DNA from: an uncultured Pseudomonadales bacterium
Lineage (GTDB): Bacteria; Patescibacteriota; Microgenomatia; UBA1400; PJMF01
Assembly: GCA_964521215.1 (NCBI GenBank)
Contig: CAZFRD010000002.1
Location: forward strand, 10,798-74,797
Reading direction: 5' to 3'
Length of the DNA stretch: 64,000 nucleotides
Shown here: positions 1 through 64,000 of the stretch, one piece after another
Position numbering within the stretch: the stretch's first letter is position 1
Layout of the letters: each line of letters opens with the position of its first letter
Notes under the pieces: model-generated
Seen by the model: only the letters and a program-made list of their open reading frames with translations
The model's database searches: none
Told to the model about the DNA's origin: nothing
Translations under genes and position numbers: made by a program

Positions 1-971
1 ATCACCGGTTCCAAAATAGTCGTAAATTTGGCAAGACTTTTTGTGACTTCGTAGTCCATGTGGTCAGCGACCGATTGCATGGCGGTTTCTAGGGTGCCCG
101 TTTTTTCACCCACTTCCATTAGTTTGATCATCATTTCCGGTACAATCCGCTGTTTGCTCCGCAAGCCTTGAAAAAACGGGTAGCCAGAAACCGCCCGGTT
201 ACGTGCTTGCTTGATCAATGCCCTGACTTCAGACTTTCTCACAACTTCTTCTGCCAGTTCTAATGCCATGACGATCGGAATACCAGAAGACAAAAGTAAA
301 TATAAATTCCTGGTGAAGTGAGTCAAATCTGTTTTTCTGATTAATTGAGACACACCTGGCAAATCGTAAAGAAAATTGAATAACAACTCACGCTTGTAGC
401 GGTAAAACATCATCACTCCCACCACCACAGCCACTGAGACTCCAATGACAATAAACGGATGGTGAATCAAGGCATTGGAGAGCACTATCATCATTCGAGT
501 CGCAAAAGGTAAACTCACTTTCAACCGACTAAAAACTTGAGCAATTTTGGGGATCACCACCAGCAACATCACCACTAGAACAACCACAAATACTACCATG
601 ACTAAAGCTGGATACATCAAAGCAGATTTGACATTGTCTGCGAATTGCATTTCCTTCAACATGTTTTTTTCGATATCTTTGAGCGAAGTTTCCAAAGTAC
701 CTGACTCTTCAGCTGATTTGATGAGGTTGACTGTTACCTTATCAAAGGCACGAGGAAACTTAGAAAATGATTGATGCAAGTGATGACCCGAACTGATATC
801 TTCTTGAACAATTAGCAACACCTGCCTGGTATCTTTCTTCGATTCATCGAGCAGAGATTCTATCGTTTCCGCAATGGGAATACCGGCGGACAACATCGTT
901 GCCATATTGCTAAACAAGGATATTTTGTCGTCTGCAGACAAGCGGAGGTTTGCAGGATTGACCGTCTTCAT
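1..971 (-). CDS. pilC: Type IV pilus/T2SS platform protein PilC/GspF (5' part; C-terminus lies beyond window start)
   Basis: Reverse-strand translation from the ATG at 971-969 (MKTVNPANLRL...) gives a polytopic protein with the GspF/T2SS-F domain architecture. The start overlaps the pilB stop (TAATG). The ORF is absent from the track because it runs off the window. Confidence 0.75.
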   Translation of the reverse strand, partial: MKTVNPANLRLSADDKISLFSNMATMLSAGIPIAETIESLLDESKKDTRQVLLIVQEDISSGHHLHQSFSKFPRAFDKVTVNLIKSAEESGTLETSLKDIEKNMLKEMQFADNVKSALMYPALVMVVFVVVLVVMLLVVIPKIAQVFSRLKVSLPFATRMMIVLSNALIHHPFIVIGVSVAVVVGVMMFYRYKRELLFNFLYDLPGVSQLIRKTDLTHFTRNLYLLLSSGIPIVMALELAEEVVRKSEVRALIKQARNRAVSGYPFFQGLRSKQRIVPEMMIKLMEVGEKTGTLETAMQSVADHMDYEVTKSLAKFTTILEPV

Positions 972-2668
972 TATTTGATCTCTTCCGTGCGAGTCACACG
1001 TAGTATTTCTTCGATGGTGGTCATGCCCTGGATAATCTTCTGCAAGCCATCTTCAAACATGGTGGTCATACCTTCTTTGACAGCCTGAGCATGGATCACG
1101 TCAGAATCGGCTCGTTTGGTAACTAGGTCGCGAATTTCTTTAGAAATAGTCAGCACTTCGTAGATACCAATTCGACCTAGATAGCCAGTTTGGTGGCAAA
1201 ATCGACAACCTTTACCTTTATAAATGGAGATTTTGCCAGTTTTCACTCCCAAATTCTCTGGCAATTTTTCAATAAAAAGACGCTTGGTTAGTTCACTAGT
1301 CTCGATTTTTTCCTCTGCTTGGCAGTGAGCGCAAATTTTTCGCACCAATCTTTGGCCAATGATCACTCGCACTGTAGATGCTACCAAAAATGGTTCAACT
1401 TCCATATCAAATAATCTGGGAAGCGTGGTGGCTGCATTATTTGTGTGCAAGGTGGAGAGCACCAAGTGACCGGTCAGGGCAGCGTTGACAGCAATAGAAG
1501 CGGTTTCATTGTCACGGATTTCACCCACAAAGATCACGTCAGGATCTTGTCTGAGGAGCGAACGCAAACCAGCCGCAAAAGTTAAGTTGGTTTTAGGATT
1601 GACCTGCACCTGATTGGCTCCTGGCAATCGATACTCAATTGGATCTTCAATACTAGTAATGTTCCTCTCACGAGTGTTGACTAACTTCAAAATAGAATAC
1701 ATGGTAGTAGTTTTACCTGACCCAGTTGGACCAGTACTCAAGACCATGCCGTATGACTGGTTGTAGGCATTGGTAATCCGCTTGAGCGCCTCTTCGCTGA
1801 AACCCAAATCTTCGAGAGAGTAAGATCGAGCCTTAGAGGTGAGCAAACGCGCCACTACCTTTTCGCCTTCGGCAACTGGAATGATCGAAATGCGCAAGTC
1901 CAAGCGGTCGTCGTTGAGCATCATCGTCATTTTTCCGTCTTGAGCCGCTAAGTGCTGATCAGTCCGCAGTCGTGATAGGACCTTGATGCGGGTGACGACT
2001 CGGTCTAGTAAATACTTAGGCAAAGTAAAAATGTCATGCAACATACCATCAATCCGAAATCTGACTAAAAAGTCGTCTTCTCTCGGTTCAATATGAATAT
2101 CCGAAGCATTCTGCTCATGAGCGACCTCGATTAGTTGATCAACTAACTTCTTAACCGGCGGATCATGCACCGTGGTCCGAATAACAAAACTGTCATCATC
2201 ACGCAAAAATCGTTCAAAGTACTTTTGAAAATTGACTGTGTAATTTGTGAGTGCTTGATCAATAGAGGCGGAAGTAGTGTAGGCTAATTGAGCCGTTTTG
2301 CCATTTTTCTTTGCCAGCAATTGGACAAACAAGCGATTGGATTGCGGATCATCCGTAGCAATCCATAAACCTTCTTTGGGATCTTGACGATAACAGATGA
2401 CCCTGCGACGCTTGGCCACTTCTGGCGGAATCTGTTCTAGAGCCGACTGGTCTGTTTCTTTGTCGAGCAAATTAACAAATGGCACTTGAAAATACTTCGC
2501 CAAGATCTCGCCCAATGCCTCTGTAGTTAAAAGTTTCTCCTCCACCACTACACTGGCCAAGTCACGTTTGTTGCTTTTGGCTTCATCAACCCATTTGGTA
2601 AGTTCCTCAGCTTTAACCTTTCCTGATTGGACTAAGATCTGTTGGAGGGCGGCAGTGTCTAAACTCAT
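971..2668 (-). CDS. pilB: Type IV pilus assembly ATPase PilB/GspE family
   Basis: 565 aa with an N-terminal T2SSE_N-like domain, Walker A GPTGSGKTT, Asp/His boxes and a tetracysteine motif (CAHC...CRFC) typical of GspE/PilB. Confidence 0.9.
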   Translation of the reverse strand: MSLDTAALQQILVQSGKVKAEELTKWVDEAKSNKRDLASVVVEEKLLTTEALGEILAKYFQVPFVNLLDKETDQSALEQIPPEVAKRRRVICYRQDPKEGLWIATDDPQSNRLFVQLLAKKNGKTAQLAYTTSASIDQALTNYTVNFQKYFERFLRDDDSFVIRTTVHDPPVKKLVDQLIEVAHEQNASDIHIEPREDDFLVRFRIDGMLHDIFTLPKYLLDRVVTRIKVLSRLRTDQHLAAQDGKMTMMLNDDRLDLRISIIPVAEGEKVVARLLTSKARSYSLEDLGFSEEALKRITNAYNQSYGMVLSTGPTGSGKTTTMYSILKLVNTRERNITSIEDPIEYRLPGANQVQVNPKTNLTFAAGLRSLLRQDPDVIFVGEIRDNETASIAVNAALTGHLVLSTLHTNNAATTLPRLFDMEVEPFLVASTVRVIIGQRLVRKICAHCQAEEKIETSELTKRLFIEKLPENLGVKTGKISIYKGKGCRFCHQTGYLGRIGIYEVLTISKEIRDLVTKRADSDVIHAQAVKEGMTTMFEDGLQKIIQGMTTIEEILRVTRTEEIK

Positions 2669-2715
2669 GTTGTTCTATCATAGCCAGTCTGACCGCAGGT
2701 CACAACTGGCTCTTA

Positions 2716-5058
2716 CTACAGGTTGCTCCGTGATTGAATTTCACGCTCCACCTCATCTTTATCTCTTCCATATTTCAATCTGGATAGTTGTTTAATCATT
2801 TCTGCTTGCTTGGGGTTCATCCTGGCTTTGACTTTGTCCATATCTTTGGCCAATGACATGCTAAATGGCGGAACAGGTTCATTGCCAACAATCGTTTTCA
2901 TATAGACATGATATTTTTCAATGTTGGTGAGGTCGATTTCATTGAAAGTGGGAGCAAATTCATGTTGTAAAAAGTTAGCATCTGGCACACCTACCCGGAA
3001 GGAAACCATCGTACCAACGTTACCAAAGACGGCATTTTTTACATCTTCGTCAATCTGAGCCACAAACTGGTTGGCGACGATTAAATTCAGACGGTATTTT
3101 CTAGCTTCGGACAAAATGACGGCAAAATCTTCCGTGGCATAGTTCTGAAACTCATCAACATAAAGGTAAAAGTCATTACGTTTGTCCATCTCCATGTCTT
3201 GTCTACTCATCGCCGCTGTCAGTACTTTTGGTACTAAAATTAGGCCCAAAAATTTAGCGTCCTCTTCTCCCAAAATACCTTTGGACAAATTACATAAGAT
3301 GATTTTATTTTGATCCATCGCTTCACGGAAATTAAAGGCGCTGGTTGGTTGACCAATAATGTTACGCATAGTTTTGTTGGTCACAAATCGACCAAATTTT
3401 GACACAATATAGTCCAACACCTCAGATTTATGAAAGTCCGAAGTCTGAGCAATCTGATCTGTCCAGTACCGACGAACTACTGGATCTTTAACAATTGGTA
3501 ATAGTTCTTGCACGTATTTTTGATCGGTCAGCGCTCGGACTAATTCGATAAAAGTTGAGCCAGGCTTATACATAATCGTTAACATGGCGTTACGGATAGC
3601 ATGTTCAAAACGCGGACCAATGATGCCAGTTCGATGTGGATCATAAAGTTTGTACATCAAACCGATAATTGAACCAACCACAAAGTGACGTTGTTCTTCG
3701 GTGTCTGCTTCCATCATGTTCATGCCCATAGGCCGATCCAGATCGGACGGATTAAAATAGATCACATCATCGGCACGGTCGGGTGGCATGAGTTGCAAAA
3801 TATCTTCAACAAATTCACCGTGGGGATCAATGGCGCAGACTCCTTTGCCTGACTCAATATCCTGCAAGATCATTTCTTTGAGAAACTCAGATTTACCCGT
3901 ACCCGTCTTTCCCACGATGTACATGTGGCGTCGACGATCTTCATGACCGATATGCACTTTGCGAACTTCGCCCCGATAGTGCGATGCTCCCAGATACAAA
4001 CCAGTATTAGGAATTAAGTTGGGAGCTGGCGCATTTTTTGCATTGAGCCATTTAATATGATGTGTTTCCACAGTTTTATTTGGGAGGTGAAAGACAGTCG
4101 CAATTTCCTCAGTATTCAAAATGATTGAGTTGCGTCTGAGTAAAGGCATGTACCGATAAATAAAATCAATCATAAATAAATGTTTCAGAAAGACTCTACC
4201 CCGCTTAAAACTGTTGTAAGCAGATGAAAATTGAGAAAATGCGCCCACAATGTTATTGATATGCGATTCGGCGGTGGTTTCATTAGGCGAACTAACTACC
4301 ACCCGAATCGCCACTCTGAAACCAGGTTTTTCTATTTTGGAATTAATCGCTTCCATTTCTTTGGGATCGTGACCATAAGTGGCTTTTTCGGGATCGGCTT
4401 CGCGCTTTTTTTCTGACTGTACAAAACCTTTACCTTTTTTTTGCCAACCCTTGCCTTCTGGGGTGAGCAATATCTGGATCATTGCACCTTCGCCATCACC
4501 CATCTTTGACAGTGCCGAAGTGATCAGCGACAAACCGTCAGTTGGTAAATCTTTGTAAGTTTTGATCGGAAAATAGTTAGATTTTTCAAAACAAATTGCA
4601 GCGAAATCAACCTTACCTTTTTCACTAAAAATATTGACTTCTTCTACCTCTTTAATATCAGCGTTGGGATAAGCACCGTGGATTTGTTTTTCGACTAAGT
4701 CTCGTAACAAGGCTGGGCAACTGACGTAGATGGCGATATCTTCCTTCAAAGCCACAATTTCAAAAGCAAAAGAATGTTCTGGTTTTAACCAAGATAAAAA
4801 GCCCCGACGTTTGACAGAATATAATCCAGAAAACATTTGCTCTGCTGCGTCGATTTTGATTTCATTATCTTTTGGCAAACGGATCATGAGTGTCACAAAA
4901 TTGAGTGCGTAGGCTTCTCTTTTTCGGTGCTTCAACCATTGAAAAATCATGTAGGCAAAAACGGCCACGATGGCACCCACAAGCAACAACAGTGTCAGTT
5001 GGCTAAAAAATGTGACCAATATGTTGGTCAACTCAGAGATGTTAAATTTGGGATTCAT
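2716..5058 (-). CDS. VirD4/TraG/TrwB-like P-loop ATPase (FtsK/HerA superfamily) with one N-terminal TM helix
   Basis: 780 aa. An N-terminal hydrophobic helix is followed by HMYIVGKTGTGKSEFL...AIDPHGEF (TrwB/TraD-type Walker A) and Walker B YLYVDEFQNY...ANQ. Whether this is a VirD4-type or VirB4-type ATPase cannot be settled without a profile search. Confidence 0.5.
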   Translation of the reverse strand: MNPKFNISELTNILVTFFSQLTLLLLVGAIVAVFAYMIFQWLKHRKREAYALNFVTLMIRLPKDNEIKIDAAEQMFSGLYSVKRRGFLSWLKPEHSFAFEIVALKEDIAIYVSCPALLRDLVEKQIHGAYPNADIKEVEEVNIFSEKGKVDFAAICFEKSNYFPIKTYKDLPTDGLSLITSALSKMGDGEGAMIQILLTPEGKGWQKKGKGFVQSEKKREADPEKATYGHDPKEMEAINSKIEKPGFRVAIRVVVSSPNETTAESHINNIVGAFSQFSSAYNSFKRGRVFLKHLFMIDFIYRYMPLLRRNSIILNTEEIATVFHLPNKTVETHHIKWLNAKNAPAPNLIPNTGLYLGASHYRGEVRKVHIGHEDRRRHMYIVGKTGTGKSEFLKEMILQDIESGKGVCAIDPHGEFVEDILQLMPPDRADDVIYFNPSDLDRPMGMNMMEADTEEQRHFVVGSIIGLMYKLYDPHRTGIIGPRFEHAIRNAMLTIMYKPGSTFIELVRALTDQKYVQELLPIVKDPVVRRYWTDQIAQTSDFHKSEVLDYIVSKFGRFVTNKTMRNIIGQPTSAFNFREAMDQNKIILCNLSKGILGEEDAKFLGLILVPKVLTAAMSRQDMEMDKRNDFYLYVDEFQNYATEDFAVILSEARKYRLNLIVANQFVAQIDEDVKNAVFGNVGTMVSFRVGVPDANFLQHEFAPTFNEIDLTNIEKYHVYMKTIVGNEPVPPFSMSLAKDMDKVKARMNPKQAEMIKQLSRLKYGRDKDEVEREIQSRSNL

Positions 5059-5890
5059 GACGGTAGACTACTTTTCCTACAAATTTTTTAATAATTTTGT
5101 GACTCCATTCTAGCAACCAAGTGAAGCTGAGCTTTACATCTTTGACTGGATGCTGTTCATCTTCGGCAGTAATTGGCAAGACAATCACCGTTTGGGTGGG
5201 ATGCGATTGGGGCAAAGCCTGAACATTACCATCGGCTACGACCAGTTCCTGGGGTAGCTTATCGGCATGATCCTCTACTCGTTCCAAAAATCCTTCCACC
5301 TCAACGGGTAGCTCTGAAGCTGGCTCAAGTTCCACTTGGCCAATCAGCCCAGCTTCTGGTACGGCGCTATTGGAAGCGACCGTTTCCGGTTTGCGTGCGC
5401 CGGAGGGGTTTATCCCCTGAGGATTGAGGGGGTCATTGGCGATGATGGCGGCTGGCATAACCTGGTCAAAAACGCTGGAAGCTTGCTCGGCTTCGGTTAA
5501 CACTTGATCAAAAAGTGCCAGCCGCTCATCTTCAGTTAAATCAAAGTCTTGCGCTTGATCTTCATCAACCGCTAGCATTTGGGTAGCTGGCGTACCTGTT
5601 GCTGGCGTTGGAGTATAGGAATTGGTCGATGTTTGATTTTGACCACCGTCGTCTGATAGTTGAGATGAACTCACTAGATGAGGTTGATCGGTCAATTGGT
5701 CTAGTTGATCCGAAGGGGTTGCATTAATATGATCTGCTGAGTCTACAGAACTTTGATCAATTGTTGGATCATTTGCTGGATTAATAGCTGGATCAATTAC
5801 CGCAGGTTCAGTTACCATCGGCTGAGGAGGCATAGTTGTTGGCGGTGCAAAAGGATCAAATACCGCCTGTCCTGTCGGGGCAGTTATCAT
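5042..5890 (-). CDS. Pro/Gln/Asp-rich low-complexity protein of unknown function, first gene of the pilB operon
   Basis: 282-aa ORF, strongly acidic and Pro/Thr/Gln-rich with no TM segment. It overlaps the downstream ATPase gene by 17 nt, which suggests translational coupling. Confidence 0.4.
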   Translation of the reverse strand: MITAPTGQAVFDPFAPPTTMPPQPMVTEPAVIDPAINPANDPTIDQSSVDSADHINATPSDQLDQLTDQPHLVSSSQLSDDGGQNQTSTNSYTPTPATGTPATQMLAVDEDQAQDFDLTEDERLALFDQVLTEAEQASSVFDQVMPAAIIANDPLNPQGINPSGARKPETVASNSAVPEAGLIGQVELEPASELPVEVEGFLERVEDHADKLPQELVVADGNVQALPQSHPTQTVIVLPITAEDEQHPVKDVKLSFTWLLEWSHKIIKKFVGKVVYRHESQI

Positions 5891-5962
5891 TGTTTCATCA
5901 TAGCATCTTGAGGGTTGGAAAAGAAGATAGCGAATTTTGTGAGGTGTGATAGTCAGAATAAA

Positions 5963-6511
5963 TCAAAGCGTTGTTATCTCCAGTTTGTCTCCAACTTGCA
6001 GGTTGAAGTGCTGGGCTTGACCGGCTGGTATTTCCAGCACCAGAGTAACTGGCTGGGTAGGACTGTAGACTGGCAGGTCGGATAATGGCGTTTTTGGATC
6101 CGGCGCCGGTACATCAGTTGTAATATCAACTATTGTTGAACCGTCGATCCAAACAATATCCAAATCAAACAGCATCTCTTTCATCCAAAAACGCGGCACT
6201 GATCGCTCAGGCATCACAAAAAGCAAGCCGTCTTCTGACATTACCGATCGACCACTTAATCCTTGCTCAATCGCCCAATCGGAAACTACTACTTCGACGG
6301 TCAGTTCCCCCACTGGTTGCGCTTGACCATCCCGATTGACCGCCAACTGAACTAATTGGTAATCCTCTAGCTTCGCAGGTTGAGATGGTTTTCTAGATTG
6401 AAATGGTTTGGACCAAATAAAGATCAGTCCCAAACCAAACACAAACAATAATAGTAAAAACCACTTATTTTTCACTTTCTCATGATATACTGCTTTTTTG
6501 TGGTTGCCCAT
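5963..6511 (-). CDS. DUF192-family protein with N-terminal signal anchor
   Basis: 182 aa with an N-terminal hydrophobic segment. The motifs DIVWIDGSTIVDITTDVPAP and C-terminal VLEIPAG...GDKLEI match the DUF192/COG1430 pattern. Confidence 0.65.
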   Translation of the reverse strand: MGNHKKAVYHEKVKNKWFLLLLFVFGLGLIFIWSKPFQSRKPSQPAKLEDYQLVQLAVNRDGQAQPVGELTVEVVVSDWAIEQGLSGRSVMSEDGLLFVMPERSVPRFWMKEMLFDLDIVWIDGSTIVDITTDVPAPDPKTPLSDLPVYSPTQPVTLVLEIPAGQAQHFNLQVGDKLEITTL

Positions 6512-7475
6512 TTCTGCTATGCGAAAGTTCTCTATTTTTTACTATCTAGGCCTTGTGAGTTTAGTGACAATCTTTGGTGTAACTTTTATTAGCTTCTTTG
6601 GGTCAAGCCACTATTTTTTTGATCTGTTCGCTCACTTTCACCTGCAATATGCGATCGGTTGTCTGGTGTTGATGGGGTTTTTTCTGGTCCAGAAAAAACC
6701 CCTACTCGTCTTCACTGCCACCGTTGGTTTTATGATGCAATTTATCTTTCTACTGCCGTATTATTTTCAACCAACCGCCTCAGCTAACGATCAAGCCAAT
6801 GCTGAAACTATTCGCGTTTACTTTAATAATATCAATTACGGCACCACAGATTTTACTGCTTTAACCAAATCTATTGCTTACAATCATCCTCAAGTGGTTG
6901 GCATTGCCGAACTTTCAAGCGAAAAATTTGAACAGTTAGAAACTCAATTGCCGGATTATCCCTACAGCTTTCACGTTCCAGGCAGAAGTAAACTAGGGTT
7001 AGCAATTTTTTCTCAAATGCCCTTCGTCGACCAACCAAGTGTTCATTTCTTTTCTGACAGTCGCTTCCCCTCAATTGTTGCAGCCATCCAAGACTTTCAA
7101 ACAACCAAAAAACTTACAATTGTCGTTATTCACCCGCCTCCGCCTCTGCTCGCTGAATATACTCAGATCCGCAATGAGCTGTTTAATAATTTAGCTCAGT
7201 TTGCTCAAGACCAAACAGGTCCTCTTCTCGTCATGGGAGATTTTAATAGCACTAGCTGGTCACCAGCCTTTCAAACTTTGCTGGCCAACTCCACGCTGAT
7301 TGACTCTCGTAATAATCAGGGTATCCAACCATCTTGGCCTAGTCAGTTACCCAAGTTTCTAAGAATCCCGATTGATCACATGCTGACGAACGAGCTCTTA
7401 CCAGTCACCTACCGAGAAACGCTACCCTCAGTTGGTTCCGATCATCTGCCAATTTTAGCTGACTTTGCTTGGTAA
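6498..7475 (+). CDS. Membrane-anchored endonuclease/exonuclease/phosphatase (EEP) family protein
   Basis: 325 aa. The N-terminal ~100 aa contain several TM helices. The C-terminal domain has an EEP-like layout ending in GSDHLPILADF, the SDHxP catalytic His motif. Confidence 0.6.
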   Translation: MWLPISAMRKFSIFYYLGLVSLVTIFGVTFISFFGSSHYFFDLFAHFHLQYAIGCLVLMGFFLVQKKPLLVFTATVGFMMQFIFLLPYYFQPTASANDQANAETIRVYFNNINYGTTDFTALTKSIAYNHPQVVGIAELSSEKFEQLETQLPDYPYSFHVPGRSKLGLAIFSQMPFVDQPSVHFFSDSRFPSIVAAIQDFQTTKKLTIVVIHPPPPLLAEYTQIRNELFNNLAQFAQDQTGPLLVMGDFNSTSWSPAFQTLLANSTLIDSRNNQGIQPSWPSQLPKFLRIPIDHMLTNELLPVTYRETLPSVGSDHLPILADFAW

Positions 7476-8224
7476 TGTTTTCTTCCCAGTAGCGCCAGAC
7501 CAATAATTATTAATATGAGTAGCACATATTGGTTGAGACTCAAACCAATCCAGACGTTTTTTCCCCGATCAATGCGTAGAAAATCAAGTAGCAAGCGACC
7601 GAAGCCATAGAGCACTAAATACAATCCAGTTGATCCACCGGTTCCAAGCTGCCATTTGCTTCGCCAAATCCACAGCGTAATGACCAGATTAAGTAGCATT
7701 TCATACAAAAAAAGTGGATGAAAATGACTCTGAGATGCAACATTTCTCAATCGATGTTCAACATCGATGTAGATTCCCCAGGGTAGCTGTGTTGGCAATC
7801 CATACAGTTCTTGATTAACAAAATTACCTAACCGACCAATGATCTGACTAATTGGTAATGCGTGAACCACTAAGTCTGTGAGTAACAAAAAAGATAATTT
7901 GCCTTCGCTAGGCTTGGGTCTGCTTTGGAGCAATCTTAGTCCAATAGCAACCAGGCAGCCACCAATTATTCCACCAATAATACTCATCCCTCCCTGCCAA
8001 ACGTATAACAAGGCGATCGGATTTGGGGCATACAGATACCAGTCTGTCACCCCATGCCATAATCGGGCAAAAATAAACCCACCAACTAAAACTATCACAA
8101 TGTTGTTTTTGATTCTGTCAAAACTAATCTGGTATTTTTTACACGCAAGTCGTAAAAACTCCCACCCAGCTACTAAAGCAACGCCAATTATCAAACCATA
8201 GGGATGAAAAGTCAGACCAAACAT
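7442..8224 (-). CDS. lgt: Prolipoprotein diacylglyceryl transferase
   Basis: 260-aa polytopic protein carrying the Lgt signature GRLGNFVNQELYG. Confidence 0.85.
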   Translation of the reverse strand: MFGLTFHPYGLIIGVALVAGWEFLRLACKKYQISFDRIKNNIVIVLVGGFIFARLWHGVTDWYLYAPNPIALLYVWQGGMSIIGGIIGGCLVAIGLRLLQSRPKPSEGKLSFLLLTDLVVHALPISQIIGRLGNFVNQELYGLPTQLPWGIYIDVEHRLRNVASQSHFHPLFLYEMLLNLVITLWIWRSKWQLGTGGSTGLYLVLYGFGRLLLDFLRIDRGKNVWIGLSLNQYVLLILIIIGLALLGRKHYQAKSAKIGR

Positions 8225-8237
8225 GTCGCTGATTGTA

Positions 8238-8738
8238 TTATATTAGCGCCAGCAACCAAATTGAAACATTCCAAAACAAAACTAGCGCTGAGAGCAGTTG
8301 AATTTCAGTTCCGGTGAGCGATCGCTGGAGTTGGTAAAAATAAGTTTTTTCTAACAAAGCTTTATCAGAGCGCAAGCCAAAAAACGTGGCAGTGATCTCG
8401 GCTAAAAAGCCGACTATTAAACCGCCTCCCAAAATACTGCCGGTTGAAGTGACGACAAAAAACGACAGTGGCACAAAAAGTCCCAGGAAAAGTAAAGACT
8501 GGGTAACCAAGCCATCGGTTTCATTCGATCGATACAAGTGGTGAAGGTATAACCTGTCAACTTTAACCAACATCAGGCCAAAAACAAGCCCGATAATCAA
8601 TAATGGTATTTGGTACCAAAGTGATCCCAGTTTATCGAAAGATAGTATGAGCGACAAGAAAAAGTAAATACCACCGATTGCCAGGGCAATTGGACTCGGT
8701 AGTAAATCTTTAATAAACTTCATTAGATTAGTGTACAC
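8238..8738 (-). CDS. Hypothetical polytopic membrane protein
   Basis: 166 aa with 4-5 predicted TM helices and no recognisable motif. Confidence 0.4.
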   Translation of the reverse strand: MYTNLMKFIKDLLPSPIALAIGGIYFFLSLILSFDKLGSLWYQIPLLIIGLVFGLMLVKVDRLYLHHLYRSNETDGLVTQSLLFLGLFVPLSFFVVTSTGSILGGGLIVGFLAEITATFFGLRSDKALLEKTYFYQLQRSLTGTEIQLLSALVLFWNVSIWLLALI

Positions 8739-8749
8739 TAAAAATCTTT

Positions 8750-9943
8750 TTATTTAAAAATCTGGAACTCTTTGGCATCAAGAACTCGCTCTACAGCCAT
8801 ATCGACTTTTTCAGCAAAAGTGGAATCAGCCATGTACTGAGCCGTAAGAGCCGACTTGACGAGTTGTAACTCCGCCGGAGTGGTTTCGGGACCAAACACT
8901 AGTAATTGGTTGCCAGCATAGACTGCTGAAAGTGCCACCGACTCGAGCGTTCTGGTGTAAGTCTTTGCCTCGCTATCATAAGCAACTGCCTTCATCGTCA
9001 AAGCGTCACTAATCACCAAAGTTTGGGGATTGGTGTTCTTTAATTGATCAATACAATCCGCACTCATGGAGCAAGGTAAACCTGGGATTTGATTGACTAT
9101 TCCCATGTGACCGACCATCACTCCTATCTGGGGAGAAGTTTCCAATATTGATTTAAAAGGCGTTACGTCTTTGGCTAAAACAGTTTGTTGGTCAAAACTT
9201 TTGTGCAGATCCTTAGTAGCTGATCCAATTCCAGGATAGTGTTTCAAGACGGGCAAAATTCCTCGGTTGAAAAAGGCAGTCACAAATTGCTCTCCATACT
9301 GACTAACTAACAATGGATCACCGCTACAAACTCGATTTTTTAGTACCACGCTGCTGCTGGCAACATCGATTGTCGGACCAAAAATCAGATGAATGCCCGC
9401 GAGGGCTAGCTCTTGAGCTGACTGATCAAGTATCGCTACTCTAGTTTCTTCTGTCTGGTTACAGAGCTCGCGGGCACTCGGTAAAACCGAAAAGCCATTT
9501 CCCGCCAATCGTTGGACGTCGCCGCCTTCGTGGTCCACGGCAATTATTATCGGCAACTTGTCAGTTGCCGTCGATTGTTTCACCAAAGTCGTCAACTCTT
9601 TTGCTTCTAGAGCACTAATCTGACTGCCAAAGATAGCAATGCTTCCAGGTTCCAAAGTTAAGAGTTGGTTCAGCTGGGCTTCATCGGAAGCAGAGTTATC
9701 CCCCAGCTGATAAGGTACCATCAACATCTGGCCCACTTTTTGCTCTGGAGTTAGATTGGTCAATTGCCACCGACGAGAAGGTTGAACGGCAGTTAACTCA
9801 CCTGCGGTAGTGGCTTGATCCTCCTGACTCTCAGTGGCGATCATTGATCCAGCAAATGGTCGCCACACATAGTTGTATCCAAGCGCCACACAAAAAAATA
9901 ACAACAGCAGTATCAGCAACAAAGTAGTTTTTGGGAACTTCAT
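8750..9943 (-). CDS. nagZ: Glycoside hydrolase family 3 N-terminal domain protein (NagZ-like beta-N-acetylhexosaminidase), membrane-anchored
   Basis: GH3 catalytic-region motif KHYPGIGSATKDLH (compare KHFPGHG..DSH). The likely start is the ATG at 9943 (MKFPKTTLLL, signal anchor) rather than the track start at 10039. Confidence 0.75.
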   Translation of the reverse strand: MKFPKTTLLLILLLLFFCVALGYNYVWRPFAGSMIATESQEDQATTAGELTAVQPSRRWQLTNLTPEQKVGQMLMVPYQLGDNSASDEAQLNQLLTLEPGSIAIFGSQISALEAKELTTLVKQSTATDKLPIIIAVDHEGGDVQRLAGNGFSVLPSARELCNQTEETRVAILDQSAQELALAGIHLIFGPTIDVASSSVVLKNRVCSGDPLLVSQYGEQFVTAFFNRGILPVLKHYPGIGSATKDLHKSFDQQTVLAKDVTPFKSILETSPQIGVMVGHMGIVNQIPGLPCSMSADCIDQLKNTNPQTLVISDALTMKAVAYDSEAKTYTRTLESVALSAVYAGNQLLVFGPETTPAELQLVKSALTAQYMADSTFAEKVDMAVERVLDAKEFQIFK

Positions 9944-9980
9944 GATTATAGTGTAACAGCAGAACTCTTTGTTTAGCTGA

Positions 9981-11885
9981 TTAAATTGGCAGATCCCAAG
10001 CTGAGTTCCAATTCTCCGATCCACAAGGATTGATTCCACTAAGAGTTTGCCTAGCTAATTCACCGGCTATCACGTCAATGTTGTCCTGAGGGTCGGCCAG
10101 GTTCTTAAGTCGATATTTTTCCTTCTCTGTTAAACCTTGAGCTATTGCCAATGCATAGAATGCCTGCTCCATGTTTAGACTAACACCATTTTCTCTAGCA
10201 ATTTTAATAATTTGTATTGTTTTATGAATGTTTTGACGCATTAACTCTGCAACTTGTTTTTCGACCTCTTCTGTTTGAAAAGTAACCTTCAATATATCTT
10301 GTACCCATTCTAACCATGAAACAAATACCCCACCAGCGTTACTCAAAATTCCTGGAATTCTGAGGACTTCAAGATCATCTAACTTTTCTGCAGCCAATGG
10401 TGTAGTTGCACCATTGGCCAACTCCAATATGACTACTCCTCTTGGTACGAATTCAGCTGTTTTTTCATTGAGCGTCGACTGTGTTGCAGCCTCAACTATA
10501 ATGTCTGGTAGATTGTCTTGCCAATATCGACATACAGAATCCGCAAGCTCGGTTACTCGTTCTTTTTGATCATGAGATTTGGGTTCAGCATACACTCTGA
10601 TGTTTCTTCCTTTAGCTTGTTGGTCTCTTGCCCAATCAGCGATGTTCCCTCGCTGATTGACACTTACCTCGAACATTTCTTGGGCATCAGTCTCGGTAAA
10701 TCCCTCTGGACAATGCAAGATTGAATGAATGTCTGCAATCCCAGTCACTATCATTCCCGCTCTACAAGCTTCTTCTATTGTTCTTTTTGAAGCACTCCCG
10801 CATCCACGAAAGAATACTTTCTTGCCAACTAAAACAAAACTCATTATCATTGCCAATGCCTTGAGACTCTCCCATCCACCCAGCCCCGTTGCATCTTTTC
10901 GTGCTTCCAAACCACCATCTTGTTTTCCCGTCACTGTGGCTCTGGATTTTATGATCTCATCATTAGAAGCCCCACTTTCGCGTAGGGCTCTTTGAATGCC
11001 ATTAACCAAGTATTCAATTACTGGTTTACCATTTAGACTACCAGTGGTGTTTTTATCTCCCGCCATTCTATCCAGCAATGGACCAATCGCGCCTGCCTTC
11101 ATCCATTCATAGCCACATGCTTCTAGTGCCAAAGCTATAAGTTTCATTTCATCAAGTGGATTTAATTGATCAGGTACTCCAATAATAATATCGGCTTTGG
11201 CACCTCCCGCAATTTCAAAACTGTCAAGCTGAGGTAATAAGTCTGGTCGACCCTGATATTTCAATAATTCACCCAGGTGTGCTTTTAGATTAAGACCAAG
11301 ATTTTTTGGTACCATTGCAGCTGCTAAAGCTCTTGCCTCATCAAGTAGGTCAGCTAATATTTTTATCAATAGAATAAATTCTGTACCATTATTCATATTT
11401 GGGGGAATGACATCATCTACGATGAGTTCTCCTCCCCCACCTAGAAAGCCAGATTGAACCATATTTGCAAATGAATTTGCATGTCCCTCGGGAGTGTCTT
11501 GCTCTTCGCGTAAAAACCTTCCCTTCACTAGACTTACCCTTACACCTCCACCAACCAGGTAAGCAACATCTTCACTCACAGCACCTCTTGAAACAACATT
11601 GTCCTGAACTCTTCTACCCAAGACTTTATATCTAATACCGTTTAAGTAAACCTTAGCTTCAACTTCAAATTCTCCTGTGGATTTTATCCAATCTTCTTGA
11701 AAATTAAAGTCTTTAGGTATTGATGATATGCCAAATAATTCAGAAAGTTTCGGGTCATGAAGCTTTAATAATTTCTTTAATATTTCAAAACCCATAAATT
11801 GTCTATACGTTTCTGCAGAAGCAAAACCAAACTCCATCATGCTTAATTTAGTAATTACAAAATTTTCTTGATTTTCCACAAACAT
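9981..11885 (-). CDS. Glu/Leu/Phe/Val dehydrogenase superfamily protein (divergent, 634 aa)
   Basis: The C-terminal region ANGATTPLAAEKL...IPGILSNAGGVFVSWLEWVQ matches the ELFV_dehydrog NAD-binding domain. The N-terminal domain aligns loosely to the GDH dimerisation/catalytic domain, but the GGxKGG lysine motif appears as GGGGEL. Confidence 0.55.
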   Translation of the reverse strand: MFVENQENFVITKLSMMEFGFASAETYRQFMGFEILKKLLKLHDPKLSELFGISSIPKDFNFQEDWIKSTGEFEVEAKVYLNGIRYKVLGRRVQDNVVSRGAVSEDVAYLVGGGVRVSLVKGRFLREEQDTPEGHANSFANMVQSGFLGGGGELIVDDVIPPNMNNGTEFILLIKILADLLDEARALAAAMVPKNLGLNLKAHLGELLKYQGRPDLLPQLDSFEIAGGAKADIIIGVPDQLNPLDEMKLIALALEACGYEWMKAGAIGPLLDRMAGDKNTTGSLNGKPVIEYLVNGIQRALRESGASNDEIIKSRATVTGKQDGGLEARKDATGLGGWESLKALAMIMSFVLVGKKVFFRGCGSASKRTIEEACRAGMIVTGIADIHSILHCPEGFTETDAQEMFEVSVNQRGNIADWARDQQAKGRNIRVYAEPKSHDQKERVTELADSVCRYWQDNLPDIIVEAATQSTLNEKTAEFVPRGVVILELANGATTPLAAEKLDDLEVLRIPGILSNAGGVFVSWLEWVQDILKVTFQTEEVEKQVAELMRQNIHKTIQIIKIARENGVSLNMEQAFYALAIAQGLTEKEKYRLKNLADPQDNIDVIAGELARQTLSGINPCGSENWNSAWDLPI

Positions 11886-11918
11886 AACTATTATTATAGT
11901 ACTATGCTAGATACACAG

Positions 11919-12224
11919 TCAATATGTATTTTTTTTCAGTTGTTTTAACTTCCACATAAATAATTTTGCCTTACTTTTCGCAGTGGTGGCATCGAGCACA
12001 AAGGTGCGTGCTTTTTCTAATAAATGACGGGGTAATGTCTTTGCCATTTTAATATACAAACTTTTATGTTTTTCGTCATTTAACTCACAGGCTAAACGAT
12101 AGCCAAAATCCTGAAATTCCTGAGTAATATATCCGCCCTTATCCTCAACTTGGTAATTATCAAACAACGACCCAACCGTCGCAAATGAAGATTTTTGTTT
12201 GGTTATTTTTCTAGTGTCAGTCAC
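11919..12224 (-). CDS. Hypothetical protein
   Basis: 101-aa basic ORF in an operon position upstream of the dehydrogenase. No recognisable motif. Confidence 0.3.
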   Translation of the reverse strand: MTDTRKITKQKSSFATVGSLFDNYQVEDKGGYITQEFQDFGYRLACELNDEKHKSLYIKMAKTLPRHLLEKARTFVLDATTAKSKAKLFMWKLKQLKKNTY

Positions 12225-13434
12225 TCAGCTTCTCCCTGAGCAATAAAGTTGCCATTGCTCCAATGGCTGCCATGATAAACAGCAATTTCCAACTGCCACT
12301 TGTGAGTAACACAACCAACACCAGAAGCCAAAAAACAGACATGGCCAAAGCTTGAAGTAATTCATGGTAAACAAAAAAGGAGTGAGCTTGCGAGCCTTTA
12401 CCACGTTTGTACCAAATCGTATCAAAAAACAGCCAATGATAATTTCCACTGACTCTGTCGAGCGTATCTGCCAAGGCCACACCCCAAAATGAAAATATTT
12501 GGGTTCGTAATAACCAAGTTAAAGCAATGGTCACACCAGTAATTTTAAAAGGCGTACGACTGGTGAGCGAATCTAGTTTGAAGGTAGAAACCACAGTAAT
12601 GATCAGAGCTAGAAATAAGGCGATAGTAGCGAGAAACCCCACTCTTTCAACTGTACCAAAAAGAGTGAATAAGTAAAATGGCCAGATAAAAAGCATAATG
12701 TCATAAAAGTATCTACCGATGATAGCTAAGCTGAATCGCTCATAGCTTTTTTCGCTCAACCAATTTTTGAATTCTTGAAAGCTGACCGTATCCAAATCAC
12801 AACTATCAGAGATAAGTAGCACGACACAGAGACTTAAAGTCACACCCACTAGTCCCAGAAAAAACACAAACTGAAAACCAACTTGGGTATTCAGCAATCC
12901 TGAGATGGCTGGAGTAATTGCTCCAATCAACAATAGTAAAATTTGCAGAGTACCAAGATTGGACCCCAACTCTTTTTTGGGTGAGTTATTTGCCAACAAT
13001 GTGTGGTAGGCAGGCCAGTAAAGAGTGACCTGCAATGCTTCCATTACGATACTGACAAAGATAGCCATGGGAAATATGACCGACAAAAATAAACTTAAAA
13101 ATGATAACAATCTAAAAATATAGGAGTAAACTAACGAACGCTGGTAGCCAATCTGGCTTGTAATTTTCCCCACTGGTATTACTAAGCAGACAATCAGAAG
13201 TTTACTGAAAATAAAATAACCAGCCAAAGTGAGGATGCCTGCCTGCCATTGGGTGAGCATCAGAGAACTAGGGAGTAATCTGGTTCCCAATTGAAATAAG
13301 TAAATTGGGAAAAAAAAGAATACTAACTTATTGACTAAATCTCGAATGACTCTTTCGTAGTAGAGGAGCTGAAGATCTCTTGAAGAAAAAAAGTACCTTT
13401 TCGGAAGATTTAATAAATGTACCAGACTTCTCAT
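12217..13434 (-). CDS. Polytopic membrane protein (about 10-12 TM), possible transporter
   Basis: 405 aa and highly hydrophobic throughout. No diagnostic motif recognised. Confidence 0.4.
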   Translation of the reverse strand: MRSLVHLLNLPKRYFFSSRDLQLLYYERVIRDLVNKLVFFFFPIYLFQLGTRLLPSSLMLTQWQAGILTLAGYFIFSKLLIVCLVIPVGKITSQIGYQRSLVYSYIFRLLSFLSLFLSVIFPMAIFVSIVMEALQVTLYWPAYHTLLANNSPKKELGSNLGTLQILLLLIGAITPAISGLLNTQVGFQFVFFLGLVGVTLSLCVVLLISDSCDLDTVSFQEFKNWLSEKSYERFSLAIIGRYFYDIMLFIWPFYLFTLFGTVERVGFLATIALFLALIITVVSTFKLDSLTSRTPFKITGVTIALTWLLRTQIFSFWGVALADTLDRVSGNYHWLFFDTIWYKRGKGSQAHSFFVYHELLQALAMSVFWLLVLVVLLTSGSWKLLFIMAAIGAMATLLLREKLSD

Positions 13435-13961
13435 AGCGTATTTAGTTTCAACTTCAGTTGCGGAATTAATGTGAGCAAGACCTGCTCCAGCCTAACCACT
13501 TCATCACCAATAAATGGCTGGAGCACATATTGTTGGCCAGGAATCTCTCTTGCGCCGTTGCGACCATCGATGCCAATTCTGATATGCCAAAATGAAGCGG
13601 AGCCCCAGGTTTGATATAACGAGAGCAAACCATTGTGCTCATGTGGCCCTTTGCCAAACTGAATTTTATATTCTCCAAGCGGAATGTCCAAATCGTCATG
13701 AGCAACAAACAAGTCTTCATTTTGAATTTTGGGATGTTTTTTTTTGATATATGCCAAAGATTCTCCTGAGCGATTCATGTAAGTCGTTGGTAAAACATAT
13801 AAAGTTGATTTGTCTGAGCTTTCTGCCAGTTTGGCTTGAGCGGTTTTGTTGGACTTCCAAACCAGCTTATCAGCCAGTTGAGAGACTAAATTTGCACCAA
13901 CATTATGTCTGGTAAACTGATAAGTTTTTCCTGGGTTACCTAGCCCGATTACGACTTGCAT
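13431..13961 (-). CDS. pth: Peptidyl-tRNA hydrolase
   Basis: N-terminus MQVVIGLGNPGKTYQFTRHNVG is the canonical Pth signature. The 176-aa length fits. Confidence 0.9.
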   Translation of the reverse strand: MQVVIGLGNPGKTYQFTRHNVGANLVSQLADKLVWKSNKTAQAKLAESSDKSTLYVLPTTYMNRSGESLAYIKKKHPKIQNEDLFVAHDDLDIPLGEYKIQFGKGPHEHNGLLSLYQTWGSASFWHIRIGIDGRNGAREIPGQQYVLQPFIGDEVVRLEQVLLTLIPQLKLKLNTL

Positions 13962-14001
13962 ATGGTCAAAATCATAACATGATCAATCACCATATATAAT
14001 A

Positions 14002-14883
14002 GTGTCCGTGAAAACAAAAACTCCTGCTATTGATTTTTCGATTATCATTCCCACTCTCAATGAGGAAAAATATTTACCCCATTTGCTTAAGGACTTGGCT
14101 GAGCAATCTTTTCCCAAAGATCGCTTCGAGGTGATTGTGGTTGATGGTAACTCCAAAGATAACACGATCAATGAGGCACAAAAACTTTCTAGCGCTTTGC
14201 AATTGGTGACGATTTCAGCTAAAACCGCCAACGTCTCAACTCAAAGAAACCTCGGGGTCAAAAAAGCCACTGCCAAGTGGGTGATTTTTATGGATGCAGA
14301 CAACCGCATTCCTCCGGCTTTTCTGGATGGCATTAAATATCAGTTAGCGACAAAACAGCATACCGACTGTTTCACCTGTTGGGTAGAAGAATCGGGTTAC
14401 AAAACTGCAGATAAACCCTTAATTACCATGCTCAATCTATTAACCGAAGTACTTGCTATGTTTAAACCTGGAGCCATGGGCGCATTAATTGGTGCAAAAC
14501 ACACATTGGCAAGCAAATATCCTTTTAACCACAAACTGGCAATCTCTGAAGATTACGAATTTATCGGCAAATTAGTCAGGTCAGGGCATCGATTTACAGT
14601 ATTTCGCTTTCCTCGTTACCACTACAGCTTACGTAGATTTGAACGCGAAGGCGTGCTTAAACTTGCTCGAGTTTACACCAAAGCACAACTCTATGTGCTC
14701 ATGGGTCGTCAGATCAAAAACGGTGAAATTGATTACCAAATGGGTGGTGATGCTCATGTGCCAAAATCAGCGTGGCATCAAACCAACCTCAAACAACTGC
14801 AGAGCAATATCACCGATTTGTTAAAGAATCACAAAAAAACTGCCCAAAAAATTCTCAACTGGCTAAACCAAGACCAAATTTAG
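14002..14883 (+). CDS. Glycosyltransferase family 2
   Basis: FSIIIPTLNEEKYL...EVIVVDGNSKDNT and a DAD/DXD motif (FMDADN) are typical of GT2 enzymes. Confidence 0.8.
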   Translation: MSVKTKTPAIDFSIIIPTLNEEKYLPHLLKDLAEQSFPKDRFEVIVVDGNSKDNTINEAQKLSSALQLVTISAKTANVSTQRNLGVKKATAKWVIFMDADNRIPPAFLDGIKYQLATKQHTDCFTCWVEESGYKTADKPLITMLNLLTEVLAMFKPGAMGALIGAKHTLASKYPFNHKLAISEDYEFIGKLVRSGHRFTVFRFPRYHYSLRRFEREGVLKLARVYTKAQLYVLMGRQIKNGEIDYQMGGDAHVPKSAWHQTNLKQLQSNITDLLKNHKKTAQKILNWLNQDQI

Positions 14884-15192
14884 CTACTTTTTTTCAATCG
14901 TTACATGTAACGAGCGTAACCAATAAAAACTGGCGGCAATAATAATTCCATAGATCACGAGCGAAGCCAGTGACTCCCAAACACTACTTTTCATTTGAGG
15001 AAACAACACTTGTAAATCAAAAACCGCCACGATGCCGATGGGGGTCAGACTGCGGTTAATCACAACCTGAATCAGCAAAGTAATAATGTGTAAAATCGCC
15101 GAAATCTGATACAAAATTGCCACTGCCACTAAGAAATGTTGCCATGGCCGATTTACTACCGTTTTTTTCATCATGCAAAGTATACAATACAA
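14884..15192 (-). CDS. Small hydrophobic membrane protein (hypothetical)
   Basis: 102 aa with 2-3 TM helices. Its stop codon directly abuts the stop of the convergent GT2 gene. Confidence 0.3.
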   Translation of the reverse strand: MYCILCMMKKTVVNRPWQHFLVAVAILYQISAILHIITLLIQVVINRSLTPIGIVAVFDLQVLFPQMKSSVWESLASLVIYGIIIAASFYWLRSLHVTIEKK

Positions 15193-16321
15193 TCACATGC
15201 CAGTAGCTAGATCGACACCTATTTTGCTTGTCTCCTCCAGCGAAGGTCATTTAAGTTTGGCTAATGCCATCAAAGCTGGGCTGAGAGACCGAGGATTCAC
15301 TTCGATTAGTTTATTTGTTGAAAATTCGGCCGTGCTACCTTATCGACTTTACTATCGCTACGCACCGTGGTTGCATAGCTTAGTCAGTCTGATACTTGGT
15401 TCAAAATTTTTTCTAGGTTTACTGAGGCTTTTATTAACGATTAATTACGCCAACTTAACTAAAAAGATTATTAAAAAACATCAACCAAAGATTGTCATTT
15501 CTACCAACTATGCATTTAATCCTACTTTTGAATCGCTCCATCGCAAGAGAATTTTAAAATATTTCTCGGTCATCTGTGACCCACGCAGTTATAACTTAAT
15601 TAATGTGGCTCAAGCTGGTTGTTTTAACTTAGTGTTTGATGATAAACAAAAAACAATCATTGACCATGATTTTCCTCATACTCAAAATTTGGTCACCGGC
15701 TGGTTTGTGCGACCTGAATTTCAACCTCCAACTACGGTGGCTGGAGCTAAAAAAGCAGTGGGAATAGATCCCAATAAATTTTGCGCCTTATTTGTGGCTG
15801 GCTCAGAAGGTATGCAACGCATCCAAAAAACAGTTAAGGCGTTGGCCGAAACCGAAACTGCCATGACAATTTTGGTGGCCTGCGGTAGAAATAAACTGCT
15901 TTATCAGACTATTGAGCGATTGGGTCAGCAACTTGCCCACTCCCCCCTCAGCCTTAAGCCTCTGGGATTTACTTTGGATATAGCACCATATTTTCAAGCT
16001 GCCGATGTGGTAGTGGGCAAGGCTGGTCCCAATATGATTTTTGAAGCCATCGCTTGCCACAAACCATTTATTGCCACCACTTCGTTGGCTGGTCAGGAGG
16101 CAGGTAACTTGGATTTGATCAAGGAGTTGGGAATTGGGTTTGTGGAAACTGATGCCGATAAGGCGGCAGAATTAATTGTTAGTCTAATTAATAGTCCAGA
16201 AAAAATTACCAGACTCCAACCTAATATAAACAAGTTGGCCGAATTTAACCAAAAATCAGTTGATCGGCTGGTAGAAATAATTGATGCTAACCCCCCACAA
16301 GTGACGCCTTCAGTGCGTTAG
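15173..16321 (+). CDS. MurG/UgtP-like glycosyltransferase (GT28/GT-B fold)
   Basis: 382 aa. The N-terminal Gly-His region (SSEGHLSLANAIKAGL) and the C-terminal donor-binding region (VVGKAGPNMIFEAIACHKPFIA...QEAGN) resemble MurG/MGDG-synthase-type GT-B enzymes. Confidence 0.5.
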   Translation: MQSIQYNHMPVARSTPILLVSSSEGHLSLANAIKAGLRDRGFTSISLFVENSAVLPYRLYYRYAPWLHSLVSLILGSKFFLGLLRLLLTINYANLTKKIIKKHQPKIVISTNYAFNPTFESLHRKRILKYFSVICDPRSYNLINVAQAGCFNLVFDDKQKTIIDHDFPHTQNLVTGWFVRPEFQPPTTVAGAKKAVGIDPNKFCALFVAGSEGMQRIQKTVKALAETETAMTILVACGRNKLLYQTIERLGQQLAHSPLSLKPLGFTLDIAPYFQAADVVVGKAGPNMIFEAIACHKPFIATTSLAGQEAGNLDLIKELGIGFVETDADKAAELIVSLINSPEKITRLQPNINKLAEFNQKSVDRLVEIIDANPPQVTPSVR

Positions 16322-17774
16322 TTAATCCCTCGATATTCCACATTGCATCGTAATGATTCCCTCCTTGAATAAGGGTAACGATGGTCTTCAAACCAGGAAA
16401 TAAACTAGCAGCTCTCCTTTCAAAAAATGATTGCGTGCGTTCAGAAATATGTTTAGTCCGAGAATCAGTTGGGTCTACAGTAGTAGCACCCACAACATAG
16501 ACCAAGCTAATTGGAACTTGGAAGTCTGTTAGTTTCTTTCTGACTTCTTTAGTAGTATCTTCTTTCAAAGCTGATGTGTTAGGAATCGCAAGAGACGTAT
16601 CGCCTTCAAGTCCAGACCTCCGCGCTTCGTTGACCATCCAAGCAGGATTTATTTTTAGGTAACCCATTGCCAATTGTGAAGGTAGTTTTAAGCCTGCTGG
16701 TCCCTCTGGTGTATCCCAAGAGTTCAACATTGCTCGAATCATATAGGCAAGAGATTGCGCACGAGAGATTTGCATATTCTCTGGTAATAAATTTCTTGCG
16801 TAGTTGTAAGGATCAGTAATTCCTTTTTGAGCTACTCGAAGATCAATATTAGGATTGCTACCAATTGCCGGTTCTAACAATATTAACTTAGGTTTGAAAC
16901 CCTTATCCAAAAAACGATCAGCCATCATGATTGCCTGATTAGCTCCAGCAGAAAAACCTGTCAAACAAATATTACTGGAGAGTTTCACACCTGCTTGCTC
17001 GAGTGCAGTCATCATAATATCAGCTGCGGGACCTAAGTCATTAGTCATCGCAGGATTGACTGGGTATCCGGTTTTCGTCGTACCTGACAAATGAGGCATC
17101 ACTATTACCCGTCGCACTTTTCCTTTTAATGCTTCGTTTTTGGCGAGAATATCACTGATTTGTGCCGCAAAACCTATATTGCTCAATGCATCGGTGGCGC
17201 CGCCACCAAATAAAATTAAGTCAATTCCTTCTCCAGCTTTTTCTTTCGATTGGTCAACGTCACCGCTATCTTTCAAACATGGAACTTCATGAATATAAAA
17301 TTTAACCACTGATGCTGCCGTTGGAGGTAAAAGATCAACATCTCTGTCCAACTTCTCTGCTAATTTTCCAGGGCGTTGGTTTGCTAACAAATCACTCACC
17401 TTAATAGTCGAAAAAACCACTTCAGTATGCTCTATACAAGAAAAAAACCGATCTTCGAATTTGAATCCCACCGAATCATTCAACTCGTTCCACGCCTTTT
17501 TTTTATTTGCAGCCAGTTGTTTTGATTCTTCCGACCGAAGCCGATCCAGTTTACCTGCTAATAAATTAAGAGGAATTGATAGTAGTCGCCTAATTCCGTT
17601 TTTTCGCTCTGGTGATTTTGAATCTACCTTGGACCTATCGGTCTCATACCTATCTAGGGGAACTTGCAATCCTCTGGGTTGCTGATGAATTGGTTCTGGT
17701 GGATCGGTCTCTTTTTTTAATCGTCTTTGCTCAAGATTACTTGCGTAGTCAATTTGAAGAGCCAATTCATTCAT
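16287..17774 (-). CDS. Alpha/beta-hydrolase fold protein with N-terminal extension
   Basis: GFSAG nucleophile elbow (GxSxG) and a C-terminal GGNHYD His region. The N-terminal ~170 aa are charged with no recognisable motif. Confidence 0.5.
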   Translation of the reverse strand: MNELALQIDYASNLEQRRLKKETDPPEPIHQQPRGLQVPLDRYETDRSKVDSKSPERKNGIRRLLSIPLNLLAGKLDRLRSEESKQLAANKKKAWNELNDSVGFKFEDRFFSCIEHTEVVFSTIKVSDLLANQRPGKLAEKLDRDVDLLPPTAASVVKFYIHEVPCLKDSGDVDQSKEKAGEGIDLILFGGGATDALSNIGFAAQISDILAKNEALKGKVRRVIVMPHLSGTTKTGYPVNPAMTNDLGPAADIMMTALEQAGVKLSSNICLTGFSAGANQAIMMADRFLDKGFKPKLILLEPAIGSNPNIDLRVAQKGITDPYNYARNLLPENMQISRAQSLAYMIRAMLNSWDTPEGPAGLKLPSQLAMGYLKINPAWMVNEARRSGLEGDTSLAIPNTSALKEDTTKEVRKKLTDFQVPISLVYVVGATTVDPTDSRTKHISERTQSFFERRAASLFPGLKTIVTLIQGGNHYDAMWNIEGLTNALKASLVGG

Positions 17775-19615
17775 GTTGTTTTTTTCCTTATTTGTTGGAT
17801 TTCAACCAAAGATGTGGCCTGATCCCAAGTTTTATCATCACGAATTTTGAGCAAGCGAGGAAAGCGCATAGCAAGACCTGCGCTGTGAACAGGAGATTCG
17901 GTCAGTTCGTCGGCGGCGACCTCGATGACTACGGCGGGCTCCAGCCAGACATCTGGCTGGAGCGACTTATCAACTTTGCCATACTCTGCTGGTTGAGTCG
18001 CCGCCTGATGATTATCTCCCAATTGTTTTAGTTCGCTCAGCTGATCTTCGCTCATCCCCGTTCCAATCTTACCAATCGTCACCACTTTGCCTGAGTCATC
18101 CAACACTCCAGTCAAAATCGCACCCAACCCAAATTGAGTCCGCTTACCCTTACCCTTGTAATAACCCATCATCACCACATCCAAAGTATCAGCCAATTTC
18201 CCGCGTGACCCTTCAGTCTCCTTAATCTTGACCCAACGCCAACCTTTGCGCCCTGATTGATACTGACTTTCAGTTTGTTTAATCACCGCTCCTTCAAGCC
18301 CATCCGCCAAAGCAGTTTCGTGAAACTGATGCACCACTGTTGGATCATTAGTTACCACAAACGGTGTGATAAAAAAACTGCCTCTACTATTTAACTGATT
18401 AGTTGGGCCAAAAATTGAAAATAAGTCGCTCAATATTTTTTTTCTTTCGTTGAGCGGTTGTGCAAGTAAGCTTGTTCCGTTCAATTCAATCACGTCAAAA
18501 ACATAAAATCTGATGGGCACAGCTTGGGCTTGATTTTCCACCTCGTGTTTACGTTTGCGGGTGATGGTTTCTTGAAAAACTTTTAATTTGCCAGTTTGCG
18601 GATCAAAACCAATTGCCTCACAATCCAAAATGCAGGATCGACAATTTATCTGCTCGCTTAAAGTCAACAATTCCGGGAACATGTGGGTACAATCTTCCAG
18701 ACTTCTGGTAAAAGCTCTGACTACCTTTGGTTGTGTTTCATTAGTTTGGTAAAGATGGATTTGTAACCTAAGACCATCATATTTTGGTTCAACAATCACC
18801 TCTCCCAACTTCTCAATTATTTCCTGAGCGGAATTTAGACGTTGGCATAAAGCTGGCATCACCGGAGTGCCAACTTTAACCGAATAGGAGTCGAGCACAT
18901 TGTGATAATTCGGCTTTGGTTGGCGACTTTCGGTAATCCAGACTGTGGCCAAATAACCCAAATCAGCACGCTTTTCCCAGGCTTTTTCCAGCTCACTGGT
19001 CCAATTTTTATCACCACTGACCAACCAGCTTAACGAATCTAAGATCGTCATGGTGGCAAAACCGAGGCGAAGTTTACCGATGACGATGCGCGCGATGTAT
19101 CGCGCGCTCAAACCATCATTCGATTTAAATAACTCAGCCAACCGATCAAGTTTTCGCTCCTGCGATCCTTCACCTCCCTCTTGAGCAATCAAGACCAAAG
19201 AGTTAAAAATAGAAATCAACTCAGATTCTGCTAGCGAATTAGCTCGACCTCCATTTTTCATTCGATCTTCAGTCACTTTTTCAGCCACCAAACCAACATC
19301 GCCCAACTCCTGGTACAACTGCTCAACTTTCCCTAACTCGCCAACATCCGACCGTTCGCCAAACAAATTAGTCGTTCCAGTATCTTGAGCATCCTCGTTA
19401 ATCCGACTGAGGGCTCGGAGCACCATTTTGCTACTCAAATTAAACTCCAAAGACTCGTACTGAGGCACTAATCTACCTTGCAACAAATAACAGGCTGGTT
19501 GAATTTCGGCTATTTCTAACTTTTTCAGTATCTCAACCAGTTGCTCGGTCATCGCCAAGCGGGAAGGAGTTGCTTCCAGTACTTTCAGATGCTGTGCAAA
19601 GTCAACAAATTTCAT
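17771..19615 (-). CDS. lig: ATP-dependent DNA ligase
   Basis: Motif I EPKYDGLRLQIH (KxDGxR adenylation lysine). The 614-aa length fits a ligase with its DNA-binding, adenylation and OB domains. Confidence 0.85.
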   Translation of the reverse strand: MKFVDFAQHLKVLEATPSRLAMTEQLVEILKKLEIAEIQPACYLLQGRLVPQYESLEFNLSSKMVLRALSRINEDAQDTGTTNLFGERSDVGELGKVEQLYQELGDVGLVAEKVTEDRMKNGGRANSLAESELISIFNSLVLIAQEGGEGSQERKLDRLAELFKSNDGLSARYIARIVIGKLRLGFATMTILDSLSWLVSGDKNWTSELEKAWEKRADLGYLATVWITESRQPKPNYHNVLDSYSVKVGTPVMPALCQRLNSAQEIIEKLGEVIVEPKYDGLRLQIHLYQTNETQPKVVRAFTRSLEDCTHMFPELLTLSEQINCRSCILDCEAIGFDPQTGKLKVFQETITRKRKHEVENQAQAVPIRFYVFDVIELNGTSLLAQPLNERKKILSDLFSIFGPTNQLNSRGSFFITPFVVTNDPTVVHQFHETALADGLEGAVIKQTESQYQSGRKGWRWVKIKETEGSRGKLADTLDVVMMGYYKGKGKRTQFGLGAILTGVLDDSGKVVTIGKIGTGMSEDQLSELKQLGDNHQAATQPAEYGKVDKSLQPDVWLEPAVVIEVAADELTESPVHSAGLAMRFPRLLKIRDDKTWDQATSLVEIQQIRKKTT

Positions 19616-19636
19616 AATAGTATCTTCTCATCAATA

Positions 19637-20029
19637 TTATTGTAGACTAGCTAATGAAGTTGCTAAAGTATTCAACTTTTTATCAAAGGTAACCAACTTA
19701 GCGTTTCTTCCCAAACTAGTCTTCGCTAAGAGGTAGGAGTCAACAACTGAAATTGGTTTTGCTTCAAATATTGCCAACGTTTCTCTAAGTAGCGGTCGAT
19801 CACAACTAATTGACTCCAAATCAATTAGTAATGCTAACGCTTCCACAAGTTTTTTCTTTTCCATTTGATAGTTGCTGATTAGCACAAAAGCAATTTCGAC
19901 AAATATCACGTCAGTCAATTCCAAACTGCCCGCAACTGATTGACCCAACAAACTCCCAGCTTGACTCGCCAACTTGGGTTCGTCATTGGTGAGAAATCTC
20001 ACTATGATATTAGTATCAATTAAGTGCAT
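19637..20029 (-). CDS. vapC: PIN-domain toxin VapC (pair 1)
   Basis: 130 aa with N-terminus MHLIDTNIIVRFL (the PIN Asp), located immediately downstream of an AbrB-type antitoxin gene. Confidence 0.8.
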   Translation of the reverse strand: MHLIDTNIIVRFLTNDEPKLASQAGSLLGQSVAGSLELTDVIFVEIAFVLISNYQMEKKKLVEALALLIDLESISCDRPLLRETLAIFEAKPISVVDSYLLAKTSLGRNAKLVTFDKKLNTLATSLASLQ

Positions 20030-20046
20030 GCTGCAATCTGGACGAA

Positions 20047-20283
20047 CTAACTCTGTTTTTTATACCAATTTAATATTTGATTATCCCAATCTTGATCAGC
20101 TGATTTTTGTTTTGTTTTAATGCTTCCCTTCAAGTTTATAAATGTTTTTTTTGCAACAACTCGAACTTGATCTCCGACAAATGAAAAGACTACCTTATCC
20201 CCCTTTTCTAAGCCAAGGTAACGACGAATATCGAGAGGAATAGTAGCTTGACCTTTACTAGTGATAGAAGATGAATAAAACAT
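20047..20283 (-). CDS. vapB: AbrB/SpoVT-type antitoxin VapB (pair 1)
   Basis: 78 aa with the SpoVT/AbrB swapped-hairpin motif KGQATIPLDIRRYLGLEKGDKVVF. Confidence 0.75.
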   Translation of the reverse strand: MFYSSSITSKGQATIPLDIRRYLGLEKGDKVVFSFVGDQVRVVAKKTFINLKGSIKTKQKSADQDWDNQILNWYKKQS

Positions 20284-20304
20284 ATTGGAATAATGATATA
20301 CCTA

Positions 20305-20353
20305 AGTAATACCTAATGTCAACAAGTAATGATTTGTATATATAGGTATTACT
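20305..20353 (-). promoter_or_regulatory. Perfect 10-bp inverted repeat (AGTAATACCT / AGGTATTACT) bracketing a TTGACA -35 hexamer upstream of vapB; putative autoregulatory operator
   Basis: The repeat arms are at about 20305-20314 and 20344-20353. A minus-strand TTGACA lies at 20322-20317, and the vapB ATG at 20283 is about 10 nt beyond an AT-rich -10-like element. Confidence 0.35.
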
Positions 20354-21563
20354 CTCTCAGTCGGTAAGTGACACCCTTGGTCACACCTTCTTTTTCGATC
20401 ACCCCTTTTTCGATTAGGTCTTTTAAATCGCGCAAAATAGTATCGACTGAAACATTGGGTAAGGTATTTTGCGCATCGTAGGATGAAATTTGATCCTGTT
20501 GCTGAAAAAGCTCGAGCAAAATAATTTGCCGCTCGGACAACGCCACTTGTTTACCCAGTTGTTTTTTCATCCGCAAATCTTTGGACAGTCGCTCAACTTG
20601 GCGTTGAATTTTGTCAATTTCTAGAGCGACACCGTAACAAAAATACTCTAACCAGTAGGTTAGATCCTGTTTGCCAGTTTGCTGAACGGAAAGTAAGGCA
20701 TTGTAATAGGCTTCCACATCAGTATCAAAATATTGCTCGAGTGAAAAAAAACGTTTGAAGTCATAACCTAGCGAGTAAAGTAGTAGCGTGGCCATGGCGC
20801 GCGCCGTCCTGCCATTACCCTCAATAAAAGGATGGATATACACGATTTGGTAATGAGTGATGGCGGCGCGCAAAACTGCATGTACCTGTTGTGCGGCTTG
20901 GCTCTTGCCCCACACAAAGAAATCATCAATCAGATAGGGCACTTCTACTGCCACTGGTGGACGAAAGATGACCCCACCACTTGTGGCACTTTGAACAATC
21001 ACTTGTTTTTTCCGAAATTGCCCCACTCCTTCGTTGTCTATTAAACCCTGCACTGTCAACCGATGGAGGGTGTTCAGAGTGTCAAGCGAAAAAACTTGAG
21101 TGGTACTTACTTGGGTTTGTCTGTCAGTCCAAGTTAACACATTGCGATAATTAATGACTTCTTGGACATCTCGTTCTCTCGCAGTAATACCAGTTTGGCG
21201 TAGTGCTTCTTTACTATCATTAACAAACTGGAGTTTGAGTAATTGATCCGCCTGCTCTTCCGTTAGTTCATTGCCTTCAATTTTTGTACCGTAATGAACC
21301 GTCCGGTTGAGTGCTTCACTGCGAAAACGAGCTTCCCAGGCTGGGATTAGAGGCGAGTGGTCAATAATAGCTTTGGCAGCCTCAATTCTAGTGATATAGG
21401 TCAACAAGTTGTTGGTAATAGAAAAAACTGGATCGAACACGATGTAAGTATACTGCAATTCATGCAATTTTTGCAGGGAATTTTTGACTTTTTGCTTGCA
21501 AAAGTCGCCAAAATGATTTGGGGACTTCCGCCACCAGATCGCCCGCAGAAAAATTGGGTCCAA
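20349..21563 (-). CDS. Fic/DOC family protein (AMPylase-type) with C-terminal winged-helix
   Basis: Canonical Fic motif HPFIEGNGRTARA. An N-terminal Fic_N-like helix is present (YGTKIEGNELT). The track ORF overlaps the upstream YjeF gene by ~100 nt, so the true start is probably downstream and non-ATG. Confidence 0.8.
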   Translation of the reverse strand: MDPIFLRAIWWRKSPNHFGDFCKQKVKNSLQKLHELQYTYIVFDPVFSITNNLLTYITRIEAAKAIIDHSPLIPAWEARFRSEALNRTVHYGTKIEGNELTEEQADQLLKLQFVNDSKEALRQTGITARERDVQEVINYRNVLTWTDRQTQVSTTQVFSLDTLNTLHRLTVQGLIDNEGVGQFRKKQVIVQSATSGGVIFRPPVAVEVPYLIDDFFVWGKSQAAQQVHAVLRAAITHYQIVYIHPFIEGNGRTARAMATLLLYSLGYDFKRFFSLEQYFDTDVEAYYNALLSVQQTGKQDLTYWLEYFCYGVALEIDKIQRQVERLSKDLRMKKQLGKQVALSERQIILLELFQQQDQISSYDAQNTLPNVSVDTILRDLKDLIEKGVIEKEGVTKGVTYRLRE

Positions 21564-22347
21564 CTGTCTTCCACAATGTATCTGCCGAATGTTTATTCAA
21601 ATAACTGCCAACAATAGCTGCGGTGAGCGCATCATGCTGACAATACAACGCAGCTACTAAACCAGCTAAGACGTCGCCTGTGCCACCCTTGGTCATACCA
21701 GCGTTGCCACCTGGTATTTTGACAGTTGTTGAACCTTGGGTCACTTCGTCGGTGGGACCTTTAGCCAGCAGGGTGACTCCTGTTTCGAGTAGTTTTGACA
21801 TGGCTAAGTTTTTATTTGTTTGATCAATTTTACCCAAGACTAATTCTAGTTCTTTATGGTGTGGCGTAATTATTTGACTGGTAGCAAAATACTGCGGACC
21901 GACCATTTGCAGCGCGCCGCCATCGATCACCCATTTTTTAGTTGGATATTTTGCCAGCAACTGATTGATTATGACTTGGGTTTGTTCTGAACGGTCCATG
22001 CCTGGACCAATTAAGACAGTGTCGTCTTCTTCAAGATAATAGTCAATTTCCGACCAATCAACGACGATGCCAGACCAAAATCCAGCTTTGATTTTTTGCC
22101 GGACCAACTGATTATTTTCATTAGCTGGGCTCGCAAAATGAACCATATCTACAATTTTGCTCGCCACATCCGCCGCCCAAAAAATACTGCTGTGAAATAG
22201 CTCAGAACCACCAATCACCAAAAGTTTGCCATTTTGACCTTTGTGAGATTCAGGCTTCGGTAAATTAATCTGGTCAAGGTATTGTTCAATATCTTGACTT
22301 ACTTGTTTCGACCTAGATTTAATTGTCATTTTTGCATTATCCCACAC
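21460..22347 (-). CDS. nnrD: ADP-dependent NAD(P)H-hydrate dehydratase (YjeF C-terminal / Nnr2 domain)
   Basis: GGTGDVLAGLVAAL motif and the carbohydrate-kinase-like fold pattern of YjeF_C. Confidence 0.8.
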   Translation of the reverse strand: MWDNAKMTIKSRSKQVSQDIEQYLDQINLPKPESHKGQNGKLLVIGGSELFHSSIFWAADVASKIVDMVHFASPANENNQLVRQKIKAGFWSGIVVDWSEIDYYLEEDDTVLIGPGMDRSEQTQVIINQLLAKYPTKKWVIDGGALQMVGPQYFATSQIITPHHKELELVLGKIDQTNKNLAMSKLLETGVTLLAKGPTDEVTQGSTTVKIPGGNAGMTKGGTGDVLAGLVAALYCQHDALTAAIVGSYLNKHSADTLWKTVGPNFSAGDLVAEVPKSFWRLLQAKSQKFPAKIA

Positions 22348-22379
22348 ATCCTATAGTTGACAAAGGAGAATTGATATCA

Positions 22380-22775
22380 TCAGATAGCTTGAATCACCCG
22401 CAATAGTTTCTTATCAAACGTTTTAACTTTTTGCACTGGCCCAGTTTTGTACTGCGCCACAATGTACGAATCAACCAGCGAAATTGTGTGGTTAGCAAAT
22501 ACGTCGAGTGTGGTGCTGAGAAGTGGATAATCCAATACAAACTTGGTTGAGCGGATGAGTAGGCCCAGTATTTTTACTACTTCCACTTTGGGAACTCTAT
22601 AATAACTGAGCAAAACAAAACTGAGTTCCAAAAAAACTGCATCGGGTAGAAAAATACTTCTCTGAGGAGACTGTCGGATGAATCGCTCTGCTTGAGCAAA
22701 CTGTTCAGGCTGATCCTTCAACAAGTACCGGGCCAACACATTGGTGTCAGCGAGAACGAGAGATTTTGGCTGCAT
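22380..22775 (-). CDS. vapC: PIN-domain toxin VapC (pair 2)
   Basis: 131 aa (LVLADTNVLARYLL), paralogous to the VapC at 19637-20029. Confidence 0.8.
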   Translation of the reverse strand: MQPKSLVLADTNVLARYLLKDQPEQFAQAERFIRQSPQRSIFLPDAVFLELSFVLLSYYRVPKVEVVKILGLLIRSTKFVLDYPLLSTTLDVFANHTISLVDSYIVAQYKTGPVQKVKTFDKKLLRVIQAI

Positions 22776-23013
22776 AATTCTTTTTTACATAATCTAATAC
22801 CGCCACATCCATTTCTGAATCGGTAGGTACTGGCTGACTGGCATATTTGTGCAGGCATCCAGATAACTCAGAGATATCTGGGGCTTTTTGTAACAATATC
22901 TGCTGATTTTTGAGTTTTAACTCTAGTCTCTCGCCTGCTTTTGTACCAATTTCATCAAGCAATGCTTTTGGTAGGGTTATCTGACGCTGAGAAGAAATAG
23001 TGGCAATATGCAT
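22747..23013 (-). CDS. vapB: AbrB/SpoVT-type antitoxin VapB (pair 2)
   Basis: 88 aa with MHIATISSQRQITLPKALLDEIG. It overlaps the vapC start, as is typical of TA modules. Confidence 0.75.
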   Translation of the reverse strand: MHIATISSQRQITLPKALLDEIGTKAGERLELKLKNQQILLQKAPDISELSGCLHKYASQPVPTDSEMDVAVLDYVKKNYAAKISRSR

Positions 23014-23111
23014 ATTAGCTGAATAATATCACTTCGCTTTACTTTTGTCTAGCACTTTAATTTTAATATTTACTTTAATACTGACTTTCACTTTATTAAA
23101 AAGTTAAGAGA

Positions 23112-24215
23112 TTATTTACCCAGCTCAATCACGGCTGTATTTTTTGGTAAAAAAGTTACCACTTCTGGGTCGGCTGAGGTGACAATAGCTTGGTGATTAT
23201 TGATAAGTTTCACGACTACTTGCTGGTTTTCTTCGTCTAGTTCAGAAAAAATATCATCCAAGAGCAAAAGTGGTCTTTGACCAGTTTGAGTTTCAATATA
23301 ACTTAATTGGCAAGCTTTGAGCCACAAGATGGCAAGTCGTTGCTGACCACGAGAACCATACAACGCCGCATCGTGAAATTGGCCAAGTTGTCCTCGCCAC
23401 AAATCCTGAACATCACAACTAACGTTAAAATCATCTTTGTGCGGTCCAACCAAGCAATAGCCTGAGGCAATGGCTCGGTCTTGATAGTGATCCATCCGTT
23501 CCTGAGTAATAATCGATGGTAGATAAGTGACAGAAAAACGCACGGCAAAGGGTACTTTGATGGTTGCTTGTAAAAACTGTTCACGTTGACGTTGTAAATA
23601 TTCTCCATGTTTGACCATCGATCGCTGCCAATACTCCAAAATACTAGTTGGTTGACGGTGGTCACGCACCATTTCGAGCAGTTTGTTGTACCGTTTTAAA
23701 CTTTGCTCATAAGTTTTAACAGAACGTAAATATTCGGCGTCAAAACTGCCAATCACTTCGTCCAAAAATCGGCGGCGGCGACTAGGAGAACCTTCAATAA
23801 TCCGCATGTCTTCGGGGCGAAAGACTGCTGTTTGCAGTTGGCCCAACATTTTGTGAAGCTGGCGATTGATACCATTGACGGAAAAATGTTTGTGGTGGGT
23901 TTTTTTGCCTTGAAGCATGCCGCGGGTGAGGAGCACAGATAGCTCTGTCTGTTCTAGTTCTTGTTCGGCTTCAGCTTGTTCGCTCATTGACTGGCTGAGG
24001 TTACCCGTAATTCTCGCCCACTCAGCAAAAAAACCCACCATTTCCTCCACCTTACCAGCGCGAAAACTTTGGCCAGTGGCTAATAAATGAATGGCTTCAA
24101 TAATTGCAGTCTTGCCACTGGCGTTGGGACCAACAATTAACGTAGCACGATCAGAAAAATTAAGCTTCAAATTTTCATGCGAGCGGAAGTGTTGTAAATG
24201 CAACGATTGCAACAT
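23112..24215 (-). CDS. recF: DNA replication/repair protein RecF
   Basis: N-terminus LHLQHFRSHENLKLNFSDRATLIVGPNASGKTAIIEAI (RecF-type Walker A) with a C-terminal SMC-like signature region. 367 aa. Confidence 0.85.
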   Translation of the reverse strand: MLQSLHLQHFRSHENLKLNFSDRATLIVGPNASGKTAIIEAIHLLATGQSFRAGKVEEMVGFFAEWARITGNLSQSMSEQAEAEQELEQTELSVLLTRGMLQGKKTHHKHFSVNGINRQLHKMLGQLQTAVFRPEDMRIIEGSPSRRRRFLDEVIGSFDAEYLRSVKTYEQSLKRYNKLLEMVRDHRQPTSILEYWQRSMVKHGEYLQRQREQFLQATIKVPFAVRFSVTYLPSIITQERMDHYQDRAIASGYCLVGPHKDDFNVSCDVQDLWRGQLGQFHDAALYGSRGQQRLAILWLKACQLSYIETQTGQRPLLLLDDIFSELDEENQQVVVKLINNHQAIVTSADPEVVTFLPKNTAVIELGK

Positions 24216-24240
24216 AATTTACTGCTTGTTTATAACAACT

Positions 24241-25212
24241 CTATTCTTTAATCATTTTTCCATGATCAAAAAAATATTTACGAGTAGCATATAAATCAGG
24301 AAAAATACTCTCTGGCAATATTTTTCTATACGTGCGCATTCTATTTTCTCTTTGATCCGGATTGTCGAGATAGAAACGAATACCAGCCCAATGAACCGGA
24401 GGATAAATTAGCATGATGTCACTAATCTTTCTCATTAATGACAGCTCGGTTAGTTTATGTGCAATTAGTACGTACCGAATATCATCCTCAAGTCTTCCAA
24501 AGGAAAATTCTGCTCCCAATAGTGGAACTTCTAATGCCTCCATTAATGGGAAAAATGTAGCAAGCGTTCCAACAGCAGCGATGGCTCTTGCGCTCGATAA
24601 TAAAAAATCTCTTCGTGAAATTTGTACTGGATGATTAACCGGATTTTCTCGCACTGATTCTTCTCTTGAGGCCTGTAGGCCATTGGTTACAGCAGACAAA
24701 GTATAGTAGCCCCCAACGAGATTCGGACTCGAGAGCAAGGCTGAAGCAGTAACAAACTGGTTGCTCCAAGCTGGATCTAATACTAATACGCTTTTTCCTT
24801 CTCGCTTAACTATGGTAGTGAAATAATCAAACAAACTATTAGAGGATTTAAAAATTTTCGCTATAGCTCTTGTAATTATGTTTCCATTATCATTATATTC
24901 TGGTGGAAAGTATTCTGGCACTAGAATTCCTTTGAAGGGAGTTACGTACTCATCAAGATAAGAATTATTTGCCGAAGACACATTGTGTTCTATTGCTAGA
25001 ACCTGAATCATGCATCCGTTTAACTCATAGTCTGACTTGTGTTCACTGGCCCTCATAGGCACATCTCTGTCTGGACTATCAACGGCCTTGGCCACTCCGA
25101 TTTGAATTCCAACTAGAGCAAGAGTTCCAAAAATAATTTTCTTAAGCGCCTCTCCTCTTGAAACGTTTCTTGTTATTTCACTAAATTCTCCTGAGGCTAG
25201 ATTTTCACTCAT
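24241..25212 (-). CDS. Hypothetical protein with N-terminal signal anchor
   Basis: 323 aa with an internal RRDFLLSSARAIAAVG Tat-like motif mid-protein. No catalytic motif recognised. Confidence 0.3.
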   Translation of the reverse strand: MSENLASGEFSEITRNVSRGEALKKIIFGTLALVGIQIGVAKAVDSPDRDVPMRASEHKSDYELNGCMIQVLAIEHNVSSANNSYLDEYVTPFKGILVPEYFPPEYNDNGNIITRAIAKIFKSSNSLFDYFTTIVKREGKSVLVLDPAWSNQFVTASALLSSPNLVGGYYTLSAVTNGLQASREESVRENPVNHPVQISRRDFLLSSARAIAAVGTLATFFPLMEALEVPLLGAEFSFGRLEDDIRYVLIAHKLTELSLMRKISDIMLIYPPVHWAGIRFYLDNPDQRENRMRTYRKILPESIFPDLYATRKYFFDHGKMIKE

Positions 25213-25220
25213 ATTGATTT

Positions 25221-26981
25221 TTACTGTTTGAACTCAATATTGAAAAAACCAAAACTACTCTGGGGGATTCTTAAATAACCCGGGGCTCTTAGATTAAAAG
25301 TGGACTTAAACTCGCTACCAGGAATATCAAGATTGCCCCGGTTGGTGCTCAGGTGCACCGATGTGGTTTGACCATTATTACTGTGACTGACGCTGACTGC
25401 CGAAATATTAGTCACCGCTCCACCTGAATTATTAGCTCGGTCGCGCAGTTCGCTCATGGAATAGGGATTGCCGCCGCCGCCGATTTGACATTGATTAATA
25501 GTCGGCGGCTGAATTCGACTGGTATCGGCACCGTTAGGATTGTTGCGCACGATCCAAGCGTTGATGATGTCGGCAAATTCTTCCTGCGAAAGCCAGGGAT
25601 GCGAGCGGCCACAGCTGTCGCCGCTCGCAAAGTAACCATTGCGATACCAAGCTTTATAAAACCAGGGGCTACTGGCTTTATTTTCCCACGCTCTGGTGGA
25701 CCAAGATCCATCGGCGGACTTATCAGTTGTATCCCAACCAGATGTATTGCTATATCCCCCATGGGTGGATGCATACTGAGTGGAAACCGGATTCCCACCA
25801 CCATCCACCAACACCCAACCTCGCGTATCATTGACTGCCCGCTCCCAATCACCACCTTTTTTTTGATTTTTAAAAACTTGACAAGCTTCGGTGGTACAAA
25901 TTGATTTGGCACCATTGCCAGTGTATTTAATGGCAAAAGTCCGTGCCGCTATCGCTTGCGCTTTGAGGGCTTCCATATGCCAACTGCCTGGCATTTCATA
26001 AATTCCTTGCAGGTATTGATCTTCAAAAGATATTGTGCCTACTCCTTGGACGCTGATCGAACCCATGGCAGAGAAATCACGTTTGAGCGTAGCATTGGGA
26101 TAATAGGCTTTGAGAATCTCTTCCGCTGACTGACCCGAATCAGCCCTGGCTTTGGCGCCATACTGACTCATACCATTACGATGAGTGTAGCCACCAAAGC
26201 TGAAGACGGCAAAAGAATTACCAGGGGCTTGGGCCTTATAGGCAATGGAGGCATTGAAATCATCTGCTAGTGGCACCTCGCCGACGGAAGTGATGAACGA
26301 CCCAGACCGAGCATTGATAATTGATTGTTGTCGTGCTGAAAGATCGGCAATTTTACTTGACAAGGTTTGTTGGTAATCTTTGGCTTTGGCAATTTCAGTC
26401 TTGAAAAAATCGGCTTGGCTATCTAGTTGTTTTTCTAAATTGGCTAAAACAACTTGGCGCTCTTCGAGCGCCTGACGATCGCTTTCTAACGCAGAGATGT
26501 CTTTGGTGATGCTACTAATTAAGCGTTGGTCTTGAGCTTGCACCGACTCACGGTAAGCTAAATCTTTGGTTAAACTGCCGACAGTGCTTTGTGACAACAT
26601 GATTAGGGGCGAAGAGACCAAACGCAGACGAATGTATTGGTCATGAACTCGTTTGGAAAGAATTTGGTATTGTAAGGCTAAATCGACTTCGCGTTTTTCG
26701 ATATCGTTGCCCACTCGGATCACTTCTTGTTTAGCTTTTTCGATGCCTGATCTGGCTGAGTTGATCCGGGATTGCAAGTTGGCCACTTCTTTTTCTAACG
26801 GCGTGGTGGCCGCGACCGAAAGATTTTTCAGCTTTTCCAACTCGTTGATCTGGTTTTGCAAGTCATCAACTGGGTCAAGGGCTCGAGCCAGATTGTTTGG
26901 CACCAATACTCCGCCTAAGACGAAAAATAACAAAAATCCGATCATTCCCATTTTTTGCAAAAACTGGCTGTATCTTTTCAT
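25221..26981 (-). CDS. SpoIID/LytB-domain protein with N-terminal signal anchor and coiled-coil region
   Basis: 586 aa. A TM segment is followed by a heptad-rich ~200 aa region, then the SpoIID/LytB signature GYTHRNGMSQYGAKARA...ILKAYYP and a C-terminal Trp/Gly-rich domain. Confidence 0.7.
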   Translation of the reverse strand: MKRYSQFLQKMGMIGFLLFFVLGGVLVPNNLARALDPVDDLQNQINELEKLKNLSVAATTPLEKEVANLQSRINSARSGIEKAKQEVIRVGNDIEKREVDLALQYQILSKRVHDQYIRLRLVSSPLIMLSQSTVGSLTKDLAYRESVQAQDQRLISSITKDISALESDRQALEERQVVLANLEKQLDSQADFFKTEIAKAKDYQQTLSSKIADLSARQQSIINARSGSFITSVGEVPLADDFNASIAYKAQAPGNSFAVFSFGGYTHRNGMSQYGAKARADSGQSAEEILKAYYPNATLKRDFSAMGSISVQGVGTISFEDQYLQGIYEMPGSWHMEALKAQAIAARTFAIKYTGNGAKSICTTEACQVFKNQKKGGDWERAVNDTRGWVLVDGGGNPVSTQYASTHGGYSNTSGWDTTDKSADGSWSTRAWENKASSPWFYKAWYRNGYFASGDSCGRSHPWLSQEEFADIINAWIVRNNPNGADTSRIQPPTINQCQIGGGGNPYSMSELRDRANNSGGAVTNISAVSVSHSNNGQTTSVHLSTNRGNLDIPGSEFKSTFNLRAPGYLRIPQSSFGFFNIEFKQ

Positions 26982-27057
26982 ACTGGTTTGATCATGGTTG
27001 AGTTAATAATTACCCCTCTTAAAACTCAGACTGTATTAAGGTACAATAGCATGAGTC

Positions 27058-28290
27058 ATGCTCAAAAGTAAAAAGTGGGTCATCACTTCCCGACTTGTTT
27101 TTATTCTTTTACTTGCTTTGGTAATCTTTTTCAACCCAAAAACAGCTATGGCTTCGAGCTGCAGCAGTTACGCTCTAACCCACTCAAAATCAAGCAACTT
27201 TCCTTATGATGTTAGTTGCGCATCGATACCAACGAATGCAACTGTTACTGTTAATGCGGGTGGACCAAATAAATTTATCCCCAATGAAACCTACACCCTT
27301 TGGAGAGCAAAAAAGGCACAATCGTCTCAAGGTCAAAGTGTTCAGGTAGCATCTTCTCAAGCAACAAATGAAAATTCCATCACTTTTACACTATCTGATC
27401 CCGTTGCGTTTGAACCAGGGACATGGTTTTTGTCCATTTTTGGCCCTTCACTTGGCGATATTGGTGTAGGTTGCGGACTTTCTGGTTTTAGTCCAACTTA
27501 CAAAGTTGGTTTAAGAAGTTGGTCAGCAGAAATTTTTGCCTCCCAAACACGTGGTGGCAAAATGTGTTACGGTTTTCCCACCGGATGTCTAGAAGCCGGT
27601 ACACCAATCACACTGACTGTTGAAAACGTAAAACTCTGTGGCAAACCCTATGCAAATAAAAGAATTGACTTTTCTTCAGAAGGAAACAATGTGTCGAGAA
27701 ACACCGATACAAACGGTAATTTAACTGGTCAACCAATCGTGTTCACTTTTCAAAATGCCGGAAATTATGGATTTGTGGTTGGCCCATTTGAGTATAAATT
27801 CGACACTATACTTAGATCAAAATTTACTATTCGATCGTCTGGTCAGTGTGATACTTGTCTAACCACCAAACCTAAACCAATTGACCCCAACCAGCCTTAT
27901 CAATACAAAATTTGTGACCAGATTAATGGAGATTTGATGAGTCCAGAAGGAGGCAGTGCAAAAGATGCTTGTTTGCAGTGTGTTGGAGGTAATGAGTTGG
28001 GTCGGGAAGGCATTTGGACTGCTATTGGCTGTATCCCTCGTGATCCAGAGAAAATCGTCAAAAGCTTATTGCGACTGGGTTTGGGTATGGGAGGTGGTTT
28101 CGCCCTCATCATCATTTTGGCCTCGGGTTTTGTCCTAAGTGTTTCCCAGGGTGAACCTAATCGCATTAACGAAGCCAAGCAGTGGCTCACTTCTGCTCTA
28201 GTTGGTATGTTGTTTATTATTTTCTCGGTGACCCTACTTCACTTTATTGGCTATACTATTTTTAGAATACCTGGCTTTGGAGGACCTTAA
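27058..28290 (+). CDS. Pilin-like protein 1: about 330-aa Cys-containing secreted ectodomain fused to a C-terminal VirB2/TrbC-like two-helix pilin module
   Basis: The signal peptide is followed by the C-terminal module GFALIIILASGFVLSVSQGEPNRINEAKQWLTSALVGMLFIIF (helix, charged loop, helix), which is shared with the nine downstream paralogs. Confidence 0.55.
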   Translation: MLKSKKWVITSRLVFILLLALVIFFNPKTAMASSCSSYALTHSKSSNFPYDVSCASIPTNATVTVNAGGPNKFIPNETYTLWRAKKAQSSQGQSVQVASSQATNENSITFTLSDPVAFEPGTWFLSIFGPSLGDIGVGCGLSGFSPTYKVGLRSWSAEIFASQTRGGKMCYGFPTGCLEAGTPITLTVENVKLCGKPYANKRIDFSSEGNNVSRNTDTNGNLTGQPIVFTFQNAGNYGFVVGPFEYKFDTILRSKFTIRSSGQCDTCLTTKPKPIDPNQPYQYKICDQINGDLMSPEGGSAKDACLQCVGGNELGREGIWTAIGCIPRDPEKIVKSLLRLGLGMGGGFALIIILASGFVLSVSQGEPNRINEAKQWLTSALVGMLFIIFSVTLLHFIGYTIFRIPGFGGP

Positions 28291-28976
28291 TGATAATTGT
28301 TGGTAGAATTATTACTGCATTACTCGCCTGTTTCTTCTTATTTGTTGTCATTTCTCCCCAAGCTGCTTTCGCATCCTGTGGCAACATAAAAAACGACCCC
28401 CCAAACTGGGGTACAATTAAGTTTTGTGATTTCAATAACAATAATCAGGGAGAGGATCCAGTTGAGTTTTCTTTTGTAAGTTGTACAACTGGACAAGCCA
28501 ATGATGGACCGCTAGGAACCCGTTGTTGCGCTGACACTCCAGAATGTGGAGTCATCCCTAGCGTCACACCTACTCCTAGACCCCCAACACCCACAGGCGC
28601 TCCCACCCCCACCGGGCACGTGATCGATCCCATCAATCCGCCAACCGATGAATTTTTTGACCTGGTTGACCCGCTACAACATGGCGGGGGAAAAACGATT
28701 CTTGACGACGTAGCCTCACCTTTTGCCACTCAACTTAAAACACCAGGTGGCATCATTAGCCGGTTACTCTTCTTTGCTTTTCCCCTAGCTGGCTTGATCT
28801 TATTTGTCATGCTAGTCTGGGCCGGCTTTGAAATACTGATTGGCGCTCCAACCAAGAAATCAATCGATGCCGGCAAGCAAAGAGCCACCGCTGCCTTAGT
28901 GGGATTTTTTCTCTTATTTGCCAGTTACTGGATTTTCCAGATTATAGAAGTAGTATTCGGTGTTAAAATTTTATAA
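28290..28976 (+). CDS. VirB2/TrbC-like pilin paralog 2 (Cys-rich ectodomain, Pro/Thr linker)
   Basis: A signal peptide, a 6-Cys segment and a PTPRPPTPTGAPTPTG linker precede the module LVWAGFEILIGAPTKKSIDAGKQRATAALVGFFLLF. Confidence 0.55.
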   Translation: MIIVGRIITALLACFFLFVVISPQAAFASCGNIKNDPPNWGTIKFCDFNNNNQGEDPVEFSFVSCTTGQANDGPLGTRCCADTPECGVIPSVTPTPRPPTPTGAPTPTGHVIDPINPPTDEFFDLVDPLQHGGGKTILDDVASPFATQLKTPGGIISRLLFFAFPLAGLILFVMLVWAGFEILIGAPTKKSIDAGKQRATAALVGFFLLFASYWIFQIIEVVFGVKIL

Positions 28977-28982
28977 ACAAGT

Positions 28983-29546
28983 GTGCAAAAAATAATTAAG
29001 ATTATCATCAACTCCAGCTTACTCACCCTACTCTGTATTATTACAAGTTTATATTTTGTCAGTTCTGCTCAAGCTGCTTGTTCTGTCATTAGAGACACTG
29101 GAGCCGTATACTACTGTGACTACAACCATAATTTCCAGCCAGATCTAGGAGAAGGCTCTCATGTAGTTTGTACCAACAGCCCACCCAAATGTTGTAGTAC
29201 GCAAACAGAGTGCAACTTGCTCCCCAGTGGTTGTGCTCCCGGCTCTGGTTTCATTTCTCTGGGGGATTGTCTCAAACTATCTGATGATACAAAGATTAGT
29301 GACACCTACACCACTCCTGCTTTTCTGGTCAATCTGATTGTCCGCAACTTATTTGTAGTAGCCGGTGTAGTATTATTTTTCATGATTCTACTGGCTGGCT
29401 TAAAATTTATCACTGGTGGCAAAAAGGGCCTAGATGAAGCCAAGCAAATCATGACGGCTGCTTTAGTTGGCTTTTTACTGATGTTCTCGGCTTACTGGAT
29501 TGTCCAAATTGTTAAAATAGTGACCAAAACCGATCTGATTATATGA
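28983..29546 (+). CDS. VirB2/TrbC-like pilin paralog 3 (Cys-rich ectodomain)
   Basis: Signal peptide and 8 Cys, then the module LLAGLKFITGGKKGLDEAKQIMTAALVGFLLMF. Confidence 0.55.
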   Translation: MQKIIKIIINSSLLTLLCIITSLYFVSSAQAACSVIRDTGAVYYCDYNHNFQPDLGEGSHVVCTNSPPKCCSTQTECNLLPSGCAPGSGFISLGDCLKLSDDTKISDTYTTPAFLVNLIVRNLFVVAGVVLFFMILLAGLKFITGGKKGLDEAKQIMTAALVGFLLMFSAYWIVQIVKIVTKTDLII

Positions 29547-29968
29547 CCAAATTTTTTATTTCTATTGTTTTCGTCCTCGCACTGGCAATTATTTTCACTA
29601 GTAACGTCGGCGCGGTTGATAATCTTGATGCAACCATCGGTAAAATTGGTACCCCGCCTGGAGTAACAGAACAAATTGCAAATTCCGGTGTTGATCCAGA
29701 TGAAGTTGCCATTTTGTTTTTCCTCAGTTCCCTGATCAAGTTTGCCAATGTCATTGCTGGCATTTGGGTCGCTTTTAATGTAGTATTTGCCGCTTTTGAT
29801 TATTTGGGCGGACAAGGATCAGCCGAGGCTCACAAAAAAGTTCGCGAGAGAATCACCATGAGCGTGGTTGGACTATTATTACTAGTAGTGGCCTACGTGG
29901 CGACAGCCATGATCAGCTTACTTTTATTTGGCGATGCTAGTTATGTGCTCCAACCCAAGTTGGAATAA
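29543..29968 (+). CDS. VirB2/TrbC-like pilin paralog 4 (short, Cys-free)
   Basis: 141 aa. Signal peptide, then FAAFDYLGGQGSAEAHKKVRERITMSVVGLLLLVVAY. Confidence 0.55.
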   Translation: MTKFFISIVFVLALAIIFTSNVGAVDNLDATIGKIGTPPGVTEQIANSGVDPDEVAILFFLSSLIKFANVIAGIWVAFNVVFAAFDYLGGQGSAEAHKKVRERITMSVVGLLLLVVAYVATAMISLLLFGDASYVLQPKLE

Positions 29969-29977
29969 GACCAAACT

Positions 29978-30556
29978 ATGAAATTTACACATAAAATAGC
30001 TCTAGCCTTACTATTTACTTCTATGATTCATATCATAACTTTGGCTCAGATTTTTTTTGTACCAACAGCGCAAGCCTGGGATGGATCAAAATGCAGTTAT
30101 GTAGACCAATGTGTGGAGAATTACCGGTGTAAATGCCTCGGCGCTTGTACTGGAACTATAATCTGGACAAAAGGAGATCCGTGTGGCTCTGCTGTCATCG
30201 GAGGCATCAGACCACCTAACGGCGTAAGTGATTACAACCTCATTGCTATGCTTGGTGGGAGTGGTGACAACATTGGCATCTTTGCCTTTATTTCCGTCGG
30301 TTTGCGCTTATTCACAATTCTTTGTGGGCTGTTTATGTTTTTCAACTTTTTGTGGGCGGGCTATTCACTAATCACCAGAGCGGGAGACAGTAAAGCCTAT
30401 GCCGATATTCGAGAACGCTTACAATACGCCATGATTGGTTTAGTAGTGGTAGTGGCTGCCTATATGCTGGCTGCCATGATTGGACTCATCTTCTTTGGTG
30501 ACGCCACCTTTATTTTAAATCCAGACATCACTCAATACGGAGCAATTGCTCCTTAG
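29978..30556 (+). CDS. VirB2/TrbC-like pilin paralog 5 (Cys-rich ectodomain)
   Basis: Signal peptide and a CxC-rich segment, then LWAGYSLITRAGDSKAYADIRERLQYAMIGLVVVVAAY. Confidence 0.55.
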   Translation: MKFTHKIALALLFTSMIHIITLAQIFFVPTAQAWDGSKCSYVDQCVENYRCKCLGACTGTIIWTKGDPCGSAVIGGIRPPNGVSDYNLIAMLGGSGDNIGIFAFISVGLRLFTILCGLFMFFNFLWAGYSLITRAGDSKAYADIRERLQYAMIGLVVVVAAYMLAAMIGLIFFGDATFILNPDITQYGAIAP

Positions 30557-31037
30557 GTTAATCAAGAAAATTATGTATAATAGTCAAAAGAAAATGAAAA
30601 AAAGATTTGCTTTAAGTTTTGTTGTCGGTTTTCTAGTCTTGTCTTTTTTTATCCCCTCAAGCGTTTTGGCCCAATTTGGCGAAGGCATTGTGCCACCATT
30701 TGCTGAAGATAATAAATACATAAAAAGCATTACCAATGATCCGCTCAATGCCGAAGACGCTTTCACCACTTTTGAATTAATTGTGTCCAACGTGCTTGCC
30801 TTACTCACTGTCTTGGGCTCGCTGGTCTTTATCACCTATTTTATGCTCGGCGCAATCACCTGGATTACTTCGGGCGGTGATACCGCCAAGGTGGGTAAAG
30901 CCAGAGACCAAATGCTTCAAGGAGTGCTTGGTCTGATTGTTTTAACATTAATGTATGCCTTAATTGGCCTAGTGGGGAGTATTGTTGGCATTGATATTCT
31001 CAACCCGGCCAAAGTATTAGAAACTTTAGTACCATGA
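30546..31037 (+). CDS. VirB2/TrbC-like pilin paralog 6
   Basis: 163 aa. Signal peptide, then MLGAITWITSGGDTAKVGKARDQMLQGVLGLIVL. Confidence 0.55.
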   Translation: MLLRLIKKIMYNSQKKMKKRFALSFVVGFLVLSFFIPSSVLAQFGEGIVPPFAEDNKYIKSITNDPLNAEDAFTTFELIVSNVLALLTVLGSLVFITYFMLGAITWITSGGDTAKVGKARDQMLQGVLGLIVLTLMYALIGLVGSIVGIDILNPAKVLETLVP

Positions 31038-31393
31038 AAATCATTGAGTCCGCTCAAGCCGCTATTACTAACCCAGCCGTCGGCAATCTAGGTAACGATG
31101 CGGAAAAAGCTGCTGATGGTTCCTTGTTTCTTTCTCAACTTGTGCGCTATTGGAATAACATTATTAGTGTTGGCGCCCTGCTCTTATTACTTTACTTTAT
31201 TTGGGGCGCCCTAGTCTGGATCACCGCCAGTGGCGACAAAACCAAATTGGAAACGGCTCGCAACCGAATGTTGCAAGCCGCCATCGGCATGCTGATCCTC
31301 GTATCGTCATTTGTTATTATTGGCTTTGCGGGCAATTTGCTCTTTGGCGATGAATTTCAACTGCTTAATTTTAAGTTTTATACACCAGAATAA
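31034..31393 (+). CDS. VirB2/TrbC-like pilin paralog 7 (minimal, 119 aa)
   Basis: Core module IWGALVWITASGDKTKLETARNRMLQAAIGMLILV. Confidence 0.55.
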   Translation: MKIIESAQAAITNPAVGNLGNDAEKAADGSLFLSQLVRYWNNIISVGALLLLLYFIWGALVWITASGDKTKLETARNRMLQAAIGMLILVSSFVIIGFAGNLLFGDEFQLLNFKFYTPE

Positions 31394-31400
31394 CTTAATC

Positions 31401-31889
31401 ATGAAAATTTTTAAATTAAATCTAAGTAAGATGCTACAAATTATACTTTTTGTGTTTCTAATGCTTGTTATCAGCAATCAAGTAAGTTTTGCAGCCACAC
31501 CTCAACCCACAAACAGTAGCATCCAATTTAATATTGCGAAAGAAGCATATGATCAACAACTACCCACGGCCAATAGCTTTAATCCCAGCTCCAATGCTTT
31601 TAAGCAATTATTTGCGAATCTAATTGGCTCGATTTTATCTGTTGTGATTACTATCGGTGTCCTGATGTTGTTGCTCTACCTAGTCTGGGGCGCTTTTTCC
31701 TGGATCACGTCCGGAGGTGATAAAGGTAAAGTCGAGGAAGCCCGCAACCGCATGACCACCGCCGTGATTGGCATTATTGTACTCAGTTCCAGTATTGCCA
31801 TCTTTATGCTCGTGCAACAAATACTAGGTATCTGCGTGCTAGACTTTTGGGGCACAGCCTGCAGGACTCCAGCTGTTCCGGGTCCTTAA
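31401..31889 (+). CDS. VirB2/TrbC-like pilin paralog 8
   Basis: The start was moved to the internal ATG at 31401 (MKIFKLNL..., signal peptide) because the track ORF at 31311 overlaps the previous gene. Module VWGAFSWITSGGDKGKVEEARNRMTTAVIGIIVL. Confidence 0.55.
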   Translation: MKIFKLNLSKMLQIILFVFLMLVISNQVSFAATPQPTNSSIQFNIAKEAYDQQLPTANSFNPSSNAFKQLFANLIGSILSVVITIGVLMLLLYLVWGAFSWITSGGDKGKVEEARNRMTTAVIGIIVLSSSIAIFMLVQQILGICVLDFWGTACRTPAVPGP

Positions 31890-31899
31890 AAAGTCATTA

Positions 31900-31912
31900 T
31901 CTGGTATAATAC
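31900..31912 (+). promoter_or_regulatory. Extended -10 promoter element (TGGTATAAT) upstream of pilin paralog 9
   Basis: ctgGTATAATacc lies about 70 nt upstream of the ATG at 31982. An AAGGGA SD-like element lies 8 nt before the start codon. Confidence 0.4.
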
Positions 31913-31981
31913 CACTAGCATCTTTACAAATAAGTAAATATCGCGTTATAGTAGTAAAAGTACTTAACCAAAGGGATATAT

Positions 31982-32389
31982 ATGAAAAACACCTTGACCA
32001 AGATTGTTGCCGGCGCTGGCTCAGCGGGCACCGCTTTATTTTTGATGGCTTCCAATGCTATGGCTGCCGTATCAATTGGCACCGTTAACACTCCAGAAGG
32101 TGGCTATGCTTCAAACCTTGGTGGCGTTATTAATAGCTTGCTCACCATCGTTATGGCATTAGCTGCTCTAGCTGTGTTTATTTATCTCATCTGGGGTGCT
32201 TTTGAATGGATTACTTCCGGAGGTGATAAAGGTAAAACCGAATCAGCTCGCAATAAGATTACGGCAGCTGTAATTGGCTTAATTGTGCTCGCCGCTTCCT
32301 ATGCCATCTTAATGTTGCTCCTGCAGATTTTAGGATTCACTAGTTTAGAGGGTGCTTTTACTCAAATCAAACCTCTTAACTCCAAATAA
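31982..32389 (+). CDS. VirB2/TrbC-like pilin paralog 9
   Basis: 135 aa. Signal peptide, then IWGAFEWITSGGDKGKTESARNKITAAVIGLIVL. Confidence 0.55.
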   Translation: MKNTLTKIVAGAGSAGTALFLMASNAMAAVSIGTVNTPEGGYASNLGGVINSLLTIVMALAALAVFIYLIWGAFEWITSGGDKGKTESARNKITAAVIGLIVLAASYAILMLLLQILGFTSLEGAFTQIKPLNSK

Positions 32390-32412
32390 ATACTATCAAG
32401 ATAGTAATTTTA

Positions 32413-32439
32413 ACAGCCCGGCGGATGCCGGGCTGTTTT
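32413..32439 (+). terminator. Rho-independent terminator after pilin paralog 9
   Basis: A 9-bp GC-rich stem (CAGCCCGGC), GGAT loop and complementary arm (GCCGGGCTG), followed by TTTTG. Confidence 0.7.
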
Positions 32440-32441
32440 GT

Positions 32442-32489
32442 AGTAGTACCAATGTCTGCTTCGACAAGCTCAGCCTGACATTGGTACTA
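32442..32489. repeat. Long hairpin (14-bp perfect stem, 20-nt loop)
   Basis: GTAGTACCAATGTC ... GACATTGGTACTAC, located immediately after the terminator. Confidence 0.6.
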
Positions 32490-32495
32490 CACTAG

Positions 32496-32645
32496 TGTCA
32501 CCCCGAGCCTGTCGAGGGGTGTCATACTGAGCCCGTCGAAGCATGTCACACTGAGCCCGTCGAAGTGTGAGCCCGTCGAAGCATGTCACTCTGAGCCTGA
32601 CGAAGAGTGTCACTCTGAGGGGTGTCACTCTGAGCCTGTCGAAGA
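32496..32645. repeat. Imperfect tandem direct repeats, about 24-nt unit (TGTCACNCTGAGCCYGTCGAAGNN), about 6 copies
   Basis: Visible as gtcaccccgagcctgtcgagggg / tgtcatactgagcccgtcgaagca / tgtcacactgagcccgtcgaagtg / (tgagcccgtcgaagca) / tgtcactctgagcctgacgaagag / (tgtcactctgagggg) / tgtcactctgagcctgtcgaagag. The array sits between pilin paralogs 9 and 10 and runs into the start of paralog 10. Confidence 0.7.
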
Positions 32646-33107
32646 GTGACCCCACCATGTAGTATACTTACCAGTATCATGAATTCGCTCAGGCATCGTT
32701 TCGTCATCCCGCCGTTACTCATCACGTTTTTGATTTTCAGCTTAATTCTTCCCCCTCAGGCCCAAGCCCAAACCGTCGAATGGTCTGGCGTTTGCATGGC
32801 TGGCTCGTCTGGCGGGGTCCCCACTATTCAGGGTCTTGAGTGCTTAATCGCCAATGTCTTTACCGTTATTATTACCCTTATCGGTCTGGGTGGGTTTGTG
32901 ATGTTTATCATCGGTGCATTCTTATGGATGACCGCCGGTTCTAACCCCAAAAACATCGATTCAGCCAAAAAAACTTTCACCTACGCCGTGCTCGGTATGG
33001 TCTTAGCTCTCAGCGCCTTTATTATCATTAACTTGATTGCCGATTTTACCGGCGTGAGTGTAATTAAGACTTTTAGAATTCCAACTTCTTCAACAGACTG
33101 GAATTAA
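32646..33107 (+). CDS. VirB2/TrbC-like pilin paralog 10 (GTG start)
   Basis: Signal peptide ...PPQAQAQ and 2 Cys, then IGAFLWMTAGSNPKNIDSAKKTFTYAVLGMVLAL. Confidence 0.5.
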   Translation: MTPPCSILTSIMNSLRHRFVIPPLLITFLIFSLILPPQAQAQTVEWSGVCMAGSSGGVPTIQGLECLIANVFTVIITLIGLGGFVMFIIGAFLWMTAGSNPKNIDSAKKTFTYAVLGMVLALSAFIIINLIADFTGVSVIKTFRIPTSSTDWN

Positions 33108-33142
33108 TCAGGAAAACCCCAACCAAGCTGAGTAAAAGGCTA

Positions 33143-33148
33143 TATAAT
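33143..33148 (+). promoter_or_regulatory. -10 hexamer TATAAT 7 nt upstream of the ATG at 33156 (predicted leaderless or very short leader)
   Basis: ggcTATATAATagaaccaATG. There is no SD between the -10 element and the start codon. Confidence 0.4.
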
Positions 33149-33155
33149 AGAACCA

Positions 33156-36100
33156 ATGTCTCGCCTACGCTCGATTAGCTTGGTTATGTTGGTGCTGTTA
33201 AATTTTTTCATTTTTTTTCTTAACCCTCAGTCCGCTAAAGCAGCTGAAAATAAATGTGGCGTCAATGTCGGACCATACTACAATCAAGTTTCTCAAGTTA
33301 AGTCGCTGACAAAAAATGGTGGCTGGATCGTAGTACTTGGATCACTAGGTCAGTGTGCAGATTATAGTTCTGTTTTTGGGCAGGGCTTAAACGTGGTACT
33401 TCGTGCCTATAACGAAGGTAAGCTGTTTGATGAACCTCAGGCAGATGCTTGGGTTGCTACCCTCCATCAACTCGATACCAAGGGACAAAAAGTGTATTTT
33501 ATGCCTTGGAATGAACCAAATCATGACAATGAAGGTGGTAACAGCACTGCCGGTGCAACGGTAAAAAGATATACCGATTACTTAACAGCACAACTTCGAG
33601 CAGCAGGTCTGCTTGGGACTAAAGTAGAAATACTTTCACCCATGGTTGATAAATTAAATCCCTCATTTGGTGGTCAATTTTTTACTAACCCCGGAGGTAT
33701 CTCAGGTTTTTATAATGGATTTATTGGCAGTTCAATCAATGAATACGACCATGCAAATGGAGATACTTCATACAGCAGTGCTTGCACTGCCGCACCACCA
33801 GCAAATAACTGTATGTATGATACCTTGGGCATTCCTCCACCATTCTATGCACTAGAAGCAGGTGTTGCTGGAACTGGGGAACCTCCTTTATACAGAGACA
33901 ATCAAATTGCTCTAATGTTAAACACCTCATGGTCACGCAAATGGCAAACCGATACTAATTTTGAAATGTTTGCAGTATTTTCCTACGATCCACATAGATC
34001 AGGTGATTGGGATATATACACTGCCCCTCAAACCAAAACTTTTTATTCTAATTCTTGCACTGTGGGCTCTGTGCAGAGCAGCACTTCGGTTGATGAAAAT
34101 AAGTTTACAAATTGGTATAACCCAAAGCAGAGTCAGTTAGTTGCTTGCGCCAGTGGTTGCGGTTTTGCTCCCAGTTCTCACCCGGAGCTCTGTAATGCAG
34201 CAGGAAAAAATGAGAACAATTTCGAGGGCTATGATACATCTCTTTACGACGACTACGACACTGTGCAAGATCAATTTTATATTCACCCCATCAAAGGACT
34301 CAATCGAGCTCAAGATGGAAGTCAGGGTGCGTTTGACGCCAATCTCAAAACTATCCGTGACGATTTGATCACTCAGGGATATGAGTCACGTTGCGCCACT
34401 CCGGGTTTCAACATAGAACTAACCCAAGATGGTAAAGACTGGATGGCAGATTACGTGGAACAAAACCCTCCGGGCGCTGTCTTTGGTGGACATGAAAATT
34501 ACATAATTCGTACCAGAGTGGCCGGCGATCCACCGGGAATCGGTGATTACGTTCGTTCCTGGTTGGCAGTGGATTATCGTGAGGTACAAACACCAGTTTT
34601 TCGGGATGTTTCGGACAAGCGCTTTTTGATGACTTCGCTGGAAGAATTTTTTGGCTTCAAAGACACAGTCGTCCAAGAACAATCACCAGCCGAACTCAAC
34701 TCCGCCGCAATCAACTCTCTGCTGACTAACCAACAGCGTTGCGAAGCCTCGGTCAGAATTTTGCTCAGACAAGAAGAAATGTGTAATAAGTTGGCCGACC
34801 CCAATGCTTGTGCTCTCTACTCTCGGCCCGTTCCGCAAACCAATTTCACCATCAAAACCATGTTGGAAGCTTATAAAGCTTTGGTAGCTGCGCCTCCCTC
34901 CACCATCAAACCCAATCCTTTGCCCCCCTACACCGATCCTGCCACCATTAAAGCCATTTGCTCTGAACTAGTTGGGTCAGATTGGAACGAAACAGCTAGA
35001 GAAGGCTTGCTTTACACCCCGCTCACTATTGATCGTGCCTACCGACTAGCTTTCTTAGTGACCACCATCGAGGTGTTCCATGCGACTTATAAAAGTATGT
35101 TTAATCTTTACATCCATCCCAATGAGGGACCAGCAGAAGATGGTCCAAGTAAACCAGACGATGCCGTGTTAGTAAATGCTTTTAAAGTTCCTGATATTCT
35201 CACTACCACGCAGTTGGAAAGTGCTGGCTCGGGTGGAAGTGGCAACACAGCCTGGACGGATTCGAGTAAGCTGACGCGTAACTCGCTGCTAACCAAGAAA
35301 AACCAGGATGTGCTGACAAAGACTGTTAATGCAAAAGTTGCCGAACTAAAAAAAGCAGCCGAACATTATGATACGAACAAGCAAGAGTCTGGAGCAGACG
35401 AAATTTACTGTTTGGAGGGTGTTTCTAATCGAGGCATTGGCCCCCCCGAATGCAAGGATGAATTAGGCAAAGCTGTAATTGACATTATCAATGCTCAAGC
35501 AAGCAATCGCGTTACCACCAAGTATGATAATCAAATCGATGCTGAGTGTCCTGAACTAATCAAGGAGCCAGCCAGTAGTATTCTGGATTTCGGTTCATTC
35601 GGGACGGTTGAGACAATCAAAAACCCACCAGCCGAACTACTTTATACTCAAGAATTTGGTGCCAAACTTTTGCATAATATCTTCGAGGTTCCCGAAAAAA
35701 ATCAGGATCCTGCGGGATTACTTGACAGCTCTCATCAAATAGAGCCCAAGGGCGACAGTCACCCTTCTTTTGCCGAAACCTGGAAACCGGGAGATCCGCG
35801 TGCAGAGACTAATGATATAGCCCCAGGTGAACCAAATAGCGAGTGGGGACTCAAATCGCTGTTCCATGTCACAGATAGAACATATCCCAAATTTCCCTAC
35901 AACGCCTGTTGTGACGTGAGCGAAGTGAAACACTTTTTGGTCTATCCCATGGGCTATGACATGCAAAAAGTTCAGGAGGTTTTGGCTGGTACATTTTTTA
36001 CTACCGAACAAATCGCCAGTTTAACCACAGCAGCAGAAGAGTTTGACCGGATTCAACTAAGTGGGGATCAAATAGATTTCACTGGGGGAACTAGAGAGCA

Positions 36101-36980
36101 CACTTTTGCCGATATCGTGAAAGGTGAACCAATTAGTGGCAATAAACTCAACTGGCCTGATGGTGTTGATTTTATCTCGGTCAATGATCCAGTCAAAGAT
36201 TCGGTATTTGAAATTGATCGTTGTCAAAAAGTCTATGAAACTATTTGTGATGACATCGACCCTATCACTGGAGTGAGAACAAATTGTCATATCGAACACG
36301 TGGGGTGGGAACTACCCTGTGACAGAACTTTTGGTTGGGCTATCAAACAAAAAGGCTCGGCTCTGACAGCCGGATTACTTGGGGGACGATTTGGCTTTTG
36401 GTTACGCGAAATTCAAAAGGGGCTCAATACCAAAGCTGGCACCGCTCGCGAATATCTTGATACCTGCAAAACAGTGGAACAATTCCTCACTGGCCATTGT
36501 GGGCAACCAGTTGACCCCGTCCCCACGCCCGACCCACCCGATCCCAACTGTACAGAACTGAGTTGTACCCCACCCACGCCAGTGCCACCCACAGCTACGC
36601 CAATCCCTCCAATGCCGACTGGTAGTGGAGGTTGCACCGATCCGACTCAAGATGCACTTATTTTTGAAACATATGTAAATGAAAACCGAGAATGGAAAGT
36701 AAAATTAACTTGCCCAAGTTGTACTGGAGGTTGGGGAGATATTGCAACTAATATCACTCTACCAACTGGAGAATCTTGGAATTGGGCGGGAAATTATCTT
36801 CCAGTAGGTGGCTATCTAGAGCTACCATGCGGAGGTGACCCCCCCTGTGTTGGACACGGTAGCAAAGTACCAGATGACTTTCATGGCCAATGGTGTGTTA
36901 GTGCAGTTGTTACCAGCAGACCAGCGGGCAATCAGTGTCAAGGCACCCTTTACTTCTATGCATGCACAACAGTGCCGTAG
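33156..36980 (+). CDS. Large secreted Cys-rich protein (1274 aa) with possible GH-A-clan-like N-terminal domain and C-terminal Pro/Thr-rich region; candidate adhesin or enzyme
   Basis: N-terminal signal peptide (LNPQSAKA|AE). YFMPWNEPNHDNEGG resembles the GH5/GH-A 'NEP' acid/base motif, which is weak evidence. The protein has more than 40 Cys. The linker PVDPVPTPDPPDPNC..PPTPVPPTATPIPPMP lies near the C-terminus. There is no LPXTG motif and no TM segment after the signal peptide. Confidence 0.45.
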   Translation: MSRLRSISLVMLVLLNFFIFFLNPQSAKAAENKCGVNVGPYYNQVSQVKSLTKNGGWIVVLGSLGQCADYSSVFGQGLNVVLRAYNEGKLFDEPQADAWVATLHQLDTKGQKVYFMPWNEPNHDNEGGNSTAGATVKRYTDYLTAQLRAAGLLGTKVEILSPMVDKLNPSFGGQFFTNPGGISGFYNGFIGSSINEYDHANGDTSYSSACTAAPPANNCMYDTLGIPPPFYALEAGVAGTGEPPLYRDNQIALMLNTSWSRKWQTDTNFEMFAVFSYDPHRSGDWDIYTAPQTKTFYSNSCTVGSVQSSTSVDENKFTNWYNPKQSQLVACASGCGFAPSSHPELCNAAGKNENNFEGYDTSLYDDYDTVQDQFYIHPIKGLNRAQDGSQGAFDANLKTIRDDLITQGYESRCATPGFNIELTQDGKDWMADYVEQNPPGAVFGGHENYIIRTRVAGDPPGIGDYVRSWLAVDYREVQTPVFRDVSDKRFLMTSLEEFFGFKDTVVQEQSPAELNSAAINSLLTNQQRCEASVRILLRQEEMCNKLADPNACALYSRPVPQTNFTIKTMLEAYKALVAAPPSTIKPNPLPPYTDPATIKAICSELVGSDWNETAREGLLYTPLTIDRAYRLAFLVTTIEVFHATYKSMFNLYIHPNEGPAEDGPSKPDDAVLVNAFKVPDILTTTQLESAGSGGSGNTAWTDSSKLTRNSLLTKKNQDVLTKTVNAKVAELKKAAEHYDTNKQESGADEIYCLEGVSNRGIGPPECKDELGKAVIDIINAQASNRVTTKYDNQIDAECPELIKEPASSILDFGSFGTVETIKNPPAELLYTQEFGAKLLHNIFEVPEKNQDPAGLLDSSHQIEPKGDSHPSFAETWKPGDPRAETNDIAPGEPNSEWGLKSLFHVTDRTYPKFPYNACCDVSEVKHFLVYPMGYDMQKVQEVLAGTFFTTEQIASLTTAAEEFDRIQLSGDQIDFTGGTREHTFADIVKGEPISGNKLNWPDGVDFISVNDPVKDSVFEIDRCQKVYETICDDIDPITGVRTNCHIEHVGWELPCDRTFGWAIKQKGSALTAGLLGGRFGFWLREIQKGLNTKAGTAREYLDTCKTVEQFLTGHCGQPVDPVPTPDPPDPNCTELSCTPPTPVPPTATPIPPMPTGSGGCTDPTQDALIFETYVNENREWKVKLTCPSCTGGWGDIATNITLPTGESWNWAGNYLPVGGYLELPCGGDPPCVGHGSKVPDDFHGQWCVSAVVTSRPAGNQCQGTLYFYACTTVP

Positions 36981-37013
36981 TTGACTTTGGCATCTCAACC
37001 TTTTTAAAAATCG

Positions 37014-37874
37014 CTATTTCCTCGAAACCGACACCGTCATTTCCTCCGGTCTTTTTGCTTTTTTGGGTTTCTCCGCTTCAACTTCTTTGATTTTGGCAAT
37101 CTTTCTCACCTCAGTCTTGACCGGATTGGACATAACTTCGCGCACTGGCACCCAAGTACGCTCGCCTCCGGCTCGCATCAGCTCTGCCACCACGCCAAAA
37201 GTCTCCGCCGTCAAGGTGCCATAATGCAAGCCTCTAGTTTTATCCTCAAGACCCAACAACAGATTGGTGGCCACTGGGGCAGAAACCGCCAGTTGCGCTT
37301 GCTTCAGCAATTCTGCCACCAGTTCGGACAAAGAACTCAGCCCCATGCTCGTCAACTGCAAAGTGCCAAAACTAGTTTCATACTCGTGCAAACTAATTAC
37401 TGAACTATTGGTATAAATATCCTCATAGCCCAAATAGATACTGCCCAAGCTTTCCAGATCTGATACTCCCACGGTGATAATCAAGTCGGGCTCTGCCCCA
37501 CTGTAGGAAAACTCAACTAACTTAGAATCTAATGGTTCGGCCCCTTTTTTGGGTTTAATCGTTAAATAAAACTTCCCCGTTTCCTCTCCAATGTGGTAAC
37601 TAATTTTATCCACTTTTTCTTCGCTGTAATCAAAACTGACCAACAAATTTTGGTGACCAAAAGTAGTGGCAACTTGATCTATCCCAACAAGATGAGGGTT
37701 AGACTTAGGCAGTTCGGGAGAAAACAAACGCACCGATTTGCCCGCTTCTTGGAGGGCCACAAACAAACTAGTGGCTGCAGCCACAATATCCAGGTCTGTT
37801 GAATTTTCAAAAACCACCGCTATGTCCTGAGCTTGCTGAACTATCTCGGAAAATTTTGTGGCGTTTTCCACCAT
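37014..37874 (-). CDS. Hypothetical cytoplasmic protein (possibly degenerate DHH/DHHA1-like fold)
   Basis: 286 aa, the only reverse-strand gene between the secreted giant and the VirB6-like gene. It shows loose resemblance to NrnA-type phosphoesterases, but the DHH motif is absent. Confidence 0.3.
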   Translation of the reverse strand: MVENATKFSEIVQQAQDIAVVFENSTDLDIVAAATSLFVALQEAGKSVRLFSPELPKSNPHLVGIDQVATTFGHQNLLVSFDYSEEKVDKISYHIGEETGKFYLTIKPKKGAEPLDSKLVEFSYSGAEPDLIITVGVSDLESLGSIYLGYEDIYTNSSVISLHEYETSFGTLQLTSMGLSSLSELVAELLKQAQLAVSAPVATNLLLGLEDKTRGLHYGTLTAETFGVVAELMRAGGERTWVPVREVMSNPVKTEVRKIAKIKEVEAEKPKKAKRPEEMTVSVSRK

Positions 37875-37995
37875 ATCACTCCTTTTTCAAATGAACATTA
37901 ATATGCTAGGGCAGGGAAACAACCTCATCATATCACCATCTCTGACTATCAAACAAGCACAAATTCACTCGATTGCTCATCCGAAGATTAATCTA

Positions 37996-38001
37996 TATAA
38001 T
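37996..38001 (+). promoter_or_regulatory. -10 hexamer TATAAT 10 nt upstream of the ATG at 38012
   Basis: atcTATATAATagacaccgctATG. Confidence 0.4.
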
Positions 38002-38011
38002 AGACACCGCT

Positions 38012-39760
38012 ATGAAATTAACCGCTCAGGTGGTCAAGTTGTGTTTGGTTGTTTTAGTGAGCGGTTTGCTTTTTACTTCTACCCTTGCTTTTGCCGGAGT
38101 AATTAGCGCACAAGATTCCAGTTCCAGTACCCCCAGTGAAGTCGACATCACTGCAGATGAATTAGCCGACTACCGTCTAGCCACAGCCGATTGTTCCACG
38201 CCATCGCTAGAATGTTTGGTCCGTAACGTTTCACGTTTTACTGCTATTGAGTGGGTGCAGGATATTATTGGCAAAGATAATAAGATCTGTATCGAGGAAG
38301 AAGGATGCACGGATCTAAGCAGTAATAATTCCGGCACCAATGTGGCAGATACTGGAGCCATCGGCAGTTTGTCTAACTTAATTACTGCCATGTATACCCA
38401 CCCCGTGGCAGACACCCAGACGTATGTGGCGTACGTGCTCAAATCTGCTCATATTACCGCTCCCGCCTACGCCCAGGGACTTGGGTTCTCTTCGCTTGAT
38501 CCAGTGCTCAATTTATGGACCACCTTTCGCAATATTGCCTACATGTTTTTTGTGCTGATTTTTGTAGTGGTGGGCTTCCTAATTATGTTCCGCCAAAAAG
38601 TCGGCCAGACGGCCATTACTGCCCAACAAGCGATTCCGCAAATCATTATTTCTCTAATTCTGGTTACTTTTTCCTACGCCATTGCTGGTTTGTTGATTGA
38701 TTTGATGTATGTGTTGATGGCACTAATCATTGGTGTTTTCTCTTCATTTTTTAGCGATGATGTTTTTGGCTATAACATTTTTCAGTTGGGAGGCAAGTTG
38801 TTCGAGGGTGCTGCAGATTTTTATCGCAACAAGGATTTTATTTCTGGCTTTTTAACAGGTCTTGATATCAATGGGGCTGCCAACCAAGTAGTCAGTTTAA
38901 TAAGCAGTTTGACGCTGATGATTATTCTAACGATAGCGATGTTGATTGGAATTGTGAGGTTGTTTTTCGAGCTACTAAAGTCATATGCCACTATTGTCAT
39001 CTCCGTAGTAGTAGCACCACTATTGCTGATGATGGGAGCTATTCCTGGTAGAAGCAATGCTTTTGGTTCATGGATCAAAACCCTAGTTGGCCACCTCTCA
39101 CCGTTCCCCGTAATCTTGATGGTGTTGGTGATGTTTTATGCTTTTACAGAAGGCGCAGTTAATGCTAGTAGTGGCGGTTTTATGCCACCATTTTTGCTCA
39201 ATGCCGGTAATGGTATTGGTGAAAGTATTATTGCGCTCATGAGTTTGGCCATTATTTTGGCTCTACCAGATATTGTGATAAAAATCAGAGATGGCATAGC
39301 GCCAAAGGATGCTTTTGGAGAACTGATAACTAACAAGGGCTGGAGTAACTTCAAAGATGGTTGGACGGGCAAGACCCCTTGGGGTAAAATGCCATTGGGA
39401 ATGAGTGGAAGGAATATTTCTAAGTTGGGTGTGGGTGCCACTACGGCTGGGGTAGGCGCAATTGGTGGTGCAGGAATTGGATTTGTTAAAGGAGGGGGAA
39501 CCATGAAAGAACGTCTCGGAAGAGCTGGTCAGTATGCTGGAGCTGGTGCGATTGGTGGCGCCATAGCACCTATCGCAATTCCCAAAGTGCCGAGATTGGT
39601 AAAAGGAATTGTAAAAGAAACTATGGGTAGTGCAGTTAGCTACACCGTTGGAGATGTTGTTGAAGAAAAGTTAGATCAGTTCAAAGCATACAGAGAAGAC
39701 AAAAAAGCTCAAAAGGGTGGAAATCGGAAGAGCGACGCTGCAGGTCTAGACAGAAACTAA
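38012..39760 (+). CDS. VirB6/TrbL-like polytopic membrane protein (T4SS channel component candidate)
   Basis: The start was moved to the ATG at 38012 (MKLTAQVV..., signal peptide). A ~170-aa Cys-containing extracytoplasmic domain is followed by at least 6 TM helices and a Gly-rich charged C-terminal tail. The topology and size are typical of VirB6/TrbL/PrgH-like proteins, but there is no sequence-motif proof. Confidence 0.45.
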   Translation: MKLTAQVVKLCLVVLVSGLLFTSTLAFAGVISAQDSSSSTPSEVDITADELADYRLATADCSTPSLECLVRNVSRFTAIEWVQDIIGKDNKICIEEEGCTDLSSNNSGTNVADTGAIGSLSNLITAMYTHPVADTQTYVAYVLKSAHITAPAYAQGLGFSSLDPVLNLWTTFRNIAYMFFVLIFVVVGFLIMFRQKVGQTAITAQQAIPQIIISLILVTFSYAIAGLLIDLMYVLMALIIGVFSSFFSDDVFGYNIFQLGGKLFEGAADFYRNKDFISGFLTGLDINGAANQVVSLISSLTLMIILTIAMLIGIVRLFFELLKSYATIVISVVVAPLLLMMGAIPGRSNAFGSWIKTLVGHLSPFPVILMVLVMFYAFTEGAVNASSGGFMPPFLLNAGNGIGESIIALMSLAIILALPDIVIKIRDGIAPKDAFGELITNKGWSNFKDGWTGKTPWGKMPLGMSGRNISKLGVGATTAGVGAIGGAGIGFVKGGGTMKERLGRAGQYAGAGAIGGAIAPIAIPKVPRLVKGIVKETMGSAVSYTVGDVVEEKLDQFKAYREDKKAQKGGNRKSDAAGLDRN

Positions 39761-39880
39761 TACTATAATTCTTGCACAATCCGCACAAGTTTTCTATTTT
39801 CTAATAACTTAACTACCAAGTAAGAAATTAACGCTTTCCAATCGTTCGAACCATCAACGTGAGTAATCTCAAATTTACTC

Positions 39881-42800
39881 TTATATATCAAACAGCTCTT
39901 TTCTTGATCTTTCAGACGCATTTAGAAGCGACTCTTCGATGAGTCTCTGCATCTTATCAATTTCCTTATTGATCTTCTTAGAATGTTCGCCTGTAATGAA
40001 TCCCGCTTTCACTGCAACTCGTAAAATATCCCTTACCTGACTTCTTTTCAATGCAACAGAAAGCTCTGCTACCTGAAAGTTGTGATGAATTAAGCCAAGA
40101 AGGTACATATATTGAAAATCAAACTGTATTTCTTTGGCCTTTAAGTTTGCCTCTTTCGCTAATTTACTTAAGTCGTCTGCCAACTTAGCGTTCCCACTCG
40201 CCCTAGCACTCTTTGCGCGTTCTCCCAATACAACCGCTTCATTCATTTGGTCCCTCAAACCATAAATAAACGGGTGCAAATAGGTAAGTGTATTGGTCAA
40301 TCTTTGATATGTCGACACCTGACTATATTCGCTTGAATTGAGTCCCGTTTTGATTAGTTCTCCCTTGATAAAATGAGCGGTGTTTTTCATTTGCCTGTAC
40401 CACGTTGCCAACGCATCTTCTTCAATATTGTCCCATGGCATATTCTCTACCATAAGCTCTCCCTGCGCATTCCTATATGACATAAAGTCAATAATGTTGC
40501 CTTTTGCATCCAAGTTAGTCGTCATCTTTCTTTTGTACTCAACCCCATCTTTGTTGACGGTGTATACCGTACCTTCATAACAATGATGAAAGAATCCAGG
40601 AAACAAATCCCACCTCGTATCTAATCGATCTCTTTTGCCAGGAGGTAAAACATAAATTACCGGCTTCGCGTGACCAGCAACTCCCCGCTGATCATTGTAA
40701 TCAAAATATCCTGTCAGAGTAATTTGTGGACCTGATTCAGCATCTTTGCCTTTGTATTTCCTTCTAAATTCAGAAAAGTGGATCACCTCTCGAACCTGAT
40801 CCTTAATTACCGCTGCATTTAAGATATCTAACTCACTTGCGCGAAAAAGCGATCTATACAGCCTATAGGCAATCATTGCGGAGGCGGGGTCGGTTTGACT
40901 TGTAACAAACTTTATCACCCTGTCTCTATCTGCTGTAAGCGTAGAACTATCAACATCTGGCAGCGCTGGTTCTTGACCGGTCATAATTCTATCCATAATT
41001 CTCCACGCTGCACCAACTTTCTTGTGACGAAATAAGTGACCGAGTTGCGAACTTCTAAGATCAACCTCGTTTTGCCGAATTGTTTCAATCATTATGTCCT
41101 GGGTACTTTCAACCATTCTATAAACATCATTAAGTTCTTTTCGGGCGCTGATCATCGTTGAAATATAGTCAACTTCTGCCTGAGCAATTTTGCCTTGAGC
41201 AACCAAACTAGATAACTTGTCCCTCATTGCAATCATTGCGTTGTATTCACCTACGTTAATTGTGTCTTTAAAGCCGGCATAAGTTTCCTCTATCTTTAGA
41301 ATTTTTGCTTCAAACCACTCTCTGCTCACAACCTCTGGCTGCTCTTTACTTCTTCTAATGCACTGATCCAAGTGGCGAGTGGCCTCACCATAGTTGGTGT
41401 TTAGACCTGAAATAGCTGATCCAACTGATTTACTTTGTGGAAATTTTTTTGAATTATCCAATAAATTCTGACTTATTACAAGATTGTGTGCATCTGTTAG
41501 TCTTAATTTAAACCCAGGATTTGCTAGGGTGCCACTTTCTAACATTGCGGTGTCATAACAGGTAGCCCCAGTTGTTCCACAGTGTGGTGCAATATTTTTC
41601 GCTATATCGATTGCCCTTACTTCCCTAATTATTTTTGTTAAAGCAATTATTTCTGGCTGCTTTTCCCACTCTTCTTTACCAGCGGTATCAATTCTTTCCT
41701 TTAATAATGCGTCAGCTTTTTGTTTTCGCTTTAGCAATTCTAATCTCGCCTTCTCAATCTGAGGATTTGGCGATGGATTTTCAATCAAATGTGCAATAGA
41801 ACTACTTCGAGCTTCTAAGCCCTGTGATAGAATTACGGCATTGGCATAAGATTTCGTTGTCACCAATGAGTTACCACCCGTATCTATAATACTATCAATG
41901 AACACAGCTAGTTGATTCACATCAGTTTTCCACTTGGTAAATTCAAGTACTTGACCGGTCTCCAACTTTATTTGTTTCAGCTCATCAAGACACTTTTGTG
42001 CTGGAATCCAATACTTCTGAGACAAATAGTCCTCGTAAATTTTTCCAGAAACTTTACTTGCCAATAGTGTTTTATTACTATCAAGCTGTGTCTCAATTTG
42101 CGAGATATGTAAGAAATTAGGAGAACCTAAGGAAATTGCCTGTCTGGCTTGCTCGGTGATTACTCTAAGCATTTGAAGGCTTGGGGTTGTTTTTTCCAAA
42201 TTTGACTTCCACTGCTCGAAAACTCTAGTTACTAAACCAAGCTCTAACTTATCTAGTCGACTACCGACATGATCTTTAAGTTCTTCGGCACTCAATCTTT
42301 CTTCATTTATGGTACTTCCAGATAATACGCGAATGGCTCTCTCAAATGAAACTCTTGTATTACGAATAACTTCGAGAGCATTGTTACCAGTATATTCAGG
42401 CAGCGGTATGGTTGGATCAAAATTGGTGTCTACTAGTTTTTTTTCTAGATCATCGATTGATCGCTGGACCCCAGAAATAATCGTATCTAACCCATTCTCT
42501 TTCGCACTGGGAATAACTAGTTCTTGTAATCGACCTATGGCCTTTTGAATTCGCTTAAGTCTAGATCCAGCAATATCTGACCAAGAGTTCTTGAGTCGAG
42601 TAGCCTCAAGATGCGCGTCTTTGTCTGAAAATGCTTGGGCTACCAACAACTCTAATGCTGATTCGATTTGTTCAGCTTCTTCAACTAGGATTTCTAGTTC
42701 ATTTTGTGTACTCGGCAAAGTCATCGAATCCTGGATCCACTTTCTTACTAACATGTCTGCTGCTATTATTTTCTCTTCAATTAGATTGGGGGCTAATTCC

Positions 42801-43093
42801 AGCGCAACCCGGTCATTAACTTGAACGACTTCTTCAGGTTCAATTTCATCTTGAGTTGCGTGACTTTTTTGGTAATCAGATTGAGTAATACCAAATTTTT
42901 CAAGCAGCACTATTTTAAAAGATTCTGGAATATTTTTCGATTTATCGAGCCCACGAAGCATCTCGATAAGTTCATTTCTGAGCTTTTCCACTGGCTCAGT
43001 ATCTAATGATTTTGTTGCACGCACTAAGGCTTGCGAAAATTCTGCCAGCGAATACACACTACCACCTGATATCTCTCCTCTTGGTTCAGTCAT
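39881..43093 (-). CDS. Large soluble protein of unknown function (1070 aa)
   Basis: Long alpha-helical, charged sequence with no TM segment, Walker motif or HUH/relaxase motif recognised. It is transcribed opposite to the surrounding T4SS genes. Confidence 0.4.
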   Translation of the reverse strand: MTEPRGEISGGSVYSLAEFSQALVRATKSLDTEPVEKLRNELIEMLRGLDKSKNIPESFKIVLLEKFGITQSDYQKSHATQDEIEPEEVVQVNDRVALELAPNLIEEKIIAADMLVRKWIQDSMTLPSTQNELEILVEEAEQIESALELLVAQAFSDKDAHLEATRLKNSWSDIAGSRLKRIQKAIGRLQELVIPSAKENGLDTIISGVQRSIDDLEKKLVDTNFDPTIPLPEYTGNNALEVIRNTRVSFERAIRVLSGSTINEERLSAEELKDHVGSRLDKLELGLVTRVFEQWKSNLEKTTPSLQMLRVITEQARQAISLGSPNFLHISQIETQLDSNKTLLASKVSGKIYEDYLSQKYWIPAQKCLDELKQIKLETGQVLEFTKWKTDVNQLAVFIDSIIDTGGNSLVTTKSYANAVILSQGLEARSSSIAHLIENPSPNPQIEKARLELLKRKQKADALLKERIDTAGKEEWEKQPEIIALTKIIREVRAIDIAKNIAPHCGTTGATCYDTAMLESGTLANPGFKLRLTDAHNLVISQNLLDNSKKFPQSKSVGSAISGLNTNYGEATRHLDQCIRRSKEQPEVVSREWFEAKILKIEETYAGFKDTINVGEYNAMIAMRDKLSSLVAQGKIAQAEVDYISTMISARKELNDVYRMVESTQDIMIETIRQNEVDLRSSQLGHLFRHKKVGAAWRIMDRIMTGQEPALPDVDSSTLTADRDRVIKFVTSQTDPASAMIAYRLYRSLFRASELDILNAAVIKDQVREVIHFSEFRRKYKGKDAESGPQITLTGYFDYNDQRGVAGHAKPVIYVLPPGKRDRLDTRWDLFPGFFHHCYEGTVYTVNKDGVEYKRKMTTNLDAKGNIIDFMSYRNAQGELMVENMPWDNIEEDALATWYRQMKNTAHFIKGELIKTGLNSSEYSQVSTYQRLTNTLTYLHPFIYGLRDQMNEAVVLGERAKSARASGNAKLADDLSKLAKEANLKAKEIQFDFQYMYLLGLIHHNFQVAELSVALKRSQVRDILRVAVKAGFITGEHSKKINKEIDKMQRLIEESLLNASERSRKELFDI

Positions 43094-43172
43094 TTACAAT
43101 ATTATATCAAGAAATGGCAAGAGCTAACAGACCTCACTTGTTGAATTGATTGTTATGATGTAGTCTGAATAC

Positions 43173-44228
43173 ATGAGTGAAAATGAGTACAACCCCGAAA
43201 ACGATGCTAGTGCTGGTTTCACCTCAGCGATGGAGGCTGGCAATGGAGCTGCAACAAAAACGGTGCCCGAAGTTGGTGATGGTCAAGCACAATTGAACGC
43301 AACGAACTCAGGCACGATTCAAGAAGATTCGACCCAAGAGTCAATAAGCATTAACGCCACACTTACAGAACAAATGCCAGCTTACCTCAATGCCCTAGAG
43401 GAACAGCTCGAAATTGGCGAAGATGTCTGGAACTATGAAAAAGCAGATGAATTAATTAAGCACATTGCCCCTAATAACGAAGTTCGTGAAGAAATACGAC
43501 GAAACCACCCCTCACTAGAAGAGAAATTGCTTGTTCTAGAGGAACAAAACGAAAAGGCTAGGCTTAAGAGACAAAATACATTACTATCCGAGCTAGCTAT
43601 GGAGGAGGAATTATCCCAAGCGGTTCAAGGCATAGACCTTGAAAGCAGTGGAGTAGATCAAGTACTGGTTGATGATTTGAAACCTGTTGAAAACGAAAAA
43701 ATATTTATCGATCTGGATGAAGATGGGAACGAAGGGGATGCGACCGGTACAATTAGGACGGAGCGAGAGGAGCATTCAATTGGTTCAAAAGCATTATTTG
43801 TGTTGTTGGTTCTGTATGATATTACCCAAGGTGGTCAGAGCTTGCGTGTAGCAGCAAGAACGGGTCAAGAACCTTTATTAGAGTTGATAGGGATCAATCC
43901 AGATAGGGCTAAAAGAATTATAGAAAAATCAAGAGCTCAAGAAAAACTCTTGTTCTCGCTATCTCCTGTTCGGCTTAAGGATTTCTTTGAAACAAAAATA
44001 AAAAGAGGTTACCGACAAGAAATCGTAACCTTTTTAGCTGGAATTTCTAGGGAGACTCGCGTCGATTTACTTAGTGGACGAGAGGTTCTTCCGAGAGGAC
44101 TAGGGCGATACTCTCATCTTCTTGATCAGGCTCAAATTCAACAGATCCTTGGTGCTTTAAAACCAGAAGATATTGACAGACTAGATCTGAATGACGTAGT
44201 CGCCCAACGACAACCAAATACAACATAG
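43173..44228 (+). CDS. Acidic hypothetical protein (351 aa)
   Basis: Glu/Asp-rich ORF transcribed divergently from the 1070-aa gene. No recognisable motif. Confidence 0.35.
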   Translation: MSENEYNPENDASAGFTSAMEAGNGAATKTVPEVGDGQAQLNATNSGTIQEDSTQESISINATLTEQMPAYLNALEEQLEIGEDVWNYEKADELIKHIAPNNEVREEIRRNHPSLEEKLLVLEEQNEKARLKRQNTLLSELAMEEELSQAVQGIDLESSGVDQVLVDDLKPVENEKIFIDLDEDGNEGDATGTIRTEREEHSIGSKALFVLLVLYDITQGGQSLRVAARTGQEPLLELIGINPDRAKRIIEKSRAQEKLLFSLSPVRLKDFFETKIKRGYRQEIVTFLAGISRETRVDLLSGREVLPRGLGRYSHLLDQAQIQQILGALKPEDIDRLDLNDVVAQRQPNTT

Positions 44229-44329
44229 TTTTTGTAGAAATTGCTCGTCCCAATTTAATATTGAATAGTGCAATTATTATCTGACTCGCTATACTAGAAA
44301 CTAGTATTAATCCAAATTAGGTTCTGTCT

Positions 44330-44824
44330 ATGGGAGATATCTTAACACCAACGCCAGATGATGTACTCAGAGAGGGACCCAAGTTCAGAAACGACAGAGT
44401 TACTTCTGTAGCCTATAAGCTAAATCGAGGTGCTGAAGTCACACTAAGTGAGCTCACCACCTTTTTAGAATCTCTTGCGCCTCCAAGCAACGAAGGTTTG
44501 CCATATTATGTCAAGAAAGTTGCAGATGGTGTTGCGAAAGAGAGAAAGATTAAGTTATTCCCCATATTATGGGGTGACTCATCAAAAATCATGGTTGGCT
44601 ATATACCAAATTCAGAACAACCCAACCAAGACAGCTTCTTTGACTTAAATAGCGTTAAGTTGGTTTGTGAGTTCGAACTTGGGAATGCTGGAGACTTCAA
44701 CCAAAAATCGCCATCTACTGAAGAGATTAGGCAAAAAATTGAGGCGTTTTTTGAAAAGCAAGATATGCATCGATCAATTAGAGACACCATTGATGCAATT
44801 CAAAAACAATTTACTGGTTTGTAG
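44330..44824 (+). CDS. Hypothetical protein (164 aa)
   Basis: ORF with an AGGT-type spacing before the ATG. No motif recognised. Confidence 0.35.
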   Translation: MGDILTPTPDDVLREGPKFRNDRVTSVAYKLNRGAEVTLSELTTFLESLAPPSNEGLPYYVKKVADGVAKERKIKLFPILWGDSSKIMVGYIPNSEQPNQDSFFDLNSVKLVCEFELGNAGDFNQKSPSTEEIRQKIEAFFEKQDMHRSIRDTIDAIQKQFTGL

Positions 44825-44915
44825 CTTTTTTCCTGAGTAATAAAAACCACCTCGAATTTATTCCTTCGTTTTCTCCCTCCCGCAGCAACAACAGAACCCG
44901 CTATAATTACAAGGT

Positions 44916-47900
44916 ATGGCGGATGATTCCTCTGAAAAAACTATTAGCCAACCAAAGAGGTTGGTCTCCGGCTTTGCCCTTAATAACCTTGCTCACAGAC
45001 AGTGGCTGGCGGTTTTTTTGGCTGGACTGCAAGAGGCGCTATTTAAAGAAAACAAACTAGTAGAAAACCTCAAAATACCAGTTTGGTTTGGTTCTAAACC
45101 CTCGTGGGTCATCTTAACCACCACCGACGCAAAGAGAGATCTCGACGATCCCGCTCGAGACGAGAAGTCTTTATTTCCCACCGACATCGTTTACCTAATA
45201 GTCGATCTGGCCATAAGACTTGATGTTCCCCGCAAAGAGATTGAATATTATCTATCGAACGCCACTAGAGATGGGGACCTGTTCATAGAATCCACTGTTT
45301 TAGACACTCAAACTATCACTGAACTGAAAACACTTGTTGACGAAATCGGTAAGAAATTAGAGTTGGTAACAAAACAAGAGGACAAACAGAAAGAAGAGGA
45401 GGCTCCACCGACATTGGAAAAAGGTCCAGCTGAAGCTGTCAAACCTGTTGCCCCACCCCAAAAGGGGGTTACAACCGCAGGGGTTAAACCCACCCCAACC
45501 GAAGGTGGAGATCAAGCTGAAACACAAGTTGAACTACCCGGAGCAGTCGCGGCCTCGACAGTCATAAGCGCTCAAGCCGCCGCCCGAACCAAGAGATATG
45601 AGTTTGCCTGGATCTACAACCATTTTTTGTTCGACCTGACAGGCAAATATGGCATTGAGCCAAGTGATGAGTTGAGGGCACAACTCCAAGGAATTGTTTC
45701 AGAGCATCTGGGCACTATTTCTCCAGATGAAATGGCTAGTTTTTTTGCCAATCCCACTGCGCGTTTAAGAGCGATTCAAGCTATTTACCAAAAACTTAAC
45801 CTTCAAGATGACTTTAAGCAAAAGCTCAGTAATCAATATGACACTTACCTGCTAACTGCCACTGATTCACAAAAACAACAATTCCTACAAAGCAACAACT
45901 TCGCAAATGGCGGGTTGAAGATAATCGAAAACTTACAGAATTTTCAATTAGAAAATAATCAGTCGGGAGTGATCAAACAAGCCGAGACAACGCTGGCTGG
46001 TCTCACTGGTACGGCCATTGACGGCCCAACGGCTTTAAACTTTGAACGAGCCATCGAGGCATTAGCTCTCACTATGGGTTCCAAAACCGTGGCAACAGAC
46101 TTGGGACTGAGTTACCCAGAAAATAAGGCAGACCTGGAGACCTTCATTAAGAAGCTCAGCGCCAAACAGATAGCCCAGATCTTTTTCCCCAACCCCAATA
46201 AGCCAGATGAAGTAGATGACAAGATACTGTTAGCTATTGAGCAAAATCTTAGCTCAATTCAAAATCTACTTACCGCTACTCTGCTGGCAACTTCGCTGGA
46301 AAAACTAGCCACCGCACCGAATGAGTTAAAAAAACTTGTCGGCATAGCAGTCTTTACTGACGATGATCTTAAAGGCGACCAGACCGCAATCGAATCTGCA
46401 ATCGTCAGTGTGCGAACGCTTACCGGCGCGATGCCGGTTACTGGCAAAGACGACGACGTAACTCCTGCAATTACCACCAGCCACACCCAGCAGCTAATGG
46501 AACAATACCAAAAGCGGGTGCAAAAAATTTGGGCGTCTTTGGAAGAAGAGTCTCAACTGCGGGCTTACTACGCCCTATTTGGACTAACTGAGGATCCTGC
46601 CAACCACCAAGTTTTGTTGGATAAAGTCCAGCACCTTAGAATACCGGGTAGCAACAAATTACCCTGGAATCCTAATTTGATCAACTTGATCAATTGGGAA
46701 GATTTCTTAAGAAAAGATTACAAAGAAAACCAAAGGGTCGCGGCTCTTCGCGCCAAAGCCGCCGAGGGCTTTACCAAAAACCTCAGTCAGCTCCAACTTG
46801 AACAACTGCAAATCAGCCACTTACTTAACGAACTAGAAAACGGCGTGGTCTATGCCGAGGGCGTTGCTCACAAAATCAACCAAAACGAAGATATTGTTGA
46901 TCTTGAATTCCGCTCGGTACTAAACACACTAGACTTAGTCACCACTCGTTTGGACTTACTTAAAAGTCGAAAATTGGCTGAAGATGATGAAAAATTCAAT
47001 GTTGCATTAAACGAAAGAGTTGACAACCTTTCCGGTCGCTGTACGACAGTTTTATCCACCCTAGCTGGCTATAACCGCTTGGCGGGCCTACTGCAGAATT
47101 ATCAAAATCTCACCTTGGTTGAAACCTATCAACTATCGCTTGAGTACGAAATTCCCGAAATTTTACTCTACCAAGTTGGGGATATTACTCAACCGGGTTT
47201 TAATCAGCAAGCTGAGTTGTCCGACAGAGTCACAGCCGATAACTTACTTGATGACCCTTCCTCAATGTCGCTCGGCCAACTCAATGCTGCTGCGAGAAAG
47301 AGCAACGAGCTACATCCTAGTCGACTCGATCAAATTAACCTTGCCAACCAAAACAATCAGGCGCTTAATGATCTAAAAAACATAGTTGGTGGAGTGGGAG
47401 AAATAGCTGCTCAGTCAAAAGGCAACTGGGTAGCTGCGGCCGGTCTGGGTATTAAGAAATACCTCACCGACAAGGAATTTCGCCAAAGCATCAACCGGAC
47501 AGCTAAAAGATACGCAAAAAAAATAGCCTTGTTAGGTGGAATTGTTGTTGGAGGTGGAGTAGCAATCGGATTGCTTCTTAGACATTTGCTAGGAATGGCT
47601 GGACAGTGGGGCGGGATGCTTGGAGGAGCGTTGGCTGGCGGCACCGTTGGAGCGGCACTTGGACCACTTGGAGTAATATTGGGAGCGGGAATTGGGGGAT
47701 ATTTAGGATATAACGTTGGAGCCAAAGCCGCCGCCCTCAATGCTTCATCTGGGGCGGAATTGCTATCACCCAGTAGTTCAGCCGCCCAACCGATTTTCCA
47801 AGAAGAAGTCCTTTCGTCCTCACCCGCCACTTTTCAATCTGCCACTAGTGGCACTGGCATGGAAGCTACCACCCCAGCTGCCGCCACAGCTTCCCCCGTT

Positions 47901-49046
47901 GCTTCTTCTGCCGCCACCTCCGTTGCCACCCAAGCTCCTTTTCTTGGCAGTCTGGCTGGCATCCCAGTCTTAGCCTTAATCCCCGCCCTATCAATGCTGT
48001 CGCTGGCTGGGATCACGCTTTACACTTTGTTTGTAATTTTTTCCGCTTTCCTCGCCCCTCTACCCGTGGGCAACCTCGGTGGTGTCAACACCACTAAATC
48101 TGAATATGCGGTGCTGACAAAACTGGCATCACCGGGGTCACTATCAAACAACACGACCGCCAACGTCAACTACAAAATTATCTTGCAACCTAGAAGGAAT
48201 TATTCGCTCAAAGTAACCGCTGTGACCGATAGCGCCAACACTGGCTTCAACTTTCAATCTAATCGCTCAGGCAAAATTAATCCCCAAGTTTCACCACCCG
48301 CCAGCTTGCTCAATCCTCGTATTTCTTTGGCAGACTTTTCTCCCGATTTTTTTGGTCAGACCCAACTAAAAGAATATAGTGTCACCTTCTCTGGGGGCAA
48401 GGACGTGCTGGTTAGTAACGTGATAAAAATTACCTACGATGTCCAGGATGCTCAAGGCAATTCCATTGCCACTAACCAAACGATTGACGCCATCGCCAAT
48501 GTGTCCATTGGCGACCATGGCGTATTTTGCTGGCCCACAACGGGAGAAATAATCCAGTTGCCAGGGGGCAGTTTTTCACACAATAACTCTGACGCATTTG
48601 ATATTTCAGCTCCAAAAACCAACAAGGTCTACACCCCATTTGCTGGCTGGGCTCAAAAGGGCGATATGGGTAATAGTGATTATGGCAAATACGTAGTAGT
48701 TGACTCATATGTGCAAGGAAGGTGGATCAGAATTATTTACGCTCACTTAAGTAGCGCTGCGGTGGGTACTCCCACAGCCCACACGTGGCTTAATATAGCC
48801 TACAACCATGACGACAACCAAGCGAACAACATTGGTCAACAAGTTGGCGCTGGTCAACTAATTGGCGCAGTCGGCTCCACTGGCAACTCTACAGGACCAC
48901 ACCTTCATTATGAGCTCATATATATTAACGGCAGAAGACATACTTTCGGAAGTGGATTCAGCCTTATTAACTTAGTGCCTCCAAGACCTGCGGGGGGCAA
49001 ATACAGAGTAGGAGATTATGTTAAAACCTGTTATCCATTTAATTAA
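44916..49046 (+). CDS. Giant bitopic protein with C-terminal peptidase M23 (LytM) domain; PrgK/VirB1-like peptidoglycan hydrolase candidate
   Basis: 1376 aa. The first ~870 aa are helical and soluble. Two Gly-rich hydrophobic segments follow (IALLGGIVVGGGVAIGLLL...GALAGGTVGAALGPLGVILGAGIGGYLGY), then an Ala/Ser/Thr-rich linker. The C-terminus carries the M23 motifs (GDHGVF..., AVGSTGNSTGPHLHYELI). A TATAAT lies 7 nt before the ATG. Confidence 0.75.
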   Translation: MADDSSEKTISQPKRLVSGFALNNLAHRQWLAVFLAGLQEALFKENKLVENLKIPVWFGSKPSWVILTTTDAKRDLDDPARDEKSLFPTDIVYLIVDLAIRLDVPRKEIEYYLSNATRDGDLFIESTVLDTQTITELKTLVDEIGKKLELVTKQEDKQKEEEAPPTLEKGPAEAVKPVAPPQKGVTTAGVKPTPTEGGDQAETQVELPGAVAASTVISAQAAARTKRYEFAWIYNHFLFDLTGKYGIEPSDELRAQLQGIVSEHLGTISPDEMASFFANPTARLRAIQAIYQKLNLQDDFKQKLSNQYDTYLLTATDSQKQQFLQSNNFANGGLKIIENLQNFQLENNQSGVIKQAETTLAGLTGTAIDGPTALNFERAIEALALTMGSKTVATDLGLSYPENKADLETFIKKLSAKQIAQIFFPNPNKPDEVDDKILLAIEQNLSSIQNLLTATLLATSLEKLATAPNELKKLVGIAVFTDDDLKGDQTAIESAIVSVRTLTGAMPVTGKDDDVTPAITTSHTQQLMEQYQKRVQKIWASLEEESQLRAYYALFGLTEDPANHQVLLDKVQHLRIPGSNKLPWNPNLINLINWEDFLRKDYKENQRVAALRAKAAEGFTKNLSQLQLEQLQISHLLNELENGVVYAEGVAHKINQNEDIVDLEFRSVLNTLDLVTTRLDLLKSRKLAEDDEKFNVALNERVDNLSGRCTTVLSTLAGYNRLAGLLQNYQNLTLVETYQLSLEYEIPEILLYQVGDITQPGFNQQAELSDRVTADNLLDDPSSMSLGQLNAAARKSNELHPSRLDQINLANQNNQALNDLKNIVGGVGEIAAQSKGNWVAAAGLGIKKYLTDKEFRQSINRTAKRYAKKIALLGGIVVGGGVAIGLLLRHLLGMAGQWGGMLGGALAGGTVGAALGPLGVILGAGIGGYLGYNVGAKAAALNASSGAELLSPSSSAAQPIFQEEVLSSSPATFQSATSGTGMEATTPAAATASPVASSAATSVATQAPFLGSLAGIPVLALIPALSMLSLAGITLYTLFVIFSAFLAPLPVGNLGGVNTTKSEYAVLTKLASPGSLSNNTTANVNYKIILQPRRNYSLKVTAVTDSANTGFNFQSNRSGKINPQVSPPASLLNPRISLADFSPDFFGQTQLKEYSVTFSGGKDVLVSNVIKITYDVQDAQGNSIATNQTIDAIANVSIGDHGVFCWPTTGEIIQLPGGSFSHNNSDAFDISAPKTNKVYTPFAGWAQKGDMGNSDYGKYVVVDSYVQGRWIRIIYAHLSSAAVGTPTAHTWLNIAYNHDDNQANNIGQQVGAGQLIGAVGSTGNSTGPHLHYELIYINGRRHTFGSGFSLINLVPPRPAGGKYRVGDYVKTCYPFN

Positions 49047-49998
49047 CCAGCGCTCAAAAAAATCTTGGGTATTCTCTATCCTGCTTTTACTCGTGATGAT
49101 GGGCGTGGTGTTTACCCTCCTCACACCCAGCCAACAACCAACATCTGACCAAAATAAAAATTACGATGACACCTACTCAAGCTTTTCCAATGTCGGCTAC
49201 GTTGGGGGCACTTTGGTCATACCCGAAAATCTACCAGTGTACCAACAAGCAACTTGGGAAGATCCATTGCTACTCAAAAACCAATTTGTTGCCCAGTTCA
49301 ACCTGGCGGGTGATCCCGAAGATCCCACGCTTTGGCAAAACGAAAATTTGACGATCACGCAAATAGATGAGCCAACTCGCTATGTTTTGGAATATCTGCC
49401 AGACGAAGAGGAAGCAAGCAACCCAGCTCAAGTTCAACCCGCTAGTTACCCCGATCCCACCCAAATTGCCAACAGTTGGATTAATCAACATTTCACCACT
49501 TATTCACTCACGGCCGTAAGTTCGGAAGTTGAGTATCTAACCGGCGAGTATGAACTGGTAAAAACATCTAAATCGCTCACCACTTTGGTCAAAATTCCCT
49601 ACGCCCAAACTGCGGGCAACTACCCAGTCCAAACCGAATTAACCGATAGTTACCCGCTAATTCTTTGGGTCGACACACAGAAAAACTTGGTTAAAAAAGT
49701 AGTTTTTTACCCCACCTTGGTAACTTTCAAATCAGGAGAGGAACTGCCCACTATTAGTGTGGATGAGGCGGTAAAAAACATTAACTCGGAAAAGGAAGCG
49801 CGCATCATCAAATCTGATTTTACGCCCATTGAACCATATTCACTCGAACAAATTAAAAGTGGCAACCTAACCAGTGGCAAAATCGTTTACCGAGTGGCTT
49901 CCAACCAGTTGTTAAAACCCTTTTACTTCTTTAAAGGCAATTTAACCGACAGCAACAACATCGGATTTGAAGCTGAGATTGTGGTTCCCGCTATCTAA
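49018..49998 (+). CDS. Bitopic membrane protein (N-terminal signal anchor plus about 280-aa extracytoplasmic domain); VirB8/TcpC-like candidate by position
   Basis: RSKKSWVFSILLLLVMMGVVFTLLT anchor followed by a soluble domain. It sits between the hydrolase and the PrgI-like gene, as ConB/TcpC-type genes do in monoderm T4SS loci. This is a positional inference only. Confidence 0.35.
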   Translation: MLKPVIHLINQRSKKSWVFSILLLLVMMGVVFTLLTPSQQPTSDQNKNYDDTYSSFSNVGYVGGTLVIPENLPVYQQATWEDPLLLKNQFVAQFNLAGDPEDPTLWQNENLTITQIDEPTRYVLEYLPDEEEASNPAQVQPASYPDPTQIANSWINQHFTTYSLTAVSSEVEYLTGEYELVKTSKSLTTLVKIPYAQTAGNYPVQTELTDSYPLILWVDTQKNLVKKVVFYPTLVTFKSGEELPTISVDEAVKNINSEKEARIIKSDFTPIEPYSLEQIKSGNLTSGKIVYRVASNQLLKPFYFFKGNLTDSNNIGFEAEIVVPAI

Positions 49999-50052
49999 GC
50001 CTTCTCTGCTTGGGGTGTCTGCTGTTACAATCACATAGACCCACTGCCCACT

Positions 50053-51255
50053 ATGAAAGAACATCCGATTCCCCAAGATATTACTAACTACCGATTTCAC
50101 ATCGTGGGCAGTATGACCCTAAAGCAGTTTTTGGAAATTGGGGCGGGCATTGTGTTCGCCGCCATCTTGTACAAAACTGGTCTCCCCGTTTTCATTAAGT
50201 GGCCCGCCATCGTCATTTCGGCTCTCACGGGTGCGGCCGCCGCTTTCTTACCCATCGAGGAGCGGCCGCTAGACCACTGGATCACCACCTACATCCGAGT
50301 TTTGTACAAACCCACCCAATTTTTCTGGAAACGGGAACCAAAGATACCCGCGCTCTTTACCTTCACCGCCAACACCGCCAACAACAACGCCGAATCGGAA
50401 TTTGACCTCTCTCCAATTAAACGTGAAAGAATCAAAGAATATATGGCTTCGCTTCACCAACCAAGCTCTAAGGACAACCAATATGACACCGCCCAACAAG
50501 TAAAAATTGGCGAAATCATCGCCTCTTTTGCCGAAGTTGAACCCACTCACAAACCTACCATCAAAATCAATGTAGAAAAACCCGACCTCCAACCAAGGGT
50601 GAGGGCGCTAAGAAAGCCAGAAGATCACCCTGCGCCCAAACCCACTAGCGTTGCCCCAGAAGTGATTGTGCCGTTTTTATATCCCGAACCAGAAGCTCAG
50701 CCCGCCCCAATAACTCAAGAGATTTTACCCCAATCCGAATCTCGAGTTGGGGTGGCTACTCAACTTAAACCAGATCAGGTGGCCTACTCTATTCGCGTTC
50801 AAGACACACCCCTGGTTCAATTTGCGGAAGAAAAGGAAGAAGAGGAAATGCGAGAGAAATCACCCATCAAACTCCTCACTAACGAAGAACTCCAACAACA
50901 ACTCCAACCCACCCCCTCAACTAAAAAAGACGTTGTGGCCGCTAGTAGCTCCGCTACTTTCAACACCAACCTACCATTTCCCAATGTCCCCAGCGAACCG
51001 AACAAACTGGTTGGTATGGTGCTAACCCAAAATGGAGAATTAATTCCCGGCGCAGTTGTGGAGGTGCATAATGCTCATGGATCAATTGAACGAGCGGTCA
51101 AGTCCAATGCTTTGGGTCAATTTTTTATTACTACCCCACTAACCGCTGGTAAATACGTAATAAAAGTCGAGGCAGATGGCTATCAATTCCCCACCGCCGA
51201 ACTAGTGGTCAACAACTCGGTTTTGCAACCTCTCGAGTTGAGAGCCACCACCTAA
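50053..51255 (+). CDS. PrgI/TcpE-family (VirB3-like) membrane protein with long C-terminal extension ending in a carboxypeptidase-regulatory-like beta-sandwich domain
   Basis: The N-terminus IPQDITNYRFHIVGSMTLKQFLEIGAGIVFAAILY...FLPIEERPLDHWI matches the PrgI-family pattern, with two TM helices. A Pro/Glu-rich linker follows. The C-terminal segment GMVLTQNGELIPGAVVEVHN...LGQFFITTPLTAGKYVIKVEADGYQ resembles a CarboxypepD_reg domain. Confidence 0.55.
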   Translation: MKEHPIPQDITNYRFHIVGSMTLKQFLEIGAGIVFAAILYKTGLPVFIKWPAIVISALTGAAAAFLPIEERPLDHWITTYIRVLYKPTQFFWKREPKIPALFTFTANTANNNAESEFDLSPIKRERIKEYMASLHQPSSKDNQYDTAQQVKIGEIIASFAEVEPTHKPTIKINVEKPDLQPRVRALRKPEDHPAPKPTSVAPEVIVPFLYPEPEAQPAPITQEILPQSESRVGVATQLKPDQVAYSIRVQDTPLVQFAEEKEEEEMREKSPIKLLTNEELQQQLQPTPSTKKDVVAASSSATFNTNLPFPNVPSEPNKLVGMVLTQNGELIPGAVVEVHNAHGSIERAVKSNALGQFFITTPLTAGKYVIKVEADGYQFPTAELVVNNSVLQPLELRATT

Positions 51256-51306
51256 ACTCTACCCATTTTCTAAGTACCCTTGGTTATAGTATGCTAGCAT
51301 AGCCAA

Positions 51307-52179
51307 ATGCCCACCACCCAATCTACGACTACCACCCAACAATTTTTGGATATTTTCGACATTACCAACGATGTGTTAATTCTAAAAAATGGCACCTCAG
51401 CCATCATTCTCACAGTCGATGCCATGAACTTTGGTTTGCTGGCGGAAGAAGAACAAGACGCCATTATGTATGCCTATGCAGGGTTGCTCAATTCCCTCAA
51501 CTATCCCATTCAAATCGTGGTGCAGTCAAAAACCAAAGATGTCACTGGTTACCTCCGAAAGCTTTCGGAACAAGAAGAGAAAACCCAAGATGAAACCATG
51601 CGCAAACGCATTGCTCAATACCGCCTGTTTGTGACCAACCTCATTCATGAGCGCAACGTTTTAGACAAAAGATTTTACGTAGTCATTCCCGCCACCTCAA
51701 TAGAGATGGGTTTTTTGGGCGCCCAAACTTTTATTCCCGGCAAAGATGATTTTAATATTAGCGACGTCGAGCGCAGCGTGATTATCGAAAAAGCCACCAA
51801 CCTGCTCGAGCCCAAGCGCGACCACCTAATTAGTCAATTTGCGAGAATTGGGCTTTTTTCTCGACAACTCAACACCCAAGAAATTATTCAGTTGTTCTAC
51901 GTGAACTACAACCCCGAATCGACCGAGGGTCAAGAAATAGCCGAAAGCTCATCCTATACTAGCGGTCTCGTCCACGCAGACATGGGCACTGCTTACGGTG
52001 GTTCCGAGCCCATTCAAACTGAAACTACCGCGCCCCCAGTCCCAGACAGCTTACCAAACACAACTACTCAAGTTCCTTCACCTCAGCTAAACATACTCAA
52101 CCAACCAGTGGTTAAAACAGCCGGCGTCACCGCAGAACAAACCGTCTGGCCCCAACCAACTAACGAAAGTTATCAATAA
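51307..52179 (+). CDS. VirB4 N-terminal-domain-like protein (possible 5' fragment of a split virB4)
   Basis: ILKNGTSAIILTVDAMNFGLLAEEEQDAIMYAYAGLLNSLNYPIQIVVQSK resembles the extreme N-terminal region of monoderm VirB4/TrsE/ConE ATPases. The ORF stops 1 nt before the virB4 ATG in a different frame. Confidence 0.45.
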   Translation: MPTTQSTTTTQQFLDIFDITNDVLILKNGTSAIILTVDAMNFGLLAEEEQDAIMYAYAGLLNSLNYPIQIVVQSKTKDVTGYLRKLSEQEEKTQDETMRKRIAQYRLFVTNLIHERNVLDKRFYVVIPATSIEMGFLGAQTFIPGKDDFNISDVERSVIIEKATNLLEPKRDHLISQFARIGLFSRQLNTQEIIQLFYVNYNPESTEGQEIAESSSYTSGLVHADMGTAYGGSEPIQTETTAPPVPDSLPNTTTQVPSPQLNILNQPVVKTAGVTAEQTVWPQPTNESYQ

Positions 52180-52180
52180 T

Positions 52181-54079
52181 ATGCCCAAGCTTTCATCCCT
52201 CCTACCATTTGGCAAGAAAAAAACTCCCTCCGAGCAACCGCTGACCAAAGAACAACAGGAGTTAGAAAAAATCAAAAATTTTAGCCGAGGCTTAGTCACT
52301 ATCCAAGACATTATTGCCCCAGAAGCAATAGAAATCGATTTTACTTTTCAAAAAATCAACTCAACCTATACCCGCACGCTGTTTGTCGCTGGCTATCCCC
52401 GAAGCGTCCCCGCTAATTGGCTATCACCCCTGATTAACTACCCCCATCGCATCAGTACATCAATGTTTATCTACCCCGTAGATTCTTCAGAAATTCTCGA
52501 TAACTTAAAACGAAAAATTACAGAAATGGAAGCGGAAATTCAATCAGACTTAAGAGCGGGAAAAATCAGCAACATTAATACCGAGGTGAAGCTGGAAGAC
52601 GCCCGCTACCTAAGAGAGGATTTGGCCAAAGGCTCAGAACGCTTTTTCCAATTTGGTTTATATGTCACCATTACCGCAATTTCCAAAGAGGAATTAGACA
52701 GAGTCACCAAGGCAATCCAGTCATCGCTTGGGTCACTACTTATTGTGTCCAAAAAAGCCACCCTCCAGATGGATGAAGGCTTTAAAACCACCCTCCCCAT
52801 GGGCGTAGACAAACTATTGGTGACGAGAAACATGGACACCACTTCTCTGGCCACCACCTTTCCCTTCACCTCCAGCGAGTTGACTCAAGAAAACGGCATT
52901 ATGTATGGTATCAACGAACACAATGATTCATTAGTCATTTTTGACCGATTTTCAATGGAAAATGCCAATATGTTAATTTTCGCTAAATCTGGTGCTGGTA
53001 AATCATTTACCGTCAAACTTGAGGTGTTACGCCAACTGATGTTTGGCACCGAGGCTATTATTCTTGATCCCGAACATGAATATGAGGAAATGTGTCGGGC
53101 AGTCAATGGCGAATACATCAACTTCACCTTCGGTTCTCAGGCTAAAATTAATCCGTTTGACCTATCCTCTCTCTATGAAGAGGGTGAAAACGAGTTGGGC
53201 CAAAAAATTATTTCGCTCCACGGCCTGCTCAAAGTGATGTTGGGCGCCATGACCCCCCAACAAGATGCGTTGTTGGACAGAGCCTTGGTAGCCGCTTATA
53301 AAGCCAAAGGCATTACTCCAGATCCTTCAACCCAGACCAATGAACCACCACTAATGGAGGACTTATATAAAGCCCTCATTGGTATGGAAAACAAAGAGGC
53401 AGACGATATTAGCGCTCGCCTGGAGAAATTTATCACTGGTTCATTTAGAGGCATTTTTGACCAAGGCTCAAACATTGATATCACTAACCCTCTCACAGTT
53501 TTTTCGGTCAAGGAAATGGAGGAAGGACTTCGTCCGATAGCGATGTATATTATCCTCGACTTTATTTGGACGAGAGTGAAAAAAAATCTCAAAAAAAGGA
53601 TCCTAATAATTGATGAGGCCTGGTACTTCATGAAGCACCCGGACTCCGCTTCTTTTATTCATTCAATGGTCAAAAGAGCTCGTAAGTACTTCTTGGGCAT
53701 TACCACTATTACTCAAGACGTTGAGGATTTTTTACACAACGACTTTGGCAAAGCCATTGTGTCTAATGCTTCAATTCAATTTTTGATGAAACAATCAACC
53801 GCCTCTATTCCCGTTTTGGCGGAAACATTCTACTTATCCCAAGGCGAGCGCCAGCTCTTAGTGACCGCCGATATTGGAGAGGGCATCTTCTTTGCTGGCC
53901 AAAACCACGTAGCTCTGAGGGTGGTGGCTAGCCCAGAGGAACACTCCCTAATTACCACCAACCCGGAGGAGCTATTACAAAAACGAGAGCAGCAAGTCGC
54001 CAGCGTGGTCAACAACGCTGTGTTTACGGGCTCTACCATTGCTGATTACGCTCCTCCCCCTCAAAATACTCAGGGATGA
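52181..54079 (+). CDS. virB4: VirB4/TrsE/PrgJ-family T4SS ATPase
   Basis: The N-terminal region IAPEAIEIDFTFQKINSTYTRTLFVAGYPRSVPANWLSPL is a monoderm VirB4 hallmark. Walker A FAKSGAGKSF, Walker B ILIIDEAWYFM, and C-terminal motifs. 632 aa. Confidence 0.8.
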   Translation: MPKLSSLLPFGKKKTPSEQPLTKEQQELEKIKNFSRGLVTIQDIIAPEAIEIDFTFQKINSTYTRTLFVAGYPRSVPANWLSPLINYPHRISTSMFIYPVDSSEILDNLKRKITEMEAEIQSDLRAGKISNINTEVKLEDARYLREDLAKGSERFFQFGLYVTITAISKEELDRVTKAIQSSLGSLLIVSKKATLQMDEGFKTTLPMGVDKLLVTRNMDTTSLATTFPFTSSELTQENGIMYGINEHNDSLVIFDRFSMENANMLIFAKSGAGKSFTVKLEVLRQLMFGTEAIILDPEHEYEEMCRAVNGEYINFTFGSQAKINPFDLSSLYEEGENELGQKIISLHGLLKVMLGAMTPQQDALLDRALVAAYKAKGITPDPSTQTNEPPLMEDLYKALIGMENKEADDISARLEKFITGSFRGIFDQGSNIDITNPLTVFSVKEMEEGLRPIAMYIILDFIWTRVKKNLKKRILIIDEAWYFMKHPDSASFIHSMVKRARKYFLGITTITQDVEDFLHNDFGKAIVSNASIQFLMKQSTASIPVLAETFYLSQGERQLLVTADIGEGIFFAGQNHVALRVVASPEEHSLITTNPEELLQKREQQVASVVNNAVFTGSTIADYAPPPQNTQG

Positions 54080-54160
54080 GGCTATTTATCAGTGTATTTT
54101 TCCCCTTGCAGAGTGTGGGAAACTTTGTGTATAACTTCCAAGTATATTTGGGGTGGAAAT

Positions 54161-55627
54161 ATGTCCTTACAATCTTTTTCCAAAGACGAGGTGTCTTTAG
54201 TTTGGAACAAAACCTGTTCCAAACTTGAGGGGCAACTCTCGCCGGCGGTGTATAACACCTGGATTTTAGCCAATCCCCTCACCCAAGTGGTGGATCAAAA
54301 TTCCACCCTCATTGCTACCATCACTAGTCCGACCGCTTTTCACGCCACCAACTTAAAAAGAAATCTCAACCAACAACTCACTACCGCTCTTTCCCAAGTC
54401 GTTGGCAAAGAAGTGATTGTCCAGTACGAGGTGGGTAGCGCTCAAGAAAGCCAGGGGGCTGAGCGCAACTCTTGGTCGACAATAAAAACCAACGTGGGAG
54501 GTAACTCATTCAACCCGGGGGACACCAAGTCTCCGTTGGTGGCCGATTTGTTCTCTGATACCACCATTAAACAGTCGGAGGTAGATCGATCGCAGTTTAG
54601 AGCCAAACAAATCGGCCTCAACCCCGACTTTATTTTTGCTTCATTCGCCGTTTCTTCGAGTAACGAAATGGCTCATGCGGCCGCCATCGCTGTCTCCAAA
54701 AACCCCGGCGGCTCATATAACCCACTTTTCCTCTATGGGTCGGTGGGTGTGGGCAAAACCCACCTCATGCACGCCATCGGCAACAATCTCGTGGCCCAAA
54801 ATCCCAACGTCAATTTGCTTTACTGTACGGGCGAAGAGTTTACCAATGAAATCGTCCACGCTATTCAAACCAAGCAGGCGGCTAATTTTAAAAAACGTTT
54901 TCGCACCGCCCAAGTTTTACTCATCGACGACATTCAGTTTATTGCGGGCAAAAACACGGTTCAAGAAGAGTTTTTTCACACTTTTAACGCTCTAATTCAA
55001 CAACGTAGTCAAGTGATTCTCGCCTCCGATAGACCACCACAGAATATTTCTCTCCTCGAAGACAGATTGCGCTCTCGCTTTGAAGCCGGACTAATGATAG
55101 ACATTGGTCAACCCACCTTCGAACTAAGAACTGCCATCTTACTGCTCAAGGCAGAACAAGCTCACCTCAACTTTCCCATCGAGTTAGCCAAACAAGTTGC
55201 TGAAGTGATTACTAGCGCCCGAAAAATTGAGGGTTTCATCACCAATATTCGCTCAGAGATCGAGTTAAAACACAGAGAATTAAATGAGGAATTAATTCTC
55301 TCCCTCATTAATCAAGGTGGTGGTGACAAAACCCCCAAATTACTCATCAATCCGTCCGACGTAATCAAGGAGGTAGCTCATTTTTATCAACTCAAACAGT
55401 CTGAGATAAAGGGCAAGCAAAGAATTAAACATCTGGTGGATGCCCGCCATTTAGCCATGTACATTATGAAGGAGGACCTTCAACTTTCTTTGGTGGAAAT
55501 TGGTCGCTGGTTCGCTGGTAGAGATCATACAAGTGTGATCCATGCGGTGCGCAAGGTGACTAAAGACTTGGCGTTTAATTCCAGGCTTCAGCAAGAATTG
55601 CAACAGATAAAAAGTAGGTTGATTTAA
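54161..55627 (+). CDS. dnaA: Chromosomal replication initiator protein DnaA
   Basis: Walker A GSVGVGKTHLMHAIGN, Walker B LLIDDIQFIAGK, sensor and box VII regions, and the C-terminal DNA-binding signature DHTSVIHAVRKV. Start chosen at the ATG at 54161 (GGTGGAAAT-ATG) rather than the GTG at 54092. Confidence 0.9.
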   Translation: MSLQSFSKDEVSLVWNKTCSKLEGQLSPAVYNTWILANPLTQVVDQNSTLIATITSPTAFHATNLKRNLNQQLTTALSQVVGKEVIVQYEVGSAQESQGAERNSWSTIKTNVGGNSFNPGDTKSPLVADLFSDTTIKQSEVDRSQFRAKQIGLNPDFIFASFAVSSSNEMAHAAAIAVSKNPGGSYNPLFLYGSVGVGKTHLMHAIGNNLVAQNPNVNLLYCTGEEFTNEIVHAIQTKQAANFKKRFRTAQVLLIDDIQFIAGKNTVQEEFFHTFNALIQQRSQVILASDRPPQNISLLEDRLRSRFEAGLMIDIGQPTFELRTAILLLKAEQAHLNFPIELAKQVAEVITSARKIEGFITNIRSEIELKHRELNEELILSLINQGGGDKTPKLLINPSDVIKEVAHFYQLKQSEIKGKQRIKHLVDARHLAMYIMKEDLQLSLVEIGRWFAGRDHTSVIHAVRKVTKDLAFNSRLQQELQQIKSRLI

Positions 55628-55849
55628 GTTGTGAAAAAGTGGTTGAAAAATCCGACAGTCGCTCTGAATAAATTTAACGCTTTGTGAACTGGTGGTAAAT
55701 TAAAGAAAAAATGTTAGTATGTGAGATAAGTTATTCACAAAGCTTACAAGAGAAAATACTCACTTATTATCCACATGCTCCCACATGATGAAAAATAACC
55801 AGTTTTACACAATTATCACCCTGCCTACTAGAACAACTATTATTTCTCT
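55628..55849. other. Putative oriC: AT-rich dnaA-dnaN intergenic region with DnaA boxes
   Basis: A perfect TTATCCACA lies at about 55767-55775 and a 1-mismatch TTATTCACA at about 55731-55739. The spacer between dnaA and dnaN is AT-rich. Confidence 0.6.
55767..55775 (+). promoter_or_regulatory. Consensus DnaA box TTATCCACA
   Basis: Exact 9-mer match in the dnaA-dnaN spacer. Confidence 0.65.
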
Positions 55850-56956
55850 ATGAAACTATCAGTTAAACAGACTTCGCTTCAAAAAGTTTTAAGAGTTGTG
55901 CAAAAAAGTGTTTCCACTAAACCACAACTCCCCATCCTTTCCAGCATTTTACTCAAAGCGGAAGGCAAATCACTCTTTCTTTATTCCACCGATCTTTACA
56001 CTGGAGTTGCGGTGGAAGTAGAGGCTGAGGTAGAACGGGAAGGCATTTTTGCCGTACCCGGTAAGTATTTCACTCAGGTGGTTAACTCACTTTCCGCACC
56101 AACCATTAGTCTTGAAGTTAAAGACAACAACTTACTAGTGCAAGCAAAAGATTCCCTTACTAAGCTTGTTGGTCTCAATGCGGAAGATTTTCCAGCCTTT
56201 CCAGTAATTGATGCGACCAAAAAAGTCATCCCCGTCAAGGAGCTTCAAGAGTCATTAATGAGCGTCGCTTTTAGTGCCTCATCAGACCAGACTAGGCCAA
56301 CTTTAACCGGCATTTTATTTTCATTTGAAACCTCCAAGACTCATCTCATCGCCACCGACGGATTTAGGCTTTCTGTTCGCACTATTGACGTTCCCATCGA
56401 AAAAGAAGGCTCAATTTTAGTCCCCGCCAAAGCCCTGGTGGACATTTTTAAAACCTCGGAAGAGGAAAAAGTTACTTCGGTCTCATTTGCTTTATCTACC
56501 GAATTAAAACAGGTGAAATTCGAAGTTGGGTCGTTTGCGTTTTATATTAGGCTTCTTGATGGAGAGTATCCTCCATATAAAAAAATTATCCCCTCGCAAA
56601 TTACAACGACCGTCAGTTGTAACAAAAATGATTTGGAAGAAAAACTGCATCAAGCGCTAATTTTTAATCAGGACAATTCTTTTATCACTCAGTTTAGAAT
56701 TAAAACCGCCGGCGTGACTCTCTTTTCTACCTCTCCCAGCGCCGGCGAAAACACCTCGGAACTAGCCGGAGCTACCGTGAAAGGAGAGGAAGTTACTATT
56801 GCATTTAATACCCGCTATTTACTAGATTTCATTAAGGTGGTGGAGGATGATTGGATTGAGATTGAGATCGCCGAAAGCCTCAAGCCGGCGAGACTAAAAG
56901 TTCAGTCATTACCAGACTTCCAATATGTAGTGATGCCCTTCAGGGTAACCTCATAA
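55850..56956 (+). CDS. dnaN: DNA polymerase III beta subunit (sliding clamp)
   Basis: 368-aa three-domain beta-clamp-like sequence located directly after dnaA and the oriC spacer. Confidence 0.85.
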   Translation: MKLSVKQTSLQKVLRVVQKSVSTKPQLPILSSILLKAEGKSLFLYSTDLYTGVAVEVEAEVEREGIFAVPGKYFTQVVNSLSAPTISLEVKDNNLLVQAKDSLTKLVGLNAEDFPAFPVIDATKKVIPVKELQESLMSVAFSASSDQTRPTLTGILFSFETSKTHLIATDGFRLSVRTIDVPIEKEGSILVPAKALVDIFKTSEEEKVTSVSFALSTELKQVKFEVGSFAFYIRLLDGEYPPYKKIIPSQITTTVSCNKNDLEEKLHQALIFNQDNSFITQFRIKTAGVTLFSTSPSAGENTSELAGATVKGEEVTIAFNTRYLLDFIKVVEDDWIEIEIAESLKPARLKVQSLPDFQYVVMPFRVTS

Positions 56957-56964
56957 TTTATAGT

Positions 56965-56970
56965 GTATAA
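56965..56970 (+). promoter_or_regulatory. -10 hexamer TATAAT 9 nt upstream of the rpmH ATG
   Basis: agtgTATAATgcccccttATG. Confidence 0.4.
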
Positions 56971-56979
56971 TGCCCCCTT

Positions 56980-57117
56980 ATGGCAAAACGAACTTGGCAA
57001 CCAAAAAAGAAAAAAAGACAAAAAAAACACGGGTTTTTATCTAGGATGAGAACTCTAACGGGTAGAAGTCTGCTCAAGCGCAGACGATCCAAGGGGAGAA
57101 AATCCTTAACCGTGTAA
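56980..57117 (+). CDS. rpmH: 50S ribosomal protein L34
   Basis: 45-aa translation [45 protein letters not shown], the classic L34 sequence. It is below the 60-aa track cut-off. Confidence 0.85.
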
Positions 57118-57135
57118 TTGGCTTTTTTGACGTTC

Positions 57136-57333
57136 ATGAAAAACAAAATCCTGCTACATTTACAAGTTTTTACTAAAACACTAAGAGTTAGTCTTTTACA
57201 AAACACATTTGGTTTTACTTCTCAGTGCAAACACTCCCCCACTTGTGGCGATTATTGTTTCGAGATGATGCGAAAACACGGTGTATATAAGGGGCTACTA
57301 TTAGGATTTGGGCGTCTAAAATCCTGTCGGTAG
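57136..57333 (+). CDS. yidD: Membrane protein insertion efficiency factor YidD
   Basis: CKHSPTCGDYCFEMMRKHGVYKGLLLGFGRLKSC matches the YidD motif (C.f.PTCS.Y...G...G..L...Ri.rC). The ATG at 57136 was preferred over the TTG at 57118. Confidence 0.7.
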   Translation: MKNKILLHLQVFTKTLRVSLLQNTFGFTSQCKHSPTCGDYCFEMMRKHGVYKGLLLGFGRLKSCR

Positions 57334-57348
57334 TAAAGAAAGAAGAGT

Positions 57349-58110
57349 ATGGAAAACCTAAGTCTATTTATGGCAACATTTAATTACTACTTTTCTTTAC
57401 TACTGGCTTTTTTAAGCCAACTAACTGGCAACCTGGGCTTGGGAATTACCTTGTTTACCATTGTTTTACGTATGGTTTTATTCCCCCTCACTCTTAGCTC
57501 GCTCAAGGCAGCGAGGAAAATGAGGTTGCTCCAACCAGAACTAACCAAACTCCAAAAACTTCACAAAGGAGATGCGTCTGGGTTGCAAAAGGCCCAACTC
57601 AAGCTCTATCAAGACAATAAAATTAATCCTCTCGCCGGCTGTCTACCTCAAATTTTACAACTAGTTTTATTAATTGTGTTGTACCAAGGTTTAATCCACT
57701 TTTTCTCACTCGAACAAGTGGGTGGGTATGTCATCAATCCGTCTTTTTTGTGGATGAATTTGGGTAAGCCGGATCAGTTTTATATTTTGCCAATTTTGGC
57801 TGGAGTCTCGCAATTTGGATTATCACTCCTAATGATGGGGCCCATTGGTAAGGCAGAAAAAAATAAGAAGGCAGAAAACAGTAAGAAAGTAGAGAAAAAT
57901 AAGAAAGATGAGGCAGAAGGGCCAGATATGGCCTCCATGATGCAAAAACAAATGCTCTACGTAATGCCTATTTTTAGCGCCTTTATTGCCCTAAAATTAC
58001 CAGCTGGTCTGGTGTTGTATTGGGTGGTTTCTACGGTTGTTAGCACCATTCAACAACTGTATGCCAATCGGGCAGCCGATAAAGACTCAGGCGCACTGAT
58101 TAAGAGATAA
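57349..58110 (+). CDS. yidC: Membrane protein insertase YidC/Oxa1 (short form)
   Basis: 253 aa with about 5 TM helices, in the conserved position after rpmH and yidD and before jag. It has the YidC core motifs (LFPLTLSS...QPEL..LQKLHKGD...NPLAGCLPQILQ). Confidence 0.8.
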   Translation: MENLSLFMATFNYYFSLLLAFLSQLTGNLGLGITLFTIVLRMVLFPLTLSSLKAARKMRLLQPELTKLQKLHKGDASGLQKAQLKLYQDNKINPLAGCLPQILQLVLLIVLYQGLIHFFSLEQVGGYVINPSFLWMNLGKPDQFYILPILAGVSQFGLSLLMMGPIGKAEKNKKAENSKKVEKNKKDEAEGPDMASMMQKQMLYVMPIFSAFIALKLPAGLVLYWVVSTVVSTIQQLYANRAADKDSGALIKR

Positions 58111-58130
58111 AAATAATTAGAGGAGAGTTT

Positions 58131-58595
58131 ATGGACATTCAACAATTCATTGAAAAAATACTAGAACACGCTGGCGTAGCTCAGGCCGAAGTCGCTGTGA
58201 CTGATTTGGAAAAAGAAATAGTTGTCAGCATTAAAGTTTCTGAGGAAGAGGCTGGACTACTCGTTGGTAGACATGGGGAAACACTCACGGCGCTCCAAAG
58301 ACTCGCAAGAGTTTTGTACGGACAAAACAACGCCGAAAAACGGCTTGTGGTTGACATTAACGACTACCGTGCGAAACGACTAGACAACATCCGTTCTTTG
58401 CTTATCACAGCGGCCGACAAAGTATTAGAAACTGGACAACCAACCACCCTAAACACTTACCTTTCGCCGTCAGAAAGATATTTTGTTCACTCAACCCTGG
58501 GCGAAGACCCCAAATATACGGGACTCGAAAGTTTCTCGATTGGAGAAGATCGGGGTAGAAGAATAATTATTCAACCAAAGGAAAATCACGCATGA
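58131..58595 (+). CDS. jag: Jag/KhpB-like RNA-binding protein (KH plus R3H domains)
   Basis: 154 aa in the conserved position downstream of yidC. R3H-like C-terminal segment (YLSPSERYFVHSTLGEDPKYTG). Confidence 0.65.
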   Translation: MDIQQFIEKILEHAGVAQAEVAVTDLEKEIVVSIKVSEEEAGLLVGRHGETLTALQRLARVLYGQNNAEKRLVVDINDYRAKRLDNIRSLLITAADKVLETGQPTTLNTYLSPSERYFVHSTLGEDPKYTGLESFSIGEDRGRRIIIQPKENHA

Positions 58596-59029
58596 TGAGT
58601 GCGGGTGCTTCTCAGTCGGTGCTTTCAATTTATACCGACGGAGGATCTAGGGGCAACCCAGGTGCGGCTGCCACGGGCGTCGTTTTTTATATCGATGGGG
58701 CTGAGGTGCTAAGACAGGGAAAATACCTGGGCAGCCAAACAAACAATTTTGCAGAATACCAAGCCTTTTTAGATTCGCTTTTGGAATATCTGGCTCAAAA
58801 AGAAACGTGGAGAGTTACTGAAATTCGCTGGTTTCTTGATTCAAAACTTGTGGTTGAACAACTCAATGGTGCTTGGAGGGTAAAAGAATTGGCGCTCAGA
58901 GGGTTGTGGCAAGAATGTAATAACTTACTCGCTAAGTTGAAAATTCCCTACTCCATTTCCCATATTCCTCGAGAAAACAACGTGGTTGCAGACTCAATCG
59001 TCAATCAAACACTTGATGAAGTGGCTTAG
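58592..59029 (+). CDS. rnhA: Ribonuclease HI
   Basis: SIYTDGGSRGNPGAAATGVV carries the RNase H DEDD first Asp, with downstream E/D residues. 145 aa. Confidence 0.85.
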   Translation: MMSAGASQSVLSIYTDGGSRGNPGAAATGVVFYIDGAEVLRQGKYLGSQTNNFAEYQAFLDSLLEYLAQKETWRVTEIRWFLDSKLVVEQLNGAWRVKELALRGLWQECNNLLAKLKIPYSISHIPRENNVVADSIVNQTLDEVA

Positions 59030-59050
59030 AAGACGATAGGATGCAAGTAC

Positions 59051-61990
59051 ATGAAAACTGCCCTTATTCAAGAAGAGCCAGTGGTGGCGGTGTTTTGTCA
59101 GAATCAAATCCTGACGAATTATTTTGTGAGTTTTTTAACCAGCGGAGGATTTGCTAGCTGGGTCTTTTCACCAAGTAATCCCATTCTAAAAGAGATAAAA
59201 GTCTACAAATGTTTAGTATTACTCACGGGCTTGGAAACCAAGGTTGAAGCCGAAAAACTATTGCTTGCGGCGTCACAACTGGGTGTTAATACCTTGGTTT
59301 GTCTCCCCACTCTGCCCCAACTAAGTGGGGCGGTGCCAGAACTCCAAGCGTTTTGGCAGACCTGGTTTTCACACACCAATGAGTTATTAACTCAATCGGT
59401 GGCCCAACTTACTACGGCTCAATTCATTTTGGTTGACGGCTGGGTAGATGAGCTTGGGGCGGAGCTTGTTTCTCCACTTAGCCTGCTTTTATCTAGTGTT
59501 TCTGAGGGCTTTTATTGGCAGTGCCGGTCGCCACTCTCCCTAGTTACCACCAAGCAACTGACTCAGGTAGTGTTGGGCAACTTAGGGCGACCGGCGGTGA
59601 TGCCCTCAATTTTACTTCGGGGTGAAAGCTGTGATTACTTTGCTGTATCAAACCAAATTGTGAGTTTGTATGAGACATATTTTCACACTCAAGTCCGACC
59701 AGTTGCTACTCAGGTTGCGCTTGAACTAAAACCGCTGTTTTTGGTTCAAGCGCAACAAACACCTTCACCTCAACAAAATATTGTCACAGCAATCGCCCAG
59801 CATCTACCGCCCCCAGGCAAAAAGAGTTGGGTGCTAGTGCCACCAGCAACATCGGCGCCACTGTCAATTTTAACGCCATCAAAGCCTGTTCAAACTACCC
59901 AGATCACCGAGGTTAGAAATCGGGTTAATTTGATTGCTAATCCTCAATTAGTCAGTCAGCCCACAAGTCAATCCACCACTAAGTCAAGCATCCAGATCAC
60001 TAATGTTGATACTCCAGTTGAGGTGACCACAAGTTTGTCTGCTCCCCCAGTTAAACCCTTAATTTTGGGTGATCAGCTAGAAAAAATTTTCTCTCAAACT
60101 CGGGTTAAAGAGAAAGAAAAACATCTTTTAAAGTTACAAAAGACCGAAAAAAAAGCACAAAAAAAACTCAAGCACAACAAGCTACTGTTTATTCTAGGCT
60201 CAATTAGCTCGGGTATTTCTCTGGCAATCCTATTATTGGTTGTGGCGTTTGTCACCACAACCACTTTGGCAAGAAAACAGTTATTTGCCGCTACTCCACA
60301 GTCGTTAGCCACCTTTTCTGAGTCTGGTGATCCTTCTCCTTCGCTAGGTATCACCATGGGTGTGTTGCAACCACAACTCCGCCTTATTGGTCAATTTGTG
60401 GATCACCCCTTAGTTGATGAGTCTCAGTCGTTGGTTGACGCTTTTCAACGACTAAGCACCATTCAGACACTAGAGAAAGAGCGACAAACCCTTGAATTAG
60501 CCATCGCTGGCCATATTATGGGTCAGCAAACCACTTCTCTAGAGGGGGTACTTGAAGATTTTACTCGCCTCACCCAGACTTCATACACCAATATGGCCCA
60601 ACTCCAATCGCTGTTCATCCCCACAGATTTGAGCGAAGACATTAATAAAGAATGGTTTGGTAGTTTGAACAATCTTATTAGCCAGAAAAAAAACATGGCG
60701 GGATATTTACAAACTCTGTCTCCCCTACTTCCGTCGCTTCTGGGTTTGGAGGATAAACCGAGGATTTATGCAATTTTGTTTTTAAACTCATCAGAGCTTC
60801 GACCAACTGGTGGATTTGTGCAAGCTGTGGCGCTCATCACTGTCGAAAAGGGACAAATTACCGCCACCCAAACCCTGAGTAGTTACGAAATCGATCGGCG
60901 TATTGGCGGGGTAATTGAGCCACCTCAAGACCTAGAAGACATCTTGAAGGAAAAGTCGTGGTACTTTAGAGACAGCAATTGGGATCCGCACCATCCAGAA
61001 AGCGCTAAGCGAGCGGCTTGGTTTATCGAAAAAGCTATGGGCGTTAGTGTCGACGGCGTGGTCTCGATGCCCACCACCGCTTTTGCCAAGCTACTAGATA
61101 CCACTGGGCCCCTCACGCTCCCCCAATATAACGAAAGTTTGACGAGTAAAAATATTCAAGAACGCCTAAATTTTCACGCCGAAGTCGAGTTGAGTGATCA
61201 GTTAAAAAACTACCCCAGCGCGGTGTTGGATGTTTTTTTTCAACACATTTTAAAAAAATCCAGTCAAGAATTTTTAGCGATTGTTTCAACCCTGCCCGAG
61301 CTATTTACGTCTGGAGATTTGCAGGTTAGCTTGTTGGAAGAAGCCGAACAAGAAATAATGCAACCCCTGCGTTGGTCTGGATCGTTGGTGTTGCCCATCT
61401 GCCCCAGTCAGTTTTCTCAGGTTCCCTGCGTTGTAGATTCGGTGTATCAGGTGGAAACTAATGTGGGTGTCAACCGAGTCAACTCTAGCATTAAGCGAAA
61501 AATTGAGGAGAATATTCAATTACTACCCGATTCAGTTAAACATCAGCGGAAGACTCAGCTTTCCAATACTGCTACCACCACGGCTTGGCCTAGTGGTCAG
61601 TACTCAGTTTATATTCGTTGGTTTTTGCCGCTGAAAAACGTTCTAGACGAAGTGGTGATCAATGGAATAAAAATTGACCAAAACAAACTAAGAATATCTC
61701 AAGAACACGGGATGTTAGTGGTGGGCGTGTTAGCCGAAGTCCCAATCCAGACGTCGGTGAATATTGAGTTGAATTATCACCAACCAACCACCCAGGCTCT
61801 CCCCTACTCTTACTTTTTCTTTGATCAAAAACAACCAGGAACCGAACTGGAAACCTACCAAGTCATTGTTGAACAGCCGACTGGTTCTTCAGTAGTGCGC
61901 TTGGCCCCCAACGCTTTAATTGAGTCCCCCACTCTCACTTTTGAGCCAGATAAAACTGGTCACCGGTTGACCGCAGTTCAGTTTAAATAA
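59051..61990 (+). CDS. Large bitopic membrane protein of unknown function (979 aa)
   Basis: About 370 aa of cytoplasmic N-terminal region, a single TM helix (LLFILGSISSGISLAILLLVVAFV) and a ~580-aa extracytoplasmic domain. No motif recognised. Confidence 0.4.
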   Translation: MKTALIQEEPVVAVFCQNQILTNYFVSFLTSGGFASWVFSPSNPILKEIKVYKCLVLLTGLETKVEAEKLLLAASQLGVNTLVCLPTLPQLSGAVPELQAFWQTWFSHTNELLTQSVAQLTTAQFILVDGWVDELGAELVSPLSLLLSSVSEGFYWQCRSPLSLVTTKQLTQVVLGNLGRPAVMPSILLRGESCDYFAVSNQIVSLYETYFHTQVRPVATQVALELKPLFLVQAQQTPSPQQNIVTAIAQHLPPPGKKSWVLVPPATSAPLSILTPSKPVQTTQITEVRNRVNLIANPQLVSQPTSQSTTKSSIQITNVDTPVEVTTSLSAPPVKPLILGDQLEKIFSQTRVKEKEKHLLKLQKTEKKAQKKLKHNKLLFILGSISSGISLAILLLVVAFVTTTTLARKQLFAATPQSLATFSESGDPSPSLGITMGVLQPQLRLIGQFVDHPLVDESQSLVDAFQRLSTIQTLEKERQTLELAIAGHIMGQQTTSLEGVLEDFTRLTQTSYTNMAQLQSLFIPTDLSEDINKEWFGSLNNLISQKKNMAGYLQTLSPLLPSLLGLEDKPRIYAILFLNSSELRPTGGFVQAVALITVEKGQITATQTLSSYEIDRRIGGVIEPPQDLEDILKEKSWYFRDSNWDPHHPESAKRAAWFIEKAMGVSVDGVVSMPTTAFAKLLDTTGPLTLPQYNESLTSKNIQERLNFHAEVELSDQLKNYPSAVLDVFFQHILKKSSQEFLAIVSTLPELFTSGDLQVSLLEEAEQEIMQPLRWSGSLVLPICPSQFSQVPCVVDSVYQVETNVGVNRVNSSIKRKIEENIQLLPDSVKHQRKTQLSNTATTTAWPSGQYSVYIRWFLPLKNVLDEVVINGIKIDQNKLRISQEHGMLVVGVLAEVPIQTSVNIELNYHQPTTQALPYSYFFFDQKQPGTELETYQVIVEQPTGSSVVRLAPNALIESPTLTFEPDKTGHRLTAVQFK

Positions 61991-62026
61991 GTTGATTAAT
62001 TTTGCCACCGTCAGATGAAAATAATT

Positions 62027-62035
62027 TGATATAAT
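62027..62035 (+). promoter_or_regulatory. Extended -10 element TGATATAAT upstream of rplY/ctc
   Basis: tttGATATAATac, with the SD AAAGGAG 5 nt before the ATG at 62059. Confidence 0.45.
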
Positions 62036-62058
62036 ACTTGCCTAATTAAAGGAGTGTT

Positions 62059-62760
62059 ATGACCGATAATAAAATTACTTTTCACGTGCTCGAGAGAAAG
62101 TTGTTTGGCAAGGCTGTAAAAAAGCTAAAACGAGAGGGATATGTTCCCGCCAACGTCTATGGTTTAAATCAAGAATCACTTTCACTGGTACTAGAAAAAA
62201 AAGCGGTTGAAAAACAACTCAAACATTCCGAATCTGGTTTGGTTTACTTAGATTTAAGTGACCAGAATAAAACCATCCCTGCTCTGATTGATGTGGTTGA
62301 TCGTCATGTGATGACTAACGAATTACAGCATGTTTCGTTCAAAAGAGTCAACTTGACCGATAAAGTCGTGACCGATATCGAGTTGATTTTGGAGGGTGAA
62401 AACACGGTGCCCAACACCACAATCCTTCAGGTGCTCAACTCGGTTGAAGTTGAGTCTCTACCCACCGCTATTCCCGACCCAATCGTCATTGATGTCACTA
62501 AGTTGACTGAGGTGGGACAGGTAATTACAATAAAAGATCTGATTGATCAAACAAGACTTGCGATTGTTTGTGACGAAGATCAATTAGAAAATCCCGTCGT
62601 ATTACTCCAAGAAGTCAAAGAAGAGGTGGAGGAGGAAACCACCGAACCTCAAGAAACAATCATTACGGGCAAGGGTGGAGCGGCAGTCGACGAGGAGGCT
62701 GAGGACGCTGGCGCCCAGGGTGGAGAGAAAAAAGAGACTGTGGTTGACGAAGCCGAGTAG
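62059..62760 (+). CDS. rplY: 50S ribosomal protein L25 / general stress protein Ctc with acidic C-terminal extension
   Basis: The N-terminus LERKLFGKAVKKLKREGYVPANVYG is the L25/Ctc signature. The C-terminal 60 aa are Glu/Asp-rich. Confidence 0.85.
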   Translation: MTDNKITFHVLERKLFGKAVKKLKREGYVPANVYGLNQESLSLVLEKKAVEKQLKHSESGLVYLDLSDQNKTIPALIDVVDRHVMTNELQHVSFKRVNLTDKVVTDIELILEGENTVPNTTILQVLNSVEVESLPTAIPDPIVIDVTKLTEVGQVITIKDLIDQTRLAIVCDEDQLENPVVLLQEVKEEVEEETTEPQETIITGKGGAAVDEEAEDAGAQGGEKKETVVDEAE

Positions 62761-62763
62761 ACC

Positions 62764-63099
62764 TTACTTCTTATTATTTAGCGCCTCTTCAAGAATTTTT
62801 ACTTGTTGTTGTACCAGTACGGATCGTGGCTGGATTTCCTCGAGTGTTTTCCATTGATGATAAAGTTGTTGGATTTGTGATTGAGAATAGTAGCCAGAAG
62901 TTGGCTCGTCGTATGTTTGGGGTAGGGGAGAGGAATTTAAAAGCGGCAAAAGTGACTCGAGTAGTAGGGAAAAAACCACGATTAAGAAGATTGAAAGACT
63001 GAGAAAAAAAGGCTGATATCTTTTAGTAAATGCCAACAACAGTTGAGTGAGTGTTTCAACCAAAAGATAGGCGAGTCGTAGAGAAAATATTAGTCCCAC
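62764..63099 (-). CDS. Small hydrophobic protein (hypothetical)
   Basis: 111-aa ORF with 2 predicted TM helices. Confidence 0.3.
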   Translation of the reverse strand: MGLIFSLRLAYLLVETLTQLLLAFTKRYQPFFLSLSIFLIVVFSLLLESLLPLLNSSPLPQTYDEPTSGYYSQSQIQQLYHQWKTLEEIQPRSVLVQQQVKILEEALNNKK

Positions 63100-63129
63100 T
63101 CCCTTAGTATATCGCTTTTTCTCAGAAAA

Positions 63130-64000
63130 TCAGTTGGGGAGTGGTTCACTAGCGCTTGGCCAAGAGCTAGTGGCAAGTAGATCACCGGTGACAAGCTTGG
63201 CCTGAACCAACTCATGCCAAATTACCTCGGTGACGAAGGGTATAAAAGGGTGAAGTTGCTTAACAAAAACTAGTAATCCAGCTATCAAATCATCGGTTTT
63301 CAACAAACCATGTTTGTGTCGTTCAATTTCTATATCACAATACCAATGCCAAAACTCGTTATAAAGCGTGTCGGCGGCTAAACCGGGTTTCAGCGAGCTG
63401 AGTTGTTGAGTGACGTCATGACTTACCTGAATAAGTTTTTGGTTAAAATCAGTGTTGTCAGCTGGGGCTGAATCAGCCATGGACTCATTTTTTACGGTTA
63501 ATACGTAGCGGGCCGCATTCCATAATTTATTGGTAAAATTGCGGGCGGCCCGAAAATCGGCATCGGCCACTACCTTGTCTTGCCCAGGTGTAGACCGAAT
63601 AATGAGGGCGAGGCGCAGAGCGTCGGCGCCGTATTTTTCCACGATCTCTAGAGGATTAATGACGTTGCCCTTGCTTTTACTCATTTTTTGACCCCTGGTG
63701 TCACGAATTAGTCCGTGCAAATACACGTGAGCAAAGGGCGTTTCTCCGGTGAGATAGGTGCAGAGTAACAGCATGCGCATCACCCAGAACAGTAAAATAT
63801 CGTAGGCTGTTTCCATAACTGTGGTGGGGTAGTAGTGATCAAAATCCGTGGGGTTGGCTTGCGTTTTGAGTGTCACTACGGGCCATTGTCCAGACGAAAA
63901 CCAAGTATCAAAAGTATCAGTTTCAGGTAAATACTGATGTTCGTCATTTGGTTGTTGGGCGCCAACTTGGTAGGGCACGGCGGTGGAGGCACTGAGAGTT
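63130..64000 (-). CDS. valS: Class I aminoacyl-tRNA synthetase, ValRS-like (3' part; N-terminus beyond window end)
   Basis: KMSKSKGNVINP motif and DTWFSSGQWP, typical of the Val/Ile/Leu-RS editing-class enzymes, followed by an anticodon-binding-like region. The gene continues past position 64000. Confidence 0.75.
   Translation of the reverse strand, partial: TLSASTAVPYQVGAQQPNDEHQYLPETDTFDTWFSSGQWPVVTLKTQANPTDFDHYYPTTVMETAYDILLFWVMRMLLLCTYLTGETPFAHVYLHGLIRDTRGQKMSKSKGNVINPLEIVEKYGADALRLALIIRSTPGQDKVVADADFRAARNFTNKLWNAARYVLTVKNESMADSAPADNTDFNQKLIQVSHDVTQQLSSLKPGLAADTLYNEFWHWYCDIEIERHKHGLLKTDDLIAGLLVFVKQLHPFIPFVTEVIWHELVQAKLVTGDLLATSSWPSASEPLPN

Follow-up and report, generated by a model that had tools for sequence, protein, structure and literature searches.

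The window, by which we mean the whole stretch of 64,000 nucleotides that was analysed, contains a long-form PrgI/VirB3-family open reading frame at 50053..51255, which encodes 400 amino acids plus the stop codon (ORF list and Pfam); this gene and all the features described below lie on the + strand. The reading frame begins with ATG, and its first methionine is invariant among 44 aligned relatives, indicating that the annotated start is correct. All of these 44 relatives match both PrgI and CarboxypepD_reg (Pfam, E ≤ 0.01). The product is the VirB3 (PrgI-family) subunit of a chromosomal, origin-proximal type IV secretion system (T4SS) of a Microgenomates-group Patescibacterium. The gene order in the window is M23-peptidase protein, bitopic protein, long PrgI, trsD-like, virB4, dnaA and dnaN.

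Downstream of the long PrgI gene, and in frame with it, lies a trsD-like gene of 290 amino acids (51307..52179). The product, a homologue of the VirB4 N-terminal domain that stands alone and has a tail rich in Pro, Thr and Gln, matches the NCBIfam model VirB4_plasma at positions 104-239 (E 3e-9) and the TrsD/TraD model at 19.6 bits (E 7e-4), against a cut-off of 200, and the copy in a relative carries Pfam TraC-like PF26593. In position and homology it agrees with TrsD, though none of its scores reaches a curated threshold. The virB4 gene itself (52181..54079) encodes a 632-aa ATPase of the CD1110 / MPF-FATA type (NCBIfam NF045971, 389.5 bits against a cut-off of 325) with the Pfam domains P-loop_TraG, AAA_10 and CagE_TrbE_VirB, and its median identity is 82% across 70 loci. 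The dnaA gene starts 13 nt past the virB4 stop codon and is followed by dnaN (together 54092..56956; ORF list), which places the T4SS locus at the replication origin. On the upstream side, a 326-aa bitopic protein (49018..49998) is predicted from hydropathy to have an N-terminal membrane anchor and an ectodomain of about 290 residues. Homologues of it occur in 40 loci, while the word-index search recovered only 3-6 relatives. That this protein is the missing VirB8 is not supported, since its AlphaFold2 (AF2) model, a weak one built from 7 sequences (pLDDT 73), gave a Foldseek match to YycI / EUBREC_2869 and not to the NTF2-like VirB8. The 1376-aa protein encoded before it (44916..49046) contains three hydrophobic segments within residues 870-1031, carries a Peptidase_M23 domain at its C-terminus (55.9 bits), and is probably a wall-hydrolase component of the T4SS. 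Its C-terminal third is conserved in about 59 loci. The large N-terminal region has no transmembrane segments and yet is poorly conserved, so that "cytoplasmic means conserved" is no rule here. No relaxase or coupling-protein (T4CP) family was matched among the scanned neighbour genes, and neither VirB8 tails nor a VirB10 cytoplasmic domain was detected among the genes scanned at the locus. Scans for promoters, terminators and DnaA boxes gave nothing above shuffle expectation.

The original prediction had placed the long PrgI gene immediately upstream of virB4, which has to be corrected, as the trsD-like gene intervenes. Proximity to virB4, a trait of the PrgI family, is nevertheless found, with only this one gene between the two. 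In 79 of 81 loci the trsD-like gene follows the long PrgI gene, and virB4 (72/81), dnaA (66/81) and dnaN (60/81) accompany it as well. The same order of a VirB3-like protein, a TrsD resembling the VirB4 N-domain and VirB4 is seen in TrsC-TrsD-TrsE of staphylococcal pGO1 and in TraC/TraE of pIP501, but TrsC and TraC, unlike the long form, are small, have two TM helices and carry no additional domain.

The same architecture was found in 589 full-length protein clusters and in at least 183 species-level genomes of Patescibacteria (Woesebacteria/Pacebacteria), and both the N- and the C-terminal domain are present in 81 of 81 loci. When 140 further representatives at 50% identity were inspected, 126 carried both domains and the other 14 looked truncated or frameshifted. 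At E ≤ 1e-10 the N-terminal domain has 1,244 relatives. The architecture and the order PrgI, trsD-like, virB4, dnaA are conserved in well over 100 species. Comparison with related genomes, which had been proposed as a check, thus confirms the fusion, but it takes away the uniqueness implied at first, as a large clade of Patescibacteria has the long form as its standard version of this gene. A few relatives in the databases are short (113-291 aa), as would be seen if an assembly error, a frameshift or an annotation error had joined a short prgI to an unrelated downstream gene. However, these short relatives stop inside the linker or have tails that look out of frame, indicating that they are the truncated forms, and in all 81 independent loci, as in hundreds of clusters, the long reading frame runs uninterrupted. 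Moreover, searches of the window and of about 1 Mb of related loci turned up no separate or paralogous copy of the C-terminal domain. Conservation across loci refutes such an artefact, and we regard it as practically out of the question.

The 400-aa protein consists, in order, of a PrgI-type core (residues 1-105), a helical module (106-190), a disordered linker and a C-terminal transthyretin-like β-sandwich. Searches with the PrgI and CarboxypepD_reg profiles, suggested in the original prediction, both scored above the gathering score. PrgI (PF12666) matches residues 5-88 over profile positions 1-87 of 91, with 29.5 bits against a gathering score of 27 (E 1e-6), and together with the confident AF2 hairpin this bears out the PrgI-type N-terminus that had been claimed. 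The N-terminal tail (aa 1-22, MKEHPIPQDITNYRFHIVGSMT; 50053..50118) is conserved more strongly than any other part: mean pairwise identity over residues 1-27 is 87%, and the median identity of this stretch to the window protein is 85% (79 species-level loci). The AF2 pLDDT of the tail is below 50, indicating that it is disordered when alone. By analogy with VirB3 of R388, the tail would bind TrsD/VirB4. The two-helix membrane hairpin (aa 23-64; 50119..50244) lies inside the PrgI HMM match, coincides with Kyte-Doolittle (KD) peaks and is modelled with pLDDT above 90 as helices 23-41 and 46-64 joined by a 4-residue turn. The segment after the hairpin (aa 65-105; 50245..50367), in which the PrgI match continues to residue 88, contains a helix (73-85) and a basic stretch, FFWKREPK, shows 63% identity across species and corresponds to the helix at the C-terminus of canonical VirB3/PrgI. 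The family trait of two TM helices followed by a C-terminal helix is thus present in the AF2 model, and two hydropathy peaks are seen in 323 members. In size, the protein departs from its family. PrgI proteins are normally small, as had been noted, with VirB3 homologues of 10-15 kDa and a PrgI of 117 aa (PMC12857230), and canonical members have short cytoplasmic ends, whereas the long form has 400 residues here and 284-811 in relatives and carries an extra module, a leash and a sandwich.

The conserved middle module (aa 106-190; 50368..50622) comprises helices 120-134 and 146-158 followed by the motif EKPxLxVRVRxLR. The helices are modelled with pLDDT 62-81 and the motif region with values below 50. 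The module, searched with its own HMM, is present in 80 of 81 loci and has no match in Pfam or the PDB. It is followed by a hypervariable, acidic, Pro/Glu/Gln-rich disordered linker (aa 191-295; 50623..50937), defined by identity, charge and pLDDT, with 17% pairwise identity and a net charge of about -11; residues 165-295 mostly have AF2 pLDDT values below 50. The length of the linker in relatives ranges from about 0 to more than 500 residues, the spacing between N- and C-terminal domains is 65-601 residues, and some relatives have Lys-rich linkers of about 500 residues, which are unlikely export substrates. Proline (11.9%) and glutamate (11.0%) are the two commonest residues of aa 101-318. 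The earlier description of a Pro/Glu-rich extension of about 250 residues therefore holds for composition, but the extension is not uniformly low-complexity, as residues 106-190 are conserved and partly helical.

The C-terminal module (aa 296-400; 50938..51252) consists of the motif FNxxLPFPxxPxxPNK and a CarboxypepD_reg/transthyretin-like β-sandwich that reaches the C-terminus. CarboxypepD_reg (PF13620) matches residues 319-386 with 39.7 bits against a gathering score of 32.3 (E 6.5e-10), and the AF2 model of residues ~300-400 shows seven strands with pLDDT above 90. Foldseek matched the sandwich to the transthyretin-like domains of carboxypeptidase N/D and to CnaB domains (E 5e-6 to 1e-4), with rmsd values of 2.5-3.8 Å over 81-95 columns, and to 2nsm, 3mn8, 1qmu and 5aq0 (E 6e-6 to 2e-4). 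The β-sandwich that had been predicted for the C-terminus is thereby established by profile, model and structural match (best E 5e-6). When PDB sequences were searched with a profile of the family alignment, only chance-level matches were obtained (BRG1, FlhB; E 0.3-0.5). The Foldseek list is dominated by extracytoplasmic sandwiches of carboxypeptidases, CnaB pilins, SusC N-terminal extensions and S-layer proteins, in agreement with the earlier remark that the fold is common in surface proteins, and it also contains cytoplasmic members, namely transhydroxylase 4v4c_B, HIU hydrolase and catechol dioxygenases. The domain occurs in 81 of 81 loci and is 50-56% identical across species, about as conserved as DnaA (52%). 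In all relatives aligned, the protein ends 2-5 residues past the last strand. The sandwich has strongly conserved motifs of its own (LPFPxxPxxPNK and RAVKxNALGQFF), and many of its surface-type residues are invariant in the family alignment.

The topology of the hairpin determines on which side of the membrane this domain lies. VirB3 has two TM helices with both termini in the cytoplasm, and wraps the N-domain of VirB4 (PMC9259494; PMC12857230). In 323 members of the family, hydropathy detected exactly two hydrophobic helices and no third; beyond residue 75, the best 17-residue window has a mean KD of 1.03 and a maximum of 1.63. Counts of Lys plus Arg are 2.7 in the N-tail, 1.4 in the turn and 5.8 in the 33 residues past helix 2, five K/R residues lie at positions 82-97, and charged residues abound in the middle module. 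The positive-inside rule is less decisive than it first looked, with acidic residues right after helix 2 and two Lys in the turn. Helix 1 is marginally hydrophobic (KD17 1.84) and contains a conserved Glu28, while helix 2 (KD17 2.29) is preceded by two Lys (K41/K49) and followed by the acidic stretch PIEERPLDH. These flanks of helix 2 form an N-in/C-out signal-anchor pattern, which is a point against the cytoplasmic reading, and an extracellular location is possible because helix 1 is only marginally hydrophobic. With two predicted helices the C-terminal region is not predicted to have the export topology of a wall-anchored protein, a single-span alternative being possible, and no LPXTG, LysM, SLH or other wall-sorting or wall-binding signal was found by Pfam or at the C-terminal ends of relatives. 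With respect to conservation, the N-tail (85%) and the post-hairpin segment (63%) are comparable with the cytoplasmic VirB4 (82%) and TrsD (62%), compared with 27-30% for exposed neighbours. The added β-sandwich probably lies inside the cell and not on its surface. A role of the fusion in tethering the VirB3/VirB4 sub-complex to the wall or outer layers, as originally proposed, finds no support here, given only two helices, the cytoplasmic termini of VirB3, the missing wall-sorting signal and the unconstrained length of the tether.

Based on these observations, we suggest, with somewhat better than even confidence, that the protein is a long-form VirB3 with a cytoplasmic, leash-tethered docking domain at the TrsD/VirB4 ATPase base; its location and function are inferred. 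The N-tail and the post-hairpin helix would be cytoplasmic, as in R388 VirB3, and would wrap the VirB4 N-domain, here the separate TrsD-like protein, thereby anchoring the ATPase to the membrane. Since no further membrane segment follows the hairpin, the middle module, linker and sandwich would all be cytoplasmic as well, and six tethered sandwiches might surround the TrsD/VirB4 hexamer, with the linker as a flexible leash of unconstrained length. The sandwiches may be where a conserved partner in the cytoplasm docks, and this partner could be the ATPase (for assembly or regulation) or a substrate or adaptor, in a system without a linked coupling protein and relaxase. A more specific version, in which the sandwich is the substrate/adaptor receptor of the Patescibacteria T4SS, replaces the recruiting role of the coupling protein and, as six leashed receptors, fishes protein or nucleic-acid cargo to the TrsD/VirB4 motor, seems unlikely to us. 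Besides the signal-anchor pattern of helix 2 and the poorly conserved N-terminal region of the 1376-aa protein, two observations run against cytoplasmic docking, namely that the fold family is mostly extracytoplasmic and that the sandwich has few charged residues.

The same fold family, with CnaB/SdrD-type adhesin domains among the structural matches, would fit an extension outside the cell, which we consider doubtful. Here, only helix 2 would span the membrane (N-in/C-out), or the hairpin would be inverted, and the linker would cross the wall zone so that the sandwich binds the wall, the S-layer, outer machine parts or the host surface. The marginal helix 1 and the signal-anchor-like flanks of helix 2 agree with this arrangement, the acidic, Pro-rich linker resembles wall-spanning regions, and Microgenomatia have few VirB8 and VirB6 homologues (PMC12102498), indicating that some envelope-spanning part is missing. 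However, AF2 models a hairpin with a 4-residue turn at pLDDT above 90, and the PrgI HMM extends over the helix after the hairpin, whose counterpart in VirB3 lies in the cytoplasm. The basic residues at 82-97, the charged middle module and the lack of a sorting signal also speak against it, as does a tether that varies from about 0 to more than 500 residues and is Lys-rich in some relatives. In addition, the C-domain is 50-56% identical, whereas exposed parts of neighbour genes reach 27-30%. Through an extracellular extension of this kind, the VirB3/VirB4 base would be linked to the envelope; VirB8, VirB9 and VirB10 are not recognisable in this T4SS.

The topology arguments for cytoplasmic docking apply equally to a purely structural collar, in which the six VirB3 sandwiches would bind each other or the membrane and stabilise the hexameric base without a receptor role, replacing the VirB8 tails and VirB10 contacts of diderm systems. 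In R388 it is VirB8 tails and the cytoplasmic domain of VirB10 that stabilise the ATPase base, neither of which was detected here, and the many invariant surface-type residues of the sandwich would suit such contacts. A collar would, however, be expected to have a defined linker length, while the observed length is unconstrained, and we judge this arrangement very unlikely.

The cytoplasmic docking reading can be compared with known systems. PrgI of Enterococcus pCF10 and the VirB3 protein TrwM of R388 resemble the long form in the N-tail, the two-helix hairpin, the C-terminal helix and the position just upstream of the VirB4 ATPase genes, and by analogy with them 1:1 binding to the VirB4 N-domain may also be expected for the long form. 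Natural VirB3-VirB4 fusions (CagE and Campylobacter plasmid systems), in which a VirB3 core runs into a large cytoplasmic polypeptide, provide a precedent for a long cytoplasmic extension. In those fusions the extension is the ATPase, whereas here VirB4 is separate and split into TrsD and VirB4, and the extension is a non-enzymatic, leashed sandwich. The seven-strand sandwich itself is shared with CarboxypepD_reg/transthyretin-like domains such as the C-terminal domains of carboxypeptidases D, N and M, CnaB and the SusC N-terminal extension, but those domains are appended to enzymes, pilins and transporters and are mostly extracytoplasmic, while here the domain ends a VirB3-type membrane anchor.

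In Patescibacteria, VirB4, TrsD and PrgI have been described near dnaA, in the dnaA/dnaN context seen here (Quinonero-Coronel et al. 2025, PMC12102498), and the T4SS is essential for epibiotic growth in Ca. Southlakia epibionticum, the one tractable species (Wang et al. 2023, PMC10633639). The locus in the window is a member of these systems, with an MPF-FATA-like VirB4, a TrsD-like protein, a PrgI homologue and no relaxase or coupling protein nearby, beside dnaA/dnaN. Both studies treat PrgI as a VirB3 homologue only, and no C-terminal domain is mentioned in their text or in the 2025 supplements searched; a literature search for the combination of PrgI/VirB3 with CarboxypepD_reg, including the supplements of PMC12102498, found nothing. 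Only 22.6% of Microgenomatia VirB3 matches were reported near virB4 (PMC12102498), whereas here virB4 is the second gene after the long form in every contig that extends far enough.

Ultra-small, host-dependent Patescibacteria keep few machines, and the T4SS is among them; in the clade studied, VirB4 is more conserved than DnaA (82% versus 52%). These results are a caution for the annotation of T4SS parts in candidate phyla, as VirB3 is not always a protein of 10-15 kDa. The VirB3 anchor has gained a conserved extra domain that is absent from canonical systems, and this domain is a handle that could identify partners or cargo. If the receptor role were true, it would represent a new way to feed a type IV secretion machine.

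The open reading frame at 50053..51255 (forward strand) encodes a protein of 400 residues with an ATG start (hereafter long PrgI), and the initial Met is invariant among 44 aligned relatives. Pfam PrgI matched residues 5-88 with 29.5 bits (E = 1e-6), above its gathering score of 27, and CarboxypepD_reg matched residues 319-386 with 39.7 bits (E = 6.5e-10; gathering score 32.3); both families were also matched in all 44 relatives. An AlphaFold2 model built on the alignment of this family contains a tight hairpin with pLDDT values above 90, in which helices of residues 23-41 and 46-64 are joined by a four-residue turn, followed by a helix at residues 73-85 and a weaker pair at residues 120-134 and 146-158. 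Residues 165-295 are for the most part disordered, and residues from about 300 to 400 form a seven-stranded sandwich, again with pLDDT values above 90. When we compared this sandwich with the PDB using Foldseek, it matched transthyretin-like domains of carboxypeptidases N, D, and M, CnaB domains, and similar folds (E = 5e-6 to 1e-4, rmsd 2.5-3.8 Å). Since the N-terminus aligns to PrgI and the C-terminal segment is predicted to form a sandwich, the fusion described in the original prediction holds. The HMM match, helix pattern, and gene position place the protein in the PrgI family, from which it departs in not being small, and HMM and fold together place its C-terminal domain in CarboxypepD_reg. 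Its identity as a PrgI/VirB3 core with added domains is secure.

Pairwise identities within the family, with the same pattern in 79 species-level loci, were 87% in the N-tail (residues 1-27), 53% in the hairpin (28-67), 63% in the post-hairpin region (68-105), 35% in a middle module (106-190), 17% in the linker, or leash (191-295), and 54-56% in the C-module (296-400). Two motifs, DLxPxKRxRIKEY and EKPxLxVRVRxLR, lie in the middle module; the VRVR motif is conserved, yet disordered in the single-chain model. The leash drifts to other low-complexity compositions among relatives (Asn/Ser/Lys-rich in P0238, Pro/Thr/Ala-rich in P0185). The extension had been described as about 250 Pro/Glu-rich residues; residues 101-318 of this protein are indeed richest in Pro and Glu, but the regional conservation divides the extension into three parts, namely a conserved module, then a hypervariable acidic leash, and finally a sandwich with its own lead-in motif (FNxxLPFPxxPxxPNK).

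The original prediction also implied an unusual, one-off protein, which turned out otherwise. A search of 5.8 billion proteins gave 589 related clusters, nearly all full-length with both Pfam domains, and when one genome per species was scanned, 183 contained a relative. The long form is already in databases as 'PrgI family protein', the name these clusters carry where one is given, under Patescibacteria, Woesebacteria or Pacebacteria. The N- and C-domains occur together in 81 of 81 proteins (80 retained loci and one more). When the N-domain alone was used in an exhaustive HMMER search, 1,615 representatives were found at E <= 1e-3, 1,244 at 1e-10, and 129 at 1e-30; among the best 150, both domains were present in 126 of 140 new representatives, and the remaining 14 stop within the linker or carry out-of-frame-looking tails. 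The distance between the two domains ranges from 65 to 601 residues: the ten longest relatives (509-811 aa) have the identical two Pfam domains and only a longer leash, and the leash is nearly absent from one species-level protein of only 284 aa. The C-domain always lies at the extreme C-terminus, and neither the window nor related loci totalling about 1 Mb contain a second copy. Both the architecture and the operon that long PrgI shares with the trsD-like and virB4 genes are fixed across a large clade.

Long PrgI had been placed immediately upstream of virB4. The virB4 gene does lie downstream, but one gene further on, with a trsD-like gene (51307..52179, 290 aa) in between. The first ~130 residues of the trsD-like protein match the VirB4 N-terminal region (E = 3e-9) and, weakly, TrsD/TraD, and its tail is Pro/Thr/Gln-rich. 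One nucleotide past it, in a different frame, starts virB4 (52181..54079; 632 aa, CD1110 / MPF-FATA type), with a VirB4 profile score of 389.5 bits against a cut-off of 325. This split is kept in 79/81 loci, and the match suggests that the VirB4 N-domain is here a separate, TrsD-like polypeptide, as is known for Patescibacteria (PMC12102498). Directly downstream of virB4 are dnaA and dnaN (54092..56956), and upstream of long PrgI are genes for a 326-aa bitopic protein and a 1376-aa M23-peptidase protein. Wherever the contig permits, the order is M23 protein, bitopic protein, long PrgI, trsD-like, virB4, dnaA, and dnaN; among the 81 loci, trsD-like was found in 79, virB4 in 72, dnaA in 66, and dnaN in 60. 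The order of long PrgI, trsD-like, and virB4 is the same as that of TrsC-TrsD-TrsE of pGO1. The locus belongs to the Patescibacteria T4SS of Quinonero-Coronel et al. 2025 (PMC12102498), which comprises VirB4, TrsD, and PrgI/VirB3, usually lacks a nearby relaxase or coupling protein, and is often found beside dnaA. In that study, only 22.6% of Microgenomatia VirB3 homologues were associated with virB4, whereas in the 81 loci long PrgI is the second gene before virB4 on every contig that extends far enough. Many related contigs bear the titles 'uncultured Pseudomonadales bacterium', 'Methylococcaceae', 'Vitreimonas' or 'Limisphaerales', and share this Patescibacteria-type locus with contigs titled Woesebacteria, Pacebacteria or Patescibacteria; the former look like mislabelled bins.

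The bitopic protein (49018..49998) is anchored in the membrane by residues 18-36, carries an 'LTP' motif and an ectodomain of about 290 aa, and is conserved but fast-evolving (27% identity). Its AlphaFold2 model, from a 7-sequence alignment (pLDDT 73, pTM 0.66), resembled EUBREC_2869 (5coz, E = 5e-7) and YycI (2o3o, E = 1e-4), and gave no match to the NTF2-like VirB8 fold. The M23 protein (44916..49046), which overlaps the next gene by 29 nt, combines a stretch of about 870 residues without TM segments with three hydrophobic segments (870-1031) and an M23 peptidase domain at its C-terminus; it is conserved across loci only in its C-terminal third and is probably the wall hydrolase of the machine, in a VirB1-like role. 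A polytopic membrane protein (37973..39760, 595 aa) without a Pfam match begins with a signal-like N-terminus, contains at least seven hydrophobic stretches, and ends in a Gly-rich tail. It could be a VirB6-like channel protein that has diverged, given that VirB6 is reported to be scarce in Microgenomatia (PMC12102498). Four further large ORFs next to the T4SS genes, 33156..36980, 39881..43093 (reverse strand), 43173..44228, and 44330..44824 (1274, 1070, 351, and 164 aa), had no Pfam family at E <= 0.01, and tblastn at E <= 1e-5 found nothing for the last two in 81 related loci. At the start of dnaA (54092..54160), the listed GTG codon is probably too early, as similarity to relatives starts near residue 20 and codon 24 is an ATG (MSLQSF...). 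The dnaA-dnaN spacer (55628..55849) has a perfect DnaA box at 55767 and a one-mismatch box at 55731, with box counts over the whole window at chance level. Over the full 64 kb, ARAGORN detected no tRNA genes and no Rfam family reached its gathering score.

The extension had been proposed to tether the complex to the wall or outer layers, and its sandwich belongs to a fold family that is mostly extracytoplasmic, although the Foldseek matches also include cytoplasmic enzymes. Such an outward course could be read from the hairpin as well: helix 1 is marginal (KD17 1.84, with a conserved Glu28), and helix 2 (KD17 2.29), with two Lys before it and PIEERPLDH after it, resembles an N-in/C-out signal anchor. 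However, long PrgI has only two hydrophobic helices, so both termini should lie on one side of the membrane; past residue 75, the best 17-residue window averaged KD 1.03 and reached at most 1.63 among 323 members. A wall-anchored protein would have an exporting topology and a sorting signal; the former is not predicted here, and the latter was not found. K+R counts were 2.7 in the N-tail, 1.4 in the turn, and 5.8 in the 33 residues past helix 2.

VirB3 proteins have two TM helices with short, cytoplasmic N- and C-termini (PMC12857230), and in the R388 cryo-EM structure VirB3 wraps the N-domain of cytoplasmic VirB4 (PMC9259494). Natural VirB3-VirB4 fusions (PMC12102498), in which the fused part is cytoplasmic, are the nearest parallel to a VirB3 whose C-terminus continues at length. 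Helix 73-85 falls within the PrgI HMM match and corresponds to the C-terminal helix that is cytoplasmic in VirB3. Median identity over about 70 species-level relatives was 82% for VirB4, 62% for the TrsD-like protein, 52% for DnaA, and 37% for DnaN; for exposed regions of the M23 and bitopic proteins it was 27-30%. The N-tail (85%) and post-hairpin region (63%) are like the cytoplasmic ATPase parts and unlike any exposed part, and the sandwich (50-56%) evolves at about the rate of DnaA. The Lys-rich leashes of about 500 aa in some relatives also count for a cytoplasmic location. Based on these observations, we suggest that the extension probably lies in the cytoplasm and that the wall tether is less likely.

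Its function is speculative. The N-tail and helix 73-85 would clamp the TrsD-like VirB4 N-domain, keeping the ATPase at the membrane, and the extension would hang in the cytoplasm, where the sandwich, perhaps also the VRVR motif, may bind a conserved partner. The lack of constraint on the length of the leash speaks for a flexible tether rather than a spacer of defined span. One candidate partner is the ATPase base itself, in assembly or regulation, and such binding would take the place of the contacts made in diderm systems by VirB8 tails and VirB10; another, since no coupling protein is linked, is a substrate or adaptor.

The Patescibacteria T4SS and its PrgI homology are already published (PMC12102498); the added domain was not described in the literature searched. 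In Ca. Southlakia epibionticum, epibiotic growth requires components of the T4SS (PMC10633639). VirB4 is better conserved than any other gene product of the origin block, DnaA and DnaN included, which fits an essential role. The added domain offers a tangible, conserved point of entry to a machine that is essential but whose function is obscure.

Follow-up and report, generated by a model that had tools for sequence, protein, structure and literature searches.

The question raised by this locus is whether a single virB4 gene has been broken in two or whether two genes are naturally present. In the window (the whole stretch of DNA analysed, 64,000 nucleotides), two ORFs with VirB4-like sequence lie at 51307-52179 and 52181-54079, 1 nt apart and in different frames, exactly as the original prediction had claimed. 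That prediction left three readings side by side: an authentic split VirB4, a frameshift (pseudogene or programmed), and an assembly error. The first was borne out. The other two were contradicted by orthologous loci and by recurrence of the junction in independent assemblies. We put the probability at roughly 85% that the pair is a natural, conserved two-gene VirB4 (TrsD-like gene plus ATPase gene) in a chromosomal T4SS cluster, and not the product of a frameshift or assembly error. The host is a Microgenomatia/Woesebacteria-like member of the Patescibacteria. The nearest relatives were Woesebacteria, Pacebacteria and Microgenomates MAGs.

Gene content of the secretion cluster

The features of the cluster, in window coordinates, were as follows.

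29543..33107, + strand: seven VirB2-like T4SS pilin genes in tandem, about 18 kb upstream of virB4
44916..49046, + strand: 1376-aa protein with a C-terminal M23 peptidase domain (Pfam Peptidase_M23, E 5e-15)
49018..49998, + strand: conserved cluster member, a 326-aa protein with a hydrophobic N-terminal segment and no assigned family
50053..51255, + strand: 400-aa PrgI/VirB3-like membrane protein, encoded just ahead of the TrsD-like gene
51307..52179, + strand: ORF1, TrsD-like gene, 290 aa, ATG start, matching the first ~205 residues of full-length monoderm VirB4
51307-51981, + strand: conserved core of ORF1 (residues 1-225)
51982-52176, + strand: T/P/Q-rich low-complexity tail of ORF1 (residues 226-290)
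52177-52179, + strand: ORF1 stop codon TAA
52177..52183, + strand: gene junction TAA-T-ATG (ORF1 stop, 1 base, ORF2 start)
52181..54079, + strand: ORF2, VirB4 ATPase without the first N-terminal module, 632 aa, ATG start
52181-52222, + strand: conserved N-terminal peptide of ORF2, MPKLSSLLPFGKKK
52988..53005, + strand: ORF2 Walker A, SGAGKS (residues 270-275)
53603..53623, + strand: ORF2 Walker B region, LIIDEAW (residues 475-481)
54092-55627, + strand: dnaA, immediately downstream of ORF2 (54092..56956 comprises dnaA and dnaN)
55850-56956, + strand: dnaN, following dnaA

The PrgI/VirB3-like protein matched Pfam PrgI over residues 5-88 (E 1e-6, 29.5 bits, cut-off 27) and contained a C-terminal carboxypeptidase-regulatory-like domain (CarboxypepD_reg, E 6.5e-10). 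The order PrgI-like gene, ORF1, ORF2 was kept in the sister loci. The 326-aa protein encoded at 49018..49998 gave no family match in Pfam or NCBIfam; a 326-aa gene was found at the same position in the sister loci, and in locus L081 a 332-aa gene followed the M23 gene. M23 proteins were also present in the clusters of loci L081 and L084, and the 1376-aa protein probably serves the secretion system as its cell-wall hydrolase. Pfam T4SS_pilin (PF18895) was matched by all seven pilin genes, and the gathering score was exceeded in five. No Pfam match was obtained for the ORFs at 33156-44824. The sister-locus equivalents of dnaA and dnaN carried Bac_DnaA and DNA_pol3_beta, and the position of both genes directly downstream of ORF2 places the cluster at the replication origin region.

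Collinearity of ORF1 and ORF2 with one VirB4

ORF2 comprises an N-terminal peptide, the latter half of VirB4's N-terminal domain and, towards the C-terminus, a RecA-like ATPase domain. It matched the conju_CD1110 profile (NF045971) with 389.5 bits (E 3e-116), above the VirB4 family cut-off of 325, yet covered only positions 177-734 of 752; the N-terminal domain is incomplete on ORF2, which lacks profile positions 1-176. On the NCBIfam VirB4_plasma profile the match spanned positions 284-890. Pfam returned P-loop_TraG (E 4e-25) and AAA_10 (E 1e-14), and residues 232-592 matched the VirB4 C-terminal domain of PDB entry 4AG5 (E 4e-48). Both Walker motifs characteristic of the VirB4 ATPase domain were found. 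Walker A was located by string search, inside the P-loop_TraG/AAA_10 match; the Walker B region was conserved in the alignment with the fused homologue described below.

ORF1 matched VirB4_plasma at positions 104-239 (E 3e-9), and its homologues reached positions 99-286. Like members of the TrsD/TraD family, it is small and shares homology with the N-terminal part of VirB4. On the NCBIfam TrsD/TraD profile itself (NF041427) it scored 19.6 bits (E 6.6e-4, positions 21-142 of 201), short of the 200-bit cut-off. A local Pfam-A hmmscan of ORF1 and of its core gave no match, although the model for PF26593 (TraC-like domain) may be missing from that copy; in precomputed annotations PF26593 was assigned to a protein identical to ORF1 (P0001), to all 120 listed homologues and to the sister-locus genes. 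A PDB sequence search with the ORF1 family profile returned only a low-complexity match to TBP. In a structural model of ORF1 the top PDB fold matches were all TrwK/VirB4 chains, but these predicted similarities were weak (TM 0.29, E 6e-3).

The two ORFs were compared with a fused VirB4 of 787 aa from Patescibacteria (P0216, MEK7091100.1), which was found on several contigs and covers conju_CD1110 positions 3-735. ORF1 aligned to residues 7-204 of this protein (46% identity, E 4e-56) and ORF2, at 64% identity, to residues 213-774, in the same order and abutting. The segment missing from ORF2 is thus the one encoded by ORF1, with neither overlap nor gap in profile coordinates. Judged by these alignments, ORF1 and ORF2 are collinear with one VirB4, far beyond chance. 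Collinearity with full-length VirB4 had been proposed as a check on the locus, and the assignments of ORF1 to the extreme N-terminus of monoderm VirB4 and of ORF2 to its continuation with the ATPase were confirmed. An AlphaFold model of the fused protein, built from a shallow alignment, was too poor to define an interface (pLDDT 56.7, pTM 0.30); all it showed was a low-confidence linker spanning residues 199-221, at the site of the fission. Fused VirB4 forms are rare.

The sequence NGTSAIILTVDAMNFGLLAEEEQDAI corresponds to ORF1 residues 28-53 and TYTRTLFVAGYPRSVPANWL to ORF2 residues 62-81. The peptide quoted earlier from ORF1 had one letter in error (D written where the sequence has N). An internal duplication was considered as the origin of VirB4's bipartite N-terminal domain, because the predicted secondary-structure orders of its halves look alike. 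It was rejected as unsupported, since hhalign of the ORF1-core family against the ORF2 N-terminal family gave no significant match (probability 0.7%).

Rival readings: breakage, recoding or an independent function

A total of 1192 stand-alone homologues of ORF1 were found, as were 1784 representative clusters. The best 120 of the 1192 were all stand-alone proteins of 224-497 aa. Among the best 150 representatives, 149 were stand-alone, with the VirB4-like domain at the N-terminus in nearly all. In 80 loci from different species, virB4 lay directly downstream of the ORF1 homologue in 76 (76 of the 77 evaluable), and the two never formed one ORF. The gap between the genes had a median of 16 nt, with extremes of -20 and 576 nt, and all three relative frames occurred (31, 20 and 25 loci). 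No single frameshift could join the genes in 25 loci, and 14 same-frame loci had at least two in-frame stops between them. The core of ORF1, with ~90 invariant columns among 26 sequences, is under strong purifying selection; the tail is hypervariable, ranging from 0 to about 480 residues among homologues. ORF2 homologues had their own ATG followed by an N-terminal LPF-x-KKK-type motif (LPFGKKK) in 68 of 70 cases.

Two further sequence features recurred. A conserved C-terminal LPPLPEI-type motif ended 41 of the 76 ORF1 homologues, and a -10-like TAnAAT box stood at -14/-13 before the virB4 start in about 29 of 70 loci. The motif is absent from the window's ORF1, and the box is likewise absent from the window.

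At the junction the window reads ...CAA TAA T ATG CCC..., which puts ORF2 one frame (+1) away from ORF1. As had been noted originally, the ORF2 frame is open upstream into the low-complexity tail of ORF1 (30 codons, from 52091). This stretch contained no alternative start codon, and no likeness of its translation to anything conserved was found. A homopolymer or slippery site was searched for at the junction and none was found. The seven-base junction TAATATG was identical in four independent assemblies of a sister lineage (ORF1 92% identical) and was also present in locus L001 (ORF1 81% identical).

A recent frameshift (pseudogenisation), or a sequencing or assembly indel, breaking a single virB4 at about 52179 would account for ORFs that lie 1 nt apart in different frames with an open frame upstream of the second, and the fused 787-aa forms in some Patescibacteria are in keeping with it. 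The comparative data from orthologous loci refute this reading, and its probability is now negligible. Two genes are kept in the 76 orthologous loci in every frame relation and with gaps of up to 576 nt, the junction recurs in the assemblies named above, and the motif after the ORF2 ATG is conserved. Fusion at the junction would moreover add ~110 non-homologous residues (ORF1 208-290 plus ORF2 1-44) where the fused homologue has 8, and the site lacks a homopolymer. The description of virB4 as split by a frame change was therefore not upheld: frame and spacing vary among the orthologous gene pairs, a conserved start of its own precedes ORF2, and at so tight a gene boundary the +1 frame offset and the 1-nt spacing are incidental. 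The original prediction had also allowed for a contrary case, in which orthologues encode a separate small protein plus a VirB4 with its own N-terminal segment. The separate small protein is present throughout the orthologues; the downstream VirB4 has no copy of that segment, starting at about position 177 of the 752 in the CD1110 profile. The suggested inspection of related genomes gave two adjacent but separate genes in 76 of the 77 loci that could be evaluated.

Programmed +1 ribosomal frameshifting, or recoding, within the 52091-52179 overlap would yield some full-length VirB4 beside the two proteins. The 30-codon overlap in the window would permit it, and the frames overlap in 20 of the 76 orthologous loci. 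We regard it as very improbable, because the frame relation varies among loci, 25 of them are unjoinable by one shift, the 14 same-frame loci are interrupted by stops, and the overlap translation is not conserved and shows no recognisable slippery or stimulatory element. ORF2 also has its own conserved start, with its own -10-like box in about 40% of lineages. Neither a conserved frame relation or shift site nor the lack of an independent downstream start, by which programmed frameshifting is recognised, was found here. A further reading, unlikely if less remote, is that ORF1, a descendant of the VirB4 N-terminus, has become an accessory or regulatory factor in its own right and is no longer a structural complement of VirB4; it might be an adaptor working via its tail and C-terminal motif. 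The hypervariable tails together with the conserved LPPLPEI-type end suggest an extra interaction, and in locus L060 a TrsD-like gene occurs without virB4 beside it, so that the small protein can exist uncoupled from virB4. Against this stand the absence from ORF2 of precisely the ORF1 segment, the adjacency kept in all but one evaluable locus and the strong purifying selection on the core; the fused homologue also shows that both parts can work within a single chain.

In the preferred reading of a natural two-gene VirB4, ORF1 and ORF2 each have a start and a stop codon of their own, and the 1-nt spacing of TAA-T-ATG probably couples their translation. The ORF1 core corresponds to the VirB4 N-terminal domain up to about residue 205 and is followed by a variable, disordered tail. 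ORF2 is what remains, namely the second half of that domain and the RecA-like ATPase domain. The two polypeptides may associate non-covalently and so rebuild the complete N-terminal domain, and once rebuilt they would drive the secretion machine that single-chain VirB4 powers. In the R388 structure, the VirB4 N-terminal domain is said to contact VirB3 and the membrane.

A doubtful extension of this reading is that the fission is non-neutral and permits regulated docking via an LPPLPEI-COOH tail and the LPFGKKK peptide. Both could act as short linear motifs that steer reassembly of the halves or recruit another T4SS part, and the internal -10 box could give a leaderless virB4 mRNA and hence a tunable stoichiometry of the halves. 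Since the window's ORF1 has neither the LPPLPEI motif nor the box, the window would at best be a derived variant of such a docking system.

For annotation, virB4 in such genomes should not carry frameshift, pseudogene or misassembly flags, and for the gene upstream of it the label "hypothetical protein" should give way to TrsD-like N-terminal module of VirB4.

Relation to known VirB4 systems

The arrangement is already known from Patescibacteria and from staphylococcal plasmids; the original prediction did not recognise it as the TrsD/TrsE type. Single-chain monoderm VirB4 proteins (CD1110, NF045971; Mbov_0397, NF045975) are matched over the whole profile, collinearly, by ORF1 plus ORF2. The window's VirB4 differs from them in that the break falls midway through the N-terminal domain, at about profile position 177 of 752, with ~65 tail residues added to ORF1 and ~44 new N-terminal residues to ORF2. 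At the level of structure, relatives of the pair are R388 TrwK/VirB4 and the VirB4 of T. pseudethanolicus (4AG5).

The staphylococcal pSK41/pGO1 order of TrsC (a small membrane protein), TrsD and TrsE resembles that of the PrgI-like gene, ORF1 and ORF2: ORF1 lies downstream of a VirB3-like gene and directly upstream of an N-terminally short VirB4. TraD/TraE of pIP501 are grouped with TrsD/TrsE of pSK41/pGO1 (NF041427, TrsD/TraD family). The pSK41 TrsD (227 aa) scores 227.6 bits on NF041427, and TrsE (672 aa) covers CD1110 positions 183-730. The CD1110 start at 183 in TrsE, against 177 in ORF2, indicates the same fission point in pSK41 TrsD/TrsE. ORF2 and pSK41 TrsE share 25% identity over 573 columns. 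The ORF1 family is only distantly similar to pSK41 TrsD (hhalign probability 45%, E 2e-4, 167 columns), and ORF1 differs from TrsD by its low-complexity tail. With this hhalign probability and the 19.6 bits obtained against a 200-bit cut-off, orthology of ORF1 to TrsD is not established, and a separate fission event at that position may lie behind ORF1 instead. The pSK41/pGO1 plasmid systems are conjugative, with a relaxase and a coupling protein, whereas that of the window is a chromosomal cluster at the origin region. The term "TrsD" is absent from the main text of Guglielmini 2014 (PMC4027160), and a 2025 FEMS review contains no discussion of TrsD.

The closest precedent is the chromosomal T4SS of Patescibacteria. 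According to Quinonero-Coronel et al. 2025, Microb Genom (PMC12102498), TrsD is the most abundant T4SS component in this group and a remote homologue of the VirB4 N-terminus, usually adjoining virB4 and near dnaA, and VirB2-like pilin arrays occur in Microgenomatia. In Ca. Southlakia epibionticum, the same source reports, one TrsD homologue is essential and the T4SS is essential for epibiotic growth, which makes the assembly of a VirB4 split within its N-terminal domain a reasonable structural question. In the text consulted there is no description of where exactly the fission falls, of the uncommon fused forms, of the C-terminal LPPLPEI motif or of the -10-like box before virB4. Among the features it sets out for chromosomal T4SSs of Patescibacteria, the window has a TrsD-like gene beside virB4, a homologue of PrgI/VirB3, an array of VirB2-like pilin genes and adjacent dnaA/dnaN, in a chromosomal setting and a Microgenomatia lineage. 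The window shows no substantive difference from the TrsD plus VirB4 pairs of Patescibacteria; it adds nothing unique and is one more instance of the published pattern.

Junction of the two ORFs

The VirB4 region of the window comprised two genes:

51307-52179, + strand: ORF1, TrsD-like gene encoding a VirB4 N-terminal piece, 290 aa
52181-54079, + strand: ORF2, VirB4 ATPase gene, 632 aa

The junction sequence was CAA-TAA-T-ATG, so a single nucleotide separates the genes, in different frames as the original prediction had it, and ORF2 is offset from ORF1 by a +1 frame. Both peptides quoted in that prediction were located, at ORF2 residues 62-81 (TYTRTLFVAGYPRSVPANWL) and at ORF1 residues 28-53 (NGTSAIILTVDAMNFGLLAEEEQDAI), the latter with its first N misread as D. 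The ORF2 frame had also correctly been described as open upstream into the ORF1 tail. This open stretch ran for 30 codons from 52091, contained no start codon, and its translation resembled nothing conserved. No homopolymer was found at the junction. The 1-nt spacing in the window suggests translational coupling of ORF1 and ORF2.

Collinearity with single-chain VirB4

Alignment to full-length VirB4, one of the checks proposed with the prediction, placed ORF1 and ORF2 as collinear pieces, both on NCBIfam profiles and on a fused protein, P0216. On VirB4_plasma, a model of 894 positions, ORF1 fell at 104-239 (E 3e-9) and ORF2 at 284-890. Longer ORF1 homologues covered positions 99-286, and the two pieces therefore abut in VirB4_plasma coordinates. 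ORF2 passed the conju_CD1110 cut-off (389.5 bits vs 325), with the match limited to positions 177-734 of 752.

The strongest test was provided by P0216 (MEK7091100.1), a single-chain VirB4 from a Patescibacteria MAG. It came from an exhaustive search of representatives with ORF1, which yielded 1784 clusters at 50% clustering. Among the best 150 representatives, 149 were stand-alone and P0216 was the sole fused form; the domain was N-terminal in nearly all. The protein was 787 aa long on several independent contigs, in the gene order PrgI-VirB4-M23 peptidase-332 aa-dnaN-dnaA, and its loci included the following:

L081, 7477-9840: fused single-chain VirB4, 787 aa
L082, 877-3240: the same fused protein

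P0216 spanned CD1110 positions 3-735. Its residues 7-204 aligned with ORF1 residues 7-207 (46% identity, E 4e-56) and its residues 213-774 with ORF2 residues 45-605 (64% identity). Two separately translated polypeptides jointly contain every segment of single-chain VirB4. Walker A and Walker B motifs were both found in ORF2, and its residues 232-592 matched the VirB4 C-terminal domain structure 4AG5 (E 4e-48); this puts the break midway through the N-terminal domain of VirB4 rather than at its boundary with the C-terminal domain.

In the AlphaFold model of ORF1 the core was predicted at pLDDT ~70-89 and the tail was disordered. Chains of TrwK/VirB4 (R388 system) made up 14 of its top 15 PDB matches (probability up to 0.97), with weak scores (E 6e-3, TM 0.29). 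In a low-confidence model of P0216, the low-confidence linker at residues 199-221 coincided with the fission site, which would fit a break between subdomains. Residues 16-203 and 225-354 of this model, corresponding to the ORF1 core and ORF2 residues ~55-190, were alike in predicted secondary-structure order (strands-helix-strand-helices-strand-helix). This likeness hints at a possible ancient internal duplication of the N-terminal domain; comparing the two family profiles by hhalign gave no significant match (probability 0.7%), and the duplication was not adopted.

Natural division across orthologous loci

At 90% clustering, 1192 ORF1 homologues were recovered. The best 120 of these, from Woesebacteria, Pacebacteria and Microgenomates MAGs, were all stand-alone (224-497 aa). 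ORF1 residues 1-225 form a highly conserved core, and tail length in the family varied from zero to hundreds of residues. Orthologous loci, whose comparison had also been proposed, were sampled from 80 species (80 loci) and their gene anatomy was scripted. VirB4 lay directly downstream in 76 of the 80, always as a separate ORF, and the two genes are kept adjacent under strong selection. Three of the remaining loci stopped at a contig edge and the fourth, L060, continued into other genes. Stop-to-ATG gaps ranged from -20 to 576 nt (median 16), and the relative frames of the two genes were distributed 31, 20 and 25. An own ATG and a conserved start (LPF/FxKK-type) were present in 68 of 70 ORF2 homologues:

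52181-52222 of the window: conserved VirB4 start peptide MPxLxSLLPFGKKK, shared by ORF2 homologues in loci L001-L080

The TAATATG junction was unchanged in four independent assemblies of one sister lineage (ORF1 92% identical, genes likewise of 290 aa and 632 aa). It was also present in L001 (81% identity), where the flanking bases differed.

The original prediction had left the choice between an authentic split VirB4, a frameshift (pseudogene or programmed) and an assembly error. The two-gene state, mixed frames, gaps, own ATG and shared TAATATG together decide for the authentic split. A frameshift pseudogene at ~52179 was ruled out by the orthologous loci and by the recurrence of TAATATG in independent assemblies, and that recurrence also disposed of assembly error. 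Programmed frameshifting was rejected because no single shift could join the genes in 25 loci; at least two in-frame stops were present in 14 same-frame loci.

Several loci showed features of their own. In L002 (1986-2765), from the nearest relative in GTDB (94% identical; assembly covered ~5x), the ORF1 match ended at residue 199, beyond which the reading frames departed from the window's; it appears to be either a genuine frameshift or an error of low-coverage assembly in that MAG. L058 and L061 belong to a single MAG, which shows that two TrsD-like copies occur in some genomes. The exceptional locus was as follows:

L060, 5989-7203: TrsD-like gene without virB4 downstream, 404 aa; followed by a 129-aa protein and an apparent aminoacyl-tRNA synthetase

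An LPPLPEI-type motif (sometimes A-E-I plus one residue) formed the extreme C-terminus of 41 of 76 ORF1 homologues, after a hypervariable low-complexity tail (L003-L078; for example L008 ~7230-7251, L015 ~7086-7107). It was absent at window 52150-52179, where ORF1, like its closest relatives, ends ...NESYQ. The MPxLxSLLPFGKKK peptide was without counterpart in the fused 787-aa VirB4. A -10-like TAnAAT hexamer, present in just 4.6% of random 40-nt windows, began at position -14 or -13 relative to the virB4 ATG in ~29 of 70 loci. The box lay 9-14 nt upstream of the ATG in L005-L074 (for example L007 ~7328-7333) and was absent from the window. Its spacing would place the transcription start at or beside the ATG, suggesting leaderless virB4 mRNAs from an internal promoter in those lineages; judged from sequence, lineages other than that of the window seem to include some with a separate virB4 promoter.

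T4SS setting and likeness to TrsD/TrsE

Two-gene VirB4 is already known. Quinonero-Coronel et al. 2025 (PMC12102498) report 2,272 TrsD homologues, 1,664 of them associated with VirB4, list the ML1 TrsD homologue as essential, describe accompanying PrgI/VirB3 and VirB2-like pilin arrays, and place the T4SS cluster near dnaA/dnaN in Microgenomatia and Paceibacteria. The window is an instance of this arrangement, having a PrgI-like gene, a pilin array, and dnaA and dnaN directly downstream of ORF2. Upstream of ORF1 lay the following:

29543-33107, + strand: seven-gene T4SS_pilin tandem array (Pfam PF18895, 7/7 match, 5 above gathering score)
33156-44824, both strands: six ORFs of 1274, 286, 595, 1070, 351 and 164 aa
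44916-49046, + strand: 1376-aa protein, glycine/alanine-rich hydrophobic region and C-terminal M23 peptidase
49018-49998, + strand: conserved 326-aa protein without a family match
50053-51255, + strand: PrgI/VirB3-like gene, unusually long at 400 aa

The array, ~18 kb from virB4, is a VirB2-like pilin array; each small gene encodes a signal peptide and two hydrophobic helices, with the common motif W-I-T-S-G-G-D...K...A-R. The six ORFs gave no Pfam match at E 1e-3 and could include further T4SS components, such as a divergent VirB6. The M23 gene runs 29 nt into the start of the 326-aa gene, and both are kept in sister loci. In the PrgI/VirB3-like protein there is a linker rich in proline, and the C-terminus forms a beta-sandwich domain of the carboxypeptidase-regulatory-like type (Pfam E 6.5e-10).

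In R388 structures the VirB4 N-terminal domain contacts VirB3 and the membrane. We infer, with a probability of about 0.65, that the TrsD-like core packs on the N-terminal half of ORF2 and rebuilds this domain; the rebuilt complex would then form the usual ATPase assembly. The main rival, that the small TrsD-like protein now acts as an independent accessory factor, appears unlikely.

The ORF1-ORF2 arrangement is of the TrsD/TrsE type. In the staphylococcal plasmid pSK41, trsD (227 aa) lies downstream of a small membrane protein gene and directly upstream of trsE (672 aa, VirB4-like). Matches of TrsE started at CD1110 position 183 and VirB4_plasma position 265, and those of ORF2 at 177 and 284, indicating the same truncation. 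The precomputed Pfam tables name PF26593 ('TraC-like') for the ORF1 domain, which our own Pfam scans did not reproduce. The NCBIfam TrsD/TraD model matched ORF1 weakly (19.6 bits, cut-off 200), and the ORF1 family profile aligned with pSK41 TrsD over 167 collinear columns (probability 45%, E 2e-4). On this basis ORF1 counts as TrsD-like by role and origin but falls outside the NCBIfam TrsD/TraD subfamily.
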